A stretch of 37,528 bases of DNA. Source: a virus (taxonomy: Duplodnaviria; Heunggongvirae; Uroviricota; Caudoviricetes). Under the pieces are notes generated by a model that made no database searches, was not told where the DNA came from, and saw only the letters and a list, made by a program, of their open reading frames with translations. The stretch is from the IMG/VR virus record IMGVR_UViG_2541047697_000003. The stretch is one strand, 5' to 3'. Numbering within the stretch: the stretch's first letter is position 1; each line of letters begins with the position of its first letter. The position numbers were made by a program, and so were the translations under genes. This document shows positions 1 through 37,528 of this stretch, one piece after another.

Positions 1-258
1 ATGCAAACCGTTATTTTTGGTCGTCCGGGTTGCCCTTACTGTGTGCGTGCAAAAGATCTGGCTGAGAAATTGAGCAATGAACGCGATGATTTCCAGTATC
101 AGTATGTAGATATTCGTGCGGAAGGGATCACTAAAGAAGATCTACAACAAAAGGCAGGTAAACCCGTAGAAACCGTGCCGCAGATTTTTGTCGATCAGCA
201 ACATATCGGCGGCTATACCGATTTTGCTGCATGGGTGAAAGAGAATCTGGACGCCTGA
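1..258 (+). CDS. grxA: glutaredoxin 1
   Basis: 85-aa ORF with an ATG start and a CPYC redox motif (GRPGCPYCVRAK); the translation reads as E. coli GrxA from memory. Confidence 0.9.
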   Translation: MQTVIFGRPGCPYCVRAKDLAEKLSNERDDFQYQYVDIRAEGITKEDLQQKAGKPVETVPQIFVDQQHIGGYTDFAAWVKENLDA

Positions 259-267
259 TCGTCTGAC

Positions 268-288
268 AAGCCCTCGCGTTGAGGGCTT
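268..288 (+). terminator. hairpin terminator between convergent grxA and ybjM
   Basis: Inverted repeat aagccctc / gagggctt with a 5-nt loop, followed by a T-rich tract (ttattgatttttt), immediately after the grxA stop. Confidence 0.5.
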
Positions 289-665
289 TATTGATTTTTT
301 CTGTGCTGTGGTTTAAACAAACTACTGATAAATAAGAAACACAATGCCCCCAGCGCACACCAGAACACCGCACTTAATAACCATGCCAGCTCTTGCCAGA
401 ATGAGCGCGTCGGTGAAAAAAACAGCCGCATAATGAGCATCGAACAGGGTGCCGCCAGCATTGCGCCAAACAGAGGTTTCAGGACTTCTCTACGATGTGA
501 AAAGAAGCTGGCAACTGCACCAGGAAGAATGAAAAATAGCAAACCGATTTCAGGATGCCCGGCAGCCCGAAAAGCGCCTTTCATGTGCGTCGCCAGAAAA
601 AGACACACCACAATGAAGAGGACAAAACAGCAGATTGCCCCCGCCCAACGTTGTTTATGTTTCAC
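288..665 (-). CDS. ybjM: inner membrane protein YbjM
   Basis: 125-aa hydrophobic ORF convergent with grxA; matches YbjM by length and sequence from memory; start is GTG per the ORF track. Confidence 0.8.
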   Translation of the reverse strand: MKHKQRWAGAICCFVLFIVVCLFLATHMKGAFRAAGHPEIGLLFFILPGAVASFFSHRREVLKPLFGAMLAAPCSMLIMRLFFSPTRSFWQELAWLLSAVFWCALGALCFLFISSLFKPQHRKNQ

Positions 666-934
666 TCGTTCCTCCTGACACTGCGTCTATCGAACACATT
701 TTTCGCCAGTGTGGCGTTCAGTAAGATAAAGCCGCTTCGCATTCCATGCTAATATAGGCCAACGCAATTCATATAGCCGTTGATACCTAATGTGATTACA
801 CTAGTAAAATATATTGTTACTTTACTATCGTTTAGGTGCGCTGAATGAATCTGCGCCCTGAATTCTGGTAAAAAACATTATCGTAAATTACCATTTCTTT
901 CAACAGCTTACTAGTAAACAAGAAGTTAGCCTCC

Positions 935-2620
935 GTGAATATAAACGTCGCCGAATTGTTAAATGGGAATTACATTCTGTTATTATTTGTGGTCCTCGCG
1001 CTTGGGCTATGTCTCGGGAAATTACGACTTGGTTCGATCCAACTGGGTAATTCCATTGGCGTTTTAGTCGTATCGCTGTTATTAGGCCAACAACATTTCA
1101 GCATTAACACCGACGCGCTTAATCTTGGCTTTATGCTGTTTATTTTCTGCGTCGGGGTCGAAGCCGGACCGAACTTTTTTTCCATTTTTTTTCGCGATGG
1201 GAAAAATTACCTAATGTTAGCACTGGTGATGGTTGGCAGTGCGCTGGTGATCGCCTTAGGGTTAGGTAAGCTGTTTGGCTGGGATATTGGCCTGACGGCC
1301 GGTATGTTAGCTGGCTCTATGACGTCGACACCGGTTCTGGTCGGTGCTGGCGATACACTGCGTCATTCCGGCATGGAAAGCAGGCAGCTCTCACTGGCAC
1401 TGGATAATCTGAGCCTCGGGTATGCCTTAACCTATTTAATCGGTCTGGTGAGTTTGATTGTTGGTGCGCGTTACTTGCCGAAATTGCAGCATCAGGACTT
1501 ACAGACCAGCGCCCAGCAAATCGCCCGCGAACGTGGCCTGGACACTGATGCCAACCGTAAGGTTTATTTACCGGTGATCCGCGCCTACCGCGTCGGCCCG
1601 GAGCTGGTGGCCTGGACCGACGGCAAAAATCTGCGTGAACTGGGTATTTATCGACAAACTGGCTGCTACATTGAACGTATTCGACGTAACGGGATTCTGG
1701 CGAATCCAGACGGTGATGCTGTGCTACAAATGGGCGATGAAATAGCGTTGGTAGGCTATCCCGACGCCCACGCACGACTCGATCCCAGCTTCCGTAACGG
1801 CAAAGAAGTTTTCGATCGTGACCTTCTCGACATGCGTATCGTCACTGAAGAAGTGGTCGTTAAAAACCATAACGCCGTGGGCAAACGTCTCGCACAACTG
1901 AAGTTGACCGATCACGGTTGCTTCCTTAACCGCGTCATTCGTAGCCAGATTGAGATGCCGATAGATGACAACGTCGTGCTTAACAAAGGTGACGTTTTAC
2001 AAGTCAGCGGCGATGCCCGTCGCGTAAAAACCATCGCCGATCGCATCGGCTTTATCTCGATTCACAGCCAGGTCACTGACTTGCTGGCATTCTGCGCCTT
2101 CTTTGTTATTGGGCTGATGATCGGGATGATCACCTTCCAGTTCAGCACATTCAGTTTCGGCATGGGGAACGCTGCCGGGTTGTTATTCGCCGGAATTATG
2201 CTGGGCTTTATGCGCGCTAACCACCCGACCTTCGGTTACATTCCGCAGGGTGCATTAAGCATGGTGAAAGAGTTCGGCTTAATGGTGTTTATGGCAGGCG
2301 TTGGTCTGAGCGCCGGTAGCGGTATTAATAACGGCCTGGGCGCGATTGGCGGTCAGATGTTGATTGCCGGATTGATTGTCAGTCTTGTGCCAGTGGTTAT
2401 CTGTTTCTTGTTCGGTGCTTATGTATTGCGAATGAACCGCGCACTGTTGTTCGGCGCAATGATGGGCGCACGCACCTGCGCGCCGGCAATGGAGATCATC
2501 AGTGATACAGCTCGCAGTAACATCCCGGCGCTGGGCTATGCGGGCACCTATGCAATCGCCAACGTCCTGCTGACGCTGGCAGGGACAATCATCGTCATGG
2601 TATGGCCAGGATTAGGATAA
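935..2620 (+). CDS. ybjL: putative AAE-family transporter YbjL
   Basis: 561-aa ORF with a GTG start; hydrophobic N- and C-terminal membrane domains flank a soluble central region, typical of YbjL/YidE-type transporters. Confidence 0.85.
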
Positions 2621-2732
2621 AACTGAAGTTGCCCTGAAAATGAAATTTTTTTGCACAACCGCAGAACTTTTCCGCAGGGCATCAGTCTTAATTAGTGCCA
2701 CTGCTTTTCTTTGATGTCCCCATTTTGTGGAG

Positions 2733-2776
2733 CCCATCAACCCCGCCATTTCGGTTCAAGGTTGATGGGTTTTTTG
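2733..2776 (+). terminator. putative intrinsic terminator downstream of ybjL, near the prophage left junction
   Basis: 10-bp stem cccatcaacc / ggttgatggg followed by tttttt; the loop is long (about 17 nt), so confidence is moderate. Confidence 0.4.
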
Positions 2777-2855
2777 TTGCCTGAAATTTAAGCTGTTTAA
2801 AATCATGATGTTAGAAACACTGTTTTTTAACGATGGCGACAAAATGGCGGCAGCG

Positions 2856-3074
2856 TCAAAGAGAGAGCGCCACCTGTCCTGATTTCATTGGATGCGGCTG
2901 AACCGGATTTGACTCTTTTGGCGTTGCAATCGAACGAACAAAAGTTTCATGGGTAACAAAAGTATGGCTGCAGTTAATGTTCTGGCACTGGTTGTAACGC
3001 TCTTTGGTCAATGAAGATACCTGAAAACTGCTGCGAGTATGGGCGGCACTTCCACACAGTGGGCAAATCATCAT
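2856..3074 (-). CDS. ogr: Ogr/B-family zinc-finger late transcription activator
   Basis: 72 aa from the ATG at 3074 (track start is an upstream GTG); CPLCG...CQNINC Cys4 pattern and overall similarity to P2 Ogr / 186 B (MMICPLCGSAAHTRSS...TKERYNQCQNINCSHTF). Confidence 0.8.
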   Translation of the reverse strand: MMICPLCGSAAHTRSSFQVSSLTKERYNQCQNINCSHTFVTHETFVRSIATPKESNPVQPHPMKSGQVALSL

Positions 3075-3164
3075 TTTTCGAGTTCTCCCCATTTTTGCTA
3101 AATTCACAATAATGATACCGCATTATTCCATTTTGCAAACTTAAAAGTTCTCCATTGCGAAGAA

Positions 3165-4265
3165 TCATTCCATTTCGAAATCATCAATCCTCACTTCAAG
3201 CTCCAGACTGGTTGTAAAACCGTTATCGGGGCTGACGGTATGCGTCAGAGTCGTAATGGTCCATTCCGCATCATCTATCGGCTGTTTAAAGCCACTGACC
3301 TTCACAGGCATTTCTGTGTAGAGATCTGCCCGCCCTTCCGCCAGTTGTAGCGAGAATGATGCAACGCCGCGTTGCAGGCGTTCCCACTGCATTTTCGCTG
3401 CCCGTTCAGCGTTGCTTCGGTTGGCATAAGTGCGATTAAGTACCAGCACGTTTTCATCCGTACCCACCAGGTAATCGCCCTGCTTCGCTTCTGGCTCTTT
3501 CTTCTGCTTCTTAGTTCTGCGCTTACGCTTCACCGTGGTGCTTTCTTTCTTCGCGGGTTCGCGGGTATGCAACCAGCTGGCAATTACGCCCGTGTAGGCT
3601 CCGCGATCTGCCAGGGTAAAGCGGTGACTGTCGCCGTCCTTGCGTGTGATAGTGATCACCGGCAGTGGTTTACCAGTGGCGCTTTTGCCCTGTCCCTGCC
3701 GGATGAATAACAGATTGCCATTTTTCACCGACGCGATGGCACCGTACTGGCGCGCCAGCCGCATCAGAAAACTGCCGTCACTCTCATTAGTCTGGTCTAT
3801 ATGCTCCACGGGCTTATCCGACAGGTCTTTACCCAGTGCCATCTTCAGCTTGTGACGCGCGGCTATTTCCTTCACCACTTCCCCGACAGTGGTCTTGTGC
3901 CACGATTTTTCACGGCGGGTATTCAGCGTTTCCCTAAAATCAGCACTTCGCGCCCGGATAGTCAGGCGATCCGGTGCGCCAGTGTGTTCAATCTCGTCCA
4001 CCGTGAATGCCCCTTTCGGGAAAAGCGGCTGCCCCTTCCAGCCCAGCGCCAGCGTGATGACCGCACCACGGCGCGGCAGCACGATTTTTCCGTCGGCGTC
4101 GTCCAGTTCCAGATCAAGCTGGTCTGCTTCAAAGCCCCGATTGTCCGTCAGCGTCAGACTCATCAGGCGGTTATCCAGCACAGTGGTGATATCCTTTCCC
4201 TCAATACTGATGCTGAATGCGGGAGTTTTGTTGCCTTTGTTAAGCAGTTCAGAGCTGAAATTCAC
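3165..4265 (-). CDS. D: tail protein gpD-like
   Basis: 366-aa ORF immediately after U in P2 order; GTG start overlaps the U stop (GTGA). Confidence 0.75.
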   Translation of the reverse strand: MNFSSELLNKGNKTPAFSISIEGKDITTVLDNRLMSLTLTDNRGFEADQLDLELDDADGKIVLPRRGAVITLALGWKGQPLFPKGAFTVDEIEHTGAPDRLTIRARSADFRETLNTRREKSWHKTTVGEVVKEIAARHKLKMALGKDLSDKPVEHIDQTNESDGSFLMRLARQYGAIASVKNGNLLFIRQGQGKSATGKPLPVITITRKDGDSHRFTLADRGAYTGVIASWLHTREPAKKESTTVKRKRRTKKQKKEPEAKQGDYLVGTDENVLVLNRTYANRSNAERAAKMQWERLQRGVASFSLQLAEGRADLYTEMPVKVSGFKQPIDDAEWTITTLTHTVSPDNGFTTSLELEVRIDDFEME

Positions 4266-4747
4266 GACAGCAGCCCTCCCACCGTTTTACTGATATCGCT
4301 TAAGGCAGACGTTGCCGTATCCTGCAAATTATTCAGCTGCGCACTGAGATCACCGAACATATCGGACAGGGATTCATCCACCCGTTTGAGCGACAGGGTG
4401 AACTCAATCCGGCGCGGCATACCATCGCGGAAAAACTCCGTTTTAGTCTGATTCAGTCCCTCAATCACATACATGCCGTAAATCGTGCCGCTGCCTTCAA
4501 TCAGGGGCCATGCTTTTCCCTGTTCTGCCATCTGCTCCAGAGCCAGCAACGACAGCCTGCCGCCCGTTATCTCCGGCATAAGAACACCAGAAAGCGTCAG
4601 CATGTCGTTGTCCGGTCCCAGAAACTGCATGGACGGACGTCGGTTGACCCGGCTGTTTGCCGCATGTCGCCAGCTGCGTTGATACTGCAGTTCCTGATAC
4701 GGCACAGTGCGCAGCATAAACACGTACAATCCCAGCACCATCATCAT
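4262..4747 (-). CDS. U: tail protein gpU-like
   Basis: 161-aa ORF with an ATG start overlapping the T stop; position and size fit P2 gpU. Confidence 0.85.
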   Translation of the reverse strand: MMMVLGLYVFMLRTVPYQELQYQRSWRHAANSRVNRRPSMQFLGPDNDMLTLSGVLMPEITGGRLSLLALEQMAEQGKAWPLIEGSGTIYGMYVIEGLNQTKTEFFRDGMPRRIEFTLSLKRVDESLSDMFGDLSAQLNNLQDTATSALSDISKTVGGLLS

Positions 4748-7700
4748 GCGTAGTATCCCCCCTGATCGCTGTAGTTACTCCTGGCTTTTGCCTTCAGCCT
4801 GCGTTCACGTTCATCAAGCTGGCGGGCCACCTCCCGCGCAATATCCTGCGCACTTTGTCCTGGCTGCGTCTGAATGATGATCTGCGTCGGTGCCTCAATC
4901 CGTTGAACGGGCGGCACAGTGGCTGCACGACTCACCATCGCTTCGCCGCCTTTCGAGGGAAGTGCCAAAGGATGCAACGGTGGAAGCTCTGCAGGCGCGG
5001 CAGCAACGCCCATCATTCCGGCAACAACGGCAGCCAGTGAAGCTGTATTTCTCCGGCTGGTCACATTTGCCGGGCCGTTAACAATTTCCGGCCCGTTTTC
5101 ACCGACGATGCCAAACTGCCCGCGCGGGATATAGCCGCCGCTGTCATACATCCCCGCTAAGCCATATCCCCATGACGGAAAACCACCCGATGGCATCATC
5201 ACTTTACCGTCTGCATTCACCGTCGCAGGTTGCTGACGCGTCACGCTTTCCGGCAGTTTCGCCTTTGCGGCCTCTTTACTGACAATGCCGAGTTTTTCCA
5301 GCAACCAGGATACGCCGGATTTCAGGGAGTCCAGCGGATGCATGACCATATTCAGCCCTTCCGCCAGCGCCTCCCCGAATCGTCGCCCCATTGCCGCTGC
5401 GCTCTGCAGTTCGGCAGAAGTCGACTTAACGGGCGTCAGCAAATCAGTAAACCAGCCCCACAGCGCCTGCACTTTGTCGCCAATCCACTGGAACACAGGC
5501 TTAAGCGGTTCGAATGCGGCACTGATGGGTCCTGCCGCCGCTTTGAATCCTTCCACCACGCCACCGAGAAATGCGGTGATGGGTTGCCAGTATTTCCAGA
5601 CAACCAGCGCCACGCCCGCCAGTGCAGTAACCACAAGACCTATCGGACTTAGCAGAGCACCTAACAGACCAGATATGGCATACAGGGCAACGCGCAGCAT
5701 CGCCAGCGGACCAGATGCAAGCACACGAAGCACCGCGCCTACGGCAGCCAGTCCACCGCGCAGTACCGCCAGAGGATTCATAAACATCACAGCAACAGCA
5801 CGTAAACCGGATAATCCAGACCGCAATAGTGCAACCGGCGCACCTGCTACAGTTTTCAGGACATTTCCCGTCAGTGATGCCGTACGGCGCAAAGACGACA
5901 ACGGCGTAGTAAGTAAACCTGCGGCGTTACCCGATGAAGCAAGCCCGCGTCGCAGCAGTGCCAGTGGAGCGCCAGCCAGCCAGGACAACGCGCTGCTGGT
6001 TCGTGTTACTGCTGCCGTAACGGAAGGTAACGTTTTGATACCCAGCACAGAGAATCCCAGACGGATGACTGCCAGCGGCCCCAGCACTGCAGCCAGCGCC
6101 ACAGCCAAGGTGCCGAGGCCTACGGTAACCGCAGCCACAATAGCGGCTACTTTCATCAGTGTGCCTGTCAGTTCCGGGTTAGCTTCCACCCAGCGGCGCA
6201 ACGCCCCCGTGATGCTTTTCACCGTGTACAGAATATCCATCAGCGGCTGGCGCAGCGTTTCGCCCAGGCTGCTAAAGGTGTTCTGCGCTCCGGTTTTGAC
6301 CAGCAACCACTGAGCAGAAAGTGAGTCCTTATTGATGTCGGATTCTTTCTGCATGGAGCCGAGCGCATCATTGCCCGCTGTCAGTTTTAGCTGGCGCTGC
6401 AGTTCCGGCAGGTTGTTTGCCAGTTTCGCCGCGTCATCGCCAAACTCTTTACCAAACAACATGGTCATGGCAGACAGGCGCTTATCCTGCGGCAGTGCGT
6501 TCACCTTCTCCAGTACGCGCTGGATGGTTCCCATCGCATCCTTCGTCATCTGCTTTTCAATCACTTCAGGATTGAGTTTCAGCAGATTCATCCCTTCAAA
6601 GAAACTCTTGCTTTGCATGGTGGCAATGGACAATTCACGCACCATCGCGTTTGCTGCACTGGCTGCAACCTCCGGCGCAGCACCCAGTGTCAGGAAGGTG
6701 GAACCCAGCGCCGCCGCTTTACGATAATCCAGACGATCAGCCACACCGCCCAGGCGTTGCATGACATCAATGATGTCCGCCCCTTTCGACATGGCGTTAT
6801 CATCCAGATAGTTCAGCGCATCACCGAGCTGTTCAATATTGCGGGTAGGGATTTTGTAGAGCTGGGCGATTTTCCCCAGACTTTCTGACAGCTCATCCGC
6901 TGGCAGTTCAAAGGCTGTTGCCGCCTTTGCCGCCGTGCTGGCGAAGGCCAGCAGGTCACGTTTCTGGTCTTCCCAGCTGTCGTCAGGGTTTGCGACGTTC
7001 ATGCGCGCCCCACCTTCAACCAGTGCGGCGAAGTCCACCGCACCGTTTTCCATCGGCAACTGTTCGCTGGCAGCCTTGATGGCATCCTGCATTTCATAAA
7101 AACGTGCAGTGCGGTTGCCATTATCGTCACGCAGACCATTGACCTGCTTTGCCACACCTTTCATGGCATCTTCCATGCTGGTATAGCTTTTTACTGCCGC
7201 CATCACTGGCGTCCCCATTGCCAGCCCTGCCGCCGTGGTGGTGGCTCCGACTCCTGCGATGCGATCGCGCACCTCCAGCGAACGGGCATAACTGGCACGC
7301 GCTGCATTCATCCTGCGCTGAGCTTCCCCCAGTCGCTTCAGCCGCGCCTCCTGTTTCGACAGTTCCTGGTTATAACGTGATGTTTCACGGGCTAAACGGG
7401 CAGTTGCTCCCGCATCATCTTTCGCAGAAATTCCCGCCCGGTACAGTTCAGCACGCACAAGCACCGTTTGCTTCTGCAAGTATTTTTGTTGTTCTTCCAG
7501 GCGTTGGACTGCCAGCGTTTGCCGACCTAAAGCCATAAGGTGCCGTTGTGATGGTTGTTCCATCGCCTCCAGCTCAGAGCTAAGCAAATTAGCCTTCTGT
7601 CTGGCATAGTTCAGCCTGTCGCCTAACTTCTTGTTATCGGCCTGCAGCTTGCGAAATTTTTCCAGGCTGTTACCCGCCTGATTGAGTTGCTTTAATGCGT

Positions 7701-7821
7701 CACGGGAGTTTCTGATTGCGCCAGCCAGCTCTTTCGAACTGGCCTGTGCAGCACGGAATGGGCGGGTGAGTTTGTCAACCGCATTAAGAATGACCTGCAG
7801 GCGCAGGTTATTATCACTCAT
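4744..7821 (-). CDS. T: tail tape measure protein gpT-like
   Basis: 1025-aa ORF with N-terminal coiled-coil-like charged repeats, a central Ala/Gly/Leu-rich hydrophobic block and a C-terminal domain; sits between E/E' and U. Confidence 0.85.
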   Translation of the reverse strand: MSDNNLRLQVILNAVDKLTRPFRAAQASSKELAGAIRNSRDALKQLNQAGNSLEKFRKLQADNKKLGDRLNYARQKANLLSSELEAMEQPSQRHLMALGRQTLAVQRLEEQQKYLQKQTVLVRAELYRAGISAKDDAGATARLARETSRYNQELSKQEARLKRLGEAQRRMNAARASYARSLEVRDRIAGVGATTTAAGLAMGTPVMAAVKSYTSMEDAMKGVAKQVNGLRDDNGNRTARFYEMQDAIKAASEQLPMENGAVDFAALVEGGARMNVANPDDSWEDQKRDLLAFASTAAKAATAFELPADELSESLGKIAQLYKIPTRNIEQLGDALNYLDDNAMSKGADIIDVMQRLGGVADRLDYRKAAALGSTFLTLGAAPEVAASAANAMVRELSIATMQSKSFFEGMNLLKLNPEVIEKQMTKDAMGTIQRVLEKVNALPQDKRLSAMTMLFGKEFGDDAAKLANNLPELQRQLKLTAGNDALGSMQKESDINKDSLSAQWLLVKTGAQNTFSSLGETLRQPLMDILYTVKSITGALRRWVEANPELTGTLMKVAAIVAAVTVGLGTLAVALAAVLGPLAVIRLGFSVLGIKTLPSVTAAVTRTSSALSWLAGAPLALLRRGLASSGNAAGLLTTPLSSLRRTASLTGNVLKTVAGAPVALLRSGLSGLRAVAVMFMNPLAVLRGGLAAVGAVLRVLASGPLAMLRVALYAISGLLGALLSPIGLVVTALAGVALVVWKYWQPITAFLGGVVEGFKAAAGPISAAFEPLKPVFQWIGDKVQALWGWFTDLLTPVKSTSAELQSAAAMGRRFGEALAEGLNMVMHPLDSLKSGVSWLLEKLGIVSKEAAKAKLPESVTRQQPATVNADGKVMMPSGGFPSWGYGLAGMYDSGGYIPRGQFGIVGENGPEIVNGPANVTSRRNTASLAAVVAGMMGVAAAPAELPPLHPLALPSKGGEAMVSRAATVPPVQRIEAPTQIIIQTQPGQSAQDIAREVARQLDERERRLKAKARSNYSDQGGYYA

Positions 7822-8250
7822 CGTTGGCCCCGCTTCTCTGAATCGCTTTATACCGCCATTCCAGCACTTCGGTCAGCGGCATAACGTCAGTAACGGATGG
7901 CGGCCAGTGAAAAATGGTGGCGATATCTGCCACCAGATCGTCAACCGTCAGGCTGTCGGTAAACCGGCAAGCACCGACTTCTTCAACAAAAAAGTGACAA
8001 CCTCAACCGACATTGCTGTGAGATCTGCCGGGTCCATCTCTGCGATTTCCTGTGCAGTCAGTGCCGGACTGGAGATGCGGGGGATCACGGTCATCATCGC
8101 GTTCACATCCATATCCATAATGGCCTGCAGGCGTGTGCCGCGCAGCGCACCAGACTGAGGTTTACGCAGCACAATTTCGGTAATTTCTGTTTTACCGCGC
8201 TTGATGGCGGTATCCAGTTGAATGGTCTTTTCAGTCTGCTTATCACTCAT
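7814..8250 (-). CDS. gpE+E' product of a programmed -1 frameshift (extension in the -1 frame from the slippery site to a TGA at 7814-7816)
   Basis: Slippery T TTT TTG at 7987-7993 on the minus strand; the -1 frame stays open for 58 codons (FFVEEVGACRFTDSLTVDDLVADIATIF...RSGANDE) and stops just inside the T start codon region, as in P2 E/E'. Confidence 0.6.
7948..8250 (-). CDS. E: tail assembly chaperone gpE-like
   Basis: 100-aa ORF between FII and T; contains the slippery heptamer T-TTT-TTG near its 3' end. Confidence 0.8.
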   Translation of the reverse strand: MSDKQTEKTIQLDTAIKRGKTEITEIVLRKPQSGALRGTRLQAIMDMDVNAMMTVIPRISSPALTAQEIAEMDPADLTAMSVEVVTFLLKKSVLAGLPTA

Positions 8251-8304
8251 TTTGCTGTCCTGTAAATTGGGTTCTGGCGCGGTATCCCGCGCCGTTCAGA
8301 TATA

Positions 8305-8820
8305 TCAGAGGCCGAGGGCGTTGCGGTGCGCTTCCATCAGGTCCATACCGTCCACAATTTCCACCATGTTGATAAGGTCCACTTCATAGAGCACCTCACC
8401 ATTGATGGTCAGCTTCGCGTAGCTGTTGGTACTGGTCACTTTGGTGGTGTTGCTTTCGCCCGTCTTCCACTCGCCGGAATCCACTTCTTTGTGACGTCCA
8501 CGCACCACAAGCTCCACGGCCTGCACTTCTCCGGTATCGTCACGCTGGATAGAGCCAGTAAAGCGCAACTGGATGCCATCCACCGTGGCTTTGCCCATCT
8601 GCTTAAACAGCAGCAGTTCAGTACCACCAATGGAAAATTCTGTGTCCAGCGCACTGTCATCAAGCCCCAGATCCACATCAACTGCACCAGGCATTCCGCC
8701 GCCGCGATACTTCTCATATTTGCGGGTGAATTTCGGCAGCGTCAGCGACTCTACGATCCCCTGCCAGTTGTTCCCGTCGTTAAACAGGTTCAGATGTTTT
8801 AATTTGCGTGGTAAAGCCAT
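8305..8820 (-). CDS. FII: tail tube protein FII-like
   Basis: 171-aa ORF downstream of FI; size and position fit P2 FII. Confidence 0.9.
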   Translation of the reverse strand: MALPRKLKHLNLFNDGNNWQGIVESLTLPKFTRKYEKYRGGGMPGAVDVDLGLDDSALDTEFSIGGTELLLFKQMGKATVDGIQLRFTGSIQRDDTGEVQAVELVVRGRHKEVDSGEWKTGESNTTKVTSTNSYAKLTINGEVLYEVDLINMVEIVDGMDLMEAHRNALGL

Positions 8821-8829
8821 GTTGTCCCC

Positions 8830-10002
8830 TTACGCGCTGACCTGGCTGGCGAAATTCACCAGGTACTGATCGGTGATGCGCTGGCGCAGCATCAGATTTT
8901 CAAGTGGCGGCACTGGCGTGTAGTCATAGTCGATGGTGAGTTTTCCGGCTTTCAGCGAGTCTTTGTCGTTCACCGACTCATCCAGCCAGCAATCACCACC
9001 AATGAGATAGCCCTGACTGACCAGGCTGCGCATTTTGGCGCGGATACCTTCGATAATGTCGCGGGCCAGCGACGGGTTAAGCGGTTTATCCACCGCCCAC
9101 ATGTGTGCTTCTGCCATCGTGTCCATCAGCACCTGCGCCGTGCGGGTGTAGTTTTCGAAGGCAAAGAGCGGGTCATCACTCAGGCAGCGGGAACCCCAGA
9201 AGCGGAAACCGTCCTTGCGCACAAGCGTGGTGACGTCGTTCTGGTTCAGCAGACCTGCATCGGTTGCCGGGTCCTGCAGATCCCAGAACACATCAGCAGA
9301 AATTCCGGTGACACCGTTCACGCCCACGTTGGACAGGCTTTTGTGCCATCCAGTCTGCTCATCAATTTTGGCGCGCAGACCGAGCGCACGAGCGGTGGCA
9401 TATGCCGTTGCTTCGGCATTCAGCACCGTGTCCCAGCCAGTAAAGTCAGGCCAGATCAGCATCCCTTCGCGCTGGCTGAAGTTTTCGCGGTAAGTGATCG
9501 CCTCCTGCGCTGTCTTGCAGCCATACGCTGACAGGTAAGCAAACCCACGCAGGCTTTGCGCCACGCTCAGCAACTCAGTAGCTACCGCCTTGGTGTCGTG
9601 GCCTGGCACGCCGAGAATGCGCGGTTTAACGCCGAGCTGTGACTGGGCAGATAACAGGGCTTTCATACCTGTTTTTTTACCTTCAGCAGTCACTGCGCCG
9701 ATGATATTGGTCGTGGTTTCTTCTTCCGTTTCACCCTGCGGCACACGCACAACAACGGTCACGGGTTTTGCCTGGTCAGCGATGGCGTCCAGCGAACGGG
9801 CCAGCGTACCGGACTCACCCGCTTTACCGCTGGCAGTCAGCACATCAGTGATCAGCACTGGTTTATTAAGAGGAAACATTTTTGCATCGGCATCATCGCC
9901 CGTGCAGACCATACCCACGATGGCGGTGCTCACCGTGGTAATGGATCGGGTACCTTCGTTGACTTCAACAACGCGCACCCCGTGGTGGTAATCCTGAGCC
10001 AT
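8830..10002 (-). CDS. FI: contractile tail sheath protein FI-like
   Basis: 390-aa ORF heading the FI-FII-E-T-U-D operon. Confidence 0.9.
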
Positions 10003-10078
10003 AGTGGCGAACCTCCTGATTGGATTAGGCTTCGCCCTATGTTGAAGTTATTGTGCCTGACAAACAGCTAAGCGCAGT

Positions 10079-10096
10079 TGTACCGTTATTCACACA
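10079..10096 (-). promoter_or_regulatory. putative Ogr-dependent late promoter element upstream of FI
   Basis: TGT-N12-ACA partial dyad (tgtaccgttattcacaca) centred about 85 bp upstream of the FI ATG; the same tgtacc...cacacaaa core recurs in the O/P intergenic region. Confidence 0.5.
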
Positions 10097-10144
10097 AAAT
10101 GACGGTATTTGTCTGCTTTCAGGGATAATCAAAATAAAGCTGAT

Positions 10145-10711
10145 TCAGGGAGATTCATTGCTCTTATTTGCCGGAAATTTTCGATAAATTGTAGAAACGC
10201 CTACATCAAAAATCAGTGCAATACGCTGTCTTGATTCTCCGGCCTTGAGTAAACGCCCAATCTGTGCCCACTGTTCGCTGGTCAACTTAGGACGGCGTCC
10301 ACCTACTCTGCCTTTAACACGAGCTGCAGCCAGCCCTGCCCTGGTACGTTCAACTATCAGTTCGCGTTCCATTTCAGCCAGGGCACCCATGACATGAAAA
10401 AAGAAACGGCCCATTGGGGTACTGGTATCAATACTGTCAGTCAGGTTTCGGAAATTCACGCCACGCTGGCGCAACTCTTCTATCAGCGTAACAAGATGCC
10501 GCATACTGCGCCCTAACCTGTCCAGCTTCCAGACAACCAGAGTGTCTCCTGCCGATAGTGTCCTGAGCAGTTTTTTCAGCCCCGGTCTTTCGGACTTAGT
10601 GCCACTGATTTTGTCCTCAAAAATCCGCTCACATCCCGCGCAGTTCAGTGCATTACGTTGCAAATCGGTGTTCTGGTCATTTGTTGACACGCGTACATAG
10701 CCAATAAGCAT
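10145..10711 (-). CDS. serine-recombinase DNA invertase (Gin/Hin/Cin/Pin family)
   Basis: 188 aa from the ATG at 10711; N-terminus MLIGYVRVSTNDQNTDLQRNAL with the catalytic Ser, and C-terminal HTH; near-identical in pattern to Mu Gin / P1 Cin. Confidence 0.9.
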   Translation of the reverse strand: MLIGYVRVSTNDQNTDLQRNALNCAGCERIFEDKISGTKSERPGLKKLLRTLSAGDTLVVWKLDRLGRSMRHLVTLIEELRQRGVNFRNLTDSIDTSTPMGRFFFHVMGALAEMERELIVERTRAGLAAARVKGRVGGRRPKLTSEQWAQIGRLLKAGESRQRIALIFDVGVSTIYRKFPANKSNESP

Positions 10712-10766
10712 GATCAATCCCCTGAATAAATACCGGGGATGATGCCAGTTAGCCGTTACCTCTGCA

Positions 10767-10792
10767 TTTTCTTAAACGTTGGTTTGGGAGAA
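10767..10792. other. gix/hix-like recombination site (invertase-proximal)
   Basis: Imperfect 26-bp dyad ttttcttaaacg-TT-GGTTTGGGAGAA; 16 bp (10779-10794) are a perfect inverted copy of 12593-12608. Confidence 0.7.
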
Positions 10793-11119
10793 GGAGCAAA
10801 ACTCAATGCAGCAACGGCTACATTAGGACGCACCGGTTTCATAGCTATACCGGTTATGATTGGTGGTATTGAGCAATCAGTAATCATTCAGTGGGGGTGG
10901 AATGCCGCAAAAGCATCTGCCTCTGGGGGGGATGGAAATACAGTTGTATTCCCGGTTGCGTTTAATAATGCCTGTGTTGCCGTTGTTGCAAATTATGACA
11001 ATGTCAGCGCACCTATCAATGCAGTGGCAACGGGGGGATATACAACCACTTCGTTTTTATTACGGTGCGCAGCTCAAACGGGTAGTTATTACTATAACTG
11101 GATTGCTATTGGGTATTAA
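10781..11119 (+). CDS. alternative tail-fibre C-terminal variable domain (promoterless cassette, fused to H constant region after inversion)
   Basis: Open frame begins at the crossover site with the same GLGEG junction as H and runs 112 codons to a TAA; no sensible independent start. Confidence 0.6.
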   Translation, partial: GLGEGAKLNAATATLGRTGFIAIPVMIGGIEQSVIIQWGWNAAKASASGGDGNTVVFPVAFNNACVAVVANYDNVSAPINAVATGGYTTTSFLLRCAAQTGSYYYNWIAIGY

Positions 11120-11120
11120 G

Positions 11121-11534
11121 ATGAAAATATACTGTTGCTTAAATACCGTTGGTTTTTTTATGGATGGCTGTGGCGTCATTCCGCCAGATTCTAAAGAAAT
11201 AACGGCAGAACACTGGCAGTCATTATTAAAATCTCAAGCTGAAGGAGGCGTGATCGATTTTTCTGTTTTTCCTCCTTCTATTAAAGAGGTTATCCGTACT
11301 CATGATGATGAAGTCGCAGATGCGAACTTTCAAAAGCAGATGCTTATCTCTGATGCAACTGATTTTATCAATAGCAGACAGTGGCAGGGTAAGGCTGCAT
11401 TGGGAAGACTTAAAGAAGATGAGCTGAAACAATATAATTTGTGGCTGGATTATCTGGAAGCACTGGAACTGGTTGATACATCCAGTGCACCAGATATTGA
11501 ATGGCCTACGCCTCCGGCAGTTCAGGCCAGATGA
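11121..11534 (+). CDS. alternative tail fibre assembly protein (Tfa')
   Basis: ATG one base after the cassette stop; C-terminus ...TSSAPDIEWPTPP parallels the C-terminus of the expressed Tfa (...TSTAPDVIWPELP). Confidence 0.65.
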   Translation: MKIYCCLNTVGFFMDGCGVIPPDSKEITAEHWQSLLKSQAEGGVIDFSVFPPSIKEVIRTHDDEVADANFQKQMLISDATDFINSRQWQGKAALGRLKEDELKQYNLWLDYLEALELVDTSSAPDIEWPTPPAVQAR

Positions 11535-12108
11535 CATCCGGCGCGGTGCTGGTATCCGTTGCCGTCACCGCGTCAATGTAATCCAGCACAGCGTTTAGTC
11601 GGGTGGTTTCTGTCTGCGTCAGCTTCCTCCCGGCTTGCAATTTCAGTTGAATCAGACTAATGGAAGCCATTGCAGTATCGATCAGCGACTGGCGCTGTGC
11701 TTCTGCTGCATCTACTGCGGCGCTATGCTGTGCCTCGATATCCGTCACCCATTTCTCACCATCCCATTTATCATATGGCGTTAATAGGGCGATAGTGGTT
11801 GTATTTTCAGGGTAATCACCCGGAGCGGTGATTTCTTTTGATTCTCCTGTTTCGGTGCTATAGACCGTTTCACCGCGATGGTCTGGCACATATTCCCATG
11901 AGTTAAAATCTGCAGAACGGCAGATTGCATAACCAGCCTTATGTGTGCCAGGGGCATCTAAACAGGAACATGCCGGAATACCGACACCTACAGCAAGATA
12001 TTCAGTTGACGTGGAAATATATTCCCGTGTTTCACCATCGTAGTTATAAACGGTAACATCCCCTGCCTTTGTTGCAATAAGCTCACTATTTAATATTGCT
12101 TTATGCAT
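11506..12108 (-). CDS. G: tail fibre assembly protein (gpG/Tfa-like), currently in expressed orientation
   Basis: 200-aa ORF whose start overlaps the H stop; Tfa-type C-terminus. Confidence 0.85.
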   Translation of the reverse strand: MHKAILNSELIATKAGDVTVYNYDGETREYISTSTEYLAVGVGIPACSCLDAPGTHKAGYAICRSADFNSWEYVPDHRGETVYSTETGESKEITAPGDYPENTTTIALLTPYDKWDGEKWVTDIEAQHSAAVDAAEAQRQSLIDTAMASISLIQLKLQAGRKLTQTETTRLNAVLDYIDAVTATDTSTAPDVIWPELPEA

Positions 12109-13655
12109 CAGGCTGCCCTCACGATATAGTTAAATACAATATTACGCGGACGCGTTTCTGAGGCTGCGGCACCTAAACCAGCCACTGATTGTTTATATGT
12201 TTTAAAAGTTCCATAATCCGGGGCTGGTAATCCGGCATCGTTTGTGTTTCCTCTTTTGATAATGTCAGTGCCACTATTTACCCAGCTTTCATCAAAATAG
12301 AAATTAATCGTTGCATCAGTCACAATCGTGGATCTTGACGGTAATCCATGAGCATGATCCTCAGTTGCATACCCCTGAATACTTAAAATAGAGCGACCTG
12401 TATCAATCCCCCGCCCGTCATCCCAGCCACGAATAAACTCACCACGTAAATCAGGCAATTTATTTGTCGGATAAGCCTTTGCCAGTTCCGGGTATTCTTC
12501 AGCAGAAAAAGCGGCACCGTTGCATTTCAGCCAACCTGTTGGCGGAGTGGCTGAAGGCCACGGAACAGGGACACCAACAGGTAATGCAGAGCCTTCTCCC
12601 AAACCAAGGTATGTGAGAAGACCAGCTACATCCTTTCCACTCAAATTGGTAAGCGTATTGTCCAGCGGTTGTTTACCTGACAGCGCATTAAGCATTGTCG
12701 TGGCAAAGTTCGGATCATTCCCCAGCGCCGCTGCCAGTTCGTTCAGCGTATCCAGTGCCGCAGGTGCAGAACCCACCATTGCTGCAATTGCCGATTTCAC
12801 AAAAGCGGTAGTGGCAATCTGTGTATTGTTGACCGACTGCGCCGCCGTGGGAGCTGTTGGCGTTCCAGTGAGTGCCGGACTCGACAGCGGCGCTTTTTGT
12901 GCCAGTGAATTGTTAATGGTGGTACTGAATTTCGGATCATTGTTAATGGCTGCGGCTATTTCTTTCAGCGTGTCCAGCGTGGCTGGCGCACCATTAATAA
13001 GAGCCGTCAGAGCCGCCTGAACAAACGCGGTGGTCGCAATCTGCGTGGTGTTATTCCCTGCTGCTGGCGTTGGCGCTTTGGGTGTCCCGGTAAACGTCGG
13101 ACTTTCTTTGGGTGCATACTGTGAATGCGGGTCCGGTGCGGCAAGATGTTTTGCCATCTGATCATCCGCGTACACCTTCAGCTCCAGTACCTTATCATCC
13201 ACATACTTGCGGGTTGCCAGCACTACGGCAGGGTCGATTTTCAGGGTGATATTGTCCGTGCTGCTGGTAATCAGCACCATGCGCACGGTCTGGGTACGCC
13301 CGCTGCCTTCAGCCAGTTGCGGCTTATAGCTTTCCGGGCAGTTTCCCACGGCAATCAATGCCCCGGACTCATCAAACAGGCCCACTTCACGTATCCACCA
13401 ACCGCCCTCGTTTTCAGGGATCACCTGTTCAGCAATAATCTGGCTGCTATTCTGCGGGTCGATATAAAGCATATTCAGCGCAGCCCGGCGTTTCTCATTT
13501 ACCAGTGCCGTCTGCTTTGCGTCCGGCGTTGGCAATACTCCGCCACCATCGCCCACCGCCATATGGGTAATTTTTAGCGGCACACCGAGCGCGGCGGCGC
13601 TGGCAAGTTTCGCCGCGCCAATATCCGTCAGCAGGGTATAAAATTTTGTGCTCAT
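12108..13655 (-). CDS. H: tail fibre protein gpH-like (constant N-terminal part plus variable C-terminal part)
   Basis: 515-aa ORF; N-terminus MSTKFYTLLTDIGAAKLA typical of P2 H; internal repeats; the gix-like site falls at about codon 350. Confidence 0.9.
   Translation of the reverse strand: MSTKFYTLLTDIGAAKLASAAALGVPLKITHMAVGDGGGVLPTPDAKQTALVNEKRRAALNMLYIDPQNSSQIIAEQVIPENEGGWWIREVGLFDESGALIAVGNCPESYKPQLAEGSGRTQTVRMVLITSSTDNITLKIDPAVVLATRKYVDDKVLELKVYADDQMAKHLAAPDPHSQYAPKESPTFTGTPKAPTPAAGNNTTQIATTAFVQAALTALINGAPATLDTLKEIAAAINNDPKFSTTINNSLAQKAPLSSPALTGTPTAPTAAQSVNNTQIATTAFVKSAIAAMVGSAPAALDTLNELAAALGNDPNFATTMLNALSGKQPLDNTLTNLSGKDVAGLLTYLGLGEGSALPVGVPVPWPSATPPTGWLKCNGAAFSAEEYPELAKAYPTNKLPDLRGEFIRGWDDGRGIDTGRSILSIQGYATEDHAHGLPSRSTIVTDATINFYFDESWVNSGTDIIKRGNTNDAGLPAPDYGTFKTYKQSVAGLGAAASETRPRNIVFNYIVRAA
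12595..12620. other. gix/hix-like recombination site inside the tail-fibre gene H
   Basis: TTCTCCCAAACC-AA-ggtatgtgagaa; a perfect 16-bp inverted repeat of the site at 10779-10794; lies at H codons about 346-354, the GLGEG junction. Confidence 0.7.
12663..13100 (-). repeat. internal imperfect tandem duplication (about 2 x 215 bp) within H
   Basis: Protein repeats TGTPKAPTPAAGNNTTQIATTAFVQAAL...LDTLKEIAAAINNDPKF and TGTPTAPTAAQSVNNTQIATTAFVKSAI...LDTLNELAAALGNDPNF; DNA copies are visibly similar. Confidence 0.5.
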
Positions 13656-14257
13656 GGATTCACTCTCATTGTGTCAATAACATGGACCGCCCCGCCTTCA
13701 TGCGCGGTGCCACCGGAAATAATCGTTTCGTTGATATACGGATAGATCGTGATTTCTTCGCCAAGATAGCTGGCGGCTCCCACCCAATGCGGGCCGCTGG
13801 TCTGCAGATTGATGGACATGCCGATCATGTGGCGGCTACATGGTTTGGCATCGCTTATCAGTCGCTCAAGTTCCAGATAGGTATCTTCAGTGATGCCATG
13901 GTCCTGCACGCCGATATCCAGGCGAAACGTGCCCGGTGTTTCTCCGGTCTGCCACCACTCAATAATGCGGATCAGAAAGCCGAACGGTTCCACTACCCGC
14001 CGCACTGCACTGGTGGTTCCTTTATGCTGATGAATATAAAAAGCATCCTTCACCACCTGACGTTTGACGCTTTCAGTCCAGCCCTCATCCCAGCGATCCA
14101 CAGAGAACGCCCAGGCGAGATAAGGCAGGAAGCTGACCGGACAGGTCGCCGGATTCCACAAGTCACGAAGCGGCACCTGCAGATCAGAAATCCCGCTGCA
14201 GGTTTGCGCCAGTCGGCGCTCCAGTGGTGTTGAACCCGGTGGCAGCAGACTATTCAT
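13652..14257 (-). CDS. I: baseplate assembly protein gpI-like
   Basis: 201-aa ORF in the P2 V-W-J-I-H-G order; ATG overlaps the J stop region. Confidence 0.85.
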   Translation of the reverse strand: MNSLLPPGSTPLERRLAQTCSGISDLQVPLRDLWNPATCPVSFLPYLAWAFSVDRWDEGWTESVKRQVVKDAFYIHQHKGTTSAVRRVVEPFGFLIRIIEWWQTGETPGTFRLDIGVQDHGITEDTYLELERLISDAKPCSRHMIGMSINLQTSGPHWVGAASYLGEEITIYPYINETIISGGTAHEGGAVHVIDTMRVNP

Positions 14258-15158
14258 CCGTTCCTCCGTTGGTTACGCTCCACTGCGTACATGATGCCGC
14301 CTGCGTTTTGTTCAGGACCACATCCGCCAGAGGTGAAGCCAGCTCCACACGCTGCACACCCTCAACATGCAGGGCGGCAAAGATAGCGCTACGGCGAATA
14401 TCCCGACCAAGACGCGTCTGACTGGCGATGTACTTCTGCAGGCTGGCTTTTGCCGCTGCCATTACCGGCTCTGCTTCCGGTCCCGGATAGAGAAAAATGG
14501 TGGCTTCCACGCGATACGGGATGATTTCTGCGCTGCGAACCGTAAGACGGTCAGCCACCGGGCGGACGTTCTCACTGTTCAGAGCTTTTTCCACCACGTC
14601 CAGCAGGTCTTTTTCTGCAGTTCCATCGCCTTCGCGGCTAAGGACAGTCAGCACCACCTCTGCAGGTGCCGGGCTGGTTGCACTGGCATCCGCCACCCGA
14701 CCGTCGGCGCTTCGGGCATGAAATTCATAAGCTGCAGTTGGCCCCGCAACTGAAAGCCCTTCAAAGGCTGCAGGCACACGCAGGCGTAACGCTTCATCAC
14801 TTTCCATCACAGCCGCAACGGGCGGCACAGCGTCATTATCAGCAGGCGTCACCGTCAAGCGTTTCACGTTGTAGTTGGCAGCGATTTGGTCCAGATCGCC
14901 GCCCATCGCGTAAGCCACCATCACCGCCTGCGCGGCTTCGTTAATGCGCTGGCGCAGAAGCAAATCACGGTAAGCGTTCTCCTGCAACAATTTGGTGACG
15001 GGTTCAGATTCCAGTTCCAGCGTGCGGATCACGGCTTCCTGCTCATCTTTCGGATGAAGCGCCACAAATTCTGCCTTGCGTTCGGCAAGCAGCGTCTCAA
15101 AGTCCGGCACATCCACAATCTGCGGTGCAGGCAACTGCGAAAGGTCAATCACTGCCAT
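14250..15158 (-). CDS. J: baseplate assembly protein gpJ-like
   Basis: 302 aa from the ATG at 15158 (MAVIDLSQLPAP...) with AGGAG 9 nt upstream; the track start is a GTG 13 codons further up. Confidence 0.85.
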   Translation of the reverse strand: MAVIDLSQLPAPQIVDVPDFETLLAERKAEFVALHPKDEQEAVIRTLELESEPVTKLLQENAYRDLLLRQRINEAAQAVMVAYAMGGDLDQIAANYNVKRLTVTPADNDAVPPVAAVMESDEALRLRVPAAFEGLSVAGPTAAYEFHARSADGRVADASATSPAPAEVVLTVLSREGDGTAEKDLLDVVEKALNSENVRPVADRLTVRSAEIIPYRVEATIFLYPGPEAEPVMAAAKASLQKYIASQTRLGRDIRRSAIFAALHVEGVQRVELASPLADVVLNKTQAASCTQWSVTNGGTDE

Positions 15159-15504
15159 TCTCTGCTCCTGTTGATACGGAAAGGGACACAGGCACACCGT
15201 TATTACATCGCCCGGTCAGCTCCACCACCATTGAACCGTCAAAATTGCTGTTGATGGTGATGGAATCCAGCGTCAGCCGTGGCTCCCAGCGACTCAGCGC
15301 CACATACACTGCCGACATGACCTGCAGGCGTAACGCCGGATTTTGTGGCTGGTCTATCAGTGCCGACAGCAGGGAACCATATTCACGACGGGCAATACGG
15401 CTACCCTGTGGCGTGATGAGTATGTCTTTAACAGACTGATTGAGGTGCTCAATATCGGTAATGGCCTTGCCCGTTGCGCTGTTCATGCCGTAATACATCG
15501 TCAT
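15145..15504 (-). CDS. W: baseplate wedge protein gpW-like
   Basis: 119-aa ORF with an ATG start overlapping the V stop. Confidence 0.85.
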   Translation of the reverse strand: MTMYYGMNSATGKAITDIEHLNQSVKDILITPQGSRIARREYGSLLSALIDQPQNPALRLQVMSAVYVALSRWEPRLTLDSITINSNFDGSMVVELTGRCNNGVPVSLSVSTGAENGSD

Positions 15505-16079
15505 ACCGGGCCTCCCGATGTGTCGCCGCCAGACTTCACTTTATTGTGCGCGTGGTCATCCACCACGATCTCGTTGGAACTCATCGGGCCGCCGCCCTGA
15601 GTCACACCACCGTTGATCACCACCTCACTGTTAATACGGGTGGTGTCGGCTTCCACGATAAACTCCCCGGTTTTGAAGGTGACGTTATCCACCGCCTCGA
15701 TCACCATGGATTTAATACCCCGAACGTACCAGCGCCCGGTTTCGGGGTCGTACTCAAACCAGCCGCCGTCTGGGTATTCCGTCACGTTGCCGTCCTCAGA
15801 CTTGGACGGCGGCGGAAACTGGTTTGAATAGACGGCAGGCAGGGCAAAGGCGGTTTCCAGATTGCCGCCCAGGCTGAACAGCACAACCTGCTCCCCCACA
15901 GACGGTTTCCACCAGGTGCGCGAGTTGCCCGCGCGCAGCGTCAGCCAGTTAATCCAGTTGGTTTCAAGCTCACCCGTTTTCACCCGGCACAGCCAGTTGT
16001 CCCGGTCCACTTCCGTTACAGTTCCGGTGCGGATTAGGTTGGTGATAAGGCGCATGATTTCTGTGAGTTGTGCGTTCAT
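15501..16079 (-). CDS. V: baseplate spike/assembly protein gpV-like
   Basis: 192-aa ORF with an ATG start; first gene of the V-W-J-I-H-G block. Confidence 0.85.
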   Translation of the reverse strand: MNAQLTEIMRLITNLIRTGTVTEVDRDNWLCRVKTGELETNWINWLTLRAGNSRTWWKPSVGEQVVLFSLGGNLETAFALPAVYSNQFPPPSKSEDGNVTEYPDGGWFEYDPETGRWYVRGIKSMVIEAVDNVTFKTGEFIVEADTTRINSEVVINGGVTQGGGPMSSNEIVVDDHAHNKVKSGGDTSGGPV

Positions 16080-16193
16080 AGCTATAGATTGCCATGAATG
16101 ATGTATCTAAGAACAAGGTGAGCTTAGTCTGGTCCATGACACAATTAAGAATTACTATATAAAAATTGTTAACTACTTGGTTGAGAAACAAAC

Positions 16194-17180
16194 ATGAAAA
16201 ATAAGAACCAGTATCAGGCTTTACTTAGAGGGAAGGTCGAATCGGCGATTGCTCAAGCCAAAAGTGCTGCAGGATTTTCCCACCAGGGTGTTAAGGGAGC
16301 TGTTCTAGAAATATTATTAAGTCAACTATTTCGACCTCTTTTGCCCGCAGATGTTGGCATCGGCACAGGGCAAATCATTGAACAGTATTCAGGAAAGTTA
16401 TCACCTCAAATAGATATTATTATTTACAATAAATCAATACTCCCTCCGATATTAATCGATGGTGCCACAGGGTTATTCCCAATAGAATCAGTTCTATATA
16501 CCATTGAGGTAAAAACCACATTAAGCTCATCGGAACTCAGCTCTGCACACTCAAGTGCAAAAGAACTTAATGAGAAATTCGGTTACTTACCTGGAATAAA
16601 AGATGAATCAGGCAAACTAATCCAACACAAAATAGAAAAACTTCGCTCGGTAATATTTGCTCTAAGTAGCGACTTATCACCAAATGGAATTACTGAAGCC
16701 GAAAGGTATAAAAAAATATACAAAGAAGACTTTCGTTACGTTACAGCAATTTGCGTTGCAGGTCGTGAGTATAGTTATGAAGATCGAGATTGCTGGGTAA
16801 CAATGCGTAATACTCAAGCGTATGATGAAATCCTTGCATTTATTGGAGGCATAACCAATACATACAAAGGTGTTTCAGAAAGTCGTGGGACACCATTGCT
16901 AGGATATTACATTGTTCCAGAGAATGTCGAACTGAGCCTTACAGCTTGTACCACACTCCCGGAATTGCAAGTTAAGTGCACGCAATGCGCTGAAACTAAA
17001 AAAATAATCCCCACCTTTGACAACGATGATGAACTAATACTAAAAAACTACACTCTTTCTGATAACAAGCCTTGTAAATGTGGTGGGGAATTTAAATCAG
17101 AAAAAGGTAATTTCACCATTAAAAATGGTCGACTGAGAGAAATAGAGTACAACGAGCCAGATCGAATTTACAAAGAGTAA
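16194..17180 (+). CDS. AT-rich cargo protein with a PD-(D/E)xK-like motif and a C-terminal Cys4 cluster (function unknown)
   Basis: 328-aa ORF with an ATG start; the only plus-strand gene in the late structural block, in the V-S slot; translation shows ...QIDIIIYNK...YTIEVKTT... and CTQC...CKCGG. Confidence 0.75.
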   Translation: MKNKNQYQALLRGKVESAIAQAKSAAGFSHQGVKGAVLEILLSQLFRPLLPADVGIGTGQIIEQYSGKLSPQIDIIIYNKSILPPILIDGATGLFPIESVLYTIEVKTTLSSSELSSAHSSAKELNEKFGYLPGIKDESGKLIQHKIEKLRSVIFALSSDLSPNGITEAERYKKIYKEDFRYVTAICVAGREYSYEDRDCWVTMRNTQAYDEILAFIGGITNTYKGVSESRGTPLLGYYIVPENVELSLTACTTLPELQVKCTQCAETKKIIPTFDNDDELILKNYTLSDNKPCKCGGEFKSEKGNFTIKNGRLREIEYNEPDRIYKE

Positions 17181-17194
17181 ATATAACGAAGGAA

Positions 17195-17641
17195 TTAAGG
17201 CCTTAGCCATTTATAAACGACAGATGCAATTTCATCTTTGTCAGATGAAGTAAAACCTAGTAACAGCCGCTCCGCATAACGTACCTCTGGCCCCCGGCGG
17301 CTTACACGATCGCGCAGGCCGTAATGGTGAACACGGGCAATACGCTGCACCTTACCTTCAAACTGTACGCTGGCAGAGTCGGCGCTGGCGGCAGTTTTCA
17401 GGTATTTTGTGGTGCGCAGCTTTGCAAACATCTGACGTTTGATGCGCCCCTTTTTACTGCGTGCTGTTACCCGTCGAGGTTCATAACTGCTGCCATCTGG
17501 ATTGCGCTGCATTCTGATATTCTGCTGCTGTGTCCGGCGCAGTTCCTGCGCCAGCTGGCGCATCATGCGGCTTCTTGCGGCTGGTTCCAGATTCGCCAGC
17601 AAAGCACTCAGCCAATCGTCCACCTTCTGCAGTTCAGCCAC
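17195..17641 (-). CDS. S: tail completion protein gpS-like
   Basis: 148-aa ORF with a GTG start overlapping the end of R; position as in P2. Confidence 0.75.
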   Translation of the reverse strand: MAELQKVDDWLSALLANLEPAARSRMMRQLAQELRRTQQQNIRMQRNPDGSSYEPRRVTARSKKGRIKRQMFAKLRTTKYLKTAASADSASVQFEGKVQRIARVHHYGLRDRVSRRGPEVRYAERLLLGFTSSDKDEIASVVYKWLRP

Positions 17642-18065
17642 GTTTCACCGTCCACATTTCTTCAGGTTCATCGGGTTCCGCTACCGCTTCAACACTCGAC
17701 ACACTGCCGTCAGTGCTGACCAGCACACGCTCCGTCAGTTGCAGGTTAAGGCTGATATCACAGACATCGTTGCGCAAAATATCCACCTCAAAGGTGAATA
17801 GTTTTTCCCGTAACGCCGGGTTATTGATGGCATCGGGCTGGTTATCACGCAGCCACAGCAAAACCGGGGCCATCAGCAGATTCTGGTCGCCGCTGAAATC
17901 CTCAATCACCACGTTCAGGGTGTAACGGTACTCCCATGACATGGAGCTGGCCCCCGTAGCAACCAGCGAACCGTTATCCACAAACAAATGCAGTTTGTCC
18001 GGGTTATTGCGGACATAAGGCACCGCTTTATTGAGGGCGTGGCGCAGGGATTGTGGTTTGTTCAC
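17634..18065 (-). CDS. R: tail completion protein gpR-like
   Basis: GTG at 18065 preceded by AGGAG at a 9-nt spacing; gives an N-terminus MNKPQSLRHAL like P2 R; the track start is a TTG 7 codons upstream. Confidence 0.75.
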   Translation of the reverse strand: MNKPQSLRHALNKAVPYVRNNPDKLHLFVDNGSLVATGASSMSWEYRYTLNVVIEDFSGDQNLLMAPVLLWLRDNQPDAINNPALREKLFTFEVDILRNDVCDISLNLQLTERVLVSTDGSVSSVEAVAEPDEPEEMWTVKRG

Positions 18066-18318
18066 TGTTTCGCTCCTGACACGCAATAATCATGTCCACT
18101 TTGTCTGCACAGACCGCCCAGGCGGCCTCCGTTTCATCCAGCAACGCGTTCAGATCACCGTTAGTGCGCGGCGTTGCCTGATCCAGCCGACACGGCGTCA
18201 CCCGCGGACAACCACTGACGGTAAGCTGCACCTCCGGTGAGTGTCGGACGTTCCCGCAGCCGGATAATGTCAGCAGGCAAAGGAGTATCAGCCCAGCGGC
18301 GTAAATCCTCGTTCTCAC
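18028..18318 (-). CDS. lysC: LysC / Rz1-like outer-membrane spanin lipoprotein (overlapping frame)
   Basis: 96-aa ORF in an alternative frame overlapping the 3' part of lysB; lipobox LTLSGC; Pro-rich; GTG start is uncertain. Confidence 0.5.
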   Translation of the reverse strand: MRTRIYAAGLILLCLLTLSGCGNVRHSPEVQLTVSGCPRVTPCRLDQATPRTNGDLNALLDETEAAWAVCADKVDMIIACQERNSEQTTIPAPRPQ

Positions 18319-18589
18319 GTTTCAGTTCCTCGATCCGGTGTTGTCGTTGTCTCAGCAGCGCACTGGTCTGTTCTGCTTCGGCGTAGAGCCGCGCCTGCTC
18401 CCGATTGTTGGTTTCAGCCAGAATGGACAGACTGATCAGCTGACTATTTTTCTTCGTTAGTTCGTGCGCTTTACTTTTCAGCGCCGCGCGCTGCGTTTCG
18501 ATGGTGTGGCTGGCGCTGTTAAGCCACCACGACTGCCAGCCCAGCGCAACGAGTGCCAGCGCCGCCACTACCGCCAGCGCACGTGTCAT
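18161..18589 (-). CDS. lysB: LysB / Rz-like inner-membrane spanin
   Basis: 142-aa ORF with an N-terminal transmembrane segment and a charged coiled-coil; ATG overlaps the K stop. Confidence 0.8.
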   Translation of the reverse strand: MTRALAVVAALALVALGWQSWWLNSASHTIETQRAALKSKAHELTKKNSQLISLSILAETNNREQARLYAEAEQTSALLRQRQHRIEELKRENEDLRRWADTPLPADIIRLRERPTLTGGAAYRQWLSAGDAVSAGSGNAAH

Positions 18590-19101
18590 AGTCCAGCTCC
18601 TTTAAGGCACCAGGCCATCTCCCGCGCACGGCGGTTATCCAGCCCCTGATTAAAAACACCTTTCACATAAACCCAGCGCGGCAACTGTCGGCACGCATCC
18701 GCCCAGCGCCGCTGATTGAGCAATTTCACCAGCGTGGAACTACAGGCATTGCCCGTCCCCACGTTGAAGGCAAACGACACCGTAGCGTCATACACCTTCT
18801 GCGGCGGCTGTTGCTTCACACACCTTTCCAGCGCCCGCTCCACACGTAGCACGTTGGAGAGCAGCCCTTCTGCTGCCTGTCGTTCCGTAATAGTTTTGCC
18901 GGGAATGACGCCCGACGTATTACCAATGCCGTCGGTCCAGACACCCGCGCTGCACTGATACGGCTGCAGACGACAGCCTTCGTAATCGGCAATCAGTTTC
19001 AGCCCCTCCACGGAGGTGTGAAGTTGCTGAAACCCCGGCAGCGTGGCAGCAATAGCCAGCACGGCCCCGACAAGGCAGCGTTTAACGATTGATGGATTCA
19101 T
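18586..19101 (-). CDS. K: endolysin (lysozyme, T4 E-like) with an N-terminal signal-arrest-release-like hydrophobic segment
   Basis: 171 aa; hydrophobic N-terminus CLVGAVLAIAATLPG followed by a catalytic E...D...T pattern (EGLKLIADYEGCRLQPYQCSAGVWTDGIGNT). Confidence 0.85.
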   Translation of the reverse strand: MNPSIVKRCLVGAVLAIAATLPGFQQLHTSVEGLKLIADYEGCRLQPYQCSAGVWTDGIGNTSGVIPGKTITERQAAEGLLSNVLRVERALERCVKQQPPQKVYDATVSFAFNVGTGNACSSTLVKLLNQRRWADACRQLPRWVYVKGVFNQGLDNRRAREMAWCLKGAGL

Positions 19102-19297
19102 AGTCCTCCCGCGAGATCTGCCCGTCGCGCAGAAGCTGGTAGGCTTTGTGTTTGTAGTACCAGTTGATAGCCAGCATCAGCACACCGATCATCAGGCCGC
19201 CCAGCGTTGAGGCATCCTTGATGGACAAATCGCCCAGCCAGGCCAGCACAACGGCGATGCAATACGTGATAAAGGCGCTGATTCGCTCAAGCGTCAT
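19082..19297 (-). CDS. Y: holin (two-TMD, pinholin-like)
   Basis: 71-aa ORF with two hydrophobic segments and a charged C-terminus, directly upstream of the endolysin. Confidence 0.75.
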   Translation of the reverse strand: MTLERISAFITYCIAVVLAWLGDLSIKDASTLGGLMIGVLMLAINWYYKHKAYQLLRDGQISREDYESINR

Positions 19298-19300
19298 AAT

Positions 19301-19504
19301 TCAGTCCCATAGCTGGACGGTCTGCACGGTGGTGGTGGTCGGAATGTCCGGCAGCTCCACCTGCAGCCCGTGAGGTAAAAAGGGGCCAAATTCGGCAAGC
19401 CCCGGATTTGCCTTCAGTACCTGCTCCGTGACACCCTGCGTGCGCCCGTAATGACGCCAGCAAAGCGCGTCCACCGTGTCATACTGATGCGCACGCACTT
19501 TCAT
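19301..19504 (-). CDS. X: tail protein gpX-like
   Basis: 67-aa ORF between L and the holin, matching P2 gpX in position and size. Confidence 0.85.
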   Translation of the reverse strand: MKVRAHQYDTVDALCWRHYGRTQGVTEQVLKANPGLAEFGPFLPHGLQVELPDIPTTTTVQTVQLWD

Positions 19505-19968
19505 CAGATAAGCTCCACTGTGCAGTGCGGCCCATCCTGCACCCGGCTGATGGCCCAGCGGGCGTCACGCCACAAATCACCGCTGGATTCCGCCAGTTCC
19601 TCGCCTCGCTTCACACCGGATGCCGTGGCGTCATAGTCCTGGTATCGTTCGTTGAGCATGGCGCGTGCCCAGCAGTAAACCGCGTTGAAATAGTGATGAA
19701 TGCGCTCACTTTTGCCCTCCAGCTGTTCCGCCGGAACCTCTGCCAGCGAGGCATATCCCAGCATCTGCTGACGTCTGCGAAACTCATACAGCTCTGCGTT
19801 GACCTCCGAAATTGCCGACAGCGCAACCTGCTTTAAACGCGGCTGCGTCACTGTGCCGTCAGTGCGCATGACACTGCGAAACTCCGACAGGTCCACATCA
19901 GGCCAGAACGGCGTATTTCTGATGATTTCCGCCTGTTCCGGTGCCTGTTCTGGCGCAACAAACTTCAT
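19504..19968 (-). CDS. L: head completion/stabilisation protein gpL-like
   Basis: ATG at 19968 with AGGAGA 8 nt upstream (MKFVAPEQ...); the track start is an upstream GTG. Confidence 0.8.
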   Translation of the reverse strand: MKFVAPEQAPEQAEIIRNTPFWPDVDLSEFRSVMRTDGTVTQPRLKQVALSAISEVNAELYEFRRRQQMLGYASLAEVPAEQLEGKSERIHHYFNAVYCWARAMLNERYQDYDATASGVKRGEELAESSGDLWRDARWAISRVQDGPHCTVELI

Positions 19969-20063
19969 GCTGCTTTCTCCTGAAATAGAGGGCGGTGGAC
20001 GGGGTTTTGATGTGGCAGTGCCTTTCGCCACCCCGTGCCGCCCGTGCGCGGGGGCACGTTCTG

Positions 20064-20714
20064 TCAGCGGCTGTCATTGCGCAGTCTGCGCTCCAGCTGC
20101 TGTTTGTCTTTTTTCACGCCACAGCGGGGATCGAGCTGTAACGCATGGTTGAGATGATTAAGGGCGGAAGCCGGATTGCTTTCACTCAGGACAGCGCCAA
20201 TCGCTTTATGCAGACGCGCCCGTGACTGGTCCGGCATATCCAGACCGTCTGTCAGCTCCAGTGTCTGCAGCAACAGATCGGCATCAAAGCCGGTGGCGGC
20301 AAGCATTGCGCTCTGCGCGGCGTCTGCCATTTCCTCTGCCAGCACGGTCTGCACGTTGCGGTTACCCAGCGGCATCACCCAGCCATGACGCAGGGCATGA
20401 CGCCCGATCTCCAGCGCCCCGGCATAATCTCCGGCATCAATGCGCCACAGCATCACGTACATCAGCACGTCATCCTGTTGAGCGCCTCCGACAGCCAGGA
20501 CACCCTCTGCCCAGGCGGCGTACTTCGGCAGCAGCTCCACCTTGATTTCCGCTTTTTTGACCGTGGACTGAACGCCCTTGAGACGGCGGCGGTCTTCCGC
20601 CAGTTGCAGCAGCATCAGGTCATAGCCCGACGTGTGGCGAACGCTGCCGCCCTCGCGGGCGGCCTGTTCAGCCTGAACGCGCAGGCGATGCTGCCGTGCG
20701 GGACTCAGGCTCAT
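20064..20714 (-). CDS. M: terminase small (endonuclease) subunit gpM-like
   Basis: 216-aa ORF following N in the O-N-M-L block. Confidence 0.8.
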   Translation of the reverse strand: MSLSPARQHRLRVQAEQAAREGGSVRHTSGYDLMLLQLAEDRRRLKGVQSTVKKAEIKVELLPKYAAWAEGVLAVGGAQQDDVLMYVMLWRIDAGDYAGALEIGRHALRHGWVMPLGNRNVQTVLAEEMADAAQSAMLAATGFDADLLLQTLELTDGLDMPDQSRARLHKAIGAVLSESNPASALNHLNHALQLDPRCGVKKDKQQLERRLRNDSR

Positions 20715-20717
20715 GGT

Positions 20718-21776
20718 TTACGCTCCGGCTTCTGCTGCGGCGGCGCTGAAGTCGCCAATCTGGATGTTTTCCACCAGTGCGGCGCAACGGTAGTCCTCAA
20801 CCACGTAGGCTTCGTTAACGGATTCAAAATTTTCAATCCGGTCACGTTTCGGGTTGTCGATAACCGAACGGCGGCGGGTGTCTTCCTGCCAGTAAATGGA
20901 CAGGTTATCCAGACGGGTGATCAGCAGCGCATTCGGCGGGAAGAACGGCGCACGCACGGCCTGCAGGCCACCCATGCGTTTCTGACTGATGATCATATCG
21001 GCAGCCAGTTTTTCACTGTTTTCCTGCTCTTTGTTGACCAGCGGGAAATACTTGTCAGACAACAGTTCACGACCGCAAATCACCACCAGATCGTCATCGT
21101 CCTGGTAAACCACGTCGATAAGCTCATTGACAGCATCCATCACCACGGCATCCAGGTTAGCATATTCGCCACCTTTCCCGACTTTCACCGCGCCCGGTGT
21201 GGTTTCACCACCCGTGGTGGTGCTGCCCATGACGTGATCCGGTGCATCCTCACGGATTTTCTGCAGCCAGCCTTTGTTCACATCCTGCAGTAGCGGGTTT
21301 TCACTACGGTTGGAGGTTTTCGCACGCTTCACGCCGTTAAAACCGATCATGATGCGGTCCAGTGCCTGACGTTTCACGATGGCGTCACGAATACGCACCT
21401 GGAAATCCTGAAACTTCGCCCACAGGTCCAGCTTCGCGTAGGTCAGCACCGTGTCAAAGTTGGTCTGCTCGCATTTGTATTCCACATCGACCATCAGCGT
21501 CGGATCGACAGGCTCACGCTCTTTCGCGGTGGTATCAGTGGTTCCGGCAATGGTGCTGCCAACACCCAGCCCCAGCAGTTGACCGGACTGTTCAGTCACC
21601 GGGGTGACATTAATCAGCGTCAGGAAAGCAGCGGACTGCTGGATCTGGTCTTCCAGCGTCTGCTGCACGGACGGCTCCACGGTGAACTTGCTGGACAGTT
21701 CTTCAACTGCCACACCGTTCAGACGCGCCAGCTGCTGCAGGTAAGCGTTAAAAGCAAAGCGGGTATTCTTCTTCAT
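20718..21776 (-). CDS. N: major capsid protein gpN-like
   Basis: 352-aa ORF between scaffold and M. Confidence 0.9.
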   Translation of the reverse strand: MKKNTRFAFNAYLQQLARLNGVAVEELSSKFTVEPSVQQTLEDQIQQSAAFLTLINVTPVTEQSGQLLGLGVGSTIAGTTDTTAKEREPVDPTLMVDVEYKCEQTNFDTVLTYAKLDLWAKFQDFQVRIRDAIVKRQALDRIMIGFNGVKRAKTSNRSENPLLQDVNKGWLQKIREDAPDHVMGSTTTGGETTPGAVKVGKGGEYANLDAVVMDAVNELIDVVYQDDDDLVVICGRELLSDKYFPLVNKEQENSEKLAADMIISQKRMGGLQAVRAPFFPPNALLITRLDNLSIYWQEDTRRRSVIDNPKRDRIENFESVNEAYVVEDYRCAALVENIQIGDFSAAAAEAGA

Positions 21777-21792
21777 CGGGTTTTATGCTCCA

Positions 21793-22626
21793 TCAGCAAT
21801 TGGTCAGAGTGTCAGCGGGGGCGTTGCCGCCTGTTGCACGCTGGCGGTAGTCCTGGCGGCTGTCTTCATGGCTCAGCTTGTCCACCAGTTCGTTAAAGGC
21901 GGTCTGATGTGCCTGCAGGGCAGTCTCCAGCTCAGACAGGCGTTCTTCCTGCTCAGACAGGGATTTTTCGGTGCGCGCACTCAGGTTCTGCTGCTCAGTG
22001 GCGACCAGTTCCACGGCCTTATGCACATCAGAGAACCGGGCGTCATCGGACTGCTCTTTTTTGGTGAACAGCGCCGTGACACGGGCAAACAGGGACGGTT
22101 TGTCATCCTGGATTTCTTCCAGTTCGATCACCGTTTCCTCTGCAGCGGTAAAAAGATTGGCGGGATTCTGCTTGCGGTTTGCCAGCGGGTTATGGGCTGC
22201 ACTAGCGCTGAATGTCAGCATTTCAGTGCCCAGACTGGCAGGGTCATCAGTGGCAGCCAGGCCGACCAGGTAGGCTTTGCCCGTATCAGCGAACTTCGGG
22301 CTGACTTCCATAGAGGTGAATAATTTCTGGCCTTTTTTCACCAGTTCCACCAGGGACTCCGTTGGCTCAACGTCGGCATACAGCGCCATCTTGCCTGCCA
22401 GCGGACCTTCCGTGATTTCTTCAGCAAACAGCGCCGTCACCTTGCCGTAGCGGTTAAAGGTGCTGTCCGGCAGATAAGACTTGATGTGCTCAAGGTTAAT
22501 CAGCGCGGTATACACCGCCGGGTTGTAGCTGGCTGCCATCTGTTCCAGCCATTCACGCTGGATTTCGCGTCCGTCGGTGGTGGCACCTTCCACCCCGATG
22601 CGAAAACGCTTTGCTTTCACTGTCAT
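21793..22626 (-). CDS. O: capsid scaffolding protein gpO-like
   Basis: 277-aa ORF divergent from P, with an acidic/coiled-coil C-terminal half. Confidence 0.85.
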   Translation of the reverse strand: MTVKAKRFRIGVEGATTDGREIQREWLEQMAASYNPAVYTALINLEHIKSYLPDSTFNRYGKVTALFAEEITEGPLAGKMALYADVEPTESLVELVKKGQKLFTSMEVSPKFADTGKAYLVGLAATDDPASLGTEMLTFSASAAHNPLANRKQNPANLFTAAEETVIELEEIQDDKPSLFARVTALFTKKEQSDDARFSDVHKAVELVATEQQNLSARTEKSLSEQEERLSELETALQAHQTAFNELVDKLSHEDSRQDYRQRATGGNAPADTLTNC

Positions 22627-22704
22627 GAGCCGTGCTCCGTTAGAAAAAACTTACTGGAGCCTTATGGTTGCGGTGATGGGGGCAGTGAAACAATGCGCGG
22701 TATT

Positions 22705-22722
22705 TGTACCGACAACCACACA
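22705..22722. promoter_or_regulatory. putative Ogr-dependent late promoter element in the divergent O/P intergenic region
   Basis: TGT-N12-ACA (tgtaccgacaaccacaca); spacing fits a promoter reading leftward into O; shares a core with the FI-upstream element. Confidence 0.5.
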
Positions 22723-22768
22723 AACCGCAGGCGGGGAAAGCCTTCATTCAAGGCTGTAGGTTTGTGCC

Positions 22769-24535
22769 ATGAACACCACACTGACACCCGCAGATCTCGA
22801 TCCCCGTCGGCAGGCCATGCTGCTGTACTTTCAGGGATACCGCGTAGCCCGCATTGCTGAAATGCTGGGCGAGAAAGTTGCAACCGTTCACAGCTGGAAA
22901 AAACGCGACAAGTGGGGTGACTATGGGCCGCTGGATCAGATGCAGCTCACCACCGCCGCACGCTACTGCCAGCTCATTATGAAGGAGCACAAAGAAGGGA
23001 AAGATTTCAAAGAGATTGACCTGCTGGCGCGCCAGTCTGAGCGCCACGCGCGGATCGGCAAGTTTAACAATGGCGGCAACGAAGCCGACTTAAATCCTAA
23101 CGTCGCCAACCGCAACAAAGGCCCGCGCCGTCAGCCGGAAAAAAATGTCTTCACCGATGAACAGATTGAGAAGCTGGAAGAAATCTTCCATTCCTCCATG
23201 TTCAACTACCAGCGCCACTGGTGGGAAGCCGGAAAAACCAACCGCATCCGCAACCTGCTGAAGTCACGCCAGATCGGCGCGACCTTTTACTTTGCCCGTG
23301 AAGCCCTGATTGACGCCCTGCTTACCGGGCGTAACCAGATTTTCCTTTCCGCCAGTAAGGCACAGGCCCACGTCTTTAAGCAGTACATCATCGACTTCGC
23401 CAAAGAAGTGGAGGTGGAGCTGAAAGGCGATCCGATGGTGCTTCCTAACGGGGCCACGCTTTACTTCCTCGGCACCAATGCCCGCACGGCCCAGAGTTAT
23501 CACGGCAACCTGTATCTGGATGAATATTTCTGGATACCGAAATTTCAGGAGCTACGCAAAGTGGCTTCCGGTATGGCTATTCACAAGAAATGGCGGCAGA
23601 CCTATTTTTCCACACCATCCAGTCTGACCCACAGTGCTTATCCGTTCTGGTCCGGTGCGCTGTTCAACCGTGGGCGCAACAAAGCTGACAAGGTGGACAT
23701 CGACCTGTCCCACAGCAATCTGGCCCCCGGCCTGCTGTGCGCAGACGGGCAATACCGCCAGATAGTCACCGTGGAAGATGCGGTGCGCGGCGGCTGTAAC
23801 CTGTTCGACCTCGACCAGTTGCGCATGGAGTACAGCCCGGACGAATACCAGAACCTGCTGATGTGTGAGTTCGTGGACGATCTCGCGTCCGTGTTCCCGC
23901 TCAGCGAGCTGCAGGCGTGCATGGTGGACAGCTGGGAAGTATGGACCGACTTTCATGCACTGGCGCTGCGCCCGTTTGGCTGGCGCGAAGTGTGGATCGG
24001 TTATGACCCGGCAAAAGGTACGCAGAACGGCGACAGCGCCGGATGCGTGGTGGTGGCACCGCCAGCCGTGCCGGGCGGTAAGTTCCGCATTCTTGAGCGT
24101 CACCAGTGGCGCGGGATGGACTTCCGCGCCCAGGCTGACGCCATCAAAAAACTGACCGAACAGTATAACGTGACCTATATCGGCATCGACTCGACCGGCG
24201 TCGGTCACGGGGTTTACGAGAACGTGAAAGCATTTTTTCCTGCCGTCAGGGAGTTTGTCTACAACCCCAACGTTAAAAACGCCCTGGTACTCAAGGCCTA
24301 CGACATTATCAGCCACCGCCGTCTGGAGTTTGACGCCGGGCACACCGACATTGCGCAGTCATTTATGGCAATCCGTCGCGCCACCACTGCCAGTGGCAAC
24401 CGCCCGACCTATGAAGCCAGCCGCAGCGAAGAAGCCAGCCATGCCGATCTGGCCTGGGCAACAATGCACGCACTGTTTAACGAACCGCTGCAGGGCGAGT
24501 CCGCCAATACCAGCAATATTGTGGAGATTTTTTGA
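22769..24535 (+). CDS. P: terminase large (ATPase) subunit gpP-like
   Basis: 588-aa ORF with an ATG start, divergent from O. Confidence 0.9.
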   Translation: MNTTLTPADLDPRRQAMLLYFQGYRVARIAEMLGEKVATVHSWKKRDKWGDYGPLDQMQLTTAARYCQLIMKEHKEGKDFKEIDLLARQSERHARIGKFNNGGNEADLNPNVANRNKGPRRQPEKNVFTDEQIEKLEEIFHSSMFNYQRHWWEAGKTNRIRNLLKSRQIGATFYFAREALIDALLTGRNQIFLSASKAQAHVFKQYIIDFAKEVEVELKGDPMVLPNGATLYFLGTNARTAQSYHGNLYLDEYFWIPKFQELRKVASGMAIHKKWRQTYFSTPSSLTHSAYPFWSGALFNRGRNKADKVDIDLSHSNLAPGLLCADGQYRQIVTVEDAVRGGCNLFDLDQLRMEYSPDEYQNLLMCEFVDDLASVFPLSELQACMVDSWEVWTDFHALALRPFGWREVWIGYDPAKGTQNGDSAGCVVVAPPAVPGGKFRILERHQWRGMDFRAQADAIKKLTEQYNVTYIGIDSTGVGHGVYENVKAFFPAVREFVYNPNVKNALVLKAYDIISHRRLEFDAGHTDIAQSFMAIRRATTASGNRPTYEASRSEEASHADLAWATMHALFNEPLQGESANTSNIVEIF

Positions 24536-25563
24536 TGGGAAAGAGTAAGAAAAAACGCGCTGCGGCGACGAATCAGATCCAGCATAAAAACCAAACTTCA
24601 GCCGAAGCATTCAGCTTCGGTGATCCCGTTCCTGTTCTGGACCGCCGCGAACTGCTGGACTATGTGGAATGCGTACAGATGGACCGTTGGTATGAGCCAC
24701 CAGTGAGTTTCGACGGCCTGGCGCGAACCTTCCGCGCCGCCGTACACCACAGCTCACCGATTGCAGTAAAGTGCAACATTCTGACCAGCACCTATATCCC
24801 TCACCCGTTGCTCAGCCAGCAGGCTTTTTCACGTTTTGTGCAGGACTATCTGGTATTTGGTAACGCCTACCTGGAGAAACGCACGAACCGCTTCGGTGAA
24901 GTTATCGCCCTTGAACCTGCCCTGGCAAAATACACTCGACGCGGATTAGACCTGGATACCTACTGGTTTGTGCAATACGGTATGGCAACCCAGCCGTATC
25001 AGTTCACGAAAGGCAGCATCTTTCATCTGATGGAACCGGATATTAATCAGGAGATCTACGGCCTGCCTGGCTATCTTTCTGCTATTCCATCCGCTCTGCT
25101 CAACGAGTCCGCCACGCTGTTCCGCCGGAAGTATTACATTAACGGTAGTCATGCAGGCTTCATCATGTACATGACCGATGCCGCGCAGAACCAGGAGGAT
25201 GTGAACAACCTCCGCAATGCGATGAAAAGCGCCAAAGGCCCTGGCAACTTCCGCAATCTGTTTATGTACTCGCCTAATGGTAAAAAAGACGGACTTCAGA
25301 TTATCCCGTTGTCAGAAGTCGCAGCGAAGGATGAGTTTCTGAATATCAAAAACGTGAGCCGTGATGACATGATGGCTGCGCATCGTGTTCCGCCACAGAT
25401 GATGGGGATTATGCCGAATAATGTTGGGGGGTTTGGGGATGTGGAAAAAGCGAGTTTAGTGTTTGTGAGGAATGAATTATTGCCATTGCAAAAAAGGATG
25501 ATGGAACTAAATAAATGGTTAGGCCATGAAATTTTGAAATTTGAGACATATATACTTAGCTAA
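24535..25563 (+). CDS. Q: portal protein gpQ-like
   Basis: 342 aa from the ATG that overlaps the P stop (ATGA). Confidence 0.9.
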   Translation: MGKSKKKRAAATNQIQHKNQTSAEAFSFGDPVPVLDRRELLDYVECVQMDRWYEPPVSFDGLARTFRAAVHHSSPIAVKCNILTSTYIPHPLLSQQAFSRFVQDYLVFGNAYLEKRTNRFGEVIALEPALAKYTRRGLDLDTYWFVQYGMATQPYQFTKGSIFHLMEPDINQEIYGLPGYLSAIPSALLNESATLFRRKYYINGSHAGFIMYMTDAAQNQEDVNNLRNAMKSAKGPGNFRNLFMYSPNGKKDGLQIIPLSEVAAKDEFLNIKNVSRDDMMAAHRVPPQMMGIMPNNVGGFGDVEKASLVFVRNELLPLQKRMMELNKWLGHEILKFETYILS

Positions 25564-25632
25564 TCGCCATTTTTTAAAAGCCACGCCAATAATTAATATT
25601 AGAACCGTGGCTTTAATTTAGAGCATTAGATA

Positions 25633-26718
25633 CTAACGTTTCAACCAAAGGTCATCTACAGAAAACGAATCGAATTCATTCTCAGATGGAGAATAAATAA
25701 AGCTCACTGTAAAATACGGTCTAACCAAAATCTCTAAAGTCACAACGTCACCATCACCATGAGTAAATGGGAATGCCGAATCTAAATCGCTTTTATTTTC
25801 AATATAATCCAAATAAGGAATATCCACTTCAATAAAAACCCGTCTCAAATTAAAAGAATAGGCAATGTAATATTTATCCGCATCAATTGAAGTGATGCCT
25901 TCAATATAGCCATCCTCGAAATCTTCGATGACATCAACTCTAACATCCAAAACATTCGAAACTCTAGACTCAAAAATATTATTTTCAAGGTATTGACTAA
26001 GCATCATGTGATTAAAACTTGATAAATAATCGATACACTCACCTTCTAGAAACTCCTCGAAATAAGGCTCACTTCTTGCATGATCAAAAGCATGGATACT
26101 CTTATCAATAGATGATGTAACGAAGTCAAATAGCTTCCGATATGGAGTTATTTTTTGTGTTATGCCTAACTCTTCAATATCTCTTAGAAGATCATCATTA
26201 AACGTTGCAGGACCTTTACTGTTGGTAAAAAAGTCTGAGCTATTCTCAGTAATAAATACAAAATCATCATTACCCCCTGATGATTTGATATATTGAAGAA
26301 AAGATAACCAGATCAACGTATCACGGTATCCTTTTTCTTGTTCTGAGAAAGGTTTTATCTTTTCAAGGGCCCTACCAACCACCTTAGCATGTGGAATATC
26401 GTTATAATCTATTAAAATTAAATTATCAACTTCCTTATTTAATATTTCTTTCAAATCATATTGTTCAATACCTAAGTTTTCAATTTTAAAATCTATTGGA
26501 TTCTGATTAAGCTTTTTAATTTTACTAATAATGGAACGCATTTCATTTAATTGATTTTTGAGCTCTCTATTCCTGATATTGTTAGTCTCCTCAATTACTA
26601 AATTTGATAATAACAAGTCGTTACATTCATTATTCAAAAAATGGAAAAGAAGTTTAAAATTAGCATTTTTAGCAAACCAATTATTGTAAAATATATTTGT
26701 ATCCAAAAAAACTTTCAT
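25633..26718 (-). CDS. AT-rich cargo protein with an N-terminal PIN-like motif (function unknown)
   Basis: 361-aa ORF with an ATG start; N-terminus MKVFLDTNIFYNNW resembles the first acidic strand of PIN-fold nucleases; lies between Q and the putative cos. Confidence 0.7.
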   Translation of the reverse strand: MKVFLDTNIFYNNWFAKNANFKLLFHFLNNECNDLLLSNLVIEETNNIRNRELKNQLNEMRSIISKIKKLNQNPIDFKIENLGIEQYDLKEILNKEVDNLILIDYNDIPHAKVVGRALEKIKPFSEQEKGYRDTLIWLSFLQYIKSSGGNDDFVFITENSSDFFTNSKGPATFNDDLLRDIEELGITQKITPYRKLFDFVTSSIDKSIHAFDHARSEPYFEEFLEGECIDYLSSFNHMMLSQYLENNIFESRVSNVLDVRVDVIEDFEDGYIEGITSIDADKYYIAYSFNLRRVFIEVDIPYLDYIENKSDLDSAFPFTHGDGDVVTLEILVRPYFTVSFIYSPSENEFDSFSVDDLWLKR

Positions 26719-26935
26719 CTGTCTTTTCCAGTGATGTAGTTAATAACATAGGTAATTATAAATTGAATTGTAGGCCGGATCCACTGATAGTGGATCCGGT
26801 TTAAAAGATTGCATTTATGGCAATGTCAAGTATAAAAACAACCACAACATAATGATTGTATATCCAAAGGCCGTCAGTAAATCATAGCAATTATCACTTA
26901 CAGGGGATGTGCGATTTTAATCGTTCAGCCGCGCG

Positions 26936-26954
26936 CTCATATCCCCGCCACGCC
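26936..26954 (-). other. putative cos (cohesive-end) site
   Basis: Minus-strand GGCGTGGCGGGGATATGAG followed by GCGCGCGGCTGAACG, resembling the P2/186 cohesive-end sequence as remembered (GGCG-A/T-GGCGGGGAAAGCA...); reads toward Q as in P2. Confidence 0.45.
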
Positions 26955-27240
26955 TGCCCGCTTTATGTAGCGGTTTTCATGCAGGTGCATGATCTACGCA
27001 AAATCCCACCAGTTCTGGCGGGCCTTAGCAAAAACGATCCGCAAACGATCATGCGATCTCATGCGGCATAGTCATGCACTTACGGGGGAACTGAAATCCA
27101 GTAACCGAATGATCGCTTGAAAAACGAAACATACGTACTTACAAAGCACAAAGCCTGCTTTGAGCGAAGCGGACGTTAATAATGTTGCTGACCATCCCTA
27201 GTACTTCTCATAATATAGCCCTATGTTAATCAACAAAATA

Positions 27241-29133
27241 TTAATTTGTCCCATCACTAAAGAATTTGATTGCGTCAGTTAGTACATAGTCAATGAAAAT
27301 TTTTACGTGAAAGACCTGAAAAACGCTATTTTCTGAGTTTTGAATGAAATCTACAGCTATATCTTTTAGGTTGATCAACCAGTTATATTCTTCAATCAGT
27401 CTAGTTCTGGCATCCGCATCAGAATAACGACTCCGTAAGCTAAATGCCAGTTTCCTCATGATAACTGGATCAAGTTTCCTATAGCTTTCAATGAAAACAT
27501 CAGCAGGAACTAAGTGTAAAAAAGGTACGTCATGAAGATTTAACTGTCTATTATTAGAATGACTCAATTCAGATAACAACGATGATTTTCCCCTTTGTAA
27601 CTCATCTCTGAACTGCAATGCAAATTCCGAAATTGATTCATCAAACCGTTTCTTCCTTGCTATTTTAATATGTTCAATAATGAGCTTAAAGTCATCACTA
27701 TCCCTGTCAAGAAAACTTAAACTACGCCATCCCCTTAATTCGTTATAATGCGTTTGCGCATATTCCTTATGTACATCTTCAGCTCTCAGTCTATTATAAT
27801 AATTATTTATATTCTGTTTTGTCTCATTTATGAGATCATGAACATCATCTGTTGTTAGACCTTCTTTCGCCATTTCCAGCAAAATACTCGCTGTCATCAG
27901 GAGTTCACCTAAGGTAGTGATCTTACCTGAAAATAGGTTATCCTTAGCAATAGCGTACTGCTCATAAAGCATAGTTTCATTTAGTTCTCTATAGTTCCAC
28001 AAACACCTCCATGCTGGTGAATCGCTGCTTCTAAAAAAACGCGTAACATCCAACTGAGCAAGAAGATCACCCGTTACCTTTCCATCACAGATTAGTTCTC
28101 TCCAAGACGCGCCATCCAGTAACTTCTCGGTTAATACAGGAGACGAATATTTCTCGACAATCATGTCATACTTACTTTTGACGCGTTCTTTACCCAAAAA
28201 CATACCATAATTAACATTGCCGATTGAATTGAAATCCTCGTAGCTAAGATTCCCTCCCCGGTACTCCATCGAAAAAATTAACAATTGATGAAAAAACACC
28301 CTTATAAATTCATCGTTACTTAAATATTTATCTCCCAAAAGGGAAATAATTCGTTGTACATCGAGAAAGAACTGCCTCAAGTGTCTTAGATTATTATAAT
28401 TCGCTGACACATAGAGGTCCTCTATTGTCTGCATATCTTCTTTAAATATATTAGCAACATGCAAACTACTAATTACGTTCAAGAAAATCTTACAAGCACT
28501 ATGTAAATCTGACGTTACTTCAAATGTTTTACCTACTAGCTTTTCTTTTGTTCTCATGTATTCATTGCGATATTTCTCATCATCATTATTTATTCGCTTT
28601 TCTCTATTGATTATTTCATCTTCATTGGCAACCAAGATCGCTTTGTATCCGTTTACTTCCACAAAGTGATTTATATATCCAAATAAGATTGGTAAATCTA
28701 CACCAGCTCTCTCGACATCATCAAAGACCAGCACAAAACCATCTGGTTTTCTAGTAAAGTCGCTAAGATTAATGGTGGGAACATTGCTATTGATATCTAC
28801 GTCAGATTTATTATCGCCATTAAGATCGATCTTGAAAGTAGCCTTAAGCGTATTTTTTAGTACATTTGCACCAAAGATAAGGGCTTTGTTTGATAGGACA
28901 GGATGCAATTGACGATAGAACTCATCTTCAATCTGCTCAATAGAGTTGACGCCATACAAGCTCACTTTTAGAAATTTGAACTCTGAATGTTTCTGCTTAT
29001 ATTCTTCAAGAACTCGTTCAATGAACCAAGTTTTACCTGATCCCCAAGCACCTTTAAGCATAATGGCGTATTGAGGTTCAGTTTTAAGGCTAAGGTAATA
29101 TTCTATATAGTCTTTGATGTACGTATTGTGCAT
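27241..29133 (-). CDS. AT-rich cargo P-loop NTPase with a KAP-type Walker A (function unknown)
   Basis: 630 aa from the ATG at 29133 (track start is TTG at 29184); Walker A LKGAWGSGKTWF and Walker B-like FVLVFDDVER; long helical C-terminal region. Confidence 0.7.
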   Translation of the reverse strand: MHNTYIKDYIEYYLSLKTEPQYAIMLKGAWGSGKTWFIERVLEEYKQKHSEFKFLKVSLYGVNSIEQIEDEFYRQLHPVLSNKALIFGANVLKNTLKATFKIDLNGDNKSDVDINSNVPTINLSDFTRKPDGFVLVFDDVERAGVDLPILFGYINHFVEVNGYKAILVANEDEIINREKRINNDDEKYRNEYMRTKEKLVGKTFEVTSDLHSACKIFLNVISSLHVANIFKEDMQTIEDLYVSANYNNLRHLRQFFLDVQRIISLLGDKYLSNDEFIRVFFHQLLIFSMEYRGGNLSYEDFNSIGNVNYGMFLGKERVKSKYDMIVEKYSSPVLTEKLLDGASWRELICDGKVTGDLLAQLDVTRFFRSSDSPAWRCLWNYRELNETMLYEQYAIAKDNLFSGKITTLGELLMTASILLEMAKEGLTTDDVHDLINETKQNINNYYNRLRAEDVHKEYAQTHYNELRGWRSLSFLDRDSDDFKLIIEHIKIARKKRFDESISEFALQFRDELQRGKSSLLSELSHSNNRQLNLHDVPFLHLVPADVFIESYRKLDPVIMRKLAFSLRSRYSDADARTRLIEEYNWLINLKDIAVDFIQNSENSVFQVFHVKIFIDYVLTDAIKFFSDGTN

Positions 29134-29454
29134 TTTTAGTCCATTTTTATAAAATACATAAACATAGATGGTAAGTAGAGCCAAAGGCCAACTATGGAAA
29201 ATTCAATCGGTAGTGTACATTGTAAGGTTATTATTGGTAAATATTATAGGAATACCCATAATCTTACAAAATTCAGATTATCCGTTGCAAATTAGTCTGC
29301 TATTCGTTAATTGACGAAAGATAGCAGAAGAAATGTTCGCTTCTGGCACAAAGCGGACGATCACTTATAAAAATGACCGCCCACCTTACGCCTTATTTCA
29401 CTCATTGCCCAAACTAGCCCCCATCAGAGTGAATCCTCCTGGGGGCAACATTTC

Positions 29455-29688
29455 TTAATGCTGCCAGCTGTCGTCTTCCCACACCTTCTGCATAATTTTC
29501 ATCACTTGTTTTCTTTCTTCGTCCAGTTGCAGTCCGGTAAGTTCCACACCGTGAGAGCTACCTTTGCGGATACGAATTACCGTTTTGGGATACAGGGGGC
29601 GCAGATTGCGGTAAAGCTCGGATTCAAGGGCGTCTAGGATAGACTGGCTAATCTTCTGCTCTTTATCGATCATTATTTCAATGCGCAT
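29455..29688 (-). CDS. DinI-like protein (186 Tum C-terminal-like)
   Basis: 77 aa from the ATG at 29688 with GAGGTGA upstream; MRIEIMIDKEQ...LESELYRNL...IRIRKGSSHGVEL...VWEDDSWQ follows the DinI pattern. Confidence 0.7.
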   Translation of the reverse strand: MRIEIMIDKEQKISQSILDALESELYRNLRPLYPKTVIRIRKGSSHGVELTGLQLDEERKQVMKIMQKVWEDDSWQH

Positions 29689-29698
29689 AAAAGTCACC

Positions 29699-29887
29699 TC
29701 AACTGATGACATCCATTGAGCGGTTGTATTCGTGGGTTCTGATTTTTGCCATGAGTTCATCAGTCAATTCAGAAACCCACTGCAAAGCCAGCCCCTTCTC
29801 TTCATCACTACACTCACTAGCCGCTACAAGCTTAAGAAAAAAATCAATGCGCTGGAGCTTCAAAGACTCCAAAAAATAGTCCTGCAT
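29699..29887 (-). CDS. small SOS-operon protein (possible Tum N-terminal part)
   Basis: 62-aa ORF with an ATG start and strong AGGAGG, directly downstream of the LexA box; different frame from the DinI-like ORF. Confidence 0.45.
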   Translation of the reverse strand: MQDYFLESLKLQRIDFFLKLVAASECSDEEKGLALQWVSELTDELMAKIRTHEYNRSMDVIS

Positions 29888-29928
29888 CTTTCCTCCTATA
29901 ACACCAAAGAAATATTGTATACATAACC

Positions 29929-29947
29929 ACTGTTTATATTTACAGTA
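29929..29947 (-). promoter_or_regulatory. LexA (SOS) box at the promoter of the small-ORF / DinI-like operon
   Basis: aCTGTttatatttACAGta, a perfect CTGT-N8-ACAG with an AT-rich spacer, about 45 bp upstream of the 62-aa ORF start. Confidence 0.7.
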
Positions 29948-30039
29948 TATAATAATCTTACTGATGTAAAACGTTTTTTTACGTTCATCAGCCTGATATG
30001 CTTGGTATTATTAAGAGCACGAATTGTTAACCCGCGTAA

Positions 30040-30396
30040 TTAATACAGGTTCCGCCACTTATCATCTTCCTGCAAACGCTGGTTCCGATAGAAGATACGC
30101 AGGCCTGCTCCTGACGGAATACTGCCGCCGCGAAGGAGTAAATCGACCTCTTTCTCGCTACCATCAAATCCTCTGGACTTCAGTTCATAGGCGAGCTGCT
30201 GTCGCTGATGGTCTGTAATTCGCTGTTTGTAGTCTTTACGCCGTTTCGGTTTCACCAGGCGTAACCTTGCTGCCAGTTCCCGGCGCTCTTTTTTGCTCAT
30301 ACTGTGCAGGTAATCGTGCAACTCCTTGTCATCCATGCGGGTGATATCCGTTCTGGTATCCCCATCAGCTGATTTGTCTTTCCCTTGTTGGTTCAA
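30040..30396 (-). CDS. hypothetical basic protein downstream of A
   Basis: 118-aa ORF from a TTG (internal ATGs at 30336 and 30300); no clear RBS; highly charged. Confidence 0.35.
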
Positions 30397-32480
30397 ATTT
30401 TCAGCAAGGGGACAGTTATTGCCACGAGTCCAAGGGGACAGTTATTGCCACGAGTCCAAGGGGCGCAAGCGCCCTGGTCGGCTGCCGCCTCCTGAACGTC
30501 AACGGCCTTACGAACCATTTTCCACTTCACTGCATGAGTGCAGATTTTGCCCTCTGCAATGGGTGACCAGATGCCATAAATACGAATGCCGTGATCGCCA
30601 TAGGCGGTCGGCTCTTCGTTGATTTCATAAGCGGTTCTGATGAGGTGATATTTACGGGGAACCAGTACGCCGCCCTGCTTCATGATGTAGGTGGCAAAAC
30701 AACCAGCATCAGCTGCAGCCAGAATGGCATCAAGGCGCGGGTTATCCAGTACCGGCGCACCTGCTTTTTTGTCACCCTGTTGCCTTGCCACCTGACCAGC
30801 CAGCAATCGCAGTTCACGGTAAGCCTGACGCCCCGGAATGCCAAAGAAGCGGAATTGCTGAACACGATGCAGAGACGCCCAGGCATTAACGTATTCAGCG
30901 TTATCACGCAGAGATTTACCCGTTTCCTTGCTGATCTCGCCAGCCAGACCACGCCCGTCAATGTTCTTACTGATGTATTTCGCGATGTAGCTTGTCGGCG
31001 TTCCTTTGCGCGGGTTTATCAGCTCAGATTTAAAGCGTGGACCAGTGTTATTACCCAGTTCCTCGCGGTCTTCACGGATGGCAAACTTACGCAACAATGC
31101 AGTAATGGCGCGGCGGTCTTTTTTGCGCATGAAACACAACAGGTGCCAGTGAACTGTACCGTCATGATGCGGCTCAGCCACCCGCACGCCATACCAGCGC
31201 AACCCGGCTTTGTGCATCGCCTTACGAAATGCAGCAAACATGCCGACCAGATAATCGCTGCTTTGTCTTACCGTCGCATTTGTCCAGGTTGGGTTTGGTC
31301 TGCCGTTATTGAGCGTGGAATGGAAACGTGACGGACAGGTAATGGTGTAGAAAACGGCGCAGTCACCGCGCATTTCCGCGATAAGCTCCAGACCTTTAAC
31401 ACAGGCCATCATCTCATTGCGGCGGTGCGCCGGGTTGCTGCTGCTGGCGTTTACCACGTCTTCCATATCCAGCGTGTCGCCCTCTTCGTTCACCAGTTCA
31501 TGAGAACGGAAAAACTCCAGTGACTTGCGGCGCTGCTCACGTTTATGCATCACGGCTTCATAGCTGACATAGGGAGATGCTTTTTTGCTGACCAGGCAGA
31601 CAGCACGCAACTGCTCTTCCCGCCATTCGCAACGCATTTTCCATAATTTCCGGTACCACCAGTCGGCGCACAACATACGCGCCAGCGAACCCGGAATGAG
31701 TTCATAGGGCACGGGTTTACGGCGGTTTCTTTTCCGACGGAGTTGCTCAAACGCAGGCGGGATGACATCCAGACGCAGGGTTTCCGCTGCCACCTTTTCC
31801 CATGTCTTGCGGATTTCTTCTGGCTTAACGTCATCGGTGGCATACAAATCACCACAAGCTGCATCAAGGCACATGCTCATATGCGCAGCGACAAGGGTAG
31901 ACAGGCGTTTCACCTGATCCTGACTCATTTCAGGCAGAATCAGCAGGCCGTCCAGCCCTACATGGCTTGCCATAAAACGAAAAGATGCAGATAGCTGGCT
32001 GTCGCGTACATGCTCCAGTCGTTCCAGACATGGCTTAATCGTCTCACGTAAATAGCGGGAATAAGCCTTTGGCCTGCCCAGGCTGTTAAAGTATTCAATA
32101 CGTTGCATCAGCGGCTTGCTGATATGGGAGGGCTGGGCGCTGACGTCTGCCAGAATGACCATGTCCGGGTTAAAACGCTGCTGCTCATGCGCCAACTTTG
32201 CCCGGCTAATGAGCTTATCCTGCTCTATTTCGCGTTGGACAGGATCACGGGATTCATTAAAGAAATAACGCTCCCAGACCTGATCACTCAGTGCCTCGCG
32301 GCGCAGTTGTTCCTGCTCGTTATCGGCAGCGTACAGAGTGATCAGGTTTGAAAGCGCAGAAACCGGCGCAACTTCCGCCGGGTCCAGATAAGGGTTAATG
32401 GCCTTTTTCGGGCTGTTCCATGAGAACGATGCGGCAGCCTCGTTAAAGCCGCAGCAGTTGCTCATATCGGCATGGCTCAT
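30393..32480 (-). CDS. A: replication initiation endonuclease gpA-like (rolling-circle, HUH-Y family)
   Basis: 695-aa ORF; HWHLL (HUH-like) and SYIAKYISK tyrosine motifs; ATG overlaps the dam stop. Confidence 0.9.
30405..30474. repeat. tandem direct repeat (2 x 26 bp plus a partial third copy) followed by a 14-bp palindrome, inside the 3' end of gene A
   Basis: caaggggacagttattgccacgagtc at 30405-30430 and 30431-30456, then caagggg; then gggcgc-aa-gcgccc at 30461-30474. Confidence 0.8.
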
Positions 32481-33334
32481 GCACGTACTCCGTACACGGC
32501 AGAACTATCCACGCCACGCGAATAATCAAATCCCACCCAGCAGCGCGGCCCGGAAACAGCAATGATTTCTGTTGCTGATTTACTCTCACCAGCTGCTACG
32601 CCGATGCTGCGTTTTACCTTGATATAGTGGTGAGTAAAATTGCGATACAGCGAACGGATCAGGGATGTGTCACTGTTAGAAACAATGACCGGATGTCCTT
32701 CTGATGACCGATGTTCAAGAACGGATGCCAGGTGATACTGGTCATCTTCAGTAAAGCCGTCAGCGTGATAGCCGGAAAACGTACCGTCATAAGGCGGATC
32801 GCAATACACCACATCCCCCGCCTTCAACATCGCCAGCGTTTCATCAAAGCTGGCGCAGATAAACGTTGCTCGCTGGGCTTTTTCTGCAAAAGCGCGAATT
32901 TCTTTTTCAGGGAAATACGGATTTTTATAATTACCGTAGGGAATGTTGAAATGCCCGCTCTTGTTATAGCGACATAACCCACGGTAACCGTGACGATTGA
33001 GATACAGGAAATATACCGCTTTCATGAAATCAGTAATTTCAGTTGAGTAATTAAACTCCTGCCTTATGTTGTAATAAGCCACCTCCCTGTTTGCGATCTC
33101 AAATAAAACTTTGGCGCGAGATATAAACGATTCACAATCAGCGGCAACCTTTTTATAGAGGTTGATTAAATCAGGATTAATATCCGCAACCAGATAGCAG
33201 GGATAATCCGTCTCCATCATCACAGCACAGGAACCCGCGAAAGGTTCAACTAGTCGCGGACCAGCAGGAAGATGTTTTTTCAGTTCGGATATTACGGCGG
33301 TTTTATTTCCCGCCCATTTCAGGATGGTGCTCAT
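32477..33334 (-). CDS. dam: DNA N6-adenine methyltransferase (Dam-like)
   Basis: 285 aa from the ATG at 33334 with GGAGGTG upstream; [16 protein letters not shown] (AdoMet motif) and DPPY catalytic motif. Confidence 0.85.
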
Positions 33335-33558
33335 ACAGCACCTCCGTTGTAATGTTTGCCTTTCAGCTCTGCGATTTCCTGACAGGTAATGCAAAGCTGC
33401 ACACCCGGAATGGCACGGCGGCGTGCTGGCGGAATTGGCGCTTCACACTCAACGCAAAGCACGCGGGACACGCCCGGCGTTTTGGCACGGGCAGCACGGA
33501 TATGGCGCTGGCGTTCTTCTTCAACGCGCTGCTGTACGAGATCCATTGCATCAGCCAT
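33331..33558 (-). CDS. TraR/DksA-family C4 zinc-finger protein
   Basis: 75 aa; CVECEAPIPPARRRAIPGVQLCITCQ, i.e. CxxC-N17-CxxC. Confidence 0.7.
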   Translation of the reverse strand: MADAMDLVQQRVEEERQRHIRAARAKTPGVSRVLCVECEAPIPPARRRAIPGVQLCITCQEIAELKGKHYNGGAV

Positions 33559-33791
33559 TAGTGGATCTCCTGCGCTTCGTTCTGGATTGCTTCAGCAGTC
33601 ACACGCAGCAGTTCTGCCGCTTCCACGTGGTTTAGCTGACGGGATGAGATATGACACGCCAGGCTATCAAGGCGAGCTGCCATTGCTTCAGCCCTTGCCC
33701 GGCGTTCTTCCAGACGAGCCTCTGTCAGTAAAATATTAAGCCCTGCGTCATCCGGTCCGGTTTTAGTCGTGAGGGTTTCAATATTACGCAT
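33558..33791 (-). CDS. hypothetical early protein
   Basis: 77 aa from the ATG at 33791 with AGGAG upstream; helical and charged. Confidence 0.5.
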   Translation of the reverse strand: MRNIETLTTKTGPDDAGLNILLTEARLEERRARAEAMAARLDSLACHISSRQLNHVEAAELLRVTAEAIQNEAQEIH

Positions 33792-33858
33792 AATCAATTC
33801 TCCTGAATTTAGATAAAGGGATGCCCGGCGGGTTTACGCCATTAATTTCATTAGTTGG

Positions 33859-34200
33859 TTAATTCGGCATGGTTAGCCGTCTGGGAAATAAGCTCACCAC
33901 TGCACGAAAATGATTCATTGCTTTAATCAGCTCCCGCTTTTCGTCAGTGGTCAGCTCATTAATGCTGATGCTATGACGTTCAGCTGGAATTTTTGCCATA
34001 AAGAATATGGCAGCCAGTGCCCGTTTATTTTGTTCATTATTGATATCCCGTGGATCACGCATATCTTTAATAAACCGCTCAAGCTCTGACTCAATATTCA
34101 GGCCAAAAACTTTCGCCCTTAACTCCGCAATGTGATTAAGTCCATTCAGGCGTTCACCGGGGCTTAATGGAACAGTTGCTGCAGCGCCATTAATTGCCAT
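33859..34200 (-). CDS. hypothetical early protein
   Basis: 113-aa ORF with an ATG start in the early rightward operon. Confidence 0.5.
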   Translation of the reverse strand: MAINGAAATVPLSPGERLNGLNHIAELRAKVFGLNIESELERFIKDMRDPRDINNEQNKRALAAIFFMAKIPAERHSISINELTTDEKRELIKAMNHFRAVVSLFPRRLTMPN

Positions 34201-34222
34201 ACTTCATATCCCCCAAACGCAG

Positions 34223-34447
34223 CTATCGTTCTTTGTTCTTACGGTAACGCTCAAGAGGAGATACATTTTTTCGTATCGTCTCTTTAACCTGCTCTCCCCG
34301 TAAAAACGTCCCATCCTTTAACGCGAAAAAGTAACTGCCATCGCCCGACAATGACGGATAGCAACAGAGCAAATCATCTTCAGGTACTGAATAACTCTCC
34401 CCTCTGTAACGAAACTGATAAACCACTTCACTTTCTGCCGCATACAT
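34223..34447 (-). CDS. hypothetical early protein (position of 186 fil/dhr-type genes)
   Basis: 74-aa ORF with an ATG start and GGAGAAA upstream. Confidence 0.5.
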   Translation of the reverse strand: MYAAESEVVYQFRYRGESYSVPEDDLLCCYPSLSGDGSYFFALKDGTFLRGEQVKETIRKNVSPLERYRKNKER

Positions 34448-34621
34448 TTGGACTTTCTCCGTTTCCTCGTGGTCAATTTAGACAGCAATTCATCTTGTGA
34501 ATGACATGGATGCCAGCGTTTTCCATCCTCACCCGTGATCCAGCCGTGACCGTAGTGCATTGCCGGGCTTTGTTTTACCAGCAGCGATGCAAATGATGGT
34601 TCTTTCGTCAGCATAAGCACC

Positions 34622-35131
34622 TCACAGCAAACCGAATGAAGCACCGAGGCCAGTCACGGTATCAACTGCACTCGCCATCGCAGGGTTAGCCTGTAAACGG
34701 GCCTGCAATGAAACAGCAGCCAACGCCATCAGTCGTGTTACAGAGTTAATGCTGCTGATAGCATCACGACGACCTGCACTGGTTTTTACATCGCCAGATA
34801 CCGCACCTGCAGCAACACGCCCGATCTCTGCGGTTGCACTCATGACGTAATGTGGCAGTTTCTCTTTTGCCACCTCATTAATTGGTACGCATGGCAGGCA
34901 GTGAATCTGTGCCAGAAAACCATCTACCAACGTTGAATCTTCAGTCAGATCGGTAAGCAGCCAGATTTCTGGTGCGGTTAATAAATGAGGTTGAGCTGGG
35001 TTCAGCTTGTTCCGCAGAATCTGCACATTCATGCCCGCACGTTCTGCCAGTTGCACCAGATTGTGGCGCAGTGCGAATGCACGACAGGCTTCATCAAAAT
35101 GTGGATGTTTGGAAACTTGGTAATCAAACAT
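34622..35131 (-). CDS. cII: CII-like lysogeny-establishment transcriptional activator (186 CII family)
   Basis: 169 aa from the ATG at 35131; [25 protein letters not shown]...[22 protein letters not shown] is closely similar to 186 CII from memory. Confidence 0.8.
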
Positions 35132-35163
35132 GGTCAATGCCTCTGATGTATTTCAGAATCGAA

Positions 35164-35385
35164 CTAATTAAGGTTTAGATTGCATTCTGAAAGCGCATCA
35201 ACGGTCATGGCTGCTATGTTGATCATCACTTTTTCGCGTTTTTTATCTTTGCGCAAACGGTGACGGATAAGGCGTCCATCAGCCAACATGTCATTGATAG
35301 TATCGATGGACAGCCCTGTCAGCTCGCTATAGCGTTCAATAGTCACATGAGGCGTGGTAAGAGTGATTGAAATGTTAGGTCTCAT
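35164..35385 (-). CDS. apl: Apl/Cox-like excisionase and repressor of the lysogenic promoter
   Basis: 73-aa ORF, first gene of the rightward early operon, divergent from cI; HTH-like [21 protein letters not shown]. Confidence 0.7.
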
Positions 35386-35510
35386 GATGCAACATTCCTC
35401 GTTTAATGATGATTAATCAGGACGAATACGGATCGTTTGTATTTTGTGAACACCATAAACATACGATCGCACGGTGAAATCGTCAAGACAAAAGTTCACT
35501 TGGAGTGACC
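35386..35510. promoter_or_regulatory. immunity switch region (divergent/face-to-face early and repressor promoters with operator-like inverted repeats)
   Basis: 125-bp intergenic between apl and cI; GTGAAC (35446-35451) and GTTCAC (35494-35499) inverted, with a GTGAAA copy between them. Confidence 0.45.
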
Positions 35511-36080
35511 ATGAATTTGGAGAAAGGCGGACGAGGCGCTATAGAGCGCATGGTAGAAGCTTATGGATTCAAGACTCGACAGGCGTTGTGCGATCATTTA
35601 GGAATCTCTAAAAGTACACTCGCCACACGCTACATGCGTGACTCATTCCCAGCAGAATGGGTAATCCAGTGCGCCCTTGAAACAGGCACCTCGCTTAATT
35701 GGCTCACAACCGGGCATGGTTCAAAGCAAACTTCAGGTAATACAAATACTATGGAAGTTGCTAAATATGTATTATCTGATGGGGCCTTGTGTGAAGACGG
35801 TTTTTATATTTTCGATAGAGAATTTCTACCGTCGGCATACAAGAATCTTTTTGTAATCACAGATAATAATTCTGAATTTATTTGTGATAAGGAATTTGAT
35901 GATATACGTGATGGTAAATGGGTAATAAGTATTGATGGCGAAATAACGATCCGTGACATTACTCGTTTACCCGGTGGAAGAATCTTCGTCGAGGGTGGAA
36001 ACAGAGCCTTCGAATGCAAGATAGAAGACATTGAAATAATTGGTAAAATTATAAGTTTAACAGTCAAGTATGTTAAATAG
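35511..36080 (+). CDS. cI: CI-like immunity repressor (186 CI family)
   Basis: 189 aa from the ATG at 35511 with GGAG upstream; N-terminal HTH (AYGFKTRQALCDHLGISKSTLATRY) and a C-terminal oligomerisation domain; resembles 186 CI. Confidence 0.8.
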   Translation: MNLEKGGRGAIERMVEAYGFKTRQALCDHLGISKSTLATRYMRDSFPAEWVIQCALETGTSLNWLTTGHGSKQTSGNTNTMEVAKYVLSDGALCEDGFYIFDREFLPSAYKNLFVITDNNSEFICDKEFDDIRDGKWVISIDGEITIRDITRLPGGRIFVEGGNRAFECKIEDIEIIGKIISLTVKYVK

Positions 36081-36095
36081 TACCGGGAGGAAATT

Positions 36096-36287
36096 ATGCT
36101 TGGTAAGGTATTTTTTGTGGTTTTGTCATGTTCTTTGTTATTAAACCCACTAGCTACCTATGCTAGAAATTATCCCTGCTCAGGGAAAAAGGGAGGTGTT
36201 TCTCACTGTACCTCTGATGGCAAATTCGTTTGCAATGATGGAACTATTAGTAAATCCAAAAAAATCTGTACTAAAAACTCACGATAA
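36096..36287 (+). CDS. small secreted Cys-rich peptide (moron between cI and int)
   Basis: 63 aa; strong GGGAGG RBS 5 nt upstream; signal-peptide-like N-terminus [23 protein letters not shown]; mature part has four Cys; AT-rich. Confidence 0.5.
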
Positions 36288-36475
36288 CTTTTGCTTTTAT
36301 ATCTGCGCCTAAAATAAAAATGAGCCACAGGTTAACCGCAAAAGTTACATGCTCACATAGCAAAAAGAATAGTCTACTTCATTATGGCTTCAGTGAGATG
36401 TATGGTCGCAGGATTTCATACATTGACACTGGTTATACATACAGTAAAAATGCTCTCTATTGGAGGGCATTTTTT

Positions 36476-37528
36476 ATGGCTGTACGAAAACTCACCACAG
36501 GAAAATGGCTTTGCGAATGTTACCCCGCCGGACGTAGTGGACGTCGTGTGCGTAAACAATTCGCCACCAAAGGCGAAGCACTGGCTTTTGAGCGTCACAC
36601 GATGGAAGAAACCGAAGCAAAGCCCTGGCTAGGTGAATCAGTGGATCGTCGAACACTGAAAGACGTGGTTGAGCTATGGTTCAAACTACATGGTAAATCA
36701 CTGACAGCTGGGCAGCATGTCTATGACAAATTGCTGCTGATGGTTGACGCTCTGGGCAATCCCCTTGCAACCGATCTAACCTCTAAAATGTTTGCCCACT
36801 ATCGAGATAAACGCCTGACAGGTGAGATCTACTTCAGCGAGAAATGGAAGAAAGGAGCAAGCCCGGTCACCATTAACCTGGAGCAAAGCTATCTAAGTAG
36901 TGTTTTTAGCGAACTATCCCGCCTGGGCGAATGGTCGTATCCGAACCCACTGGAGAACATGCGAAAATTCACCATCGCAGAAAAAGAGATGGCATGGCTT
37001 ACCCATGAGCAGATTGTTGAATTACTGGCTGATTGCAAACGTCATGACCCAATTCTGGCACTGGTAGTTAAGATATGCTTAAGCACAGGCGCACGCTGGC
37101 GAGAAGCCGTAAATCTTACTCGTTCACAGGTGACCAAATACCGAATTACCTTTGTAAGAACGAAGGGGAAGAAAAACAGAAGCATCCCTATCAGTAAAGA
37201 GCTTTACGAAGAGATCATGGCGCTTGATGGGTTCAATTTCTTCACAGACTGCTATTTTCAATTTTTATCCGTGATGGAAAAAACGTCTATCGTCCTCCCT
37301 CGCGGTCAACTGACACACGTTCTGCGCCATACGTTTGCGGCGCATTTCATGATGTCGGGTGGAAATATCCTTGCTTTGCAAAAAATCCTCGGACATCACG
37401 ATATAAAAATGACTATGCGTTACGCTCATCTGGCACCGGATCATCTGGAAACGGCGCTCCGTTTCAACCCTCTGGCAACGCTGCCAAGTGGCGACAAAGT
37501 GGCGGCAGCGGTTGGCATTACCCCGTAA
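36476..37528 (+). CDS. int: tyrosine integrase (P2/186 Int family)
   Basis: 350 aa from the ATG at 36476 with GGAGGG upstream (track ORF starts further up); C-terminal HxLRH ... RYAHL catalytic pattern; stop codon is the final triplet of the window. Confidence 0.9.
   Translation: MAVRKLTTGKWLCECYPAGRSGRRVRKQFATKGEALAFERHTMEETEAKPWLGESVDRRTLKDVVELWFKLHGKSLTAGQHVYDKLLLMVDALGNPLATDLTSKMFAHYRDKRLTGEIYFSEKWKKGASPVTINLEQSYLSSVFSELSRLGEWSYPNPLENMRKFTIAEKEMAWLTHEQIVELLADCKRHDPILALVVKICLSTGARWREAVNLTRSQVTKYRITFVRTKGKKNRSIPISKELYEEIMALDGFNFFTDCYFQFLSVMEKTSIVLPRGQLTHVLRHTFAAHFMMSGGNILALQKILGHHDIKMTMRYAHLAPDHLETALRFNPLATLPSGDKVAAAVGITP

Follow-up and report, generated by a model that had tools for sequence, protein, structure and literature searches.

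The window, by which we mean the whole 37,528-nucleotide stretch of DNA analysed here, carries a tail module in which Pfam recognises Tail_P2_I (1.9e-54), sheath, GPD and GPA domains. Gene order runs J-I-H-G-invertase-FI-FII-E-T-U-D, in agreement with the P2 arrangement V-W-J-I-H-G / FI-FII-E-E'-T-U-D, and Peduoviridae-type phage records align with 82% of the 24.9-kb region at 95% identity, the annotated relatives belonging to the genera Wadgaonvirus and Elveevirus. Gene order, domains and identity all bear out the P2-type tail module named in an initial annotation of this DNA. Within the module, two cassette-plus-chaperone pairs lie opposed between two crossover sites, and an invertase gene sits just outside the segment with its transcription pointing away from it (Table 1). 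The open reading frames of H, both tail fibre assembly genes, the cassette and the invertase are all intact.

Table 1. Features of the invertible tail-fibre region (positions in the window)
Feature	Position	Strand	Details
Serine DNA invertase, 188 aa, Pin/Gin/Cin/Fin group	10145..10711	-	Pfam Resolvase 1.7e-51, HTH_7 1.2e-15
Putative Fis-dependent recombinational enhancer, in 5' end of invertase gene (gene nt 19-86)	10626..10693		By homology
Cassette ORF with leader, 126 aa	10739..11119	+	In-frame ATG at 10739, outside the segment; 14-codon leader
Invertase-proximal 26-bp crossover site, pixR-like	10767..10792		Core dinucleotide TT at 10779-10780
Invertible segment	10781..12605		1825 bp between cores; 1797 bp between 16-bp repeats
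Alternative fibre C-terminus, gp53-like cassette, 112 residues	10781-11119	+	Pfam Gp53-like_C 2e-16
TfaP chaperone of the alternative cassette, 137 aa	11121..11534	+	Pfam Caudo_TAP 1.3e-19
TfaE-like chaperone of the expressed cassette, 200 aa, P2 G position	11506..12108	-	Pfam Caudo_TAP 9.4e-32
H variable C-terminus now expressed, collar-domain cassette	12108..12605	-	Pfam Collar, H residues 361-408
H, tail fibre protein, 515 aa	12108-13655	-	ORF
Distal 26-bp crossover site, pixL-like, within H	12594..12619		Core AA at 12606-12607
H constant N-terminal part, ~350 aa, ending ...LLTYLGLGEG	12606..13655	-	Pfam Phage_tail_fib 7e-65, residues 1-150

The window sequence represents one orientation of the segment, in which the gp53-like cassette is not used for the fibre. 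When the segment is flipped in silico, H stays open and becomes a 462-aa protein with a different C-terminal domain, compared with 515 aa as found, and the junction falls on GLGEG in both reading frames. In other words, the repeat does lie at a protein junction, and the exchange of C-termini that had been proposed at GLGEG works in frame. The proposed layout, with the variable part of H and its Tfa on the minus strand facing a cassette and a second Tfa on the plus strand, likewise agrees with the reading frames and their Pfam domains.

Crossover sites, invertase and putative enhancer

A repeat search of the window recovered an exact 16-bp inverted repeat, TTGGTTTGGGAGAAGG at 10779-10794 and CCTTCTCCCAAACCAA at 12592-12607, whose arms are separated by 1797 nt; at 82% complementarity the pair extends to 28 nt. 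This is the longest spaced exact inverted repeat of the whole window; when the 5.5-kb region was shuffled, a spaced exact inverted repeat of at least 16 nt arose in 3 of 300 shuffles. The left arm lies where the initial annotation had put it, but the right arm had been placed one base too far right, at 12593-12608. The bracketed segment is likewise confirmed, although at 1825 bp between core dinucleotides it is slightly shorter than the 1.85 kb first estimated.

Each arm falls inside an imperfect 26-bp dyad, as had been noted, and these dyads are Din-type sites. Both match the published Din (Hin/Gin/Cin/Pin) consensus TTCNNNNAAACN-NA-NGTTTNNNNGAA at 14 of the 15 specified positions, and at up to 2 mismatches the consensus occurs nowhere else across 37.5 kb. 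Half-site matches half-site at 8/12 positions in the proximal site and 10/12 in the distal one. Read as its reverse complement, the proximal site (TTCTCCCAAACC AA CGTTTAAGAAAA) agrees with published pixR at 25/26 positions, and the distal site (TTCTCCCAAACC AA GGTATGTGAGAA) agrees with pixL at 22/26. Inner half-site and core are the same in both, and the TT and AA cores are compatible in inverted orientation, which is the two-site arrangement of the Din family. Searching the window for the repeat at up to 3 mismatches, or for the consensus at up to 2, gave these two sites and no third. A multiple-inversion system of the kind represented by p15B Min, a three-site enteropathogenic E. coli (EPEC) P2-like prophage or the shufflons was accordingly rejected.

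The invertase aligns end to end with the Mu Gin structures 3uj3/4m6f (E 8e-92 over residues 1-184) and contains the RVSTNDQ motif with catalytic Ser9. It is 85% identical to e14 PinE, 85.7% to the Fels-2 invertase, 78% to P1 Cin and 73.5% to Mu Gin, and by sequence it is a member of the Gin/Cin/Pin group of serine invertases. Its domains and the Gin structure match support the Gin/Cin-like invertase proposed immediately outside the segment; the nearest relative, however, is neither Gin nor Hin but e14 Pin with its P segment. An AGGGGA Shine-Dalgarno sequence lies 7 nt upstream of the ATG at 10711, a start that agrees with the 567-nt CDS annotated in relatives, and the TTG at 10717 chosen by the ORF program is probably not the true start. 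McLean et al. listed residues unique to Fis/enhancer-dependent invertases, namely the basic positions Hin 47/48/51 in helix B and Gln151/Arg154/Leu155 in helix 1 of the DNA-binding domain (PMC3798978). The window invertase carries their counterparts, K46, K47 and R50 together with Q150, R153 and L154, the 1hcr alignment (query 140-183 to chain 3-46) setting the offset relative to Hin at -1.

Din-family enhancers comprise about 65 bp with two Fis sites, are located in the invertase coding region and lie about 100 bp from the nearer crossover site, a distance described for Hin (PMC3798978). In the phage P7 record the cin enhancer is annotated as nt 19-86 of cin, a stretch to which the window aligns without gaps. 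Measured centre to centre, about 97 bp separate the conserved proximal 15-mer, GTGTCAACAAATGAC, from the proximal crossover site, in line with the Hin spacing. In all 11 pairs compared, conserved residues share identical codons more often across codons 7-29 than across codons 30-135, although the pairs are non-independent and the window-gin comparison is marginal (0.38 v 0.37). A strict Fis scan, which required two G-N13-C motifs with AT-rich centres at a distance of 47-49 bp, was negative, and the enhancer call therefore rests on homology to the annotated cin enhancer and modest synonymous-site conservation. This putative enhancer may be functional in the window prophage.

Inversion among relatives and readings of the switch

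Both orientations, which the initial annotation had led us to expect, are present among natural relatives. Complete E. coli genomes with the 3.7-kb region carry the segment oriented as in the window in 14 cases and flipped in 9. The breakpoints of the inverted segment in E. coli 2547 map to window positions 10776-10794 and 12592-12607, inside the 16-bp repeat. Two chicken isolates, GPEC1366 and GPEC673, have prophage flanks that are 100% identical and segments that are 99.95% identical but inverted. For inversion at exactly these repeats in e14 we draw on the literature: the e14 P segment inverts at TTGGTTTGGGAGAAGG / CCTTCTCCCAAACCAA, 1797 bp apart, through the action of PinE, PinQ and PinR (PMC12529663), with both orientations side by side in clonal cultures, and inversions were detected experimentally in EPEC P2-like prophages (PMC4272514). 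That the segment inverts is thus supported by comparative evidence, from the genomes of relatives and from experiments on e14 rather than from the source strain, and inversion probably takes place in the window prophage itself.

We consider it very probable that the locus is a Pin-type inversion switch (Din family: Hin/Gin/Cin/Pin) controlling the tail fibre of an E. coli prophage that is P2-like (Peduoviridae) and apparently intact. Under the Fis/enhancer mechanism, which we adopt from the literature, dimers of the 188-aa invertase would bind both 26-bp sites and, with host Fis on the enhancer in the 5' end of the invertase gene, assemble an invertasome. All four strands would be cut at the central AA/TT dinucleotide, half of the tetramer would turn 180 degrees, and the strands would be rejoined with the 1.8-kb segment flipped. 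Given that the crossover would fall in the GLGEG codons, the constant 350-aa part of H, expressed from the late operon promoter, would be fused to either of two C-termini. In the present state the collar-domain cassette followed by the TfaE-like chaperone would yield the 515-aa H; in the flipped state the gp53-like cassette followed by the TfaP-like chaperone would yield the 462-aa form. The two fibres presumably recognise different receptors, and a lysogen population could then release two kinds of virion that differ in receptor specificity.

Two other readings would deny the invertase a present role. The repeat codes for the same peptide motif in both cassettes and could simply reflect the homology of two junctions that encode GLGEG, with inversion, where it occurs, proceeding through general homologous recombination and not the adjacent recombinase. 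We give this almost no credence: the 26-bp dyads follow the Din consensus, have a 2-bp core and lie beside a Din-family invertase, and 16 bp is far below the length used efficiently by RecA-dependent recombination. Moreover, mutation of pinE, alone or together with pinQ, leaves the identical segment of e14 locked (PMC12529663). Alternatively, inversion may have stopped, for example through an unexpressed invertase or a lost enhancer, leaving sites and invertase gene in place and the second cassette as dead cargo. The single orientation in the window and the negative strict Fis scan are compatible with such a frozen relic. So is the state of the two closest E. coli relatives, in each of which one cassette seems to be damaged (lengths of 423 aa and 600 aa instead of 515 aa and 462 aa), an indication that such modules can decay. 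Counter to this, none of the five ORFs is disrupted, catalytic and Fis-contact residues are retained in the invertase, both sites have identical inner half-sites and cores, and the proteins encoded by the silent cassette and its chaperone gene show 100% identity to those of e14. In addition, the GPEC pair, about 96% identical to the window over the region, has recently inverted between fully identical flanks, and other Pin invertases work on these sites in trans (PMC12529663). We therefore regard a frozen relic as very improbable.

A third reading assigns the cassette facing the invertase a role of its own. The cassette had been called promoterless, and indeed no promoter-like site was found on the plus strand before the ORF that starts at 10739; yet this ORF has its own conserved ATG outside the segment, and the 126-aa ORF corresponds, in this orientation, to the reported StfE2. 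e14, Mu, Fels-2 and two E. coli relatives each have a counterpart of this ATG, in frame with the cassette, beyond the segment and 26-29 nt away from the start codon of the invertase. The cassette might thus be made as a free small receptor-binding-domain protein that blocks adsorption of other phages, in which case inversion would also, or mainly, toggle a lysogen defence. Arguing for this, a 14-aa hydrophobic leader is in frame with the gp53-like cassette, the cassette matches that of e14 at 112/112 residues, and plasmid-made StfE2, whose gp53-like domain spans residues 47-125, lowers T2 adsorption (PMC12529663). Besides lacking a promoter-like site, however, the ORF has a Shine-Dalgarno-like GGGGA that touches the ATG with zero spacing, and the conserved ATGCCA could instead be part of the invertase promoter region on the opposite strand. 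The published effect was obtained by overexpression and concerns a cryptic prophage, and for a P2-like phage that is intact, both cassettes are plainly useful as fibre tips. We consider this reading unlikely, though clearly less so than the two above. If it were true, one inversion would both set virion host range and toggle an adsorption-blocking lysogen defence, and would do so in a fully functional phage, not a cryptic remnant.

Relation to known inversion systems

The Pin-type fibre switch is real but ordinary, and belongs to an already known system. Gin/Cin/Pin-type tail-fibre inversion switches have been textbook material since the 1980s, at the DNA level the segment hardly differs from its e14 counterpart, and many P2-like phages and E. 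coli genomes already have the module annotated. As a discovery it therefore carries little weight. What the window contributes is a setting, that of an intact phage, where the P segment known from e14 would operate as a real fibre switch. It also provides a warning, as assemblies and automatic annotation label the genes of one orientation 'frameshifted' or 'incomplete'. Host-range prediction for P2-like prophages from a single assembly is affected because only one of the two fibre tips appears as a full-length gene.

The P segment and PinE invertase of e14, a cryptic prophage of E. coli K-12, were reportedly described by Plasterk and van de Putte in 1985 and by Mehta et al. in 2004. An alignment of 1846 nt (window positions 10774-12619) gives 97.3% identity to the e14 P segment as found in MG1655; the 16-bp repeats and their 1797-bp spacing are the same, and the invertase is likewise transcribed away from the segment. 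The gp53-like cassette is identical to the StfP C-terminus at 112/112 residues and TfaP to its K-12 counterpart at 137/137; the collar cassette, from GLGEG to its end, matches stfE at 162/165 (98%), and the TfaE-like chaperone matches K-12 TfaE at 191/200 (95.5%). Judged by these identities, the window segment is an e14-type P segment with stfP/tfaP/tfaE/stfE cassettes. The surroundings differ. The pinE gene is 80.6% identical in DNA to the window invertase gene (85% in protein), the outer half of the distal site is different (22/26 between window and pixL), and the deposited MG1655 sequence has the segment the other way round with respect to the invertase. In e14, a decayed element, the short 97-aa N-terminus of StfP forms the constant part, whereas the window has a full 350-aa P2-type H N-terminus and a complete tail module.

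Among P2-like phages, Fels-2 of Salmonella (Peduoviridae; Fin invertase) and the Escherichia phages 500465-1 and Cartapus share the order I, H, G, opposed G'/H' cassette, annotated invertase, FI, FII, E, T. Relatives differ from the window in having mosaic cassettes: the H constant part and the invertase are held in common, the C-termini are others, and 52-77% of the 3.7-kb region is covered. One EPEC P2-like prophage has three sites and four variants, compared with two sites in the window (PMC4272514).

The same logic, in which a constant fibre N-terminus is combined with two opposed C-termini, each with a chaperone, underlies the G segment of Mu with Gin and the C segment of P1/P7 with Cin. 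Like the window, these systems recombine at 26-bp sites built around a 2-bp core; their Fis-dependent enhancer lies within the invertase gene, where the window has a putative one. Their cassettes are unrelated in sequence and their segments larger, about 3 kb in Mu and 4.2 kb in P1. For Gin the core dinucleotide is GA, for the window AA. Finally, cin in P1/P7 is transcribed towards the segment, with cixL overlapping its 3' end, whereas the window invertase reads away.

Crossover sites and the fibre switch

The invertible segment (10781-12605, between the core dinucleotides) is bounded by a perfect 16-bp inverted repeat, TTGGTTTGGGAGAAGG at 10779-10794 and CCTTCTCCCAAACCAA at 12592-12607. The initial annotation had recognized this repeat but had set its right arm one base too far to the right. 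A repeat search extended the pair to 28 nt with 82% complementarity, the arms being separated by 1797 nt, and the 16-bp pair is the longest spaced exact inverted repeat across the whole 37.5-kb window. A chance origin is ruled out: spaced exact inverted repeats of at least 16 nt arose in 3 of 300 shuffles of the surrounding 5.5 kb.

Both arms lie within imperfect 26-bp dyads, as had been proposed, one on the invertase side (proximal) and one inside the tail fibre gene H (distal). Half-site agreement is 8/12 in the proximal dyad and 10/12 in the distal one. Each fits the consensus of the Din family of invertases (Hin, Gin, Cin and Pin), TTCNNNNAAACN-NA-NGTTTNNNNGAA, at 14 of the 15 specified positions. 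Compared with a published table of Din-family sites (PMC3241671), the proximal site matches pixR of the K-12 cryptic prophage e14 at 25 of 26 positions and the distal site matches pixL at 22 of 26. No further consensus site with two or fewer mismatches occurs elsewhere in the 37.5-kb window; a multi-site shufflon or Min-like system is thus ruled out, as the window holds two sites only.

Features of the invertible fibre module and of the surrounding prophage
Feature	Position	Strand	Remarks
Invertase, 188 aa	10145-10711	-	Resolvase and HTH_7 domains; directly outside the segment, transcribed away from it
Proximal 26-bp dyad	10767-10792		Core dinucleotide TT
gp53-like C-terminal cassette	10781-11119	+	Within the segment
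Second chaperone (TfaP), 137 aa	11121-11534	+	Caudo_TAP; within the segment
Chaperone after H (TfaE-like), 200 aa	11506-12108	-	Caudo_TAP
H, 515 aa	12108-13655	-	Phage_tail_fib N-terminal domain; Collar domain, residues 361-408
Distal 26-bp dyad	12594-12619		Core dinucleotide AA
sRNA gene rybB	2700-2778	+	Rfam, 105 bits
328-aa ORF	16194-17180	+	Opposite strand, between gpV and gpS; position of P2 orf30
Two cargo genes	25633-29184	-	Adjoining the portal gene; position of P2 old
D12-class methyltransferase	32477-33394	-	Directly downstream of the gpA replication gene

When the stretch between the two cores is inverted in silico, H remains open, at 462 aa compared with 515 aa as found. The flipped protein diverges directly after ...LLTYLGLGEG, where SALPVGVPVPW... 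gives way to AKLNAATATLGR.... The repeat therefore sits exactly at the protein junction, where the initial annotation had placed it.

Within the segment, the two chaperone genes run towards each other, with a 29-bp overlap of their 3' ends (11506-11534). Bracketing this overlap is an 18-nt imperfect inverted repeat (11444-11461 and 11570-11587), which falls in the 3' portions of the two genes. An NCBIfam search assigned neither the invertase nor the fibre parts to a specific equivalog.

The invertase and its putative enhancer

The gene adjoining the segment had been described as a Gin/Cin-like serine invertase, and its domains and structural matches bear this out: the protein aligns end to end with Mu Gin structures 3uj3 and 4m6f (E 8e-92). 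It shares 85% identity with PinE, the e14 invertase, 85.7% with the Fels-2 invertase, 78% with P1 Cin and 73.5% with Mu Gin; the gene is 80.6% identical to pinE at the nucleotide level. The catalytic serine is present (Ser9). Read from alignments, K46, K47 and R50 correspond to Hin 47, 48 and 51, and Q150, R153 and L154 to Hin 151, 154 and 155, residues that are unique to Fis/enhancer-dependent invertases according to McLean et al. (PMC3798978). The K-12 proteins PinR and PinQ, which are reported to invert the e14 P segment (the invertible segment of e14) in trans (PMC12529663), are far more divergent from the window invertase than are Gin, Cin or Fin; they carry insertions near residues 30 and 40 and differ in the sequence of the C-terminal domain.

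Inversion would follow the mechanism established for the Din family (PMC3798978). Invertase dimers would bind both sites, with Fis on an enhancer about 100 bp from one of them; the tetramer would cut at the 2-bp core, one pair of subunits would rotate and the strands would be religated. The putative enhancer is the least secure part of this mechanism here. When the invertase genes of the window, e14 and Mu were screened strictly for Fis-like 15-mers (G-N13-C with an AT-rich centre) spaced 47-49 bp from each other, none of the three yielded a pair; since it fails even in e14 and Mu, the screen is too strict and uninformative. In the P7 record, by comparison, the cin enhancer is annotated at cin nucleotides 19-86, and the window shows an ungapped alignment over this stretch, putting the putative element at 10626-10693. 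Within it, the proximal conserved 15-mer, GTGTCAACAAATGAC, is separated by about 97 bp from the proximal site's centre. Identical codons are used at conserved residues more often across codons 7-29 than across codons 30-135 in 11 of 11 pairs, which involve small numbers and are not independent; for the window-gin pair the difference is marginal (0.38 versus 0.37). The P7 cin mapping and the codon conservation weakly favour the putative enhancer.

The prophage and its relatives in both orientations

The module belongs to a P2-type tail cluster, in agreement with the original reading, as indicated by the P2 gene order (J, I, H, G, invertase, FI, FII, E, T, U, D) and by Pfam matches to Tail_P2_I, sheath, GPD and GPA. 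The prophage extends from ogr to an integrase at the window's right-hand end; across 82% of 24.9 kb it shares 95% identity with deposited records of P2-like phages. The first ~2.8-3.1 kb of the window consists of E. coli chromosomal DNA (grxA, ybjM, ybjL and rybB; 99.9% identity). Because rybB immediately adjoins the ogr end of the prophage, the attachment site may lie at or near the rybB 3' end.

The prophage also carries cargo. Of the two genes beside the portal gene, one encodes a 647-aa P-loop NTPase of the KAP family with a match to PADLOC's candidate defence family PDC-S49 (E 9e-157), and the other a 361-aa PIN_12-domain protein. The 328-aa ORF contains DUF6602, matches PADLOC models for PD-(D/E)xK (E 7e-32) and NucC-like (E 7e-14) nucleases and is probably another defence or moron gene. 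The methyltransferase is a Dam-like N6-adenine DNA enzyme (orphan methyltransferase model, E 9e-111).

To compare orientations, both the 3.7-kb region as it stands and its in silico flipped version were used as queries against 5,426 complete E. coli genomes. At least 80% of the region was recovered in one piece in the window orientation in 14 genomes and in the flipped orientation in 9. These queries supersede 601-nt junction queries, whose result (373 versus 2) was confounded by cassette mosaicism. The alignment of E. coli 2547 comprises three blocks, with window 8806-10794 and 12592-16095 forward and 12607-10776 between them inverted, so the breakpoints fall within the 16-bp repeat. The chicken isolates GPEC1366 and GPEC673 have prophage flanks of 2.8 kb and 3.1 kb that are 100% identical, yet a 1.9-kb segment that is 99.95% identical is inverted between them. 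Inversion therefore occurs on very short time scales in that relative, which is ~96% identical to the window across this region.

In GPEC1366 (locus L011, 4317-5738), and in loci L001 and L002, RefSeq splits the fibre gene of the flipped state, giving a pseudogene with a 'missing C-terminus' and a separate gp53-like CDS, although in GPEC1366 the 473-aa ORF is actually open. One cassette is truly altered in E. coli 2547 (600 aa) and in 07-4299 (423 aa).

Likeness to e14 and related systems

The opposed cassette had been called promoterless, and we found no plus-strand promoter for it, as promoter-scan matches in the region did not exceed the shuffled expectation. This part of the description stands, but an in-frame ATG lies at 10739, just outside the proximal crossover site. 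It opens a 126-aa ORF (10739-11119, plus strand) that starts MMPVSRYLCIFLNVGLGEG and joins a 14-aa hydrophobic leader to the gp53-like cassette. A Shine-Dalgarno-like GGGGA directly abuts the ATG. In e14, Mu (Mup52), Fels-2 (STM2703) and two E. coli relatives, an equivalent ATG (ATGCCA) lies at a distance of 26-29 nt from the start codon of the invertase gene. Alternatively, these conserved bases could be part of the promoter region of the invertase. The counterpart of the ORF, in the window's orientation, is the e14 protein StfE2, which is reported to block T2 adsorption when made from a plasmid (PMC12529663). Expression of the 126-aa ORF would be the only route to something new at this locus, and we consider real expression unlikely.

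Taken together, the observation in the initial annotation is confirmed and its interpretation supported; the system itself is already known and well characterised, here residing in an apparently intact P2-like prophage. Our account of e14 draws on PMC12529663, PMC4272514 and PMC3241671. The e14 P segment is 97.3% identical to window 10774-12619 over 1846 nt. Identity to the e14 versions is complete for the gp53-like cassette (112/112 residues) and TfaP (137/137), and high for the collar cassette (162/165) and TfaE (191/200). The e14 crossover repeats, 5'-TTGGTTTGGGAGAAGG-3' and 5'-CCTTCTCCCAAACCAA-3', and the 1797-bp length reported in 2025 (PMC12529663) both recur exactly in the window. In the same study, the P segment was inverted by PinE, PinQ and PinR, was locked in pinE and pinE pinQ mutants, and was inverted in 33% of 562 surveyed E. 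coli genome sequences. Goldberg et al. (PMC4272514), using sequencing and PCR, observed e14 in both orientations within clonal cultures, and they report inversions for two P2-like EPEC prophages. The same layout, with an annotated invertase between the fibre genes and the sheath gene, is found in Fels-2, Escherichia phage 500465-1 and Cartapus.

What the first reader, a model, noticed from the sequence alone, without database searches (positions are those of the whole stretch)
16080..17194. Opposite-strand AT-rich cargo gene in the V-S slot encodes a PD-(D/E)xK-like protein with a Cys4 cluster
A single 328-aa plus-strand gene sits between gpV and gpS in an otherwise co-directional minus-strand late block. 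It is visibly AT-rich against GC-rich neighbours and has no structural role in the P2 gene order. Its translation shows a nuclease-like core (an acidic helix, then QIDIIIY and TIEVK about 25 residues apart) and a C-terminal CTQC...CKCGG zinc-ribbon-like cluster. The V-S junction is a known variable slot in P2-like phages, so this looks like a prophage-borne anti-phage or exclusion nuclease. It also occupies where the V-operon late promoter should be, and no TGT-N12-ACA element is present in the 114-bp V-upstream gap.
Basis: partly seen in the sequence, partly recalled or inferred. Interest (0 to 1): 0.8.

Follow-up and report, generated by a model that had tools for sequence, protein, structure and literature searches.

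The report
Standalone NucC-like nuclease in P2 prophage slot
A P2-like prophage carries, between tail genes V and S, a foreign gene for a DNA-cutting enzyme related to the bacterial immune nuclease NucC that has lost NucC's signal-binding residues and gained a zinc-binding tail, so it is probably a self-contained anti-phage gene rather than a phage part.

Summary
The gene is real: 16194-17180 (+), 328 aa, 38% GC against 54-58% GC in the flanking genes V and S. It belongs to Pfam DUF6602. Sequence profile and predicted fold both place residues 1-245 closest to NucC, the cA3-activated nuclease of CBASS and type III CRISPR systems. The catalytic D74/E105/K107 are invariant. Two of NucC's cA3-binding residues are replaced by residues invariant in this family (R53→D53, Y81→I82). 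No cyclase or other conserved partner was found in 21 diverse loci. Residues 246-328 form an all-beta module with four invariant cysteines; only about a dozen of the 150 closest 50%-identity clusters have it. The V-S (P2 orf30) slot is a real cargo slot: every occupied example has one AT-rich opposite-strand gene, and two other cargos match PADLOC defence candidates. A TGT-N12-ACT element, one mismatch from consensus, sits exactly where relatives have perfect TGT-N12-ACA, 55 nt upstream of V. A DUF6602 protein, Damona, is a published single-gene defence, but I could not obtain its sequence to compare. Verdict: probably an autonomous, cA3-independent nuclease defence gene. It is a new variant of a known kind and of moderate interest.

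The parts
16194..17180 (+). Cargo ORF, 328 aa plus stop: DUF6602 / NucC-like nuclease with a C-terminal Cys4 module
16194..16928 (+). NucC-like PD-(D/E)xK core, residues 1-245. Catalytic codons: D74 = 16413-16415, E105 = 16506-16508, K107 = 16512-16514. D53 and I82 replace NucC's cA3-binding R53 and Y81
   Evidence: PADLOC NucC effector model aligns residues 6-216. Core-only relatives match profile positions 5-243
16929..17177 (+). C-terminal all-beta Cys4 zinc-ribbon-like module, residues 246-328. Cys codons: C262 = 16977-16979, C265 = 16986-16988, C294 = 17073-17075, C296 = 17079-17081
16126..16143 (-). Homologue of the P2-type late-promoter activator site upstream of V: TGT-N12-ACT, one mismatch, centre 55 nt from the V ATG
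   Evidence: P2's pV activator site is annotated in the equivalent orf30-V gap
16136..16163 (+). Putative sigma-70 promoter of the cargo gene: ATGACA-16 nt-TATAAA, 10 of 12 matches. Its -35 hexamer lies inside the pV activator-site homologue. Inferred, not shown
   Evidence: The tool's stricter scan missed it because the last base of the -10 hexamer is A
17181..17194 (.). 14-bp tail-to-tail spacer between the cargo stop and the gpS stop, with no terminator-like hairpin
15501..16079 (-). gpV baseplate spike gene, left anchor of the slot
17195..17641 (-). gpS tail-completion gene, right anchor of the slot
15398..17915 (.). Tract 99.8% identical to the E. coli A41 prophage inside a backbone that is 93-98% identical: a recently exchanged cargo-plus-flanks segment

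Best explanation
The gene is a horizontally acquired, single-gene cargo (a moron) in the S-V (P2 orf30) slot of a Fels-2/186-like P2-family prophage. It is probably transcribed from its own promoter, divergently from the V late operon. It encodes a Mg2+-dependent PD-(D/E)xK DNA endonuclease descended from the NucC lineage, with catalytic D74/E105/K107, fused to a C-terminal Cys4 zinc-ribbon module. Unlike NucC, it is most likely not switched on by cyclic tri-AMP. Two of NucC's ligand-contacting side chains are replaced and no cyclase accompanies it. I infer that it works as an autonomous anti-phage or exclusion nuclease that cuts DNA when an infecting phage supplies a cue. The zinc ribbon, and the retained gate-loop-like hairpin at about residues 131-146, would act as the sensing or gating element in place of cA3. 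Shown: the gene, its fold relationship, the catalytic and Cys4 conservation, the loss of R53/Y81 equivalents, the lack of a partner gene, the slot architecture and the recent exchange of the segment. Inferred: nuclease activity, expression in the lysogen, the defence role, and the sensing role of the ribbon.
For: Gene and composition. Family: Pfam DUF6602, 77 bits against a cut-off of 27; PADLOC Cas-associated PD_DExK 6.6e-32 and NucC 7e-14. Homology to solved NucC: profile E 8.7e-12. The AF2 model (pLDDT 85, pTM 0.83) matches NucC with Foldseek E 6e-12 and TM 0.62-0.73 normalised to NucC over 200-245 columns; the next hits are type II restriction enzymes NgoMIV and SgrAI. The catalytic IDx30E[AV]K motif is invariant and maps onto Ec NucC D73/E104/K106. 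NucC's cAAA contacts R53 and Y81, kept in all four solved NucCs, are an invariant D53 and I82 here. No cyclase is present in the prophage. No neighbour family recurs across 21 diverse loci, and no cyclase appears in any inspected context. Mobile or defence-type contexts: the same V-S slot in a Kluyvera P2-like prophage at 62% identity; a different slot of a Pantoea P2-like prophage; an integrase/AlpA/DUF927 island at smpB in Enterobacter; beside TIR_2 and NYN genes; beside HicAB. The distribution is sporadic: 18 loci in about 100,000 species genomes and 3 of 5,426 E. coli genomes. In the slot, all nine occupied examples hold one AT-rich opposite-strand gene, and two other cargos match PADLOC candidates PDC-S15 and PDC-S31. 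A DUF6602 protein with the same PD_DExK and CBASS-endonuclease hits, Damona, gave phage resistance when expressed from a plasmid under an inducible promoter.
Against: No phenotype or biochemistry is available for this protein or its zinc-ribbon subfamily. PADLOC has no system-level model for it. Damona's sequence could not be obtained, so the link is at domain level only; it appears to be a distant relative, because no large V. cholerae cluster showed up in either family search. Loss of two cA3 contacts does not exclude another small-molecule ligand. NucC's T226/V227 and gate-loop latch could not be aligned, and a hairpin with near-invariant Y131 and H145 persists. Oligomeric state and domain packing could not be examined. 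Several homologues sit in unremarkable chromosomal contexts. The promoter call is a consensus match only.
Confidence: 0.6

Rival explanations
1. It is a solitary restriction-type endonuclease, for example modification-dependent (type IV-like) or narrowly sequence-specific. It would be constitutively active and spare host DNA through target specificity, with the zinc ribbon contributing DNA recognition, rather than being switched on by infection.
For: After NucC, the next structural neighbours are type II restriction enzymes NgoMIV, SgrAI and Bse634I. The NucC paper states the same kinship. The protein is a single gene with no regulator. The weak fold hits of the C-terminal module are to bL33 and RPB12, zinc-ribbon subunits of the ribosome and RNA polymerase.
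Against: No methyltransferase is adjacent in any locus examined. The match to restriction enzymes is marginal (E 4.5e-3 or worse, TM about 0.25) compared with NucC. NucC-type embellishments, including a hairpin at the gate-loop position, are retained, which suggests allosteric control. The ribbon has no significant match to a known DNA-binding module.
Confidence: 0.18
2. It is a canonical second-messenger effector that works in trans. It would respond to cA3 or a related cyclic oligonucleotide made by a CBASS or type III CRISPR system elsewhere in the host, or it would eavesdrop on such signals.
For: The whole NucC fold is retained, including a hairpin where NucC has its gate loop. PADLOC's NucC effector model aligns over residues 6-216.
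Against: NucC's ligand-binding R53 and Y81, whose mutation abolishes activation, are an invariant Asp and Ile in all 30 family members. The Asp reverses the charge at a phosphate-contacting position. No cyclase lies within 4-8 kb in any of about 25 loci. The gene travels alone between prophages and islands.
Confidence: 0.07
3. It is a free-standing homing-type endonuclease or selfish element. It would cut the empty S-V junction of related prophages and spread by repair from the cargo-bearing allele.
For: The insertion is precise, between the S stop and the pV activator site. A 62%-identical homologue occupies the same slot in Kluyvera. A 2.5-kb tract at 99.8% identity covers the cargo and both flanks inside a backbone at 93-98%, which resembles a co-conversion tract. 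The only mismatch in the otherwise perfect pV element occurs in the cargo-bearing allele.
Against: Unrelated cargos share exactly the same slot architecture, so the precision belongs to the slot, not to this gene. Homologues also lie in a different P2 slot, in integrase islands and in plain chromosomal sites with unrelated flanks. The divergent orientation and the putative sigma-70 promoter suggest expression in the lysogen rather than during lytic co-infection. Ordinary homologous recombination explains the tract equally well.
Confidence: 0.06
4. It is a phage-serving accessory nuclease used in the phage's own cycle, for example host DNA degradation or recombination and repair, rather than a defence gene.
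For: It is phage-borne and predicted to be a nuclease.
Against: Most related prophages lack it: 24 of 32 sampled two-flank E. coli rows have an empty slot, and only 3 of 1,048 genomes with a V or S match carry this gene. It is oriented against the late operons. Most homologues are outside phages. Its nearest characterised relatives are immune effectors.
Confidence: 0.06

Closest known systems
NucC (cA3-activated endonuclease of CBASS and type III-B CRISPR; PDB 6P7O, 6P7P, 6Q1H, 6UXF, 7ZGV)
   Same: Restriction-endonuclease-like fold over nearly the whole NucC chain (TM 0.62-0.73). Same IDx30E[AV]K catalytic motif with almost the same numbering. Shared N-terminal H30/K34/G35/E39 and L50-P51 positions. 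A hairpin at the gate-loop position.
   Different: R53→D53 and Y81→I82 at cA3-contacting positions, invariant in the family. No CD-NTase or Cas10 neighbour. An extra ~80-residue Cys4 module that NucC (241 aa) lacks. Only 16-21% identity.
Damona (single-gene anti-phage cassette of the V. cholerae N16961 chromosomal integron; Darracq et al., bioRxiv 10.1101/2024.07.02.601686, Science 2025)
   Same: A DUF6602 domain with secondary hits to Cas-associated PD_DExK and the CBASS small endonuclease, the same hit signature as here. Single gene. Homologues are reported in prophages.
   Different: No large V. cholerae cluster appeared in the top hits of either the zinc-ribbon family or the core-only family, so it is probably a distant DUF6602 branch. 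Whether it has a zinc ribbon is unknown. It sits in an integron cassette, not a P2 slot.
P2 Orf30 and other S-V slot cargos (RE-2010 gp27; E. coli FRG, DUF2971 and DUF6216 cargos)
   Same: Same slot, same opposite-strand orientation, single AT-rich gene, ends tail-to-tail against S, with the pV activator site kept between cargo and V.
   Different: No sequence similarity to P2 Orf30 (E 0.73). The other cargos belong to unrelated families.
P2 exclusion genes old, tin and fun(Z), and the cos-proximal P2 hotspot of Rousset et al. 2022
   Same: Non-essential cargo of P2-family prophages in defined variable loci that excludes other phages. This window also carries PIN_12 and KAP-NTPase (PDC-S49) cargo at the cos-proximal hotspot.
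   Different: A different locus (S-V) that Rousset et al. did not mine systematically, and an unrelated protein family.
Core-only DUF6602 proteins (~235-255 aa) and variants with a helical C-terminus
   Same: The same NucC-like core with LLPaD-GxGTG, QQD and ESVLYxIEVK motifs, at E 1e-40 to 1e-75 against the family profile. They also stand alone.
   Different: They lack the Cys4 module, and some carry a ~90-residue helical extension instead. Only about 12 of the 150 best 50%-identity clusters extend through the ribbon.

Membership tests
Pfam DUF6602 (PF20247) | Score above Pfam's gathering threshold | tested here: met
   77.1 bits against a cut-off of 27, E 1.1e-21, residues 25-126. RefSeq annotates the E. 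coli copies the same way.
NucC (cA3-activated CBASS / type III CRISPR endonuclease) | Restriction-endonuclease-like fold with the IDx30E[AV]K active site | tested here: met
   Foldseek E 6e-12 and TM 0.62-0.73 normalised to NucC. D74/E105/K107 are invariant and align to Ec NucC D73/E104/K106.
NucC (cA3-activated CBASS / type III CRISPR endonuclease) | cAAA-binding side chains R53 and Y81, whose mutation abolishes activation | tested here: not met
   They align to D53 and I82, invariant in 30 of 30 family members, while all four solved NucCs keep R and Y.
NucC (cA3-activated CBASS / type III CRISPR endonuclease) | cAAA contacts T226/V227 and gate-loop latch residues H136/Y141 | tested here: inconclusive
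   HMMER alignments stop at about residue 130.
NucC (cA3-activated CBASS / type III CRISPR endonuclease) | Genomic association with a CD-NTase or Cas10 cyclase | tested here: not met
   None in the prophage. None in about 25 homologue loci, and no recurring neighbour family.
NucC (cA3-activated CBASS / type III CRISPR endonuclease) | Homotrimer that assembles into a hexamer on activation | not testable with these tools
   Only monomer prediction is offered.
Damona defence system | Single gene with DUF6602 plus PD_DExK and CBASS-endonuclease similarity | tested here: met
Damona defence system | Direct (blastp-level) homology to the V. cholerae N16961 Damona protein | not tested
   The sequence could not be retrieved: the supplement is truncated and the Science version is not held. 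No V. cholerae cluster appeared among the top hits.
Damona defence system | Phage-resistance phenotype | not testable with these tools
   Needs an experiment.
P2 orf30-slot cargo | Non-structural gene between S and V, on the opposite strand, with the pV activator site retained next to V | tested here: met
P2 Orf30 protein family | Sequence homology to P2 Orf30 | tested here: not met
   BLASTP best E 0.73.
Zinc ribbon | Two Cys knuckles (CxxC ... CxC or CxxC) on beta hairpins | tested here: met
   C262/C265 and C294/C296 are invariant. The second knuckle is CxC in enteric members and CPxC elsewhere. The model is all-beta.
Zinc ribbon | Significant structural match to a known zinc-ribbon protein | tested here: inconclusive
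Type II restriction-modification system | Adjacent cognate methyltransferase | tested here: not met
   No methyltransferase adjoins the gene in the window or in homologue loci. The only one nearby, in Devosia, has N6_N4_Mtase and RAMA domains and lies between this gene and an RNase HII gene; I read it as a CcrM-type housekeeping methylase from my own knowledge.

The most novel reading that the evidence does not exclude
The zinc-ribbon DUF6602 proteins are NucC descendants that have been uncoupled from cyclic-oligonucleotide signalling. The former cA3 pocket (now D53, I82 and a GxGxG strand) and the gate-loop-like hairpin would be re-used. The appended zinc ribbon, or in sister clades a helical tail, would act as a built-in sensor that directly recognises a phage component and drives the trimer-to-hexamer activation that cA3 drives in NucC. 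That would be a natural example of a signalling-dependent immune effector turned into an autonomous one-protein sensor-effector through exchangeable C-terminal modules. It would also mark the P2 S-V (orf30) slot as a third, unmined hotspot of single-gene defences.
Probability: 0.3. Interest if true: 0.65.

Novelty: new variant of a known kind. Interest (0 to 1): 0.45.

Why it matters
NucC is the textbook case of a nuclease held off until a cyclic trinucleotide arrives. This is a close structural relative that keeps the catalytic machinery, has lost two signal-contacting residues, travels without a cyclase and carries a private zinc-binding module. That makes it a tractable system for asking how immune effectors become independent of their sensors, or the reverse. 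Practically, the analysis shows that the S-V (orf30) slot of P2-family prophages has a fixed architecture: one AT-rich gene on the opposite strand, placed between the S stop and the pV activator site. Its cargos are diverse and include PADLOC defence candidates. The two flanking genes could therefore serve as anchors for mining single-gene defence candidates, as the cos-proximal hotspot already does. If the gene turns out not to defend, the result still explains a rare accessory gene found in E. coli and Salmonella prophages.

Tried and rejected
1. Retrieving the Damona sequence. The preprint text gives no gene identifier, the supplement held is truncated to Table S1, and the Science version is not held. 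Family searches and the genome scan returned no V. cholerae or Acinetobacter member, and the cluster look-up gave no organism names. Membership in Damona is therefore left open.

2. Homology between this protein and P2 Orf30: rejected (E 0.73). Orf30 and RE-2010 gp27 have no Pfam or PADLOC hits.

4. Looking for a partner gene. All-against-all comparison of neighbours in 21 loci found only P2 structural genes shared among the three P2-like prophages.

5. A cyclase in the prophage. The other cargos are a PIN_12 protein and a KAP NTPase.

6. Phage records. There is no nucleotide match, and only a 37%-identical partial protein match in two Klebsiella phages.

7. NCBIfam gave no hit. PHROGs gave only an unknown-function family.

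8. The tool's promoter and terminator scan found nothing useful in the gap. A relaxed scan gave one 10-of-12 promoter candidate, which I treat as inference only.

10. Papers on domain-centric defence discovery and on NucC-like proteins did not mention this family.
Full report
**What is there.** The window holds a P2-family prophage of the Fels-2/186 type. The backbone genes have the expected Pfam families and are 83-86% identical to Fels-2 and related phages. Between the baseplate gene V (15501-16079, minus) and the tail-completion gene S (17195-17641, minus) lies one plus-strand ORF, 16194-17180, of 328 aa. Its GC content is 38.3%, against 57.9% for V and 53.7% for S. The gap to V is 114 bp and the gap to the S stop is 14 bp.

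**The protein family.** A database search found 298 homologues. The best 120 share 50-99% identity, and nearly all align over more than 95% of the length and are about 320 aa long. They come from Gamma-, Beta- and Epsilonproteobacteria and a few other phyla, and none has a functional name beyond DUF6602. In an alignment of 30 members at 49-71% identity, the following are invariant: H30, K34, E39, D53, G55/G57/G59, D74, I82, E98, E105, K107, C187, and the four cysteines C262, C265, C294 and C296. The gene is therefore real and under constraint along its whole length.

**Fold and nearest characterised relative.**
- Pfam places residues 25-126 in DUF6602 (E 1e-21).
- PADLOC matches a CRISPR-associated PD_DExK model (6.6e-32) and two NucC effector models (7e-14), one aligning residues 6-216.
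- A profile of the family hits the solved NucC proteins of Serratia, V. metoecus, P. aeruginosa and E. coli (E 8.7e-12 to 3e-5).
- An AlphaFold2 model (pLDDT 85, pTM 0.83) matches NucC structures with Foldseek E 6e-12 to 9e-9 and TM 0.62-0.73 normalised to NucC. After a large gap come the restriction enzymes NgoMIV and SgrAI.
- Residues 1-245 are thus a NucC-like domain, and residues 246-328 are an addition that NucC lacks.

**Same catalytic site, different control site.** Lau et al. (bioRxiv 10.1101/694703) define Ec NucC's active site as IDx30EAK with D73, E104 and K106. [quoted passage not shown] Mutating R53, Y81 or T226 abolishes activation.
- In the HMMER alignments, D73/E104/K106 align with D74/E105/K107 of this protein.
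- R53 aligns with D53 and Y81 aligns with I82.
- All four solved NucCs keep R and Y, while all 30 family members have D and I.
- The C-terminal contacts could not be aligned.
- A hairpin with near-invariant Y131, G134 and H145 remains where NucC has its gate loop.
- The catalytic feature of NucC is met, and the ligand-binding feature, as far as it can be tested, is not.

**No partner gene.** The prophage has no cyclase. Its other cargos are a PIN_12 protein (25633-26718) and a KAP NTPase that matches PADLOC candidate PDC-S49 (27241-29184), both at the cos-proximal hotspot. Contexts of homologues are:
- the same V-S slot of a Kluyvera P2-like prophage, at 62% identity;
- a Pantoea P2-like prophage, but downstream of tail-fibre gene H;
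- an integrase/AlpA/DUF927 island next to smpB in Enterobacter hormaechei;
- next to TIR_2 and NYN genes in Microbulbifer;
- next to HicAB in Paraburkholderia.

An all-against-all comparison of neighbours across 21 loci found no recurring family other than P2 structural genes. The distribution is sparse: 18 loci in about 100,000 species-representative genomes and 3 of 5,426 complete E. coli genomes.

**The zinc-ribbon module marks a subclade.**
- Against 1.84 billion representative proteins, the family profile finds 4,437 relatives at E ≤ 1e-3 and 236 at E ≤ 1e-30.
- Among the best 150 clusters, only about a dozen extend through the ribbon.
- Most are 235-255 aa core-only proteins that match profile positions 5-243.
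- A few carry a ~90-residue helical C-terminus instead.
- Core-only relatives also stand alone.
- The core therefore comes with exchangeable C-terminal modules, which suggests, but does not show, a sensing or gating role.

**The slot.**
- P2 itself has the nonessential orf30 in this position on the opposite strand, with the pV activator site annotated in the orf30-V gap.
- PMC3091744 names orf30 as one of three regions where P2-like phages carry foreign genes.
- Rousset et al. mined only the cos-proximal locus.
- In a spread sample of E. coli genomes, 24 of 32 rows with both flanks have an empty slot. Eight carry cargo: DUF6602, FRG, DUF2971, DUF6216 and hypothetical proteins of several sizes.
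- In all nine occupied slots examined, the cargo is one gene on the opposite strand, with 33-38% GC against 52-61% in the flanks, ending −59 to +26 bp from S.
- The FRG and DUF2971 cargos match PADLOC candidates PDC-S15 and PDC-S31.
- P2 Orf30 is unrelated to this protein.

**The promoter claim.**
- The exact pattern TGT-N12-ACA is absent from the gap, and across the window it occurs no more often than chance predicts.
- Alignment of V-upstream regions shows a perfect element centred 55-57 nt before the V ATG in Fels-2 (empty slot), in RE-2010, in the Kluyvera prophage and in six E. coli prophages.
- The window has TGT-N12-ACT at the same position, 16143-16126.
- P2's own annotated pV site is also not a perfect match.
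- The cargo therefore sits between the S stop and the activator site and does not replace the promoter.
- The single mismatch, and the overlap of a candidate cargo promoter (ATGACA-16-TATAAA, 16136-16163) with that site, are unexplained details.

**Recent mobility.** The E. coli A41 prophage is 93-98% identical to the window along the backbone. From about 15398 to 17915 there are only 5 differences in 2.5 kb. The cargo and about 0.7-0.8 kb of each flank were exchanged recently. Ordinary homologous recombination would do this, and so would homing.

**Interpretation.** The best reading, at confidence 0.6, is an autonomous NucC-derived DNA endonuclease that serves as a prophage-borne anti-phage or exclusion gene and is not controlled by cA3. 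Indirect support comes from Damona, a V. cholerae integron cassette with a DUF6602 domain and the same secondary hits, which conferred phage resistance. I could not obtain its sequence. It appears to be a distant branch, because no large V. cholerae cluster appeared in either family search. The rivals are:
- a solitary restriction-type nuclease (0.18);
- a trans-acting second-messenger effector (0.07);
- a homing-type selfish nuclease (0.06);
- a phage-serving accessory nuclease (0.06).

**Novelty and score.** The domain family and the idea of prophage hotspot nucleases are known, and a DUF6602 defence gene has been published. New here are three things:
- the zinc-ribbon subclade;
- the evidence that the DUF6602 lineage has lost two of NucC's cA3 contacts and has no cyclase partner;
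- the fixed architecture and diversity of the S-V slot.

I rate it a new variant of a known kind, with interest 0.45.

Noticed in passing
window 25633-26718 (-) and 27241-29184 (-): Between the portal gene and the replication gene, at the cos-proximal hotspot described by Rousset et al., the prophage carries a PIN_12-domain protein (E 2e-27) and a KAP-family P-loop NTPase. The NTPase matches PADLOC candidate defence family PDC-S49 (E 1e-156). This is probably a second defence cargo.
   Followed up: partly
window 15398-17915 compared with L001 (E. coli A41 prophage): A 2.5-kb tract covering part of V, the cargo, S and the start of R is 99.8% identical (5 mismatches) between the two prophages. 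The surrounding backbone is 93-98% identical. This indicates recent recombinational exchange of the cargo together with its flanks.
   Followed up: yes
window 16126-16143 (-) and 16136-16163 (+): The pV activator-site homologue has ACA→ACT only in the prophages carrying this DUF6602 cargo; eight other occupied slots and Fels-2 have a perfect site. The -35 hexamer of the best candidate promoter for the cargo gene lies inside this site, which hints at coupled or competing divergent transcription.
   Followed up: partly
window 17181-17194: Only 14 bp separate the cargo stop from the S stop, and no terminator-like hairpin was found. P2 has an annotated terminator after S. Late transcripts from the lysis-R-S operon may therefore read antisense through the cargo gene.
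   Followed up: no
window 10145-10717 (-) and 10739-11534 (+): A resolvase-family DNA invertase (E 2e-51) sits next to plus-strand tail-fibre-assembly-like ORFs. This looks like an invertible tail-fibre host-range segment. In the E. coli A41 relative the adjacent tail-fibre gene is annotated as a frameshifted fragment.
   Followed up: no
L036-L041 (E. coli), L014 (RE-2010), L012 (P2): The V-S slot holds at least seven unrelated single-gene cargos with one common architecture. Two of them, FRG-domain and DUF2971, match PADLOC candidates PDC-S15 and PDC-S31. The rest have no defence annotation.
   Followed up: yes
L015 (Pantoea sp. SOD02) 8001-8948: A 59%-identical homologue lies in another P2-like prophage, but downstream of tail-fibre gene H (the Z/fun-type region) rather than between V and S. 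The gene family has therefore entered more than one P2 variable locus.
   Followed up: partly
proteins P0148 and P0187 (distant ribbon-bearing relatives): These keep the Cys4 ribbon but have lost catalytic residues: IEVK has become IHII in both, and D74 has become S in P0148. They may be inactive paralogues or regulators.
   Followed up: no
proteins P0143, P0157, P0172, P0174: These close relatives of the nuclease core carry a ~90-residue helical C-terminal extension in place of the zinc ribbon, which points to modular C-terminal domains on a common NucC-like core.
   Followed up: partly
window 288-2620: The left end of the window is host DNA: a YbjM-family membrane protein and an Asp-Al_Ex/TrkA_C permease. 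The prophage therefore ends near 2.7-3.1 kb, and the integrase gene runs off the right end at 36320-37528.
   Followed up: partly
H4 / MK422451.1 42130-42429 (Klebsiella phage ST13-OXA48phi12.3): This is the only phage-record relative. An unannotated protein shares 37% identity with residues 9-106, so a different DUF6602 branch is present in Klebsiella temperate phages (compare phrog_32765).
   Followed up: no

Follow-up and report, generated by a model that had tools for sequence, protein, structure and literature searches.

The question raised by this locus is why a P2/186-like E. coli prophage should carry an extra gene between its portal gene Q and its packaging site cos, and what that gene might do. 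In P2 (NC_001895) no gene intervenes and the Q stop lies 167 bp from cos, whereas in the window, the whole 37,528-nucleotide stretch that was analysed, the same distance is 1372 bp. From its context, the product of the interposed gene is most likely a one-protein anti-phage nuclease. The fuller proposal, in which a self-contained, horizontally acquired cargo gene in the gpA-gpQ hotspot acts as a one-protein anti-phage system, either of the superinfection-exclusion or of the abortive-infection kind, is given about an even chance of being correct. The slot, its borders and its nearest large neighbour are laid out as follows.

24532-25563, plus strand: portal gene Q, a 343-aa open reading frame after the terminase gene P (22769-24535); left border of the cargo slot
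25633-26718, minus strand: PIN_12 (DUF4935) family gene, recognised from its 361-aa open reading frame, Pfam PF16289, 174 homologues and an AlphaFold2 model
26927-27080, no strand assigned: cos block, conserved in E. coli ML35 as well as in Klebsiella phage Kp4849-2, at which the variable slot ends on the right
26936-26954, minus strand: cos cohesive-end-like sequence GGCGTGGCGGGGATATGAG, aligned with P2 cosL (positions 1-19 of NC_001895)
27241-29184, minus strand: KAP-family NTPase, across cos from the PIN gene (Pfam KAP_NTPase 1.7e-20; PADLOC candidate PDC-S49 8.7e-157)

The final ~165 bases of Q share about 90% identity with the 3' end of 'phage portal protein' genes in E. coli prophages, and the cohesive-end-like sequence, which is of the P2/186 type, is identical to P2 cosL GGCGAGGCGGGGAAAGCAC at 12 of its first 13 bases. 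Beyond the KAP gene the order continues with DinI (29455-29760) and the replication gene A (30393-32480), which places the PIN gene between A and Q and directly adjoining cos. The variable slot extends over approximately 25565-26926, and on the Q side of the cos block all of the sequence differs between ML35 and Kp4849-2. On the Q side of cos, cargo is accepted until some 10 bp short of the cohesive-end sequence, with the conserved packaging signal reaching only A-ward.

The gene starts with an ATG, its product begins with MKVFLDTNIFYNNW, and it is transcribed towards Q, in the opposite orientation to the late operon. Its composition is foreign to the phage, with a GC content of 32% against ~55% in the phage core; along 25501-27000 the value is 0.32-0.34, compared with 0.52-0.61 in the flanking phage genes. 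A chance open reading frame is excluded on sequence grounds, because the frame runs intact for 1086 nt within stop-rich, AT-rich DNA, matches PIN_12 with an E of 2.3e-27 and has 174 homologues that mostly align over their full length. The preliminary description had rightly pointed to an extra gene relative to P2. The span that it offered, 25564-26760, does hold the interposed gene, but it also takes in intergenic DNA and is too wide to stand for the gene itself.

The protein is composed of two parts.

26104-26718, minus strand: PIN nuclease domain in the N-terminal part (aa 1-205), containing a long helical insert at aa 39-96
25636-26103, minus strand: helical linker and acidic NTF2/cystatin-like C-terminal domain, aa 206-361

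The N-terminal part belongs to Pfam PIN_12 (PF16289, formerly DUF4935), scoring 96.9 bits against a cut-off of 32, with aa 3-163 spanning the full model (profile positions 1-172 of 172). The AlphaFold2 model (pLDDT 93.8, pTM 0.86) displays the central parallel sheet with helices on its flanks that is expected of a PIN fold, and its closest matches are solved VapC/PIN structures, most of the close ones being RNases. PcrIIC1, a PIN protein that acts with Cas9 on DNA, is also found among the top fold matches. A search of the solved structures with the family sequence profile returned nothing at E <= 1. The homologues are 357-371 aa in length and align over 96-100% of the query, with a mean column conservation of 0.62 in the N-terminal and 0.50 in the C-terminal part. 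Among 70 homologues sharing 36-91% identity, D6, E44, D133 and D162 are invariant, and D180 and E128 are likewise invariant in these 70 sequences. A VapC-like PIN nuclease with a complete set of metal-binding acids is predicted, and the PIN-like N-terminus and catalytic acids suggested at the outset are thereby borne out, through the high-confidence prediction and the four invariant acids.

Matelska et al. 2017 (PMC5499597) described DUF4935 proteins as being of ~350 aa, with an N-terminal PIN-like domain of the VapC group, in which acids are conserved and strand 2 is followed by a long helical insert, and with an alpha/beta C-terminal region of unassigned structure. Their genes were found to be usually monocistronic and their function was classed as unknown. 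Every feature of that description is also present in the window protein; added here are the NTF2/cystatin-like fold of the C-terminal region, its sharing with S1 peptidases and the placement in a defence hotspot. A literature search found no paper testing DUF4935/PIN_12. Unlike the type II VapC toxins, which are ~130-150 aa long and are associated with a VapB-type antitoxin and a DNA-binding partner, the 361-aa window protein contains a helical insert of ~60 residues and an additional C-terminal domain, and its gene is accompanied by neither partner.

The C-terminal domain (CTD) proper, consisting of the last 150 residues, is an alpha+beta domain of the NTF2/cystatin type (pLDDT 94 in the model). 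Acidic residues outnumber basic ones in the C-terminal half, whose 156 residues include 32 Asp+Glu and 11 Lys+Arg, and the protein as a whole is acidic too. The preliminary description was accurate in calling the remainder of the protein acidic and Asp/Glu-rich, but its statement that there is no recognisable partner domain needs refining, as the tail is a discrete domain held in common with S1 peptidases. CTD homologues were collected by exhaustive phmmer and local hmmsearch, with the profile search using the CTD alignment giving 4 proteins. The same domain is located at the C-terminus of 104 of the 120 trypsin-like S1 peptidases tested, and comparison of the PIN and S1-peptidase versions by hhalign gave a probability of 98.8% (E 8e-17). 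Both the acidity and an E-G-x-E-D / R motif are kept in the two families. The S1-CTD family has a protease domain similar to those of the protease effectors LmuA and RT-Protease_XI, and one of its members adjoins Hachiman. Since the CTD is common to PIN_12 proteins and S1 peptidases, the effector attached to it is exchangeable, and its occurrence on a protease family suggests a reusable regulatory or sensing module.

Three apparently stand-alone CTD proteins, considered as a split toxin/antitoxin form, were rejected: P0171 reflects a miscalled start in a full-length gene for 370 aa, P0157 is a remnant that has undergone truncation and frameshift, and P0163, which is without the PIN part and is encoded directly after a transposase gene, looks to be a remnant disrupted by an insertion sequence.

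It may be, as a tentative extension, that the PIN_12-CTD and S1-peptidase-CTD proteins represent a single undescribed class of one-protein immune sensors, whose acidic CTD would recognise a phage cue, such as a basic nucleic-acid-binding phage protein through DNA mimicry, and would switch on the fused PIN RNase or trypsin-like protease. To our knowledge there is no precedent for a strongly acidic domain as a phage sensor. The nuclease and protease variants of Lamassu LmuA are comparable in that one module stays constant while the effector joined to it varies. Unlike Lamassu, however, PIN_12-CTD is without an SMC/ATPase partner, and the module that stays constant in it, the small acidic NTF2/cystatin-like domain, matches none of the PADLOC v2 models. 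If the defence role is true, the shared CTD would provide a handle for finding further systems.

The gene appears to operate alone. No plausible small antitoxin open reading frame lies on either side of it: downstream there is a hairpin and then Q, and within 26719-27240 the frames that reach 20 aa are only palindrome frame artefacts or frames that span cos. As for an RNA antitoxin, TRF detected only a 16-nt, 2-copy repeat inside Q, and Rfam gave no match within 25000-29500. The locus therefore resembles neither a type II VapBC module, with its adjacent antitoxin bearing a DNA-binding domain, nor a type III ToxIN-like module with its tandem-repeat RNA antitoxin. Rather, it has the features of a monocistronic gene, being convergent with Q, separated by cos from the KAP gene and without a conserved neighbour in 7 homologue families. 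Four elements around the gene may bear on its expression.

25577-25614, no strand assigned: Q/PIN intergenic hairpin with arms AAAGCCACG / CGTGGCTTT, terminator-like on both strands
26755-26760, minus strand: perfect -10 hexamer TATAAT of a candidate promoter, 37 nt upstream of the ATG, read from the sequence
26775-26799, no strand assigned: perfect palindrome CCGGATCCACT-ATC-AGTGGATCCGG, candidate operator or insulating hairpin (z -5.9 and -6.3)
26801-26829, minus strand: a further site resembling a promoter (TTGACA-17 nt-TTTTAA), upstream of the palindrome, with a weak -10, read from the sequence

The hairpin has an exact 9-bp stem (25577-25585 / 25606-25614) and a 20-nt loop. Its RNA folds at -17.7 kcal/mol on the plus strand and -21.0 kcal/mol on the minus strand (z -4.8 and -4.4), values equalled by none of 200 shuffles, and on the minus strand the stem is followed by UUUUAAAAAA. 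The loop of this length is atypical, and the hairpin is absent from the list of a consensus terminator scan. The -35 that pairs with TATAAT is TGGATC, a 3/6 match situated inside the palindrome; neither this candidate promoter nor the TTGACA site was listed by a consensus promoter scan. A copy of the palindrome differing by 2-3 mismatches lies upstream of the 91% homologue (L002), but none precedes the 65% homologue (L008). Of the earlier proposals, the lone gene, for which no antitoxin emerged from flanking frames, repeats or Rfam, the 9-bp-stem hairpin, with exact arms and a fold better than shuffles on both strands, and the independent transcription unit, convergent with Q and equipped with its own promoter-like and terminator-like elements, have all held.

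The suggested link to the KAP NTPase finds no support, and this NTPase is separate cargo rather than a partner of the PIN gene. No KAP gene is present in the neighbourhoods of the 7 homologue families, E. coli ML35 has KAP with a different Q-side gene and without PIN, and cos separates the two genes. The other case of PIN with KAP (IMG/VR L031) is from the same prophage lineage, at 98% identity, and is not independent, and where an arrangement in Rousset's table does combine PIN_12 with KAP, the PIN_12 protein is a different one.

The gpA-gpQ slot next to cos in P2 is a defence hotspot (PMC9122126, Rousset et al. 2022; PMC9519451, Vassallo et al. 2022), and PIN_12 occurs repeatedly in the E. 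coli P2 hotspot arrangements of the Rousset supplementary table (WP_000920989, WP_000920990 and WP_021513009), though not among the systems reported as validated in the main text (PMC9122126). Hotspot and family are already described, and the window gene adds one more such member. Megablast and blastn found no match to its sequence type in 5426 complete E. coli genomes; a distant PIN_12 gene from an E. albertii plasmid likewise had no blastn match in these genomes. The gene resembles the known P2 hotspot cargo old, tin and PARIS in its locus, its foreign composition, its exchange between phages and its form as a single compact unit, but old and tin are found on the A side of cos and the PIN gene on the Q side.

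The contents of the slot vary among close relatives and include a validated defence system. Klebsiella phage Kp4849-2, whose late genes are 95% identical, carries Lamassu LmuA and LmuB (LmuB 2.3e-253) in exactly the Q-cos slot, and E. coli ML35 has a 223-aa gene of unassigned type that is not PIN. The 91% and 65% homologues also adjoin Q in P2-like prophages, and in Vibrio parahaemolyticus the homologue forms an integron cassette by itself. The family is mobile as a single gene, with homologues standing alone in P2 hotspots, an integron cassette and defence islands. Other homologues neighbour ThsB-TIR/MazG_C, SIR2-HerA together with a type I restriction enzyme, a Shedu cassette or a PDC-S31-like gene. 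The loci from which this evidence of context is drawn are few and were not sampled at random. PADLOC-DB v2.0.0 (5027 models) placed the window protein in no family at E <= 1, and its homologues P0005 and P0060 in none at E <= 0.01, and PHROG gave no significant match (all E >= 0.016).

It is from this genomic context that we infer an abortive-infection or toxin role. In the lysogen, the protein would be made from its own promoter and would be harmless, with the CTD serving as a regulatory or sensing module, perhaps through autoinhibition. Infection by a competing phage would then release or activate the PIN domain, which may cut tRNA, rRNA or mRNA, as VapC-group PIN enzymes do, such that translation would halt and the infection would fail. 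A comparable case is DS-3 (DeWeirdt et al., bioRxiv 10.1101/2025.01.08.631726), a one-protein PIN defence in E. coli that has no antitoxin and needs its catalytic residues, and for which autoinhibition until infection has been proposed. The likeness lies in a single protein with a PIN nuclease and no antitoxin gene; judged from the published description only, the PIN of DS-3 is split between the N- and C-termini, whereas that of the window protein is contiguous, N-terminal and joined to a separate domain. If the gene proves protective, DUF4935/PIN_12, which is missing from PADLOC v2, would gain a function, and defence would extend to at least 56 family representatives (50% identity) across Proteobacteria. 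At 1.1 kb the PIN gene is a compact, single-gene candidate that is easily testable.

Two alternatives, equal in weight and both unlikely, remain closest to this proposal. The first is that the gene represents a selfish toxin or addiction module, in which a PIN toxin is neutralised either in cis by the acidic CTD, toxin and antitoxin being fused, or by an antitoxin that escaped recognition, and which would stabilise the prophage, cassette or island instead of blocking phages. The nearest solved folds are indeed VapC toxins, several homologues reside within arrays rich in toxin-antitoxin genes, amid ParE, HigB, CbtA and YjhX toxin genes and integron arrays, and cystatin- and latexin-type folds are enzyme inhibitors, here attached to two different hydrolases. 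However, no antitoxin frame, DNA-binding domain or RNA repeat was found up- or downstream, and a stable fused inhibitor without differential decay cannot cause post-segregational killing. Moreover, retention of the motif in both the PIN and the protease families suggests that the CTD has a function of its own and is not a plug for two unrelated active sites, and the slot is swapped with bona fide defence systems.

The second is that the protein is an anti-phage nuclease acting directly on incoming phage DNA or replication intermediates, in a PIN-like/FEN-like manner, with survival of the host. The evidence of position and context is the same as for the one-protein RNase, DNA flap nucleases belong to the PIN-like superfamily, and PcrIIC1 has been noted above. 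Nevertheless, DUF4935 was placed in the VapC structural group by Matelska et al. (PMC5499597), the close folds are mostly those of RNases, and there is no DNA-binding or helicase module in a protein that is acidic overall.

A role in the prophage's own cycle, for example in lytic turnover of host RNA, in processing near cos or in competition with cos-sharing P4-type satellites, is a good deal less probable. The gene does directly adjoin cos and the packaging genes, and P2 and P4 have the cos signal in common (PMC9122126). Against this, it is missing from P2, from the INPHARED phages and from the complete E. coli genomes, unrelated genes fill the slot in close relatives, its orientation opposes that of the late operon, and homologues are found in chromosomal islands and integrons of non-enteric bacteria without any P2 context. 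The same distribution upholds the view that this is not a conserved phage core gene. Least probable of all is a functionless passenger left to decay after horizontal transfer, as might be supposed from the foreign composition and from the 91% homologue, which lies in a degraded prophage whose integrase and A genes are broken into fragments. Genuine remnants of the family are truncated and frameshifted, whereas here the 361-codon frame is intact with all catalytic and signature residues kept, and an IMG/VR copy of the 7.3-kb region, 98% identical in sequence, encodes a 100% identical protein.

The window is a segment of the E. coli chromosome, in which the first 2.7 kb is 100% identical to the grxA-ybjM-ybjL region. 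It holds an entire P2/186-like prophage, whose genes include those for the tail and capsid, a Dam-type methylase, a CI repressor and an integrase. The main features around the PIN gene are as follows.

22769-24535, + strand: ORF of terminase gene P
24532-25563, + strand: ORF of portal gene Q
25633-26718, - strand: PIN gene, ATG start, 361 codons, directly after Q on the opposite strand
26936-26954, - strand: cos-like sequence GGCGTGGCGGGGATATGAG, matching the annotated P2 cosL GGCGAGGCGGGGAAAGCAC at 12 of the first 13 bases
30393-32480, - strand: ORF of replication gene A

From the Q stop codon to cos the distance is 1372 bp, against 167 bp in P2, where the gap contains only the tQ terminator; the preliminary description was therefore correct that a gene of about 1.1 kb is interposed. 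The GC content across this gene is 0.32-0.34, compared with 0.52-0.61 in the phage core. A Dam-like orphan N6-adenine methyltransferase gene (32477-33394, - strand; PADLOC oMTase, 9e-111) adjoins gene A, and a Hin/Cin-type invertase gene (10145-10717, - strand), which would be a host-range switch, lies beside the tail-fibre assembly genes.

The encoded protein matches Pfam PIN_12 (PF16289, formerly DUF4935) at residues 3-163, covering the whole model with 96.9 bits against a cut-off of 32; the same query gave nothing significant in NCBIfam or PHROGs and no match in PADLOC v2. A search of 5.8 billion proteins returned 174 homologues, the best at 91% identity, and nearly all of the 120 listed are 357-371 aa long with 96-100% of the query aligned. 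They come from Enterobacter, Aeromonas, Vibrio, Pseudomonas, Azotobacter, Pseudoalteromonas, Geomonas and metagenomes, and BFVD contains one structural relative. Across an alignment of 70 homologues D6, E44, D133, D162 and D180, together with the motif EKGYRDTLIWLS (residues 128-139), are invariant or nearly so. The earlier suggestion of a PIN-like gene is thus upheld as regards both the PIN fold and the catalytic acids.

The borders of the inserted segment were defined by aligning the window with E. coli ML35, Klebsiella phage Kp4849-2 and one metagenomic relative. A conserved cos block reaches about 10 bp beyond the cohesive-end sequence towards Q (~26927) and extends to ~27080 on the A side, whereas the sequence from the end of Q to ~26927 differs wholly between the aligned phages, giving an exchangeable module of approximately 25565-26926. 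This module contains several candidate signals.

25577-25614: hairpin with exact 9-bp arms, 3' of the PIN gene; z -4.4 and -4.8 against shuffles
26760-26755: perfect TATAAT, 37 nt before the PIN ATG
26799-26775: perfect palindrome CCGGATCCACT-ATC-AGTGGATCCGG with 11-bp arms, between two promoter-like sites; z about -6
26829-26801: promoter-like TTGACA-17-TTTTAA, upstream of the PIN gene

On the strand of the PIN gene the hairpin is followed by UUUUAAAAAA. Consensus scans called none of the promoter-like, palindrome or hairpin sites, so that the promoter, operator and terminator roles are best described as putative. The palindrome lies 137-179 nt from cos; in P2 the tQ terminator is at 141-162 nt from cos. 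The palindrome could act as an operator or insulator, or could be left over from the ancestral Q terminator. As the PIN gene converges on Q it cannot belong to the late P-Q transcript, in agreement with its proposed status as an independent transcription unit.

The gpA-gpQ interval beside cos is a P2 defence hotspot (Rousset et al. 2022, PMC9122126; Vassallo et al. 2022, PMC9519451; 2026 preprint). The late genes of Kp4849-2 are 95% identical to those of the window prophage, and its Q-cos slot is occupied by Lamassu (LmuA with a Cap4 nuclease domain, E 1.7e-142; LmuB, E 2.3e-253). The Kp4849-2 record, OK490403.1, is unannotated and marked 'UNVERIFIED', and the complete LmuA and LmuB pair is found at 3926-6653, between cos and Q. 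The 91% and 65% PIN homologues likewise adjoin Q in prophages of the P2 type, where they have different neighbours, and an Aeromonas homologue sits in a P2 remnant. In V. parahaemolyticus the homologue forms an integron cassette by itself, with a Shedu cassette close by, and further homologues neighbour ThsB-TIR/MazG_C/HigB, SIR2-HerA with a type I restriction enzyme, or a PDC-S31-like gene. The prophage with the 91% homologue (JGI metagenome 3300048919) is decaying: its integrase is broken up into four ORFs, gene A survives only as a fragment, and there is an inserted IS and a truncated cos block; the homologue is nonetheless intact.

The C-terminal domain was used as the query for an exhaustive phmmer search of 1.84 billion representatives. 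It was found in 56 proteins, and in 55 of these it ends a PIN_12 protein or a truncated fragment of such a protein; candidate stand-alone versions were rejected, one for its mis-called start, one as a remnant with a frameshift and one as a truncated copy adjoining a transposase gene. The sole exception, P0160, has the domain after a Trypsin_2 domain (profile-profile probability 98.8%, E 8e-17), with the motifs FEG(L/M)ED, NLRRV and RPYF aligned between the two. The relatives of P0160 number more than 200, measure ~476-500 aa and come from Halomonas, Aeromonas, Vibrio, Serratia, Enterobacter, Pseudomonas, Rhizobium and Bacteroidota; of the 120 listed, 104 contain the full domain according to a profile built from PIN-family C-domains alone. 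Both families conserve the acidity (mean -16) and E221, E265, G266, E268, D269 and R333. The tail is thus acidic, as originally described, but it does not lack a recognisable domain, being common to an S1-peptidase family. The protease part of the P0160 family resembles the protease effectors LmuA and RT-Protease_XI (PADLOC); one member neighbours Hachiman and another is located on an element with umuDC-like genes. A constant domain joined to alternative hydrolases is the pattern expected of a regulatory or sensor module attached to an effector. Because the motif is kept regardless of the effector, the domain would have a binding function of its own rather than acting as a plug for two unrelated active sites. 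In Geomonas, a gene for a 274-aa Trypsin_2 protein (5061-5885 of its locus) lies directly upstream of the PIN_12 homologue, which is of note given the fusion of the C-terminal domain to Trypsin_2 proteases elsewhere.

The best-supported reading, to which we give an even chance, is that the PIN_12 gene is a one-protein anti-phage system. The lysogen would make a latent PIN nuclease, regulated by the acidic C-terminal domain or sensing through it; infection by a competitor phage would activate RNA cleavage by the PIN domain, and this cleavage would abort the infection. E. coli DS-3 offers a precedent, being a one-protein PIN system whose defence needs the catalytic residues (bioRxiv 10.1101/2025.01.08.631726). 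Like the PIN_12 gene it comprises one PIN protein, without an antitoxin, although its architecture, compared by published description only, is different.

A selfish toxin neutralised in cis is an unlikely alternative. The proposed search for a neighbouring antitoxin gave no credible ORF of at least 20 aa adjoining the gene, those upstream being palindrome frame artefacts or spanning cos, and neither tandem repeats nor Rfam matches nearby. 

The KAP NTPase encoded on the other side of cos, which matches PADLOC candidate PDC-S49 (E 8.7e-157), was rejected as a partner: no KAP gene occurs in the neighbourhoods of seven homologue families, and ML35 combines KAP with another Q-side gene. The suggested PIN/KAP co-occurrence is thus not supported, the sole other pairing found being in the same prophage lineage in IMG/VR (98% DNA identity). 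In this KAP-family P-loop NTPase gene (27241-29184, - strand, A side of cos) the profile match starts only at residues 18-19, so that the listed TTG probably lies some 17 codons upstream of the true start. A single-gene KAP system, 'Reve', has recently been validated in P4 satellites (2026 preprint).

That the protein is instead a DNA-targeting, non-abortive nuclease is similarly improbable. That the gene serves the phage's own cycle or acts against P4 is very doubtful; the gene was not found in 5426 complete E. coli genomes or in INPHARED phages and, with the varying slot context, it is therefore not a conserved phage core gene. A dead passenger gene, set beside the conserved acids, is the least probable reading.

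The DUF4935/PIN_12 family, the hotspot and the presence of PIN_12 within it are already on record: the supplementary table of Rousset et al. (PMC9122126) has PIN_12 in several E. coli hotspot arrangements, but the validated systems named in the main text do not include PIN. What is new is the rare PIN_12 allele between Q and cos, the assignment of a fold to its C-terminal domain, the sharing of that domain with an S1-peptidase family and the direct slot equivalence with Lamassu. The PIN_12 gene is less a surprise than a good, cheap candidate for experiment.

Other possible cargo was also observed. In ML35 the Q-cos slot (3237-3908 of the locus) encodes the 223-aa hypothetical protein WP_000885505, which has no Pfam or PADLOC match; many P2-like prophages of E. 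coli have it at this position and also carry the KAP NTPase. Three co-oriented genes (368, 147 and 214 aa) on the A side in the P2-like prophage with the 65% homologue (L008/L009, 5586-7793), also without a Pfam or PADLOC match, may form an undescribed three-gene system. Within the tail-gene block of the window, at the site of the second P2 defence hotspot, Z/fun (Vassallo et al., PMC9519451), an AT-rich island (GC ~0.39) carries a 328-aa gene (16194-17180, + strand) that matches Pfam DUF6602 and PADLOC PD_DExK (6.6e-32) and NucC-like nuclease (7e-14) and is probably another defence cargo gene.

Follow-up and report, generated by a model that had tools for sequence, protein, structure and literature searches.

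What is the intergenic DNA that separates a PIN-like gene from a KAP-family NTPase gene in this prophage, and is it, as a first-pass annotation had proposed, a cohesive-end (cos) site? We analysed the window, that is, the whole stretch of 37,528 nucleotides, and collected its features in Table 1. The results showed a P2/186/Fels-2-like prophage, whose map in the window runs opposite to that of P2. The N and O genes lie between those for gpM and gpP, and beyond the KAP gene are DinI/tum, gpA, a 186-type CI repressor and an integrase. The genes run in the order gpA, DinI, KAP, cos, PIN, Q, P, oriented as in NC_001895 and NC_001317. As annotated, the putative cos is flanked by the PIN-like gene (25633-26718) and the KAP NTPase gene (27241-29133 or 29184). 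It lies between the accessory region after A/tum and the portal gene, as in the P2 family, and gpM, gpP and portal genes are present in the same element. From these and the following comparisons, we conclude with a probability of about 0.9 that positions 26929-27079 form the cohesive-end packaging site, cos, of a prophage of the P2/186/Fels-2 type.

Table 1. Coordinates of the features of the cos region and of the surrounding prophage
Feature	Position	Strand	Basis
Host ybjL-like gene and RybB	935-2778		
ogr; tail and head genes next	2856-3107		
Terminase small subunit, gpM (P2 M homologue)	20064-20714	-	PF05944, E 7e-40
Terminase large subunit, gpP (P2 P homologue)	22769-24535	+	PF06056, PF03237, PF17289
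Portal gene (P2 Q homologue), transcribed toward cos	24532-25563	+	PF04860; layout as P2/186
Left-end cargo: 361-aa PIN_12 (DUF4935) gene, running from cos to Q	25633-26718	-	Pfam PF16289, E 2.3e-27
Perfect TATAAT hexamer, 37 nt upstream of PIN ATG	26755-26760	-	Sequence; kept in L018
Perfect palindrome, 11-bp stem and 3-nt loop, CCGGATCCACT-GAT-AGTGGATCCGG	26775-26799	.	PIN cassette leader
Conserved cos block, -125 to +26 around predicted top-strand nick	26929-27079	-	Conservation, 106 IMG/VR loci
Equivalent of 55-base P2/P4 match: TGCATGAAAACCGCTACATAAAGCGGGCA, 19-mer, CGCGCGG	26929-26983	-	P2/P4 alignment
Symmetric partner CCGCGCG, directly 5' of predicted bottom-strand nick	26929-26935	+	17-region stack, 106-locus counts
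Predicted 19-nt 5' cohesive end GGCGTGGCGGGGATATGAG	26936-26954	-	Ungapped alignment: 186, P2, SEN8
Top-strand half-site GCGGGCA, directly 5' of predicted nick	26955-26961	-	17-region stack, 106-locus counts
Nick-proximal small stem-loop CCGC-TACATAAA-GCGG, AAAA before it	26958-26973	-	17 cos regions
Proximal inverted TGCAT pair TCATGCA-CC-TGCATGA	26977-26992	-	P2-like/P4-like consensus
GC-rich stem-loop CCCGCCA-GAAC-TGGTGGG, then ATTTTG	27005-27022	-	Terminator-like; position fixed
Three direct GCATGA repeats, spacing 13 and 10 nt	27049-27077	-	17-region stack
Right-end cargo: KAP-family P-loop NTPase gene, transcribed toward cos	27241-29184	-	Pfam PF07693

We compared the region with reference cos rows, which were built by joining the right and left ends of the P2 (NC_001895) and 186 (NC_001317) records; in both records positions 1-19 are the annotated cohesive end and Q/W starts near 190. 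The minus strand of the window reads ...AAAACCGCTACATAAAGCGGGCA, then GGCGTGGCGGGGATATGAG (26954-26936), then CGCGCGGCTGAACG, and the earlier transcript of this strand was exact apart from one surplus G after its hyphen. With the ends joined, 186 reads ...TCATGCAACTGCATTAAAACCGACCCATAAAGTGGGCA / GGCGTGGCGGGGAAAGCAT / TGCGCGC and P2 reads ...AAGGTGCATTAAAACCGCCCCGTGAAGCGGGCG / GGCGAGGCGGGGAAAGCAC / TGCGCGC; in the same frame the window reads ...TCATGCACCTGCATGAAAACCGCTACATAAAGCGGGCA / GGCGTGGCGGGGATATGAG / CGCGCGG. The results showed an ungapped alignment to the annotated cos of both phages, so that the resemblance to P2/186 suggested in the first-pass annotation is borne out. The 19-mer matched 186 cos 1-19 at 15 of 19 positions, P2 cosL at 14 of 19 and SEN8 at 18 of 19, and has the cohesive-end pattern of the P2 family (Peduoviridae), 19 nt starting with GGCG(A/T)GGCGGGG. 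The alignment extends beyond it, over 29 bases on its 5' side and GCGCG on its 3' side. In the window, as in P2 and 186, the GGCG strand faces the portal gene, in agreement with the orientation toward Q that had been suggested. PSP3, the third phage named for comparison in that annotation, has a record that terminates exactly at the base aligned to 26955, and the records of SEN8 and EtG terminate at the same base.

We also counted how often the motif itself occurs. With at most one mismatch, GGCGNGGCGGGGA had one copy in the window, against an average of 0.12 in shuffled sequences, and at least one copy appeared in 12 of 100 shuffles. The motif by itself is therefore only mildly unlikely, and the identification stands on homology. 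P2 and P4 match over 29 + 19 + 7 = 55 bases in the present alignment, and over the corresponding 55-base core of the window (26929-26983, ungapped) a hand count gave about 42/55 identities with P2 and 44/55 with 186. The limits of this core were inferred from the P2/P4 alignment, and we equated it with the 55-bp core of the P2/P4 cos for which passages of PMC5694545 and PMC3931495 cite Ziermann & Calendar 1990. The cos of SEN8, ggcgtggcggggatacgag, is one base away from the window 19-mer and was assigned by annotation (PMC5427200). Searching the literature for ends of the GATACGAG subtype that had been mapped by experiment, we found only assignments by analogy.

The limits of the site were taken from its relatives. 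An exact-pattern scan of IMG/VR yielded at least 120 contigs of this cos subtype, and the 106 with full flanks were analysed. Majority-base conservation was 0.85-0.98 from -125 to -1 and dropped to the random level (~0.35) past -126 and past +27, the conservation of +1 to +25 being set by the search pattern itself. Conservation is bounded at -125 and +26, and the functional unit is therefore 26929-27079. Nearly all of the conserved sequence is on the right-end side (-125 to -1), and the left-end side keeps only GCGCG(C) at +21 to +26. The span given in the first-pass annotation, 26761-27071, covers cos, but the block extends 8 bp further, to 27079, and the lower ~170 bp of that span (26761-26928) are the leader of the PIN cassette, outside cos. 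A blastn search showed that a 151-bp block (26930-27080) has 88-95% identity to the same intergenic position of Fels-2-like phages, including Fels-2, SopEPhi, RE2010, SEN8 and many Klebsiella and E. coli P2-like phages. The block has a normal GC content (~0.53) and lies between AT-rich cassettes (PIN, 0.23-0.36; KAP, 0.30-0.43). At +16 the window has T, where all 106 relatives sampled by the exact pattern have C; the same T is found in seven other assemblies with this PIN cassette. At +26 it has G, where 87 of the 106 relatives have C. Both positions are variable family-wide.

To describe the anatomy of the block, we made a stack of 17 cos regions from diverse Peduoviridae and P4-like elements, with the top-strand nick as the anchor. 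The results showed a common architecture. Three TGCAT(G) repeats, found in P2, 186, P4, ENT90, the Yersinia phage and Fels-2 types, span about -124 to -95. A GC-rich stem-loop occupies about -70 to -45, and the interval from -38 to -20 holds an inverted TGCAT pair with AAAA after it (TCATGCA..TGCAT.AAAA). Next comes AAAGCGGGCA up to the nick, and finally GGCGtGGCGGGG, then 7 variable bases, then GCGCGC. The window carries every one of these elements. The consensus GCG[GC]GC[AG] stands outside both predicted nicks with near two-fold symmetry, and these GCG(G/C)GC(A/G) half-sites are likely nuclease recognition elements. Five of the 27 GCATGA copies of the window lie within 101 bp (26977-27077), and the TGCAT repeats, three distal and two proximal, are likely to form a candidate binding array for the terminase (small subunit). 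The small stem-loop next to the nick follows the pattern AAAAcCgc..CatAAAGCGGGCA, which is kept in the 17 cos regions; it is terminator-like on the plus strand, with a predicted fold of -13 kcal/mol (z -2.6). The GC-rich stem occupies the same position in 13 diverse cos regions, with compensatory double changes in 6 of 10 pairs.

A 71-aa open reading frame (26856-27071) that crosses cos matched nothing in Pfam or PHROG. Its beginning is in sequence specific to the cassette and the rest passes through non-coding cos, and it was therefore judged spurious. A 13-nt direct repeat brackets the block at 26895-26907 and 27077-27089. It is probably a chance occurrence, since by a rough estimate about 0.15 such pairs are expected per 700 nt. 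Rfam searches, run on the region and, at the gathering score, on the whole window, assigned no RNA family to cos or to the hairpin described below. Their sole match was RybB, in the host flank.

The block contains two terminator-like stem-loops, one on each strand (minus, 27022-27005; plus, 26958-26973), and ENT90 has a T8 run after its GC-rich stem. These features could mean that the block is kept chiefly as a transcriptional boundary, made of terminators or insulators, between the early/accessory operon and the late P-Q operon, its likeness to cos being incidental, an explanation that we consider highly improbable. Conservation peaks at the 19-mer and its immediate flanks, not at the stems, and the same block constitutes the annotated genome ends of P2 and 186. 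Moreover, according to a passage of PMC9122126, P4 has the block only because it uses the P2 terminase. The terminator and cos roles are not mutually exclusive: the GC-rich stem-loop probably terminates rightward (tum/KAP) transcription, besides being a fixed-position cos element.

The first-pass annotation had also reported a perfect hairpin with an 11-bp stem between the start of the PIN-like gene and cos, and this hairpin is present at 26775-26799. No other close-spaced perfect inverted repeat in the 37.5-kb window reaches 11 bp. The predicted RNA folds of the hairpin have -24.2 kcal/mol (plus strand) and -19.8 kcal/mol (minus strand) with z-scores near -6, and the PIN cassette carries it in its 211-bp leader. 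It surpasses all other local structures by a wide margin and is 137 bp from the predicted bottom-strand nick on the side of the first gene, where it might contribute to the packaging signal, for instance as a cosB-like element of the left end. However, conservation across the 106 loci is at background from +30 onward, and the hairpin is lacking in close relatives that share the same cos block, as well as in every other cos region examined. It was identical in all loci with this PIN gene, whatever the cargo across cos, and an exact-match scan of viral contigs found it only alongside the same PIN cassette. The sole diverged copy is in L018, a decayed prophage whose PIN is 91% identical; it has three uncompensated changes, in line with the local background substitution rate, and the hairpin was accordingly rejected as a conserved structure. 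A packaging role for the hairpin is thus very hard to credit. Its distribution among the compared sequences indicates that the hairpin belongs to the PIN cassette and is outside cos.

Another reading is that the hairpin regulates the PIN cassette, either as an operator over the -35 position or as a non-canonical insulator against read-through from cos. The perfect TATAAT at 26760-26755 appears to be an element of the PIN promoter. It is just downstream of the hairpin, so the -35 position falls in the 3' arm of the palindrome; this overlap is the sole hint of a regulatory role for the hairpin. The hairpin also goes with the cassette in seven independent assemblies with three different right-side partners. 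Against this reading, neither strand has a T-run after the hairpin (tails TTTAAAAG on the plus strand and CCTACAAT on the minus strand). As a Rho-independent terminator it fails the threshold of at least 5 T in 8 nt despite its strong stem, and the terminator scan lists neither strand. In addition, the hairpin was not maintained in L018, the cassette encodes no separate regulator, and the homologous PIN genes of four other loci (L020 and L021-L023) have unrelated upstream regions. We also considered the PIN protein as its own DNA-binding regulator. Its AlphaFold model (pLDDT 92.7) has a VapC-like PIN domain and a beta-rich C-terminal domain, its fold matches are weak (VapC at E 1e-3, and NTF2-like), and no helix-turn-helix was seen in the model. 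Self-regulation through the palindrome therefore appears unsupported by the model, and this candidate was rejected. Taken together, a regulatory function of the hairpin is possible, at somewhat less than even odds.

If the block is cos, packaging can be predicted by homology to P2 and 186. After excision and replication, the terminase (gpM and gpP, whose genes are about 2.4-6.9 kb from the cos block) would recognise the block, bind the repeat array on the right-end side and nick twice, 19 nt apart. By P2/186 homology, the minus-strand (top) nick would fall between 26955 and 26954 and the plus-strand (bottom) nick between 26936 and 26935, leaving the 5' overhang GGCGTGGCGGGGATATGAG at the left end and its complement CTCATATCCCCGCCACGCC at the right end. 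Since the PIN_12 and KAP genes lie on either side of cos, packaging would put PIN_12 at the left end of the linear genome and KAP at the right end. The virion genome would start with PIN_12, then Q and P, and end with gpA, DinI and the KAP NTPase. Upon injection the ends would anneal and be ligated, re-joining PIN and KAP. The annotation had likewise described the two genes as adjacent in the prophage and, if the site is cos, at opposite ends of packaged DNA; the gene order KAP, cos, PIN agrees with the former, and the latter would follow from it.

This copy of the prophage may have a defect of its own. We found a perfect 26-bp tandem duplication at 30405-30463 in gpA, absent from three related loci (L010, L011 and L013), by which gpA is frameshifted to 695 aa, compared with 804 aa in relatives. 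The prophage may therefore not replicate, package by itself or be inducible. One could accordingly suppose that cos is sequence-intact but unusable by this prophage alone, the truncated replication initiator providing no circular or rolling-circle substrate. Such a defect would be compatible with the identity of the site as cos and concerns its activity only. On the other hand, the duplication may be an error of sequencing or assembly, or it may revert by slippage, and the missing ~110 C-terminal amino acids of gpA may be dispensable. The other morphogenetic, lysis and regulatory genes that were checked have family-typical lengths, and the cos block of the window is without decay; in L018, only a short nick-proximal right-end stretch is retained before the 19-mer. 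Loss of use in this copy is thus rather unlikely, though to be taken seriously, and the assignment of the block as cos stands beside it.

We then analysed the cargo on the two sides of cos. The true start of the KAP NTPase gene is likely 29133, giving a protein of 630 aa, which is how the gene is called in L011-L013; the protein matches the PADLOC candidate PDC-S49 (E 9e-157). The PIN_12 protein had no PADLOC, PHROG or NCBIfam match and no sequence relatives in PDB; PIN_12 is absent from PADLOC 2.0. At the DNA level the PIN cassette matched neither the complete E. coli genomes nor the phage collection, and a search of genome contigs for PIN relatives gave one distant, uninformative locus. Pairwise comparisons set the limits of the PIN cassette, in the left-end slot, at 26929 to about 25500, and those of the KAP cassette, in the right-end slot, at about 27080-27146 to about 29340-29445.

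The two cassettes were found in several combinations. The identical PIN protein stands opposite KAP across cos in four loci (L011-L013 and L015), opposite CdiI_2 and RNAse_A_bac in L014, and opposite DUF8087 in L016. The same KAP cassette stands opposite RES in KE47, SIR2 and ParA in SFE8, and a hypothetical gene in NC101 and others. The flanks of 107 loci formed 79 left-flank clusters and 51 right-flank clusters in 100 combinations. The left slot (cos to Q) was occupied in 76 of 85 loci, with a median of 1.7 kb against 1.37 kb here, and the right slot (DinI to cos) in 56 of 79, with 2.5 kb here; in this subtype, cos is thus normally flanked by cargo on either side. Gene content between gpA and gpQ differs among otherwise similar prophages, as expected for a hotspot. 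Passages of earlier papers had described cargo around cos in the P2-like lineage (PMC9122126; PMC5694545), a gpA-gpQ cos-proximal defence hotspot (Rousset et al. 2022, PMC9122126; revisited in NAR 2026, PMC13586616) and gene gain between cosL and Q (Dodd & Egan 1996 and Nakayama 1999, cited in PMC5694545).

The sequence outside -125/+26 is free to vary, and cos is therefore a fixed anchor between two independently exchanging slots. More than 100 loci have their left-slot junction at +26, at a distance of 7 bp from the bottom-strand nick, which is the expectation if cohesive ends start cassette exchange. Under this proposal, the cos core would be a recombination anchor at which terminase-cut or freshly injected cohesive ends start exchange between co-resident P2-like elements, and a second crossover in Q or in A/tum would complete it. 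We regard this as unlikely; in the relevant passage of Rousset et al. 2022 (PMC9122126), the idea of exchange driven by cos ends was likewise raised as speculation.

The position of cos fixes the ends and the gene order of the packaged genome, and it places PIN_12 and KAP in two cos-flanking slots of a known hotspot, which gives context to both as defence candidates. The -125/+26 limits, drawn from more than 100 prophages, may be read as a natural deletion map, suggesting that the terminase needs ~150 bp, mostly on the right-end side. Such a map could help in designing a minimal cos cassette for transducing particles based on P2/P4. Sites of this class are well characterised, and the present one is typical of them; its genomic arrangement has been published before and is the norm of its lineage. 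The additions made here are modest, namely the sharp -125/+26 map and the finding that the hotspot is split by cos into two slots, which assort independently, and the current understanding of the P2-like family is unchanged by them.

Compared with known systems, the window is closest to the cos of the Fels-2/SEN8/RE2010 type (Felsduovirus, and E. coli and Klebsiella prophages), which is of the same subtype and has cargo on both sides. The differences are T in place of C at +16, G in place of C at +26, and the cargo itself. SEN8 has an HNH-endonuclease gene and a hypothetical gene, Fels-2 has a 565-aa hypothetical gene, and other relatives have Hypoth_Ymh (813R9), TIR (500465-1) or RES (KE47), in contrast to PIN_12 and KAP here. 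The gpA-gpQ hotspot of P2-like phages is the same locus, with rapid cargo turnover between A/tum and Q. The passages on it in PMC9122126 and PMC13586616 treat it as one interval, whereas here cos splits it into two independent slots.

In 186 (NC_001317, 1-19 and the right-terminal ~125 bp), the first 13 nt of the end, GGCGTGGCGGGGA, are identical to those of the window, and the last 6 nt of the overhang differ (TATGAG versus AAGCAT). The right-end side is also alike, with TCATGCA..CTGCAT.AAAACCG...CATAAAG.GGGCA before the nick, and GCGCG follows the 19-mer. The 186 site shares the three distal TGCAT repeats and a CGCCAG..CTGGCG stem-loop at equal distances, and has the same orientation toward the portal gene. 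Unlike the window, 186 has no gene between cos and portal, only ~195 bp with the terminator tW, and on the other side it has orf97, not a KAP NTPase. P2 and P4 share with the window the geometry of a 19-nt 5' overhang (by homology), the half-sites outside the nicks and the TGCAT repeats. Compared with P2, the window has T instead of A at overhang position 5, and the 3' third of the overhang differs. The right-end side of P2 has the genes old and tin, whose transcription leads away from cos, and its left-end side is empty.

The cos of lambda (cosQ-cosN-cosB) is alike in principle: a sequence-specific, staggered terminase nick leaves 5' cohesive ends, the nick has near two-fold symmetry, and an adjacent repeat array is the presumed binding site of the small subunit. 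It is unlike the window in that there is no sequence similarity, its overhang has 12 nt versus 19 nt here, and the repeat array is on the left-end side of the genome, whereas it is on the right-end side here. The P2-type terminase, furthermore, reportedly uses monomeric circles, not concatemers.

PIN_12 (DUF4935) genes encoding 361-aa proteins were found repeatedly in cos-adjacent slots. Besides the one in the window, a further P2-like phage has such a gene (65% identical) between cos and Q, and three P4-like satellites, assigned to Enterobacter cloacae by their source annotation, have one (54% identical) located ~255 bp downstream from a P4-type cos (GGCGGGGCGGGGAGAGCAT). PADLOC 2.0, PHROGs and NCBIfam contain no entry for this family, which is widespread among Proteobacteria. 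The protein model showed a VapC-like PIN domain followed by a beta-rich C-terminal domain, and PIN_12 may be regarded as a candidate single-gene defence system. On the opposite flank of cos, the KAP-family NTPase matched the PADLOC defence candidate PDC-S49 (E 9e-157) as well as phrog_4740. 'Reve', a KAP-domain single-gene system of P4 hotspots, is described as anti-phage in a recent report (PMC13586616).

In the spacer separating Q from the PIN gene, which are convergent, we spotted by eye a sequence, AAAGCCACG-(20 nt)-CGTGGCTTT, with T and A runs on either side, that may be a bidirectional terminator. A 13-nt direct repeat, CACTTAC(A/G)GGGGA (12/13 identical), was also observed on both sides of the conserved cos block. 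By a rough estimate, ~0.15 such pairs would be expected by chance per 700 nt; the repeat is probably fortuitous, although it could be a recombination microhomology.

A perfect 26-bp tandem duplication was found inside gpA, the replication initiator gene, with 2.3 copies of the unit in the window versus 1.3 in the relatives L010, L011 and L013. The duplication shifts the reading frame, leaving a 695-aa ORF and a displaced 118-aa ORF, compared with 804 aa in the relatives. The prophage may thus be replication-defective, or the duplication may be an assembly error. A full-length RybB sRNA (Rfam RF00110, 105 bits) is abutted by the prophage end, and the attachment site is therefore likely to overlap or adjoin the 3' end of rybB.

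Coordinates of features in the window
Feature	Position	Strand	Remark
ybjL-like transporter gene	935-2620		beside RybB
RybB sRNA	2700-2778	+	
ogr	2856-3107		adjoins RybB locus
Possible bidirectional terminator	25577-25614		
PIN_12 gene	25633-26718		
13-nt repeat, first copy	26895-26907		within PIN leader
GATCG...GGATCG	27030-27050		
13-nt repeat, second copy	27077-27089		across -125 boundary
KAP NTPase gene	27241-29184		
gpA	30040-32480	-	
Displaced 118-aa ORF	30040-30396		
695-aa ORF	30393-32480		
26-bp duplication	30405-30463		

Among the other cos loci, one (2600-3003 of JGI metagenome contig Ga0496116_0002458) belongs to a decayed P2-like prophage with an IS insertion and gene fragments. 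Its cos remnant, fused to a gpA fragment, keeps the 19-mer and the downstream GCGCG, with the right-end side reduced to a short nick-proximal stretch. This is an example of a dead cos; the window block, by contrast, is intact. In Escherichia phage 500465-1 (NC_049342, ~3620-3650), the cohesive end is one G short (GGCGT-GCGGGG). This record also has an IS and split portal and terminase genes, pointing to either sequencing errors or a defective prophage. In the cos of Aeromonas phage LPM4, GGATC-containing repeats replace the TGCAT repeats at the distal position (-140 to -90 relative to cos) and may constitute a second recognition motif. Unlike LPM4, the window cos holds both motifs, with the TGCAT array followed by GATCG...GGATCG.

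Follow-up and report, generated by a model that had tools for sequence, protein, structure and literature searches.

The window analysed here, a stretch of 37,528 nt, contains on its minus strand an AT-rich gene for a KAP-type NTPase of 630 amino acids. The gene has a GC content of 35%, as compared to 50% for the whole window, and it is placed between the cos region and a DinI-like operon controlled by a LexA box in a P2/186-like prophage, in agreement with an earlier sequence-only reading of the locus. The features are as follows.

26930..27080, no strand: cos region of the prophage (P2/186-like), conserved, one boundary of the slot
27147..27240, minus strand: cassette-specific 3' untranslated segment
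27241..29133, minus strand: KAP NTPase coding sequence in the list of open reading frames, 630 aa, stop codon included
27244..28338, minus strand (aa 266-630): C-terminal all-alpha domain, the variable half, presumed sensor/output
28339..29133, minus strand (aa 1-265): N-terminal NTPase module and helical lid
28708..28737, minus strand (aa 133-142): Walker B strand and DDxER, FVLVFDDVER in the translation
28771..28896, minus strand (aa 80-121): Lys/Gly-rich insert in the interval between Walker A and Walker B, conserved, not hydrophobic
29029..29052, minus strand (aa 28-35): Walker A, GAWGSGKT in the translation
29134..29335, minus strand: cassette-specific upstream region, presumed own promoter
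29455..29945, minus strand: backbone at the opposite boundary of the slot, with a DinI-like gene (Pfam DinI) and an ORF of 62 aa under a LexA-box promoter

Comparison with other prophages shows where the backbone ends and the cassette begins. P2-like phages, and about 1,098 records of E. coli, have a match of about 150 bp to the cos region, and positions 26930-26982 align with what is annotated in phage Cartapus as the 'putative cos site'. At the other end, the order of the 62-aa ORF and the DinI flank genes is identical in all related prophages, and a perfect CTGT-N8-ACAG LexA box (29930-29945) overlaps a -10-like TATACT. In prophages that have different cargo in this slot, homology on the 3' side stops at 27134-27146, the upstream region 29134..29335 is missing, and homology restarts at approximately 29336-29346. 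In E. coli prophages this upstream region accompanies the KAP gene. It contains TTGCAA-N18-TAAGAT and a TATAAT hexamer, and since a consensus scan of the upstream sequence on the gene's strand gave no promoter passing the criteria, its role as a promoter is presumed. The nearest terminator-like hairpins on the minus strand, at 27005-27056, lie in the backbone.

Within the cargo slot next to cos, the KAP cassette forms an AT-rich 'moron' that is complete in itself, and it was found in this slot in all six E. coli or Escherichia contexts that were inspected. The gpA-gpQ cos-proximal hotspot is the home of P2 old and tin as well as of validated defences (PMC9122126), so the earlier suggestion that the gene sits in the old/tin hotspot next to cos was correct, and KAP_NTPase is among the listed cargo of the P2 hotspot in Rousset et al. 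2022. The KAP gene shares with old and tin the slot and the character of an AT-rich accessory gene. Old and tin exclude other phages, but Old, an ABC-ATPase-TOPRIM nuclease, and Tin are both unrelated to the KAP protein, which matched no Old or Tin model in the PADLOC scan. The locus is otherwise a textbook case of modular cargo swapping, on both sides of cos, in P2-like prophages.

The assignment to the KAP-type P-loop NTPases was borne out by the profile searches. The match to Pfam KAP_NTPase (PF07693) scored 74 bits (E 1.6e-20), well above the curated gathering threshold of 20 bits, and aa 4-263 aligned with profile positions 3-290 of 293, which is the entire domain. In PADLOC, three PDC-S49 models matched end to end (E 9.7e-157, 5.5e-149 and 2.2e-87), the best of them covering aa 2-623 against profile positions 5-614 of 624, and the scan gave only a marginal PDC-S20 match besides. 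The protein also matched phrog_4740 of PHROGs (E 7e-61) and is 100% identical to 'NTPase KAP [Escherichia sp. E3659]', while the NCBIfam scan returned no family match. No STAND, NACHT or NB-ARC profile above threshold, with a repeat-type sensor and an N-terminal effector, was found in it. PDC-S49 is the single-gene 'phage defence candidate' 49 (Payne et al. 10.1101/2024.01.29.577857); it has the same length, about 620-630 aa, the same single-gene organisation and the same candidate status, and nothing sets the KAP protein apart from its other members. A literature search found no paper naming PDC-S49, but the family is already on record in PADLOC, in PHROGs and in Rousset Table S5. The gene is thus a real but fairly ordinary find, a stand-alone ATPase of a listed candidate-defence family.

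The Walker A and the hhhhDD Walker B pointed out from the translation are both invariant in an alignment of 100 homologues, at G28, W30, G31, G33 and K34 in the former and F137, D138, D139, E141 and R142 in the latter. They fit the KAP flavour, GxWGxGKT/S together with hhhhDDxER/DR. The conservation is concentrated to the N-terminus, and the C-terminus is variable. As the sequence-only reading had anticipated from the long helical region, the C-terminal 365 residues are predicted with confidence to adopt an all-alpha fold, inside which there is a Y570-x11-E582 motif. No solved structure resembling this domain was found, and the family profile, when run against PDB chains, gave P-loop noise only (E ~0.5). 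No effector fold could be recognised, and the protein lacks any nuclease, TIR, protease or pore domain.

The insert at aa 80-121 has a pLDDT below 50 in the predicted model, but its sequence is about 40% identical between distant homologues, K83, K93, K101, D103 and P119 are nearly invariant, and an amphipathic helix is found at aa 83-94. In the classical description, reportedly that of Aravind et al. in 2004, KAP NTPases have two or four TM helices that accompany the NTPase domain or interrupt it. The protein studied here has no TM segment, the Kyte-Doolittle maximum over 19 residues being 1.3, and carries the polar insert instead. TM helices are not universal in the KAP family, since the founding bacterial member PifA, which excludes T7 from cells with the F plasmid, is also devoid of them.

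An alternative explanation is that the protein acts at the membrane by abortive infection in the manner of PifA or Tmn, the insert being a peripheral anchor in place of the TM hairpin, so that the envelope is perturbed, with leakage of ions or nucleotides, after a phage protein has been sensed. PifA depolarises the membrane and leaks nucleotides in spite of having no TM helices, and Tmn, a related membrane NTPase, causes plasmolysis (PMC13001434). The insert is found at the location in the NTPase domain that has been described for the TM helices of KAP/YobI proteins, and it is conserved without a confident fold. However, a hydrophobic segment is absent from the protein, and its likeness to PifA is limited. 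Both are single proteins encoded by mobile elements, both are above the Pfam KAP_NTPase threshold and both have an identical GAWGSGKT, but hhalign (85%) finds homology in only about 50 columns, those around Walker A, and the C-terminal regions are unrelated. PifA is 741 aa long, is co-transcribed with its repressor PifC, and matches the PifA, QatA and PDC-S20 models, not PDC-S49. EF_KAP, compared by description, the KAP-effector fusions related to it, and Tmn are single-gene systems with a KAP-type NTPase followed by a long domain-less region, like the KAP protein, but two TM helices are present in EF_KAP, at its N-terminus, and in the YobI/KAP-like Tmn, inside the NTPase domain. EF_KAP defends in a manner that requires its Walker B motif, and it is reported not to act by abortive infection (PMC12632615). 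Taken together, a membrane-acting mechanism seems unlikely.

A closer known relative was found in Reve, a single-gene KAP P-loop defence from a cos-adjacent hotspot of P4 satellites (10.64898/2026.02.27.708500). Construct pFD425, which we take to be Reve from the plasmid numbering in the supplement, gave plaque ratios of 2.5e-6 to 0.02 with all seven Drexlerviridae tested (10.64898/2026.02.27.708500). In a profile-profile comparison with hhalign, the KAP family and the Reve family aligned over 539 columns (99.2%, E 3e-19), HMM positions 29-635 against 55-620, with the C-terminal helical domain included and an identity of about 15%. The sole PADLOC match of Reve is PDC-S49. The two proteins share GxWGxGKT, DDxER, a sensor-1-like Asn, EK, NxR and the C-terminal Y-x11-E, and both are soluble, stand-alone proteins of about 590-630 aa, encoded by AT-rich genes directly beside cos in an element of the P2/P4 type. 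What is new here is that the PDC-S49 family is, by these profile alignments, a full-length remote homologue of Reve.

The KAP family is a sister family rather than an orthologue of Reve, since neither sequence search gave a protein of the other's length and BLASTP between the two was significant in the Walker A region only (aa 24-72, 35% identity). A search with Reve gave 48 proteins of 439-628 aa and 26-99% identity, none of them 630 aa, and the reverse search gave no protein of 586 aa among its 120 best matches. Furthermore, Reve is carried by a satellite and the KAP gene by a helper-type prophage, and the Reve family is restricted to Enterobacterales, whereas PDC-S49 is spread over many phyla. 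The measured phenotype is that of Reve, and because the homology is remote the function of the KAP gene could differ.

We infer that the KAP gene is a single-protein anti-phage defence cassette of the KAP P-loop type, a member of PDC-S49 and a distant full-length relative of Reve, and we would put the probability of this at roughly two in three. The reading is based on the full-length PDC-S49 match, the lack of a conserved neighbour and the homology to Reve, together with the hotspot position, the precedent of PifA and EF_KAP, and the invariant catalytic motifs. A set of about 100,000 species-representative genomes yielded relatives in 430, from Proteobacteria to Cyanobacteria, Bacteroidota and candidate-phyla (CPR) bacteria, and no full-length homologue was found in the sequenced phage isolates searched. 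Around about 75 distant loci from many phyla, no neighbour family is conserved; the commonest of those among the 148 immediate neighbours, integrase, occurs 4 times. Several of the distant homologues have type I R-M genes beside them, which is consistent with the way the PDC families were predicted, from genes embedded in BREX, DISARM and type I R-M systems (10.1101/2024.01.29.577857). Many distant homologues lie amid housekeeping genes with no defence gene nearby. The gene is under purifying selection, with a dN/dS of 0.23-0.36, and no gene-wide positive selection was seen on the C-terminal half (omega 0.23-0.38).

It is also conceivable that the gene is not anti-phage at all, but is selfish or addiction cargo, or an NTPase serving a mobile element as a TnsC/MuB/IstB-like selector of target DNA, a partition protein or a replication factor. 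We find this improbable. No transposase, ParB-like protein or replication partner is conserved beside the homologues, and the similarity in fold is limited to the generic AAA+/STAND-like core, for which BrxC, RdrA and NLRs score about equally well. The relatives recognised at the PADLOC level are defence candidates only, and the remote homologue Reve is reported to be strongly protective. The gene was found in only 46 of 5,426 complete E. coli genomes, as against 1,094 with a match to the neighbouring cos region, and it is dispensable for P2-like prophages, as most of them lack it.

The sequence-only reading had left it open whether the gene works alone or is one half of a system with the PIN_12 gene at 25633-26718, in which the KAP NTPase would be the sensor and PIN_12 the nuclease effector. 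The two genes are adjacent and co-oriented, with the cos region alone between them, the KAP gene is present on most contigs with the exact PIN_12 protein (at least four loci), the arrangement 'KAP_NTPase + PIN_12' is on record in Rousset Table S5A, and a PIN nuclease would fill the role of the missing effector. However, at two loci the identical PIN_12 protein occurs with CdiI_2 and RNase_A_bac, or with DUF8087, in place of KAP, and beside KAP genes PIN_12 is replaced by RES, by DprA and a hypothetical gene, by a small hypothetical gene or by one of 223 aa. The swapping of partners largely refutes a two-gene system. A DNA search of the 5,426 complete E. coli genomes, including the 46 with the KAP gene, gave no match to the PIN gene, and when the 148 genes directly beside distant homologues were sorted by Pfam family, no PIN-domain family was in the top 25. 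Cutting at cos would also leave the two genes at opposite ends of the linear packaged genome, and Reve acts as a single gene. A KAP/PIN_12 system is therefore very improbable, and judging from the gene neighbourhoods the KAP gene appears to act alone. An HNH_2 nuclease was considered as a hidden partner as well, but it flanks only the Serratia and Lysobacter homologues, with none at the other loci or in the window, and as the two HNH_2 proteins have only the HNH domain in common we regard these neighbours as coincidence.

If the gene is a single-protein defence, the KAP protein is most likely a sensor-switch, soluble and driven by NTP, that acts on a narrow range of phages. It would be expressed in the lysogen, probably from the upstream region of the cassette itself, and read-through from the SOS-controlled DinI operon may contribute. 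The conservation pattern, and the analogy to PifA and STAND sensors, suggests that the divergent C-terminal domain detects a component of the infecting phage. Detection would be coupled to binding and hydrolysis of NTP by the conserved N-terminal module, through K34 of Walker A, D138, D139, E141 and R142 of Walker B, the sensor-1-like N170 and N248 and R250 of the lid, and the AAA+/STAND-like fold suggests that a conformational change or oligomerisation follows. The active state would stop the multiplication of what is probably a narrow set of phages, as for Reve. Most likely, the protein would use NTP to remodel or sequester a phage complex, possibly on DNA, or would bring about an abortive outcome like that of PifA.

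Since no effector domain is visible, an unconventional immune output may reasonably be sought in the KAP family. In AAA+ proteins of the initiator type (ORC, DnaA, TnsC and MuB, for example) the segment between Walker A and Walker B holds a DNA-contacting motif. It is a speculative and improbable idea that PDC-S49 and Reve belong to a single, widespread superfamily of soluble, 'effector-less' KAP immune proteins, in which the Lys-rich insert replaces the TM hairpin and the protein assembles in an NTP-dependent manner on phage DNA or on a replication or packaging complex, with one branch beside cos in helper phages and one in satellites. Should this be true, the output would be a new one in immunity, neither nuclease, NADase nor pore. 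If the gene defends, as we think probable, it would represent a second and much wider branch among the few single-protein defences of the KAP type (PifA, EF_KAP and Reve), and PDC-S49 would move from an entry in a candidate list to a system with a validated relative. The link to Reve also points to Drexlerviridae and to a short list of common invariant residues.

The slot at 27072-29454 holds a single long ORF on the minus strand, 27241..29184, and its frame stays open for 653 codons, as compared to a mean of 88 and a maximum of 179 in 500 shuffles of the segment. The start codon is the ATG at 29133, the same start as in the RefSeq annotation of the E. coli orthologues, giving a protein of 630 aa with Walker A (GAWGSGKT) at aa 28-35 and Walker B (FVLVFDDVER) at aa 133-142. 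The GC content of this KAP gene is 35.3%, that of the window 50.1%. The window is a P2/186-like prophage with the capsid, terminase and portal genes to one side, and a DinI-like gene, preceded by a 62-aa ORF, adjoins the slot. The ORF scan, translation, GC content and database matches agree throughout with the sequence-only reading, which had described an AT-rich gene with these Walker motifs between cos and SOS-regulated DinI. The features around the gene are:

26930-27080, about 150 bp: conserved cos region, with matches in about 1,098 E. coli records and to the cos site annotated in phage Cartapus
29925-29950, minus strand: near-consensus LexA box, TACTGTAAATATAAACAGTG, with a perfect CTGT-N8-ACAG, overlapping the -10 region of the promoter for the 62-aa ORF and the DinI-like gene
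25633-26718, minus strand: PIN_12 gene, 361 aa, 31% GC (Pfam E 2.3e-27), in the cos-to-portal slot

Homology to prophages with other cargo stops at about 27134-27146 and 29336-29346, which implies a mobile unit of about 2.2 kb, made up of the coding sequence and its flanks (about 200 bp on the upstream and 95 bp on the downstream side). The alleles of the gene (89-98% DNA identity) are all intact and their dN/dS is 0.23-0.36, alike in the N- and C-terminal halves, so the gene is kept by selection. The upstream piece contains TTGCAA-N18-TAAGAT and one TATAAT hexamer, and a consensus promoter scan of the upstream region called no promoter; we infer that the gene probably has its own promoter. 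Alternatively, transcription might come by read-through out of the DinI operon. The gene lies downstream of the LexA-box promoter in the same orientation, and SOS induction might thereby boost its expression. In two prophages with the same backbone and PIN_12 allele, the slot is occupied by a small DUF8087 gene (L098:5050-5385) or by a CdiI_2 immunity gene together with a toxin of the bacterial RNase A type (L096:4307-5434), and cargo at this position is thus rapidly replaced.

The family to which the protein belongs is already catalogued. The protein scores 74 bits against Pfam KAP_NTPase (cut-off 20, aa 4-263), confirming the proposed KAP identity, and three PADLOC models of PDC-S49 align with it over their full length, at best with E 9.7e-157. 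The PHROGs assignment is phrog_4740, of unannotated function, no NCBIfam family was found for it, and RefSeq names the product 'P-loop NTPase fold protein'; an identical protein is on record from Escherichia sp. E3659. The PDC families are 145 candidates predicted by 'guilt-by-embedding' in BREX, DISARM and type I R-M loci in a 2024 preprint (10.1101/2024.01.29.577857), and our literature search found no mention of PDC-S49 by name.

An alignment of 100 homologues, with identities down to 26%, showed that G28, W30, G31, G33 and K34 of Walker A, F137, D138, D139, E141 and R142 of Walker B, and the lid residues N248 and R250 are invariant, and N170 of the ANE motif nearly so. In the C-terminal half E290, W375, F547, R569 and E582 are invariant. 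Among distant homologues, identity is 40-57% over the NTPase module and drops to 13-26% in the C-terminal half, the pattern of a conserved motor with a diversifying recognition or output region. The AlphaFold2 model made from the same alignment is confident (pLDDT 84.8, pTM 0.70) and has three parts; its C-terminal fold, which has no solved relative, is new from the present analysis. The insert between Walker A and Walker B, aa 80-121, was modelled with low confidence. It is Lys- and Gly-rich, about 40% identical across distant members, and contains no hydrophobic segment (maximum Kyte-Doolittle score 1.3). KAP and YobI proteins are described as having TM helices within the NTPase domain, and PifA is said to be soluble (PMC13001434). 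The present protein is likewise a soluble KAP variant.

The sequence-only reading had offered a single-gene system or one half of a system together with the PIN-like gene across cos, and only the first of these, a KAP-type single-gene NTPase and defence candidate, held. The gene was found in 46 of 5,426 complete E. coli genomes, in all 46 on the chromosome, and in every context inspected it lay between DinI and cos. On the other side of cos, the KAP prophages carry a RES NAD+ phosphorylase, DprA with a hypothetical gene, a small hypothetical gene, a 223-aa hypothetical gene or PIN_12, and the identical PIN_12 protein is elsewhere found beside the KAP gene, the CdiI_2 and RNase_A_bac pair, or DUF8087. 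In Table S5A of Rousset et al., KAP_NTPase is listed with and without PIN_12, and PIN_12 also without KAP (PMC9122126). The PIN_12 gene had no DNA match among the 5,426 genomes and its protein no PADLOC match; it is independent cargo of the neighbouring slot, a defence-like candidate that appears to recombine freely with the cargo across cos.

Relatives of the KAP protein occur in 430 of 100,044 species-representative genomes, from taxa including Proteobacteria, Cyanobacteria, Bacteroidota, Chlorobi, Acidobacteria, Myxococcota and CPR bacteria. Among 80 loci from these genomes, no neighbouring ORF family within 4 kb recurred in more than 7, and the top Pfam family of the 148 immediate neighbours was phage integrase (n=4). 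A handful of loci are flanked by type I R-M components and other PADLOC families, which agrees with how PDC-S49 was originally flagged. An HNH_2 nuclease was considered as partner and rejected, since the pairing is not seen elsewhere: HNH_2 genes, about 295 aa in length, directly adjoin only the homologues of Serratia liquefaciens, at a lambdoid prophage end (L009:8794-9693), and Lysobacter sp. (L011:12264-13148). Similarity between the two nucleases is confined to the HNH domain, and they are probably independent neighbours in a defence island. Taken together, the swapped partners and the lack of a recurring neighbour show that the KAP gene is a stand-alone module, and this strict single-gene modularity is new evidence.

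The gpA-gpQ region was defined by Rousset et al. (2022, PMC9122126) as a defence hotspot, where old and tin are found along with newly validated systems. Their locus table has at least 69 KAP_NTPase entries, and KAP_NTPase is absent from the table of systems that they tested (PMC9122126). PifA of plasmid F has a KAP domain as well, with the very same Walker A sequence, but aligns with the family over only about 50 columns and is placed in a separate PADLOC group, PifA/QatA/PDC-S20. EF_KAP and related proteins, a Walker-B-dependent defence of Enterococcus (PMC12632615), carry TM helices, whereas the KAP protein has no hydrophobic insert. The most informative relative is Reve, a single-gene defence of the P4 satellite hotspot, translated from the preprint supplement (586 aa; 10.64898/2026.02.27.708500). 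Its sole PADLOC match is PDC-S49 (E 2.5e-11). Compared as single sequences, Reve and the KAP protein are significantly similar only in the NTPase module; a profile of 25 Reve relatives matched the PDC-S49 profile with 99.2% probability (E 3e-19) over 539 columns spanning both proteins. The motifs that do not vary in either family (KAP/Reve) are GxWGxGKT, DDxER, N170/N163, E197-K198/E176-K177, N248-x-R250/N220-x-R222 and the C-terminal Y570-x11-E582/Y523-x11-E535. This remote but full-length homology implies a sister family of the same architecture and not an orthologue, the Reve branch beside cos in a satellite and the KAP branch beside cos in a helper-type prophage. The plasmid pFD425, taken as Reve by the supplement's plasmid numbering, gave plaque ratios of 2.5e-6 to 0.02 on 7/7 Drexlerviridae tested, with little effect on the remaining phages listed for it (10.64898/2026.02.27.708500). 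The full-length link of PDC-S49 to Reve, a validated system, is new from the present analysis.

It was also possible to observe other features of the prophage. Gene A (30040-32480, minus strand), encoding the replication endonuclease, contains a perfect 26-bp tandem duplication (GGGGACAGTTATTGCCACGAGTCCAA twice) at 30412-30463, which shifts the frame and leaves ORFs of 695 aa and 118 aa. In near-identical prophages such as L095, which over 10.7 kb differs only by the duplication and one substitution, gene A is intact (804 aa). The duplication may be an assembly artefact, or the prophage may be defective in replication. Between the tail and baseplate genes there is a third insert of low GC content:

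16194-17180, plus strand (opposite): low-GC insert, about 40% GC, encoding a 328-aa DUF6602 protein (Pfam E 1e-21)

This protein matches PADLOC PD_DExK (E 6.6e-32) and models of the NucC nuclease (E 7e-14), and may be a defence nuclease acting on its own, carried as cargo in a slot of the late operon. At its left end the window carries host genes, one of them ybjM-like (288-665) and the other coding for a YbjL-type Asp-Al_Ex/TrkA_C transporter (935-2620). The ogr-side end of the related L098 prophage abuts the same transporter gene, which locates the attachment site in that part of the chromosome.

What is established for the KAP gene is its identity, modularity, location and selection, and the steps of a mechanism are all proposals. 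Structurally, the core comes closest to DNA-loading AAA+ proteins, and in initiator AAA+ proteins a DNA-contacting motif is found in the segment between Walker A and Walker B. This resemblance, together with the Lys-rich insert in this segment, tentatively favours an effector step in which a phage complex would be remodelled or sequestered, possibly on DNA, in an NTP-dependent manner. An abortive outcome at the membrane, as with PifA, would be the second preference, and recruitment of a host factor the third. Most likely the protein works as a single-protein, NTP-driven sensor-switch, where the variable C-terminal helical domain would recognise a phage component and the conserved NTPase would turn this recognition into a conformational or oligomeric change, which would then block the multiplication of a narrow range of phages.

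Follow-up and report, generated by a model that had tools for sequence, protein, structure and literature searches.

The minus-strand region at positions 29455-29970 of the window (the whole 37,528-nt stretch of viral DNA analysed here, IMG/VR record IMGVR_UViG_2541047697_000003) is very probably the SOS operon of a Fels-2/DuoHS-type, 186-related P2-family prophage of Escherichia coli. Sequence features, homology, conservation and purifying selection were established directly in our analysis of the window. The elements listed in an initial annotation of this DNA, a LexA box, a strong ribosome-binding site, a 62-amino-acid open reading frame (ORF) and then a 77-amino-acid DinI-like ORF, were all found on the minus strand.

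The system is already known, as it has been described in PSP3, Fels-2 and DuoHS and tested genetically in a near-identical copy, and the operon DNA matches 1,256 of 5,426 complete E. coli genomes (about 20%, or about one in five). Because it is already described, genetically tested and frequent in E. coli, it adds no new biology. What modest interest is new concerns this copy alone: in its colicin-type double LexA operator the second box is weakened, and a duplication that shifts the reading frame lies over its predicted replication origin. The operon marks the prophage as belonging to the SOS-inducible 186/Fels-2 type as opposed to the non-inducible P2 type, a distinction of importance when phage release and gene transfer are to be predicted in the presence of DNA-damaging antibiotics.

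SOS promoter and double LexA operator

The operon is preceded by a putative SOS promoter, the counterpart of p95 of phage 186. Its predicted −35 hexamer, TTTACA (29965-29970, minus strand), was read from the sequence and is identical in all Fels-2-type relatives compared. A spacer of 17 nt separates it from the putative −10 hexamer, TACTGT (29942-29947, minus strand), which lies within the first of two LexA boxes. We assigned this −10 by analogy with p95, as the phage 186 record annotates TACTGT as the p95 −10 in the same arrangement, inside the LexA site (L001 2545-2550). The promoter was not called by a sigma-70 and terminator consensus scan, because its −10 matches at only three of six positions; the terminator calls of that scan were unconvincing.

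The textbook SOS box (CTGT-N8-ACAG) noted in the initial annotation is present. Its core, CTGTAAATATAAACAG, is the single occurrence of this 16-mer pattern in the window (29930-29945, minus strand) and overlaps the promoter −10. Taken alone, the 16-mer is weak evidence, because 0.44 occurrences are expected by chance and at least one was seen in 37 of 100 shuffles. The 20-mer at 29928-29947, which reads TACTGTAAATATAAACAGTG on the minus strand, shares 17 of its 20 letters with the LexA consensus TACTGTATATATATACAGTA, a match that occurred in none of the 100 shuffles, and each of the 11 Fels-2-type relatives compared has box 1 conserved at the corresponding position. It lies upstream of the 62-amino-acid ORF, as had been described, although the distance from the end of the box to the ATG at 29887 is 42 nt rather than about 45 bp. 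As judged from the letters, the promoter is overlapped by a predicted LexA operator, the arrangement expected of a Tum or TumA operon.

A second LexA box, missed by the initial annotation, overlaps the first by one base (29915-29930; GTGGTTATGTATACAA on the minus strand). It is degenerate: its 3′ half reads ACAA and not ACAG owing to a private G-to-A change at 29915, whereas all 11 Fels-2-type relatives examined read ...TACAGT here, and their box 2 is identical or nearly identical to that of colicin operators. We therefore describe the predicted operator as a colicin-type double LexA operator with a degenerate second box. Such an operator consists of two 16-mers that share one base and have an intact 3′ CAG; in the window, box 1 is perfect, whereas the conserved G of box 2 is an A. 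Because of this loss, double LexA occupancy is uncertain in the window, and the tightness of regulation may differ from that of the relatives. The exact box 1 combined with the box 2 variant of the window had no match in a scan of representative genomes; a degenerate version of the double-box pattern found three loci in these genomes, all with box 2 intact.

A TumA-like antirepressor gene

The first gene of the operon, tumA-like (29699-29887, minus strand, ending in TGA), encodes a 62-amino-acid putative antirepressor that appears homologous to PSP3 TumA and to the N-terminal half of 186 Tum. Its ribosome-binding site, AGGAGG (29892-29897, minus strand), was read from the sequence and is shared by relatives; 4 nt separate it from the ATG. 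The protein is 98% identical to STM2728 of Fels-2 and identical at 61 of 62 positions to ECHS_RS04495 of E. coli HS.

Homology to Tum rests on profiles and context. The 62-amino-acid ORF matches the PHROG profiles phrog_698 (3.6e-38), phrog_8554 (2.4e-8) and phrog_1993 (2.2e-3). Residues about 4-61 of 186 Tum match the same three profiles (phrog_698 at 2.4e-5 and 5.9e-6), and phrog_1993 is the family of PSP3 TumA, which matches it at 2.7e-32. An hhalign comparison of the window-type family with the Tum-type family placed columns 4-43 on columns 4-43 with E=3.5e-4, at a probability of only 37%, and the alignment of the ORF with the N-terminal half of Tum is free of gaps. Homology to about residues 4-44 of Tum is thus supported, at the profile level only. 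The location is also that of a Tum or TumA gene: with the end of gene A at 30040 and the start of the operon at about 29970, the operon follows gene A immediately, and a 186-type CI/Apl/CII region is present. Pairwise BLASTP of the ORF yielded zero alignments with 186 Tum and with PSP3 TumA. PSP3 TumA compared with 186 Tum was also negative, so BLASTP is too weak for such short proteins, and profiles were used instead.

One alternative is that the 62-amino-acid ORF is unrelated to Tum or spurious, and that the LexA-controlled unit is a DinI-like moron, tuning the SOS response of the host without taking part in induction. The ORF has no Pfam family and no sequence match in the PDB, and lacks pairwise BLAST similarity to Tum. 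Its AF2 model is a helical hairpin (pLDDT 89.6), for which a Foldseek search of the PDB returned only generic helical hairpins, none with E<0.001; some records, moreover, name it ‘levan regulatory protein’. We nevertheless regard this alternative as highly improbable. The profiles tie the ORF to the Tum N terminus and to PSP3 TumA, and its dN/dS of 0.04-0.09 marks it as a real protein. Furthermore, in ESSI-2-type phages a 62-aa-type gene follows a LexA box although a DinI gene is absent, and in E. coli HS induction is lost when the 98%-identical orthologue is deleted. The ‘levan regulatory protein’ label we treat as an annotation artefact, because family evidence for the name is absent.

A DinI-like gene

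The second gene, tumB-like (29455-29688, minus strand), encodes a 77-amino-acid protein that is a predicted homologue of PSP3 TumB and of the C-terminal half of 186 Tum; its ribosome-binding site, GAGGTG (29700-29695, minus strand), overlaps the tumA stop codon. The ORF matches the Pfam DinI family (PF06183) with E=3e-21 (3.3e-21; 75.8 bits against a cut-off of 24.2 bits) over model positions 1-62 of 63, and matches the E. coli DinI structure 1GHH over residues 1-75 (E=2.6e-5). It belongs to phrog_189, retains the C-terminal WEDDSW motif and has a dN/dS of 0.08-0.33. On this sequence evidence it is a member of the DinI family. Alignment to 186 Tum, which the initial annotation had proposed, came out as anticipated, with the 62-amino-acid ORF falling on the N-terminal half by profiles and the 77-amino-acid ORF on residues 71-146 at 41% identity (E=1e-24). 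By analogy, the 77-amino-acid protein would bind RecA filaments and modulate their coprotease activity, and the 186 record carries the note ‘modulates SOS induction’.

The longest ORF at this locus is 101 amino acids in length and begins at an ATG at 29760. That start is unlikely, because the records for vB_EcoM-813R9, RE-2010, Fels-2, SopEphi, MLG42, E. coli H22, HS and GW-AmxH19 all annotate a 234-nt coding sequence.

Two cistrons and not a broken tum

The initial annotation left undecided whether the two ORFs form a genuine two-gene operon or a frameshifted Tum; the junctions of relatives, the dN/dS values and the tumA and tumB genes of PSP3 uphold the operon and not the frameshift. In the window, the TGA of the first gene (29701-29699) is followed by a gap of 10 nt, not the 11 bp previously reported, and then by the ATG at 29688 in a different frame. 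No single frame without a stop spans the two, and the architecture is that of a split TumA/TumB.

The frameshift reading holds that the ORFs were once one 186-type tum, since disrupted by a frameshift or nonsense change to give a pseudogene, or that a sequencing error near 29690-29760 splits them. It draws on the fact that Tum of phage 186 is one polypeptide of 146 amino acids, whereas the window ORFs lie in different frames. However, the identical junction and split recur in every Fels-2-type relative whose junction was read, and the same operon DNA is present in the 1,256 E. coli genomes noted above. Across relatives, the intercistronic gap is 10, 11 or 12 nt, and a stop codon, a ribosome-binding site and an ATG are always present; since these gaps correspond to frame offsets of 1, 2 and 0, all three occur. 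In the more distant relatives the gap is 11 or 12 nt, the stop codons differ (TAA and TAG) and each ORF has a ribosome-binding site and an ATG of its own; in one of them, both ORFs share a frame.

Both ORFs are also under strong purifying selection, with dN/dS of about 0.05-0.1 at dS of about 0.8-1.4 against divergent relatives. The PSP3 record contains the same pair, named tumA (‘UV induction of prophage’) and tumB, and a split of tum in two in both Fels-2 and PSP3 is described by Lemire et al. 2011 (PMC3121763). In addition, ESSI-2-type phages have the small gene and not the DinI gene, and many homologues of the 186-type Tum N terminus are stand-alone proteins of 63-78 amino acids. The frameshifted-Tum reading is effectively refuted, and we give it almost no credence.

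Proposed mechanism, immunity region and downstream elements

We propose that in an undamaged cell LexA would occupy the operator over the −10 (TACTGT) and the start region, blocking RNA polymerase. DNA damage would activate RecA, LexA would cleave itself and the operon would be transcribed. The TumA-type helical-hairpin protein would then bind its cognate CI and block operator binding, such that CI would no longer hold the lytic promoter and, neutralized without cleavage, would allow the prophage to enter lytic development. Direct binding to CI is inferred from phage 186, in which Tum binds CI and prevents its binding to operators (Shearwin et al. 1998, as summarized in PMC3121763). The free TumB-type DinI-like protein, made from its own ribosome-binding site, probably adjusts the activity of RecA filaments and thereby how strong or long-lasting the SOS signal is, a role suggested by E. 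coli DinI and by the notes in the 186 record.

The presumed target of the antirepressor is the CI immunity repressor (35505-36080, plus strand), which is recognized by homology (phrog_4, transcriptional repressor) and probably starts at 35511, by comparison with E. coli HS. CI is identical to DuoHS CI at 188 of 189 positions (99%) and 33% identical to 186 CI (E=1e-37), and the Apl-like protein matches that of DuoHS at 73 of 73. The immunity region as a whole (CI, Apl-like gene, CII and Fil) is 186-like, and the inference of an inducible prophage, unlike P2, therefore fits. The prophage is integrated beside ybjL in an E. coli chromosome; the ogr-ybjL-ybjM junction of DuoHS is present in the window as well.

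RNA folding predicts two hairpins 3′ of the DinI-like stop (29345-29445, minus strand; about 29445-29418 and 29392-29345), with a z-score of −5.6. A 22-bp stem depends on G-U pairs and is thus specific to the minus-strand RNA. These hairpins, which have no clear U tract, may represent a partial terminator or the 3′ end of the transcript, placed like t95a of phage 186; an Rfam search of 29100-30100 found no credible family. Under a reading that we consider unlikely, set out below, transcription of the operon may pass these two non-canonical hairpins into a PDC-S49 KAP-family NTPase gene (27241-29184), a candidate defence gene. This gene occupies the place of 186 orf97, the infection-blocking distal gene of the 186 SOS operon.

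Gene A duplication and the fate of this copy

Tandem Repeats Finder identified a 26-nt period within gene A (2.3 copies, 100% match, 30405-30463). Gene A of the window is split into ORFs of 695 and 118 amino acids in different frames, whereas Fels-2, vB_EcoM-813R9, E. coli H22 and GW-AmxH19 have one copy of the 26 bp and a single A ORF of about 804 amino acids. The duplication causes a frameshift that costs the protein its conserved C-terminal ~120 residues. Alignment of the A proteins extends to about residue 681 in the window and residue 617 in phage 186. A 13-letter motif in the 118-amino-acid ORF resembles LSRRERRELTNRLRK, residues 633-647 of 186 A, and conservation of the missing part reaches as far as phage 186. 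The ori of the 186 record lies at the position aligned with the duplication, and the predicted origin nick region is duplicated in the window.

Because gene A is frameshifted by a duplication over the predicted origin, productive induction is doubtful. We slightly favour the reading that the switch is intact but that this copy cannot complete induction, the early genes being derepressed without productive replication. The single repeat copy in the four relatives named above, the conservation of the lost C-terminal part and the position of the duplication at the predicted ori all favour it, and the private changes in the DinI-like ORF and in box 2 also fit relaxed selection. However, the duplication may have arisen artificially during sequencing or assembly, and the truncated A protein might retain activity. 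Ready reversion by slippage could also occur, since a 7-nt direct repeat, CCCCTTG, flanks the duplication. A search of E. coli genomes across this region merges overlapping pieces, and so genomes with the duplicated and the single-copy form are indistinguishable in it; the six matches listed span 65 nt, which corresponds to a single copy.

The designation of this DNA as a SOS-inducible prophage, unlike P2, accordingly stands for the switch, which is intact, sits beside 186-like immunity and has a 97%-identical counterpart that is needed in E. coli HS, but phage production is doubtful because gene A is broken. An intact switch in a dead phage qualifies that designation without contradicting the identity of the operon. 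Together, the box 2 change and the gene A duplication suggest a prophage that is becoming defective. A further reading, which we consider unlikely, is that this copy has become an SOS-triggered host module in a replication-dead prophage, with the operon perhaps reading into the defence gene and linking DNA damage to anti-phage or abortive functions. Both tumA and the DinI-like gene are intact despite the disrupted gene A and predicted origin and the weakened box 2.

Relationship to known systems

The closest relative is DuoHS of E. coli HS. The operon DNA is 97% identical, and the promoter and LexA box 1 are identical to those of the window. The tum gene of DuoHS is ECHS_RS04495, which corresponds to the 62-amino-acid ORF and is the gene targeted by the ‘tum’ deletion (Nat Microbiol 2025, PMC12055606), and its DinI-like gene is ECHS_RS04500. 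After mitomycin C, lysis and virions are absent in E. coli HS with a tum deletion or a lexA(Ind-) allele (PMC12055606), and the requirement for tum and for cleavable LexA has thus been shown by others on a 97%-identical operon. Relative to DuoHS, the window has ACAA rather than ACAG in box 2, three private amino-acid changes in the DinI-like protein, different cargo genes downstream and the frameshifting 26-bp duplication in gene A.

Fels-2 (Felsduovirus) has the same two-gene layout (STM2728/STM2726.1), 10-nt junction and double LexA operator. It differs from the window in its Salmonella host, its intact box 2 (GTGGTTATATGTACAG), its single gene A ORF and its downstream cargo; its split tum is the subject of a discussion by Bunny et al. 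2002, cited by Lemire et al. 2011 (PMC3121763). On plasmid pCKO3, the second of the boxes preceding a colicin-like bacteriocin gene has the same sequence as the Fels-2 box 2, and the Fels-2 tum operator is 92.3% identical over 39 nt (36/39) to plasmid colicin and cloacin operators, with more than 1,000 plasmids matched. The colicin and cloacin double SOS boxes likewise consist of two 16-mers with one shared base, and such double boxes bind two LexA dimers, so that a lethal product is not made at the wrong time (Lu and Chak 1996, cited in PMC2994835). The similarity is confined to the operator, which drives a bacteriocin in one case and a phage antirepressor in the other. One possibility, which we regard as unlikely, is that the operator of the Fels-2-type tum promoter is a regulatory cassette that has passed between P2-family phages and bacteriocin operons.

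In PSP3 (NC_005340), tumA (annotated ‘similar to 5' end 186 tum; UV induction of prophage’) and then a 77-amino-acid DinI-like gene lie directly after gene A behind a LexA box, as in the window. PSP3 TumA is of the 186-type subfamily (phrog_1993), with no pairwise BLAST similarity to the window ORF, and, unlike the window, PSP3 has a single LexA box and an intercistronic gap of 3 nt. The p95 operon of phage 186 resembles that of the window in its LexA-repressed promoter, with the −10 TACTGT inside the LexA site, and in its position after gene A. 186 Tum combines an N-terminal antirepressor part and a C-terminal DinI-like part, as do the two window ORFs, and an internal GTG start gives a free DinI-like product in addition; next come a partial terminator and then orf97, which blocks 186 infection. 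It differs in that Tum is one 146-amino-acid polypeptide with a linker of about 25 residues behind a single LexA box. The window ORF is only about 20% identical to the N-terminal part of Tum, and the CI proteins are only 33% identical.

More distantly, the Gifsy dinI-gfoA/gftA operons are LexA-controlled and encode a small antirepressor and a DinI homologue, and the repressor is inactivated by antirepressor binding without cleavage (both as described in Lemire et al. 2011, PMC3121763). Their gene order is the reverse of that in the window, with dinI in front; they belong to lambdoid phages, and neither their antirepressors nor their repressors are related to those of the window.

Putative SOS promoter and operon layout

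On the minus strand, a putative −35 element (TTTACA, 29970-29965) and a putative −10 element (TACTGT, 29947-29942), both read from the sequence and separated by a 17-nt spacer, precede a 62-aa ORF (ATG at 29887, TGA at 29699) and a 77-aa ORF (29688-29455). The −10 element forms the left half of a LexA box, box 1 (CTGTAAATATAAACAG, 29945-29930), of the form CTGT-N8-ACAG. Taken by itself, this bare motif is weak evidence: it is expected 0.44 times per window by chance and was present in 37 of 100 shuffles. The 20-mer around box 1 nevertheless agrees with that consensus, the one for LexA, in 17 of its 20 bases; none of 100 shuffles contained a match as good. The LexA operator is conserved and overlaps the −10 element in the way annotated for p95, the SOS promoter of coliphage 186. 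AGGAGG (29897-29892) provides a ribosome-binding site for the 62-aa ORF, and GAGGTG, overlapping the stop codon of that ORF, lies before the 77-aa ORF, which is in a different frame. The initial annotation had described this arrangement of LexA box, small ORF and DinI-like ORF, and it is borne out, with slightly shorter distances: 42 nt rather than about 45 from box to ATG, and 10 nt rather than 11 between the ORFs. DNA of the operon occurs in 1,256 of 5,426 complete Escherichia coli genomes (the promoter in 1,066) and in numerous records of Klebsiella, Salmonella and Yersinia phages.

Two genes related to the halves of 186 Tum

The product of the 77-aa ORF clearly belongs to the DinI family (Pfam PF06183, E = 3e-21; E. 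coli DinI structure 1GHH, E = 2.6e-5) and aligns to residues 71-146 of the 186 antirepressor Tum with 41% identity (E = 1e-24). BLASTP yields no alignment between the 62-aa ORF and Tum, and the predicted correspondence with the N-terminal half emerged from profiles. The 62-aa protein belongs to phrog_698 (3.6e-38), and also matches phrog_8554 and phrog_1993; all three families recur among the matches of the first 70 residues of Tum (phrog_1993, 1.5e-23; phrog_8554, 3.4e-12; phrog_698, 5.9e-6), and TumA of phage PSP3 is a member of phrog_1993 (2.7e-32). Profile-profile comparison, with 120 homologues on each side, placed columns 4-43 on columns 4-43 (E = 3.5e-4), and residues 1-48 align without gaps in a joint alignment. 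AlphaFold2 confidently models the protein as a two-helix hairpin (pLDDT 89.6), for which a structure search returned no informative neighbours.

Such a pair could be a genuine two-gene operon or a tum gene broken by a frameshift, and the initial annotation had left both open. Only the two-gene reading stands. At each of the 10 loci compared, a stop codon, a ribosome-binding site and an ATG mark the junction between the ORFs; they are 10, 11 or 12 nt apart, giving a frame offset of 1, 2 or 0, and the upstream stop codon varies among TGA, TAA and TAG. Both ORFs have dN/dS of 0.05-0.10 against divergent relatives (dS ~0.8-1.4). The PSP3 record names the equivalent genes tumA (‘similar to 5' end 186 tum; UV induction of prophage’) and tumB, and tum has been reported as split into two halves in Fels-2 and PSP3, with the PSP3 antirepressor encoded upstream and the DinI homologue downstream (Lemire et al. 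2011, PMC3121763). Homologues of the 186 Tum N terminus are in many cases encoded on their own, as proteins of 63-78 aa. In ESSI-2-type phages, which belong to the P2 family, a LexA box precedes the small gene and a DinI gene is missing altogether (Escherichia phage ESSI2_ev015, locus L008, 1501-1713; Cronobacter phage ESSI-2, locus L009, 1501-1668, unannotated); therefore, the antirepressor module exists without a DinI partner.

A variant double LexA operator

In relatives including Fels-2, SopEphi, RE-2010, MLG42 and DuoHS, a second LexA-like box (box 2) shares one base with box 1 (GTGGTTAT..GTACAG). This double operator was not noticed in the initial annotation. Bacteriocin promoters on over 1,000 small plasmids of the Col type match the 42-nt Fels-2 operator, and the best of the Col-type matches listed are 92.3% identical to it over 39 nt; in plasmid pCKO3, TATACTGTATATAAAACCAGTGGTTATATGTACAGTA lies immediately upstream of a colicin-like bacteriocin gene. 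Overlapping boxes of this kind are reported to bind two LexA dimers and to guard against untimely synthesis of a lethal product (PMC2994835). The colicin-type box 2 of the window (29915-29930) reads GTGGTTATGTATACAA, with the conserved G at 29915 replaced by A (ACAG to ACAA), a change that all 11 Fels-2-type relatives inspected lack. The window promoter has no full-length 100% match among the 5,426 E. coli genomes searched. The substitution may loosen repression.

A duplication in replication gene A

Upstream of the operon, gene A (30040-32480, minus strand) is frameshifted into ORFs of 695 and 118 aa in different frames because 26 bp (CCCCTTGGACTCGTGGCAATAACTGT on the minus strand) are perfectly duplicated in tandem at 30405-30463. 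The duplication is absent from the four relatives compared (Fels-2, vB_EcoM-813R9, E. coli H22 and GW-AmxH19), each of which has a single gene A ORF of ~804 aa. The C terminus lost from the window protein is conserved in 186 A. Aligned with 186, the duplicated unit falls where the record of that phage places the replication origin, so the window has two copies of the predicted nick region. CCCCTTG, a direct repeat of 7 nt, flanks the unit and suggests that slippage produced the duplication. Should the duplication be genuine, firing of the switch may not lead to productive replication; should it be an artefact of assembly, the prophage can probably be induced in full, like DuoHS. The window DinI-like protein also has three private residues relative to nine Fels-2-type relatives: I17 (T), H45 (N) and Q76 (L). 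Relaxed selection on this copy may account for these residues, along with the altered box 2 and the frameshift in gene A.

Cargo genes downstream of the operon

Similarity to phage records stops at the stop codon of the DinI-like gene. Two RNA hairpins follow (fold z = −5.6 for a 141-nt stretch), neither with a clear U tract. One, of 22 bp (29345-29392), depends on G-U pairs and is therefore confined to RNA of the minus strand; it lacks a U tract, matches no Rfam family, and may be a transcript 3' end or a stabiliser. A KAP-family P-loop NTPase (27241-29184; PF07693; PADLOC candidate defence family PDC-S49, E = 9e-157) is encoded on the same strand, about 270-320 nt beyond the DinI-like gene. 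It fills a cargo slot of variable content that separates the SOS operon from the portal gene, and its gene follows the operon in ~300 complete E. coli genomes. Between it and the portal gene lies a second cargo gene (25633-26718, minus strand), whose 361-aa product has a PIN_12 domain (PF16289, E = 2e-27) at the N terminus and gave no match in PHROG or PADLOC searches. The equivalent slot in 186 holds orf97, which blocks 186 infection according to the 186 record and into which the SOS operon reads via a partial terminator; read-through may also occur in the window.

Elsewhere, a 328-aa ORF (16194-17180, plus strand) with DUF6602 (PF20247) and PADLOC PD-DExK/NucC-like nuclease matches (E = 7e-32) is probably a moron or defence gene; its strand is opposite to that of the surrounding late genes. 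A resolvase/invertase-family recombinase (10145-10717, minus strand; PF00239 and HTH_7) adjoins the tail-fibre genes and is presumably a Cin/Gin-type invertase that switches them.

Comparison with DuoHS, Fels-2 and 186

At its left end, the window consists of E. coli ybjM-ybjL DNA (99.9% identity), and DuoHS, a prophage of E. coli HS, has the same ogr-ybjL-ybjM junction. Their SOS operons are 97% identical in DNA, and the two share 188 of 189 residues of the immunity repressor CI, 73 of 73 of the Apl-like protein and 61 of 62 of the small protein, which is also 98% identical to STM2728 of Fels-2. In DuoHS, deletion of ‘tum’ (ECHS_RS04495) or lexA(Ind−) abolished lysis and virion production after mitomycin C (Phollow study, Nat Microbiol 2025, PMC12055606). 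The deleted gene is the 62-aa ORF; the DinI-like gene is ECHS_RS04500. Induction thus needs both cleavable LexA and the 62-aa gene, as shown by others on a near-identical copy. Together with the Tum homology, these genetics support the earlier proposal of SOS control through a Tum-type antirepressor.

Both cistrons of the operon are conserved and under selection, and the window has an immunity region of the 186 type (CI/Apl/CII). We hypothesize, from 186, that the 62-aa protein binds CI and keeps it off its operators, leaving it uncleaved. The free DinI-like protein would act on RecA filaments and modulate the SOS signal, as E. coli DinI and notes in the 186 record suggest; in 186, too, a free DinI-like product arises, by initiation at an internal GTG.

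Interest in follow-up is limited to two points specific to this copy, the box 2 variant and the gene A duplication. The operon itself is a TumA/TumB-type SOS operon of Fels-2/DuoHS-like phages and holds nothing new: given the DuoHS tum genetics, the Fels-2 match and the 1,256 E. coli genomes that carry it, the system is already known, named, genetically tested and common.

What the first reader, a model, noticed from the sequence alone, without database searches (positions are those of the whole stretch)
30405..30474. 26-bp tandem duplication plus palindrome inside the 3' end of replication gene A
Two perfect 26-bp direct repeats and a partial third copy are followed by a GGGCGC-AA-GCGCCC palindrome, all within the last 30 codons of A. 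Because 26 is not a multiple of 3, the two copies are read in different frames (TRGNNCPL then GLVAITVPL), so copy-number change would remodel the A C-terminus. P2-type origins lie inside the 3' part of gene A, so these repeats may be part of the origin or nick site.
Basis: partly seen in the sequence, partly recalled or inferred. Interest (0 to 1): 0.4.

Follow-up and report, generated by a model that had tools for sequence, protein, structure and literature searches.

The report
Duplicated replication nick site truncating gene A
The 26-bp repeat is a tandem duplication of the exact spot where this P2-like prophage's replication protein A nicks its own gene to start DNA copying; the extra copy shifts the reading frame and cuts about 110 amino acids off A, and the same spot has been duplicated independently many times in related prophages.

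Summary
In detail: 26 bp x 2.3 copies, 100% identical, at 30405-30463, followed by a 6+6 palindrome. The repeat unit is the nick-site core of the P2/186-type rolling-circle origin, and the palindrome is a conserved, covarying stem-loop 4-8 nt 5' of the nick. One copy is the normal state (114 of 120 IMG/VR contigs; about 1,130 of 1,150 E. coli genomes). The second copy is a derived 26-bp duplication that frameshifts gene A from 804 to 695 aa and orphans a selected 127-codon tail, now ORF 30040-30396. NCBI annotates the same allele elsewhere as "frameshifted". The duplication is recurrent (9 parsimony steps for 9 tips). No reciprocal deletion is found. It belongs to an allele series (+6, +12, +18, +24, +21, +26, +52) whose members all start at the base aligned with the mapped P2 nick, two of them with zero microhomology. 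The site is the only indel hotspot in gene A. Most likely the duplications start from the A-made nick; plain slippage between the flanking CCCCTTG repeats remains a rival for +26. My own CTYG pseudo-site prediction failed one test. I rate it a new variant of a known kind, of moderate interest.

The parts
30393..32480 (-). Gene A as it stands: 695-aa truncated rolling-circle initiator. It keeps the HUH motif (TVHWHLL, about residue 452) and the two active-site tyrosines (Y498-IAK-Y502).
   Evidence: ORF list; Pfam PF05840 E = 1.3e-127 over residues 188-510; motif positions. The Cartapus gpA (804 aa) matches in two frames, residues 1-684 and 672-804.
30461..30474 (-). Origin stem-loop (coding strand GGGCGC-TT-GCGCCC), ending 4 nt 5' of the predicted nick.
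   Evidence: 80% of 65 unique origin contexts have a perfect stem of at least 5 bp ending 4-8 nt before the nick, against 5% of shuffles, with 22 distinct stem sequences. The stem is predicted in the single-strand DNA fold.
30431..30456 (-). Copy 1 of the nick-site core, next to the hairpin (coding strand GACTCGTGGCAATAACTGTCCCCTTG). Predicted nick between 30457 and 30456 (CCCCTTG^GACTCG).
   Evidence: Alignment to the P2 nick 29892 and the 186 nick 28576. CTYG 5' of the nick is invariant in 110 unique P2/186-type contexts.
30405..30430 (-). Copy 2, the derived duplicate of the nick-site core. It has no adjacent hairpin. Second predicted nick site between 30431 and 30430. This is the 26-bp insertion that shifts the frame.
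   Evidence: Absent from 114 of 120 IMG/VR contigs and from about 98% of E. coli prophages with this origin type.
30457..30463 (-). CCCCTTG, the 5' half-site of the nick. Its repeat 26 nt downstream in the single-copy form is the 7-nt microhomology (TRF's 'partial third copy').
30040..30396 (-). Orphaned C-terminal tail of A (118-aa ORF). It is in frame with A only when one copy is present. Its TTG start overlaps the TGA stop of the truncated A (ATTTGA).
   Evidence: Tail pN/pS is 0.17 in 81 single-copy relatives, and the frame is open in all duplication alleles. It is homologous to residues 604-656 of 186 A, E = 2e-5.

Best explanation
The window carries an otherwise intact P2/186-like (Elveevirus-type) prophage. 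Its rolling-circle origin lies inside gene A, as in P2 and 186. The origin consists of a G+C-rich stem-loop followed 4 nt later by the nick site CCCCTTG^GACTCGTGGCAATAACTGT on the coding strand. Here the 26 nt that begin at the nick have been tandemly duplicated. That gives two nick-site cores 26 bp apart and shifts the frame of A, so A ends after 695 aa instead of 804 and loses a conserved C-terminal tail. The catalytic HUH and YxxxY core is retained. The duplication is one of a family of duplications (+6n, +21, +26, +52) that all begin at the nick and arise recurrently. The most likely origin is the nick itself. After A cuts and becomes covalently linked to the 5' end, the free 3' end is extended a short way. 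The 5' end is then rejoined to the extended 3' end (aborted initiation), or termination reads through to the CCCCTTG half-site 26 nt downstream. The 7-nt CCCCTTG repeat favours the 26-nt outcome. Such a phage can still lysogenise, because A is needed only for lytic replication, so the allele appears in prophages as young evolutionary tips. Shown here: the identity of the repeat, the ancestral single-copy state, the frameshift, recurrence, nick anchoring and hotspot specificity. Inferred: the catalytic role of A in making the duplication, the nicked strand, loss of function of the truncated A, and possible reversion to one copy by initiating at one core and terminating at the other.
For: Homology of the unit to the annotated P2 and 186 nick regions. 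PMC8537503 states that the P2 origin was determined experimentally at 29,892 and that the nick sequence is conserved in Peduovirinae. One copy is the norm and gives an 804-aa A; PGAP marks two-copy alleles 'frameshifted'. With the nick segment masked, 96 sequences x 1,949 columns hold only two 1-nt indels, while the nick site holds 15 length variants in at least 7 classes. Eight other direct-repeat pairs of at least 7 nt in gene A show no variation. Fitch parsimony needs 9 steps for 9 +26/+52 tips, and the nearest neighbours are single-copy, e.g. L002 vs L016 at 0.05%. The reciprocal 26-bp deletion is absent from IMG/VR and from 5,426 E. coli genomes, against 14 duplication alleles. The +21 allele, and the +6 allele in P2-type origins, have zero microhomology and start exactly at the bond aligned to P2 29892|29893. 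The stem-loop covaries. The tail is under purifying selection and is intact in all duplication alleles. The rest of the prophage is intact. The phiX174 origin has CTTG^A and AATAAC on the coding strand of its own gene A.
Against: For +26, both slippage and nick-based models need the CCCCTTG repeat. The sister lineage that lacks it (121 contigs) has no 26-bp duplication, which fits either model. My specific prediction that duplication endpoints must be CTYG pseudo-sites failed: P2-type origins have a +6 duplication ending in GAGTCC. The absence of the deletion allele could reflect selection, since deletion destroys the origin, rather than mechanism. The exact phosphodiester and the nicked strand were not read from the primary paper (PMC332061 is not held); they rest on GenBank annotations and the analogy with phiX174. 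No biochemical data. In the 119-contig IMG/VR sample of P2/186-type origins no duplication was seen, so the rate differs between origin types for unknown reasons.
Confidence: 0.62

Rival explanations
1. Ordinary replication slippage: the nascent strand misaligns between the two CCCCTTG repeats 26 bp apart during any replication, including host replication of the prophage. The A protein and its nick play no part, and the coincidence with the origin is incidental.
For: A 7-nt direct repeat flanks the unit in single-copy relatives. The sister lineage with CCCCCTG at +26 has no 26-bp duplication in 121 contigs. Hexamer arrays differ in copy number between otherwise identical flanks (L012 x5 vs L013 x4), as slippage in an existing array would give.
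Against: Eight other repeat pairs of at least 7 nt with periods of 22-53 nt in the same gene show no length variant in 96 sequences, while this pair shows 9 independent events. No reciprocal deletion is found. The co-located +21 and P2-type +6 duplications have zero microhomology, and first-step +6 has 1 nt, yet all start at the same bond.
Confidence: 0.25
2. A selected, functional arrangement: a doubled origin (iteron-like) or a reversible on/off switch of A that benefits the phage or the host. Copy number would toggle between replication-proficient (one copy) and replication-limited (two or more copies) prophage states.
For: The allele recurs and persists within clones (S88, MS7163 and N53 share it). 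The tail ORF stays open in every duplication allele. Two tandem nick cores could in principle be resolved back to one by initiation at one and termination at the other; this is established for rolling-circle plasmids and geminivirus constructs with two origins, which I cite from background knowledge. Only the one-copy state gives full-length A.
Against: Only about 1-5% of relatives carry it, and always as evolutionary tips. The tail is under purifying selection in single-copy phages. The second copy lacks the conserved stem-loop. Only three states are seen, with no long tract as in contingency loci. Nothing here shows benefit or reversion.
Confidence: 0.1
3. A sequencing or assembly artefact.
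For: None specific. Tandem repeats can be miscounted in principle.
Against: The identical junction is present in 8 complete E. coli genomes from independent projects and 6 IMG/VR contigs, plus a 3-copy allele and one with a point change in a copy. 26 bp is far below read length.
Confidence: 0.01

Closest known systems
Origin (ori) and A-protein nick site of coliphages P2 and 186, inside gene A (Liu & Haggard-Ljungquist 1994, NAR 22:5204, cited via PMC3986222; GenBank NC_001895 rep_origin 29892; NC_001317 rep_origin 28576)
   Same: Position in the 3' part of gene A. Core sequence CTYG^GA..C..TG.CAATAACTGT with CAATAACTGT invariant. A G+C-rich stem-loop a few nt 5' of the nick. A protein of family PF05840 with HUH and YxxxY motifs.
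   Different: The core differs at 5-6 positions (GACTCGTGG vs GAGTYCTGT). Here the core is present twice in tandem, and gene A is consequently frameshifted. Full-length A of this lineage is 804 aa, against 761 for P2 and 694 for 186.
Illegitimate recombination at nick sites of rolling-circle replicons (M13 and pC194; Michel & Ehrlich 1986) and 'replicational release' between two tandem origins in RCR plasmids and geminiviruses (from my own knowledge, not checked here)
   Same: Rearrangement endpoints that coincide with the initiator's nick. The initiator's cleavage-joining chemistry gives a ready mechanism for joining its covalently held 5' end to another 3' end.
   Different: Those cases were deletions or release events in laboratory constructs. 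Here the products are short tandem duplications (6-52 nt) found as natural polymorphisms in prophages and lying inside the initiator's own coding sequence.
phiX174 gene A origin (NC_001422 rep_origin 4306; CAACTTG^ATATTAATAAC)
   Same: The origin lies within the initiator gene on its coding strand. CTTG is 5' of the nick and AATAAC downstream. The initiator has two tyrosines.
   Different: No stem-loop next to the nick. The spacing of AATAAC differs by 5 nt. No duplication is known to me.
Microhomology-mediated tandem duplication and simple-sequence contingency loci
   Same: A unit flanked by a 7-nt direct repeat. A copy-number change that is not a multiple of 3 switches the reading frame.
   Different: Hotspot specificity, the lack of the reciprocal deletion, and co-located zero-microhomology events point to the nick rather than the repeat alone. 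Only 1-3 copies are seen, and only one state is 'on'.

Membership tests
P2/186-type rolling-circle origin (A-protein nick site) | Lies within the 3' part of the gene A coding sequence | tested here: met
   The predicted nick falls at codon 675 of an ancestral 804. P2 is at about codon 620 of 761 and 186 at about 611 of 694.
P2/186-type rolling-circle origin (A-protein nick site) | Sequence homology to the mapped nick core | tested here: met
   CCTTG|GACTCGTGGCAATAACTGT against P2 CCTCG|GAGTCCTGTCAATAACTGT. CTYG 5' of the nick is invariant in 110 unique contexts.
P2/186-type rolling-circle origin (A-protein nick site) | Stem-loop immediately 5' of the nick | tested here: met
   GGGCGC-TT-GCGCCC at 30461-30474. 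Across origins 80% have a stem of at least 5 bp against 5% of shuffles, with 22 stem variants. RNAalifold on an ungapped alignment found nothing because loop lengths differ.
P2/186-type rolling-circle origin (A-protein nick site) | Cleaved by the cognate A protein at this bond and on this strand | not testable with these tools
   Needs biochemistry or in vivo nick mapping. The primary P2 paper is not held.
Phage_GPA (PF05840) HUH two-tyrosine initiator | Pfam domain above the gathering score, with HUH and YxxxY motifs | tested here: met
   425.8 bits against a cut-off of 31.4. HWH at about residue 452 and Y498/Y502.
Phage_GPA (PF05840) HUH two-tyrosine initiator | Full-length product as in functional relatives | tested here: not met
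   695 aa against 804 aa in Cartapus. The tail is detached by the frameshift. The same allele is annotated as a pseudogene by PGAP.
Iterons (initiator-binding direct repeats of an origin) | Repeats are a conserved feature of the origin in relatives | tested here: not met
   114 of 120 IMG/VR contigs and about 98% of E. coli prophages have one copy.
Slipped-strand tandem duplication | Unit flanked by a direct repeat in the progenitor | tested here: met
   CCCCTTG at both ends, 26 nt apart.
Slipped-strand tandem duplication | Reciprocal deletion, and comparable events at comparable repeats | tested here: not met
   No deletion allele. Eight other repeat pairs of at least 7 nt are silent. Selection against loss of the origin could explain the first point.
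Phase-variable contingency locus | Reversible copy-number change that switches expression, and is maintained by selection | tested here: inconclusive
   States of 1, 2 and 3 copies exist, and only 1 copy gives full-length A. Reversion and benefit were not shown.

The most novel reading that the evidence does not exclude
The A initiator of P2-like phages leaves sequence scars. Short tandem duplications that begin exactly at its nick arise repeatedly in nature through its own cleavage-joining chemistry. They mark the nick to the nucleotide by comparative genomics alone, and in this lineage they create a self-inflicted frameshift of gene A. That frameshift may be self-reversible: it yields prophages that lysogenise but replicate poorly until rolling-circle initiation at one core and termination at the other restores a single copy.
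Probability: 0.3. Interest if true: 0.65.

Novelty: new variant of a known kind. Interest (0 to 1): 0.5.

Why it matters
There are three reasons.

1. It turns a curiosity into an annotation rule. In this widespread prophage group, found in about a fifth of complete E. coli genomes, a 'frameshifted replication endonuclease' with two copies of GACTCGTGGCAATAACTGTCCCCTTG is a recurrent, specific lesion at the origin, not random decay.

2. Nick-anchored duplications with no microhomology offer a way to locate initiator nick sites from population genomic data alone. That may carry over to other HUH replicons, relaxases and transposases.

3. If the A protein makes and can resolve these duplications, this would be a natural example of a replication initiator mutating its own gene. 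That would affect whether a prophage can be induced and how it becomes domesticated.

Tried and rejected
- **CTYG pseudo-site rule.** I proposed that duplication endpoints must be CTYG, because CTCG lies at +6 and CTTG at +26, and no CTYG lies within 40 nt downstream in 110 P2/186-type origins. I predicted that P2-type origins would have no +6 duplication. The prediction failed: CTCG|GAGTCC|GAGTCC exists in 3 E. coli genomes. The rule is not necessary; it may still modulate rates.
- **First deletion-allele search.** Uninformative, because the tool joined the two halves of single-copy alleles into one place. Redone with halves too short to seed.
- **RNAalifold on an ungapped alignment of origins.** It gave no structure because stems are out of register. 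Replaced by a per-sequence stem search with shuffled controls.
- **Whole-region fold energies.** Not unusual (z about 0); only the short stem is informative.
- **Genome-contig scans.** They found almost nothing, since there is one genome per species, so host range beyond Escherichia and Klebsiella was not explored.
- **Primary and review literature on the P2 nick.** Liu & Haggard-Ljungquist 1994 and Christie & Calendar 2016 could not be read.
- **Odd census hits.** H165 and H213 turned out to be single-copy point variants, not new length alleles.
- **Iterons and assembly artefact.** Both rejected on the census data.

Full report
**1. The observation**

Tandem Repeats Finder finds one strong array in the window: 30405-30463, period 26, 2.3 copies, 100% matches, score 118. 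The sequence shows two perfect 26-nt units, a 7-nt partial third unit, and the palindrome GGGCGC-AA-GCGCCC at 30461-30474. The region lies at the 3' end of a minus-strand ORF, 30393-32480 (695 aa). This ORF is a Phage_GPA replication initiator (PF05840, E = 1.3e-127). Its C-terminus reads [23 protein letters not shown], so the two units are read in different frames.

**2. One copy is the normal state, and the second copy is a frameshift**

A 501-nt query around the site matches most relatives over 475 nt, exactly 26 fewer.

- **Full-length A:** in phage Cartapus (Peduoviridae, Elveevirus) gpA is 804 aa.
- **Frame:** with one copy, A reads through into what is here a separate 118-aa ORF (30040-30396). 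With two copies A stops at 695 aa. With three or more it stops at 696 aa, because the third frame of the unit contains TAA.
- **Annotation elsewhere:** NCBI's pipeline annotates two-copy alleles in E. coli 19KM1863, S88, PEB20-37, M8 and EC261 as 'frameshifted'.
- **Rest of the prophage:** every essential Cartapus protein matches the window as one full-length hit except gpA, which splits into residues 1-684 and 672-804 in different frames. The duplication is therefore the only evident lesion in an otherwise complete prophage.
- **Catalytic core:** the HUH motif (about residue 452) and Y498xxxY502 lie upstream of the break.

**3. The unit is the nick-site core of the origin**

GenBank annotates the P2 nick at 29892 and the 186 nick at 28576. 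PMC8537503 confirms that the P2 position was determined experimentally and that the nick sequence is conserved in the subfamily. On the coding strand the three origins align as follows:

- P2: GCGGC-ATC-GCCGC GCCTCG|GAGTCCTGTCAATAACTGT
- 186: GGGCGC-TTCT-GCGCCC TCTCG|GAGTTCTGTCAATAACTGT
- window: GGGCGC-TT-GCGCCC CTTG|GACTCGTGGCAATAACTGT, then CCCCTTG|GACTCGTGGCAATAACTGT, then CCCCTTG|CTG

The P2 annotation marks the first G of the GG step and the 186 annotation marks the second G. Together they bracket one bond, CTYG^G. In window coordinates the predicted nicks lie between 30457|30456 and 30431|30430.

In phiX174, whose origin is also inside its initiator gene on the coding strand, the record gives CAACTTG^ATATTAATAAC. 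It shares CTTG 5' of the nick and AATAAC downstream. This supports the strand assignment, which I could not read from the primary paper.

**4. The palindrome is a conserved stem-loop**

Among 65 unique origin contexts, 80% have a perfect stem of at least 5 bp ending 4-8 nt 5' of the nick, against 5% of shuffled controls. There are 22 different stem sequences, for example GCGGC/GCCGC, GGCCGC/GCGGCC, GGAGCC/GGCTCC and GGAATC/GATTCC. This is covariation in the usual sense. An ungapped RNAalifold run failed only because loop lengths differ. The second copy in the window has no such stem beside it.

**5. Census**

| Collection | Single copy | +26 | +52 | +21 | Hexamer (GACTCG) arrays | 26-bp deletion |
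|---|---|---|---|---|---|---|
| IMG/VR, unbiased sample of 120 contigs via the invariant downstream anchor | 114 | 3 | 1 | 0 | 2 (+6) | not detectable in this sample (the anchor is lost in a deletion allele) |
| IMG/VR, whole collection | not counted | 6 contigs with the two-or-more-copy junction (includes the +52 contig) | (in the 6) | not counted | not counted | 0 |
| About 1,150 complete E. coli genomes with this origin type | about 1,130 | 8 | 0 seen | 1 | 14 (x2 to x5) | 0 |

**6. The site is a specific, recurrent hotspot anchored at the nick**

- **Only hotspot in the gene:** with the nick segment masked, 96 sequences x 1,949 aligned columns of gene A and its 3' flank contain only two single-nucleotide indels. 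The nick segment has 15 length variants in at least 7 classes.
- **Not explained by repeats alone:** gene A contains nine direct-repeat pairs of at least 7 nt with period up to 60. Only the origin pair varies.
- **Recurrent:** on a neighbour-joining tree of the masked flanks, 9 tips with +26 or +52 need 9 parsimony steps, and 5 hexamer tips need 4. Nearest neighbours are single-copy, for example 19KM1863 against L016 at 0.05% divergence.
- **Anchored at the nick:** all variants can be written as duplications starting at CCCCTTG|G. For the +21 allele (RM10809-3) the junction TGTCC|GACTCG has zero microhomology, so its left edge is fixed at that bond.
- **Seen in P2-type origins too:** in P2-type origins I searched for a designed junction, CTCG|GAGTCC|GAGTCC|TGT. 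It occurs in three E. coli genomes of about 1,607, again with zero microhomology. In that 60-nt origin window only 4 of 1,610 records fall below 95% identity, so sizeable indels elsewhere in the window are at most rare.

**7. Tests between mechanisms**

A sister lineage has the same hairpin and core but CCCCCTG instead of CCCCTTG at +26 (121 contigs). It shows hexamer expansion in five contigs from distinct backgrounds and no longer duplication. That result fits both slippage and nick-based models for +26.

I also proposed that endpoints must be CTYG pseudo-sites, since CTCG lies at +6, CTTG at +26, and none lies within 40 nt downstream in 110 P2/186-type origins. The P2-type +6 allele refutes this as a requirement.

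What remains is nick anchoring, hotspot specificity, zero-microhomology members, and an excess of duplications over deletions. Together these favour events that start from the A-made nick. The possible routes are extension of the 3' end followed by rejoining of the tyrosine-linked 5' end, or read-through termination. The CCCCTTG repeat would bias the outcome towards 26 nt. Plain slippage stays a serious rival for the +26 class alone.

**8. Consequences**

The detached tail (127 codons from GNNCPL to the stop) has pN/pS of 0.17 in 81 single-copy relatives, against 0.13 for the upstream 420 codons. It is open in every duplication allele. It aligns to the post-nick C-terminus of 186 A (E = 2e-5; shared S(K/R)(K/R)ERREL..RLR..KP motif).

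So the tail is functional in normal phages, and the two-copy alleles are young. They are probably impaired for lytic replication but can be carried as prophages, since lysogeny does not need A (established P2 genetics, from my own knowledge). Whether the two cores are resolved back to one during rolling-circle replication is an inference from two-origin plasmid and geminivirus systems.

**9. Comparison with what is known, and novelty**

The origin, its position in gene A and the conserved nick sequence are known. Full-text searches for P2-like origins combined with direct repeats, tandem duplication or nick site turned up no account of nick-anchored duplications. Initiator-associated rearrangements at nick sites are known from M13 and pC194 (my own knowledge). 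I therefore rate this a new variant of a known kind, of moderate interest.

Noticed in passing
window 27241-29184 (-): A 647-aa KAP-family P-loop NTPase (Pfam PF07693, E = 1.7e-20) matches the PADLOC candidate defence family PDC-S49 (E = 8.7e-157). It sits in the variable cargo region downstream of the DinI-like gene, and relatives carry different cargo at the same place (DarT/macro, HEPN, PIN, STAS-like, RES).
   Followed up: partly
window 29930-29945: A LexA-box-like palindrome, CTGTTTATATTTACAG, lies just upstream (minus-strand sense) of the small ORF 29702-29887 and the DinI-like gene 29455-29760. The layout resembles the SOS-controlled p95-tum operon annotated in 186. It is the only match in the window (0.44 expected by chance), so the position rather than the count is what is suggestive.
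   Followed up: partly
L136-L255 (P2/186-type origins), 40 nt downstream of the nick: None of 110 unique origin contexts has a CTYG tetranucleotide within 40 nt downstream of the nick, although about half of that stretch is free to vary. This could be avoidance of pseudo nick sites or just shared ancestry.
   Followed up: partly
L384 (E. coli 0-4, NZ_CP076262.1 about 4393617-4393664); also 23AR0762 and 1335KP: P2-type origins carry an in-frame 6-nt duplication (GAGTCC x2) that starts exactly at the mapped P2 nick, with no microhomology. It adds two residues to A.
   Followed up: yes
L073 (IMGVR_UViG_3300029508_000048) and L132: A three-copy (+52) allele exists in a lineage about 5% diverged from its nearest neighbour. 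One two-copy allele has a point change (ACTATCC) in one copy, which suggests that some duplications persist long enough to diverge.
   Followed up: partly
window 30393-30396: The TGA stop of the truncated A overlaps the TTG start of the orphan tail ORF (ATTTGA), so termination-reinitiation could in principle express the tail separately. No Shine-Dalgarno-like sequence is evident upstream.
   Followed up: no
window 35499-37483 and 2874-3074: Mosaicism relative to Cartapus: integrase (54% aa identity), cI (40%) and Ogr (67%) are divergent, while head, tail and replication genes are 84-100% identical.
   Followed up: no
window 21916-21962: An imperfect 21-bp tandem repeat (2.2 copies, 77% matches) lies inside the capsid-scaffold gene.
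   Followed up: no
window 30428-30476 compared with E. coli genomes (hits H61-H80): In more than a thousand E. coli genomes with divergent A genes, the only part of the 501-nt query that still matches at the DNA level is the 45-50 nt of hairpin plus nick core. The origin is thus the most conserved DNA segment of gene A.
   Followed up: partly
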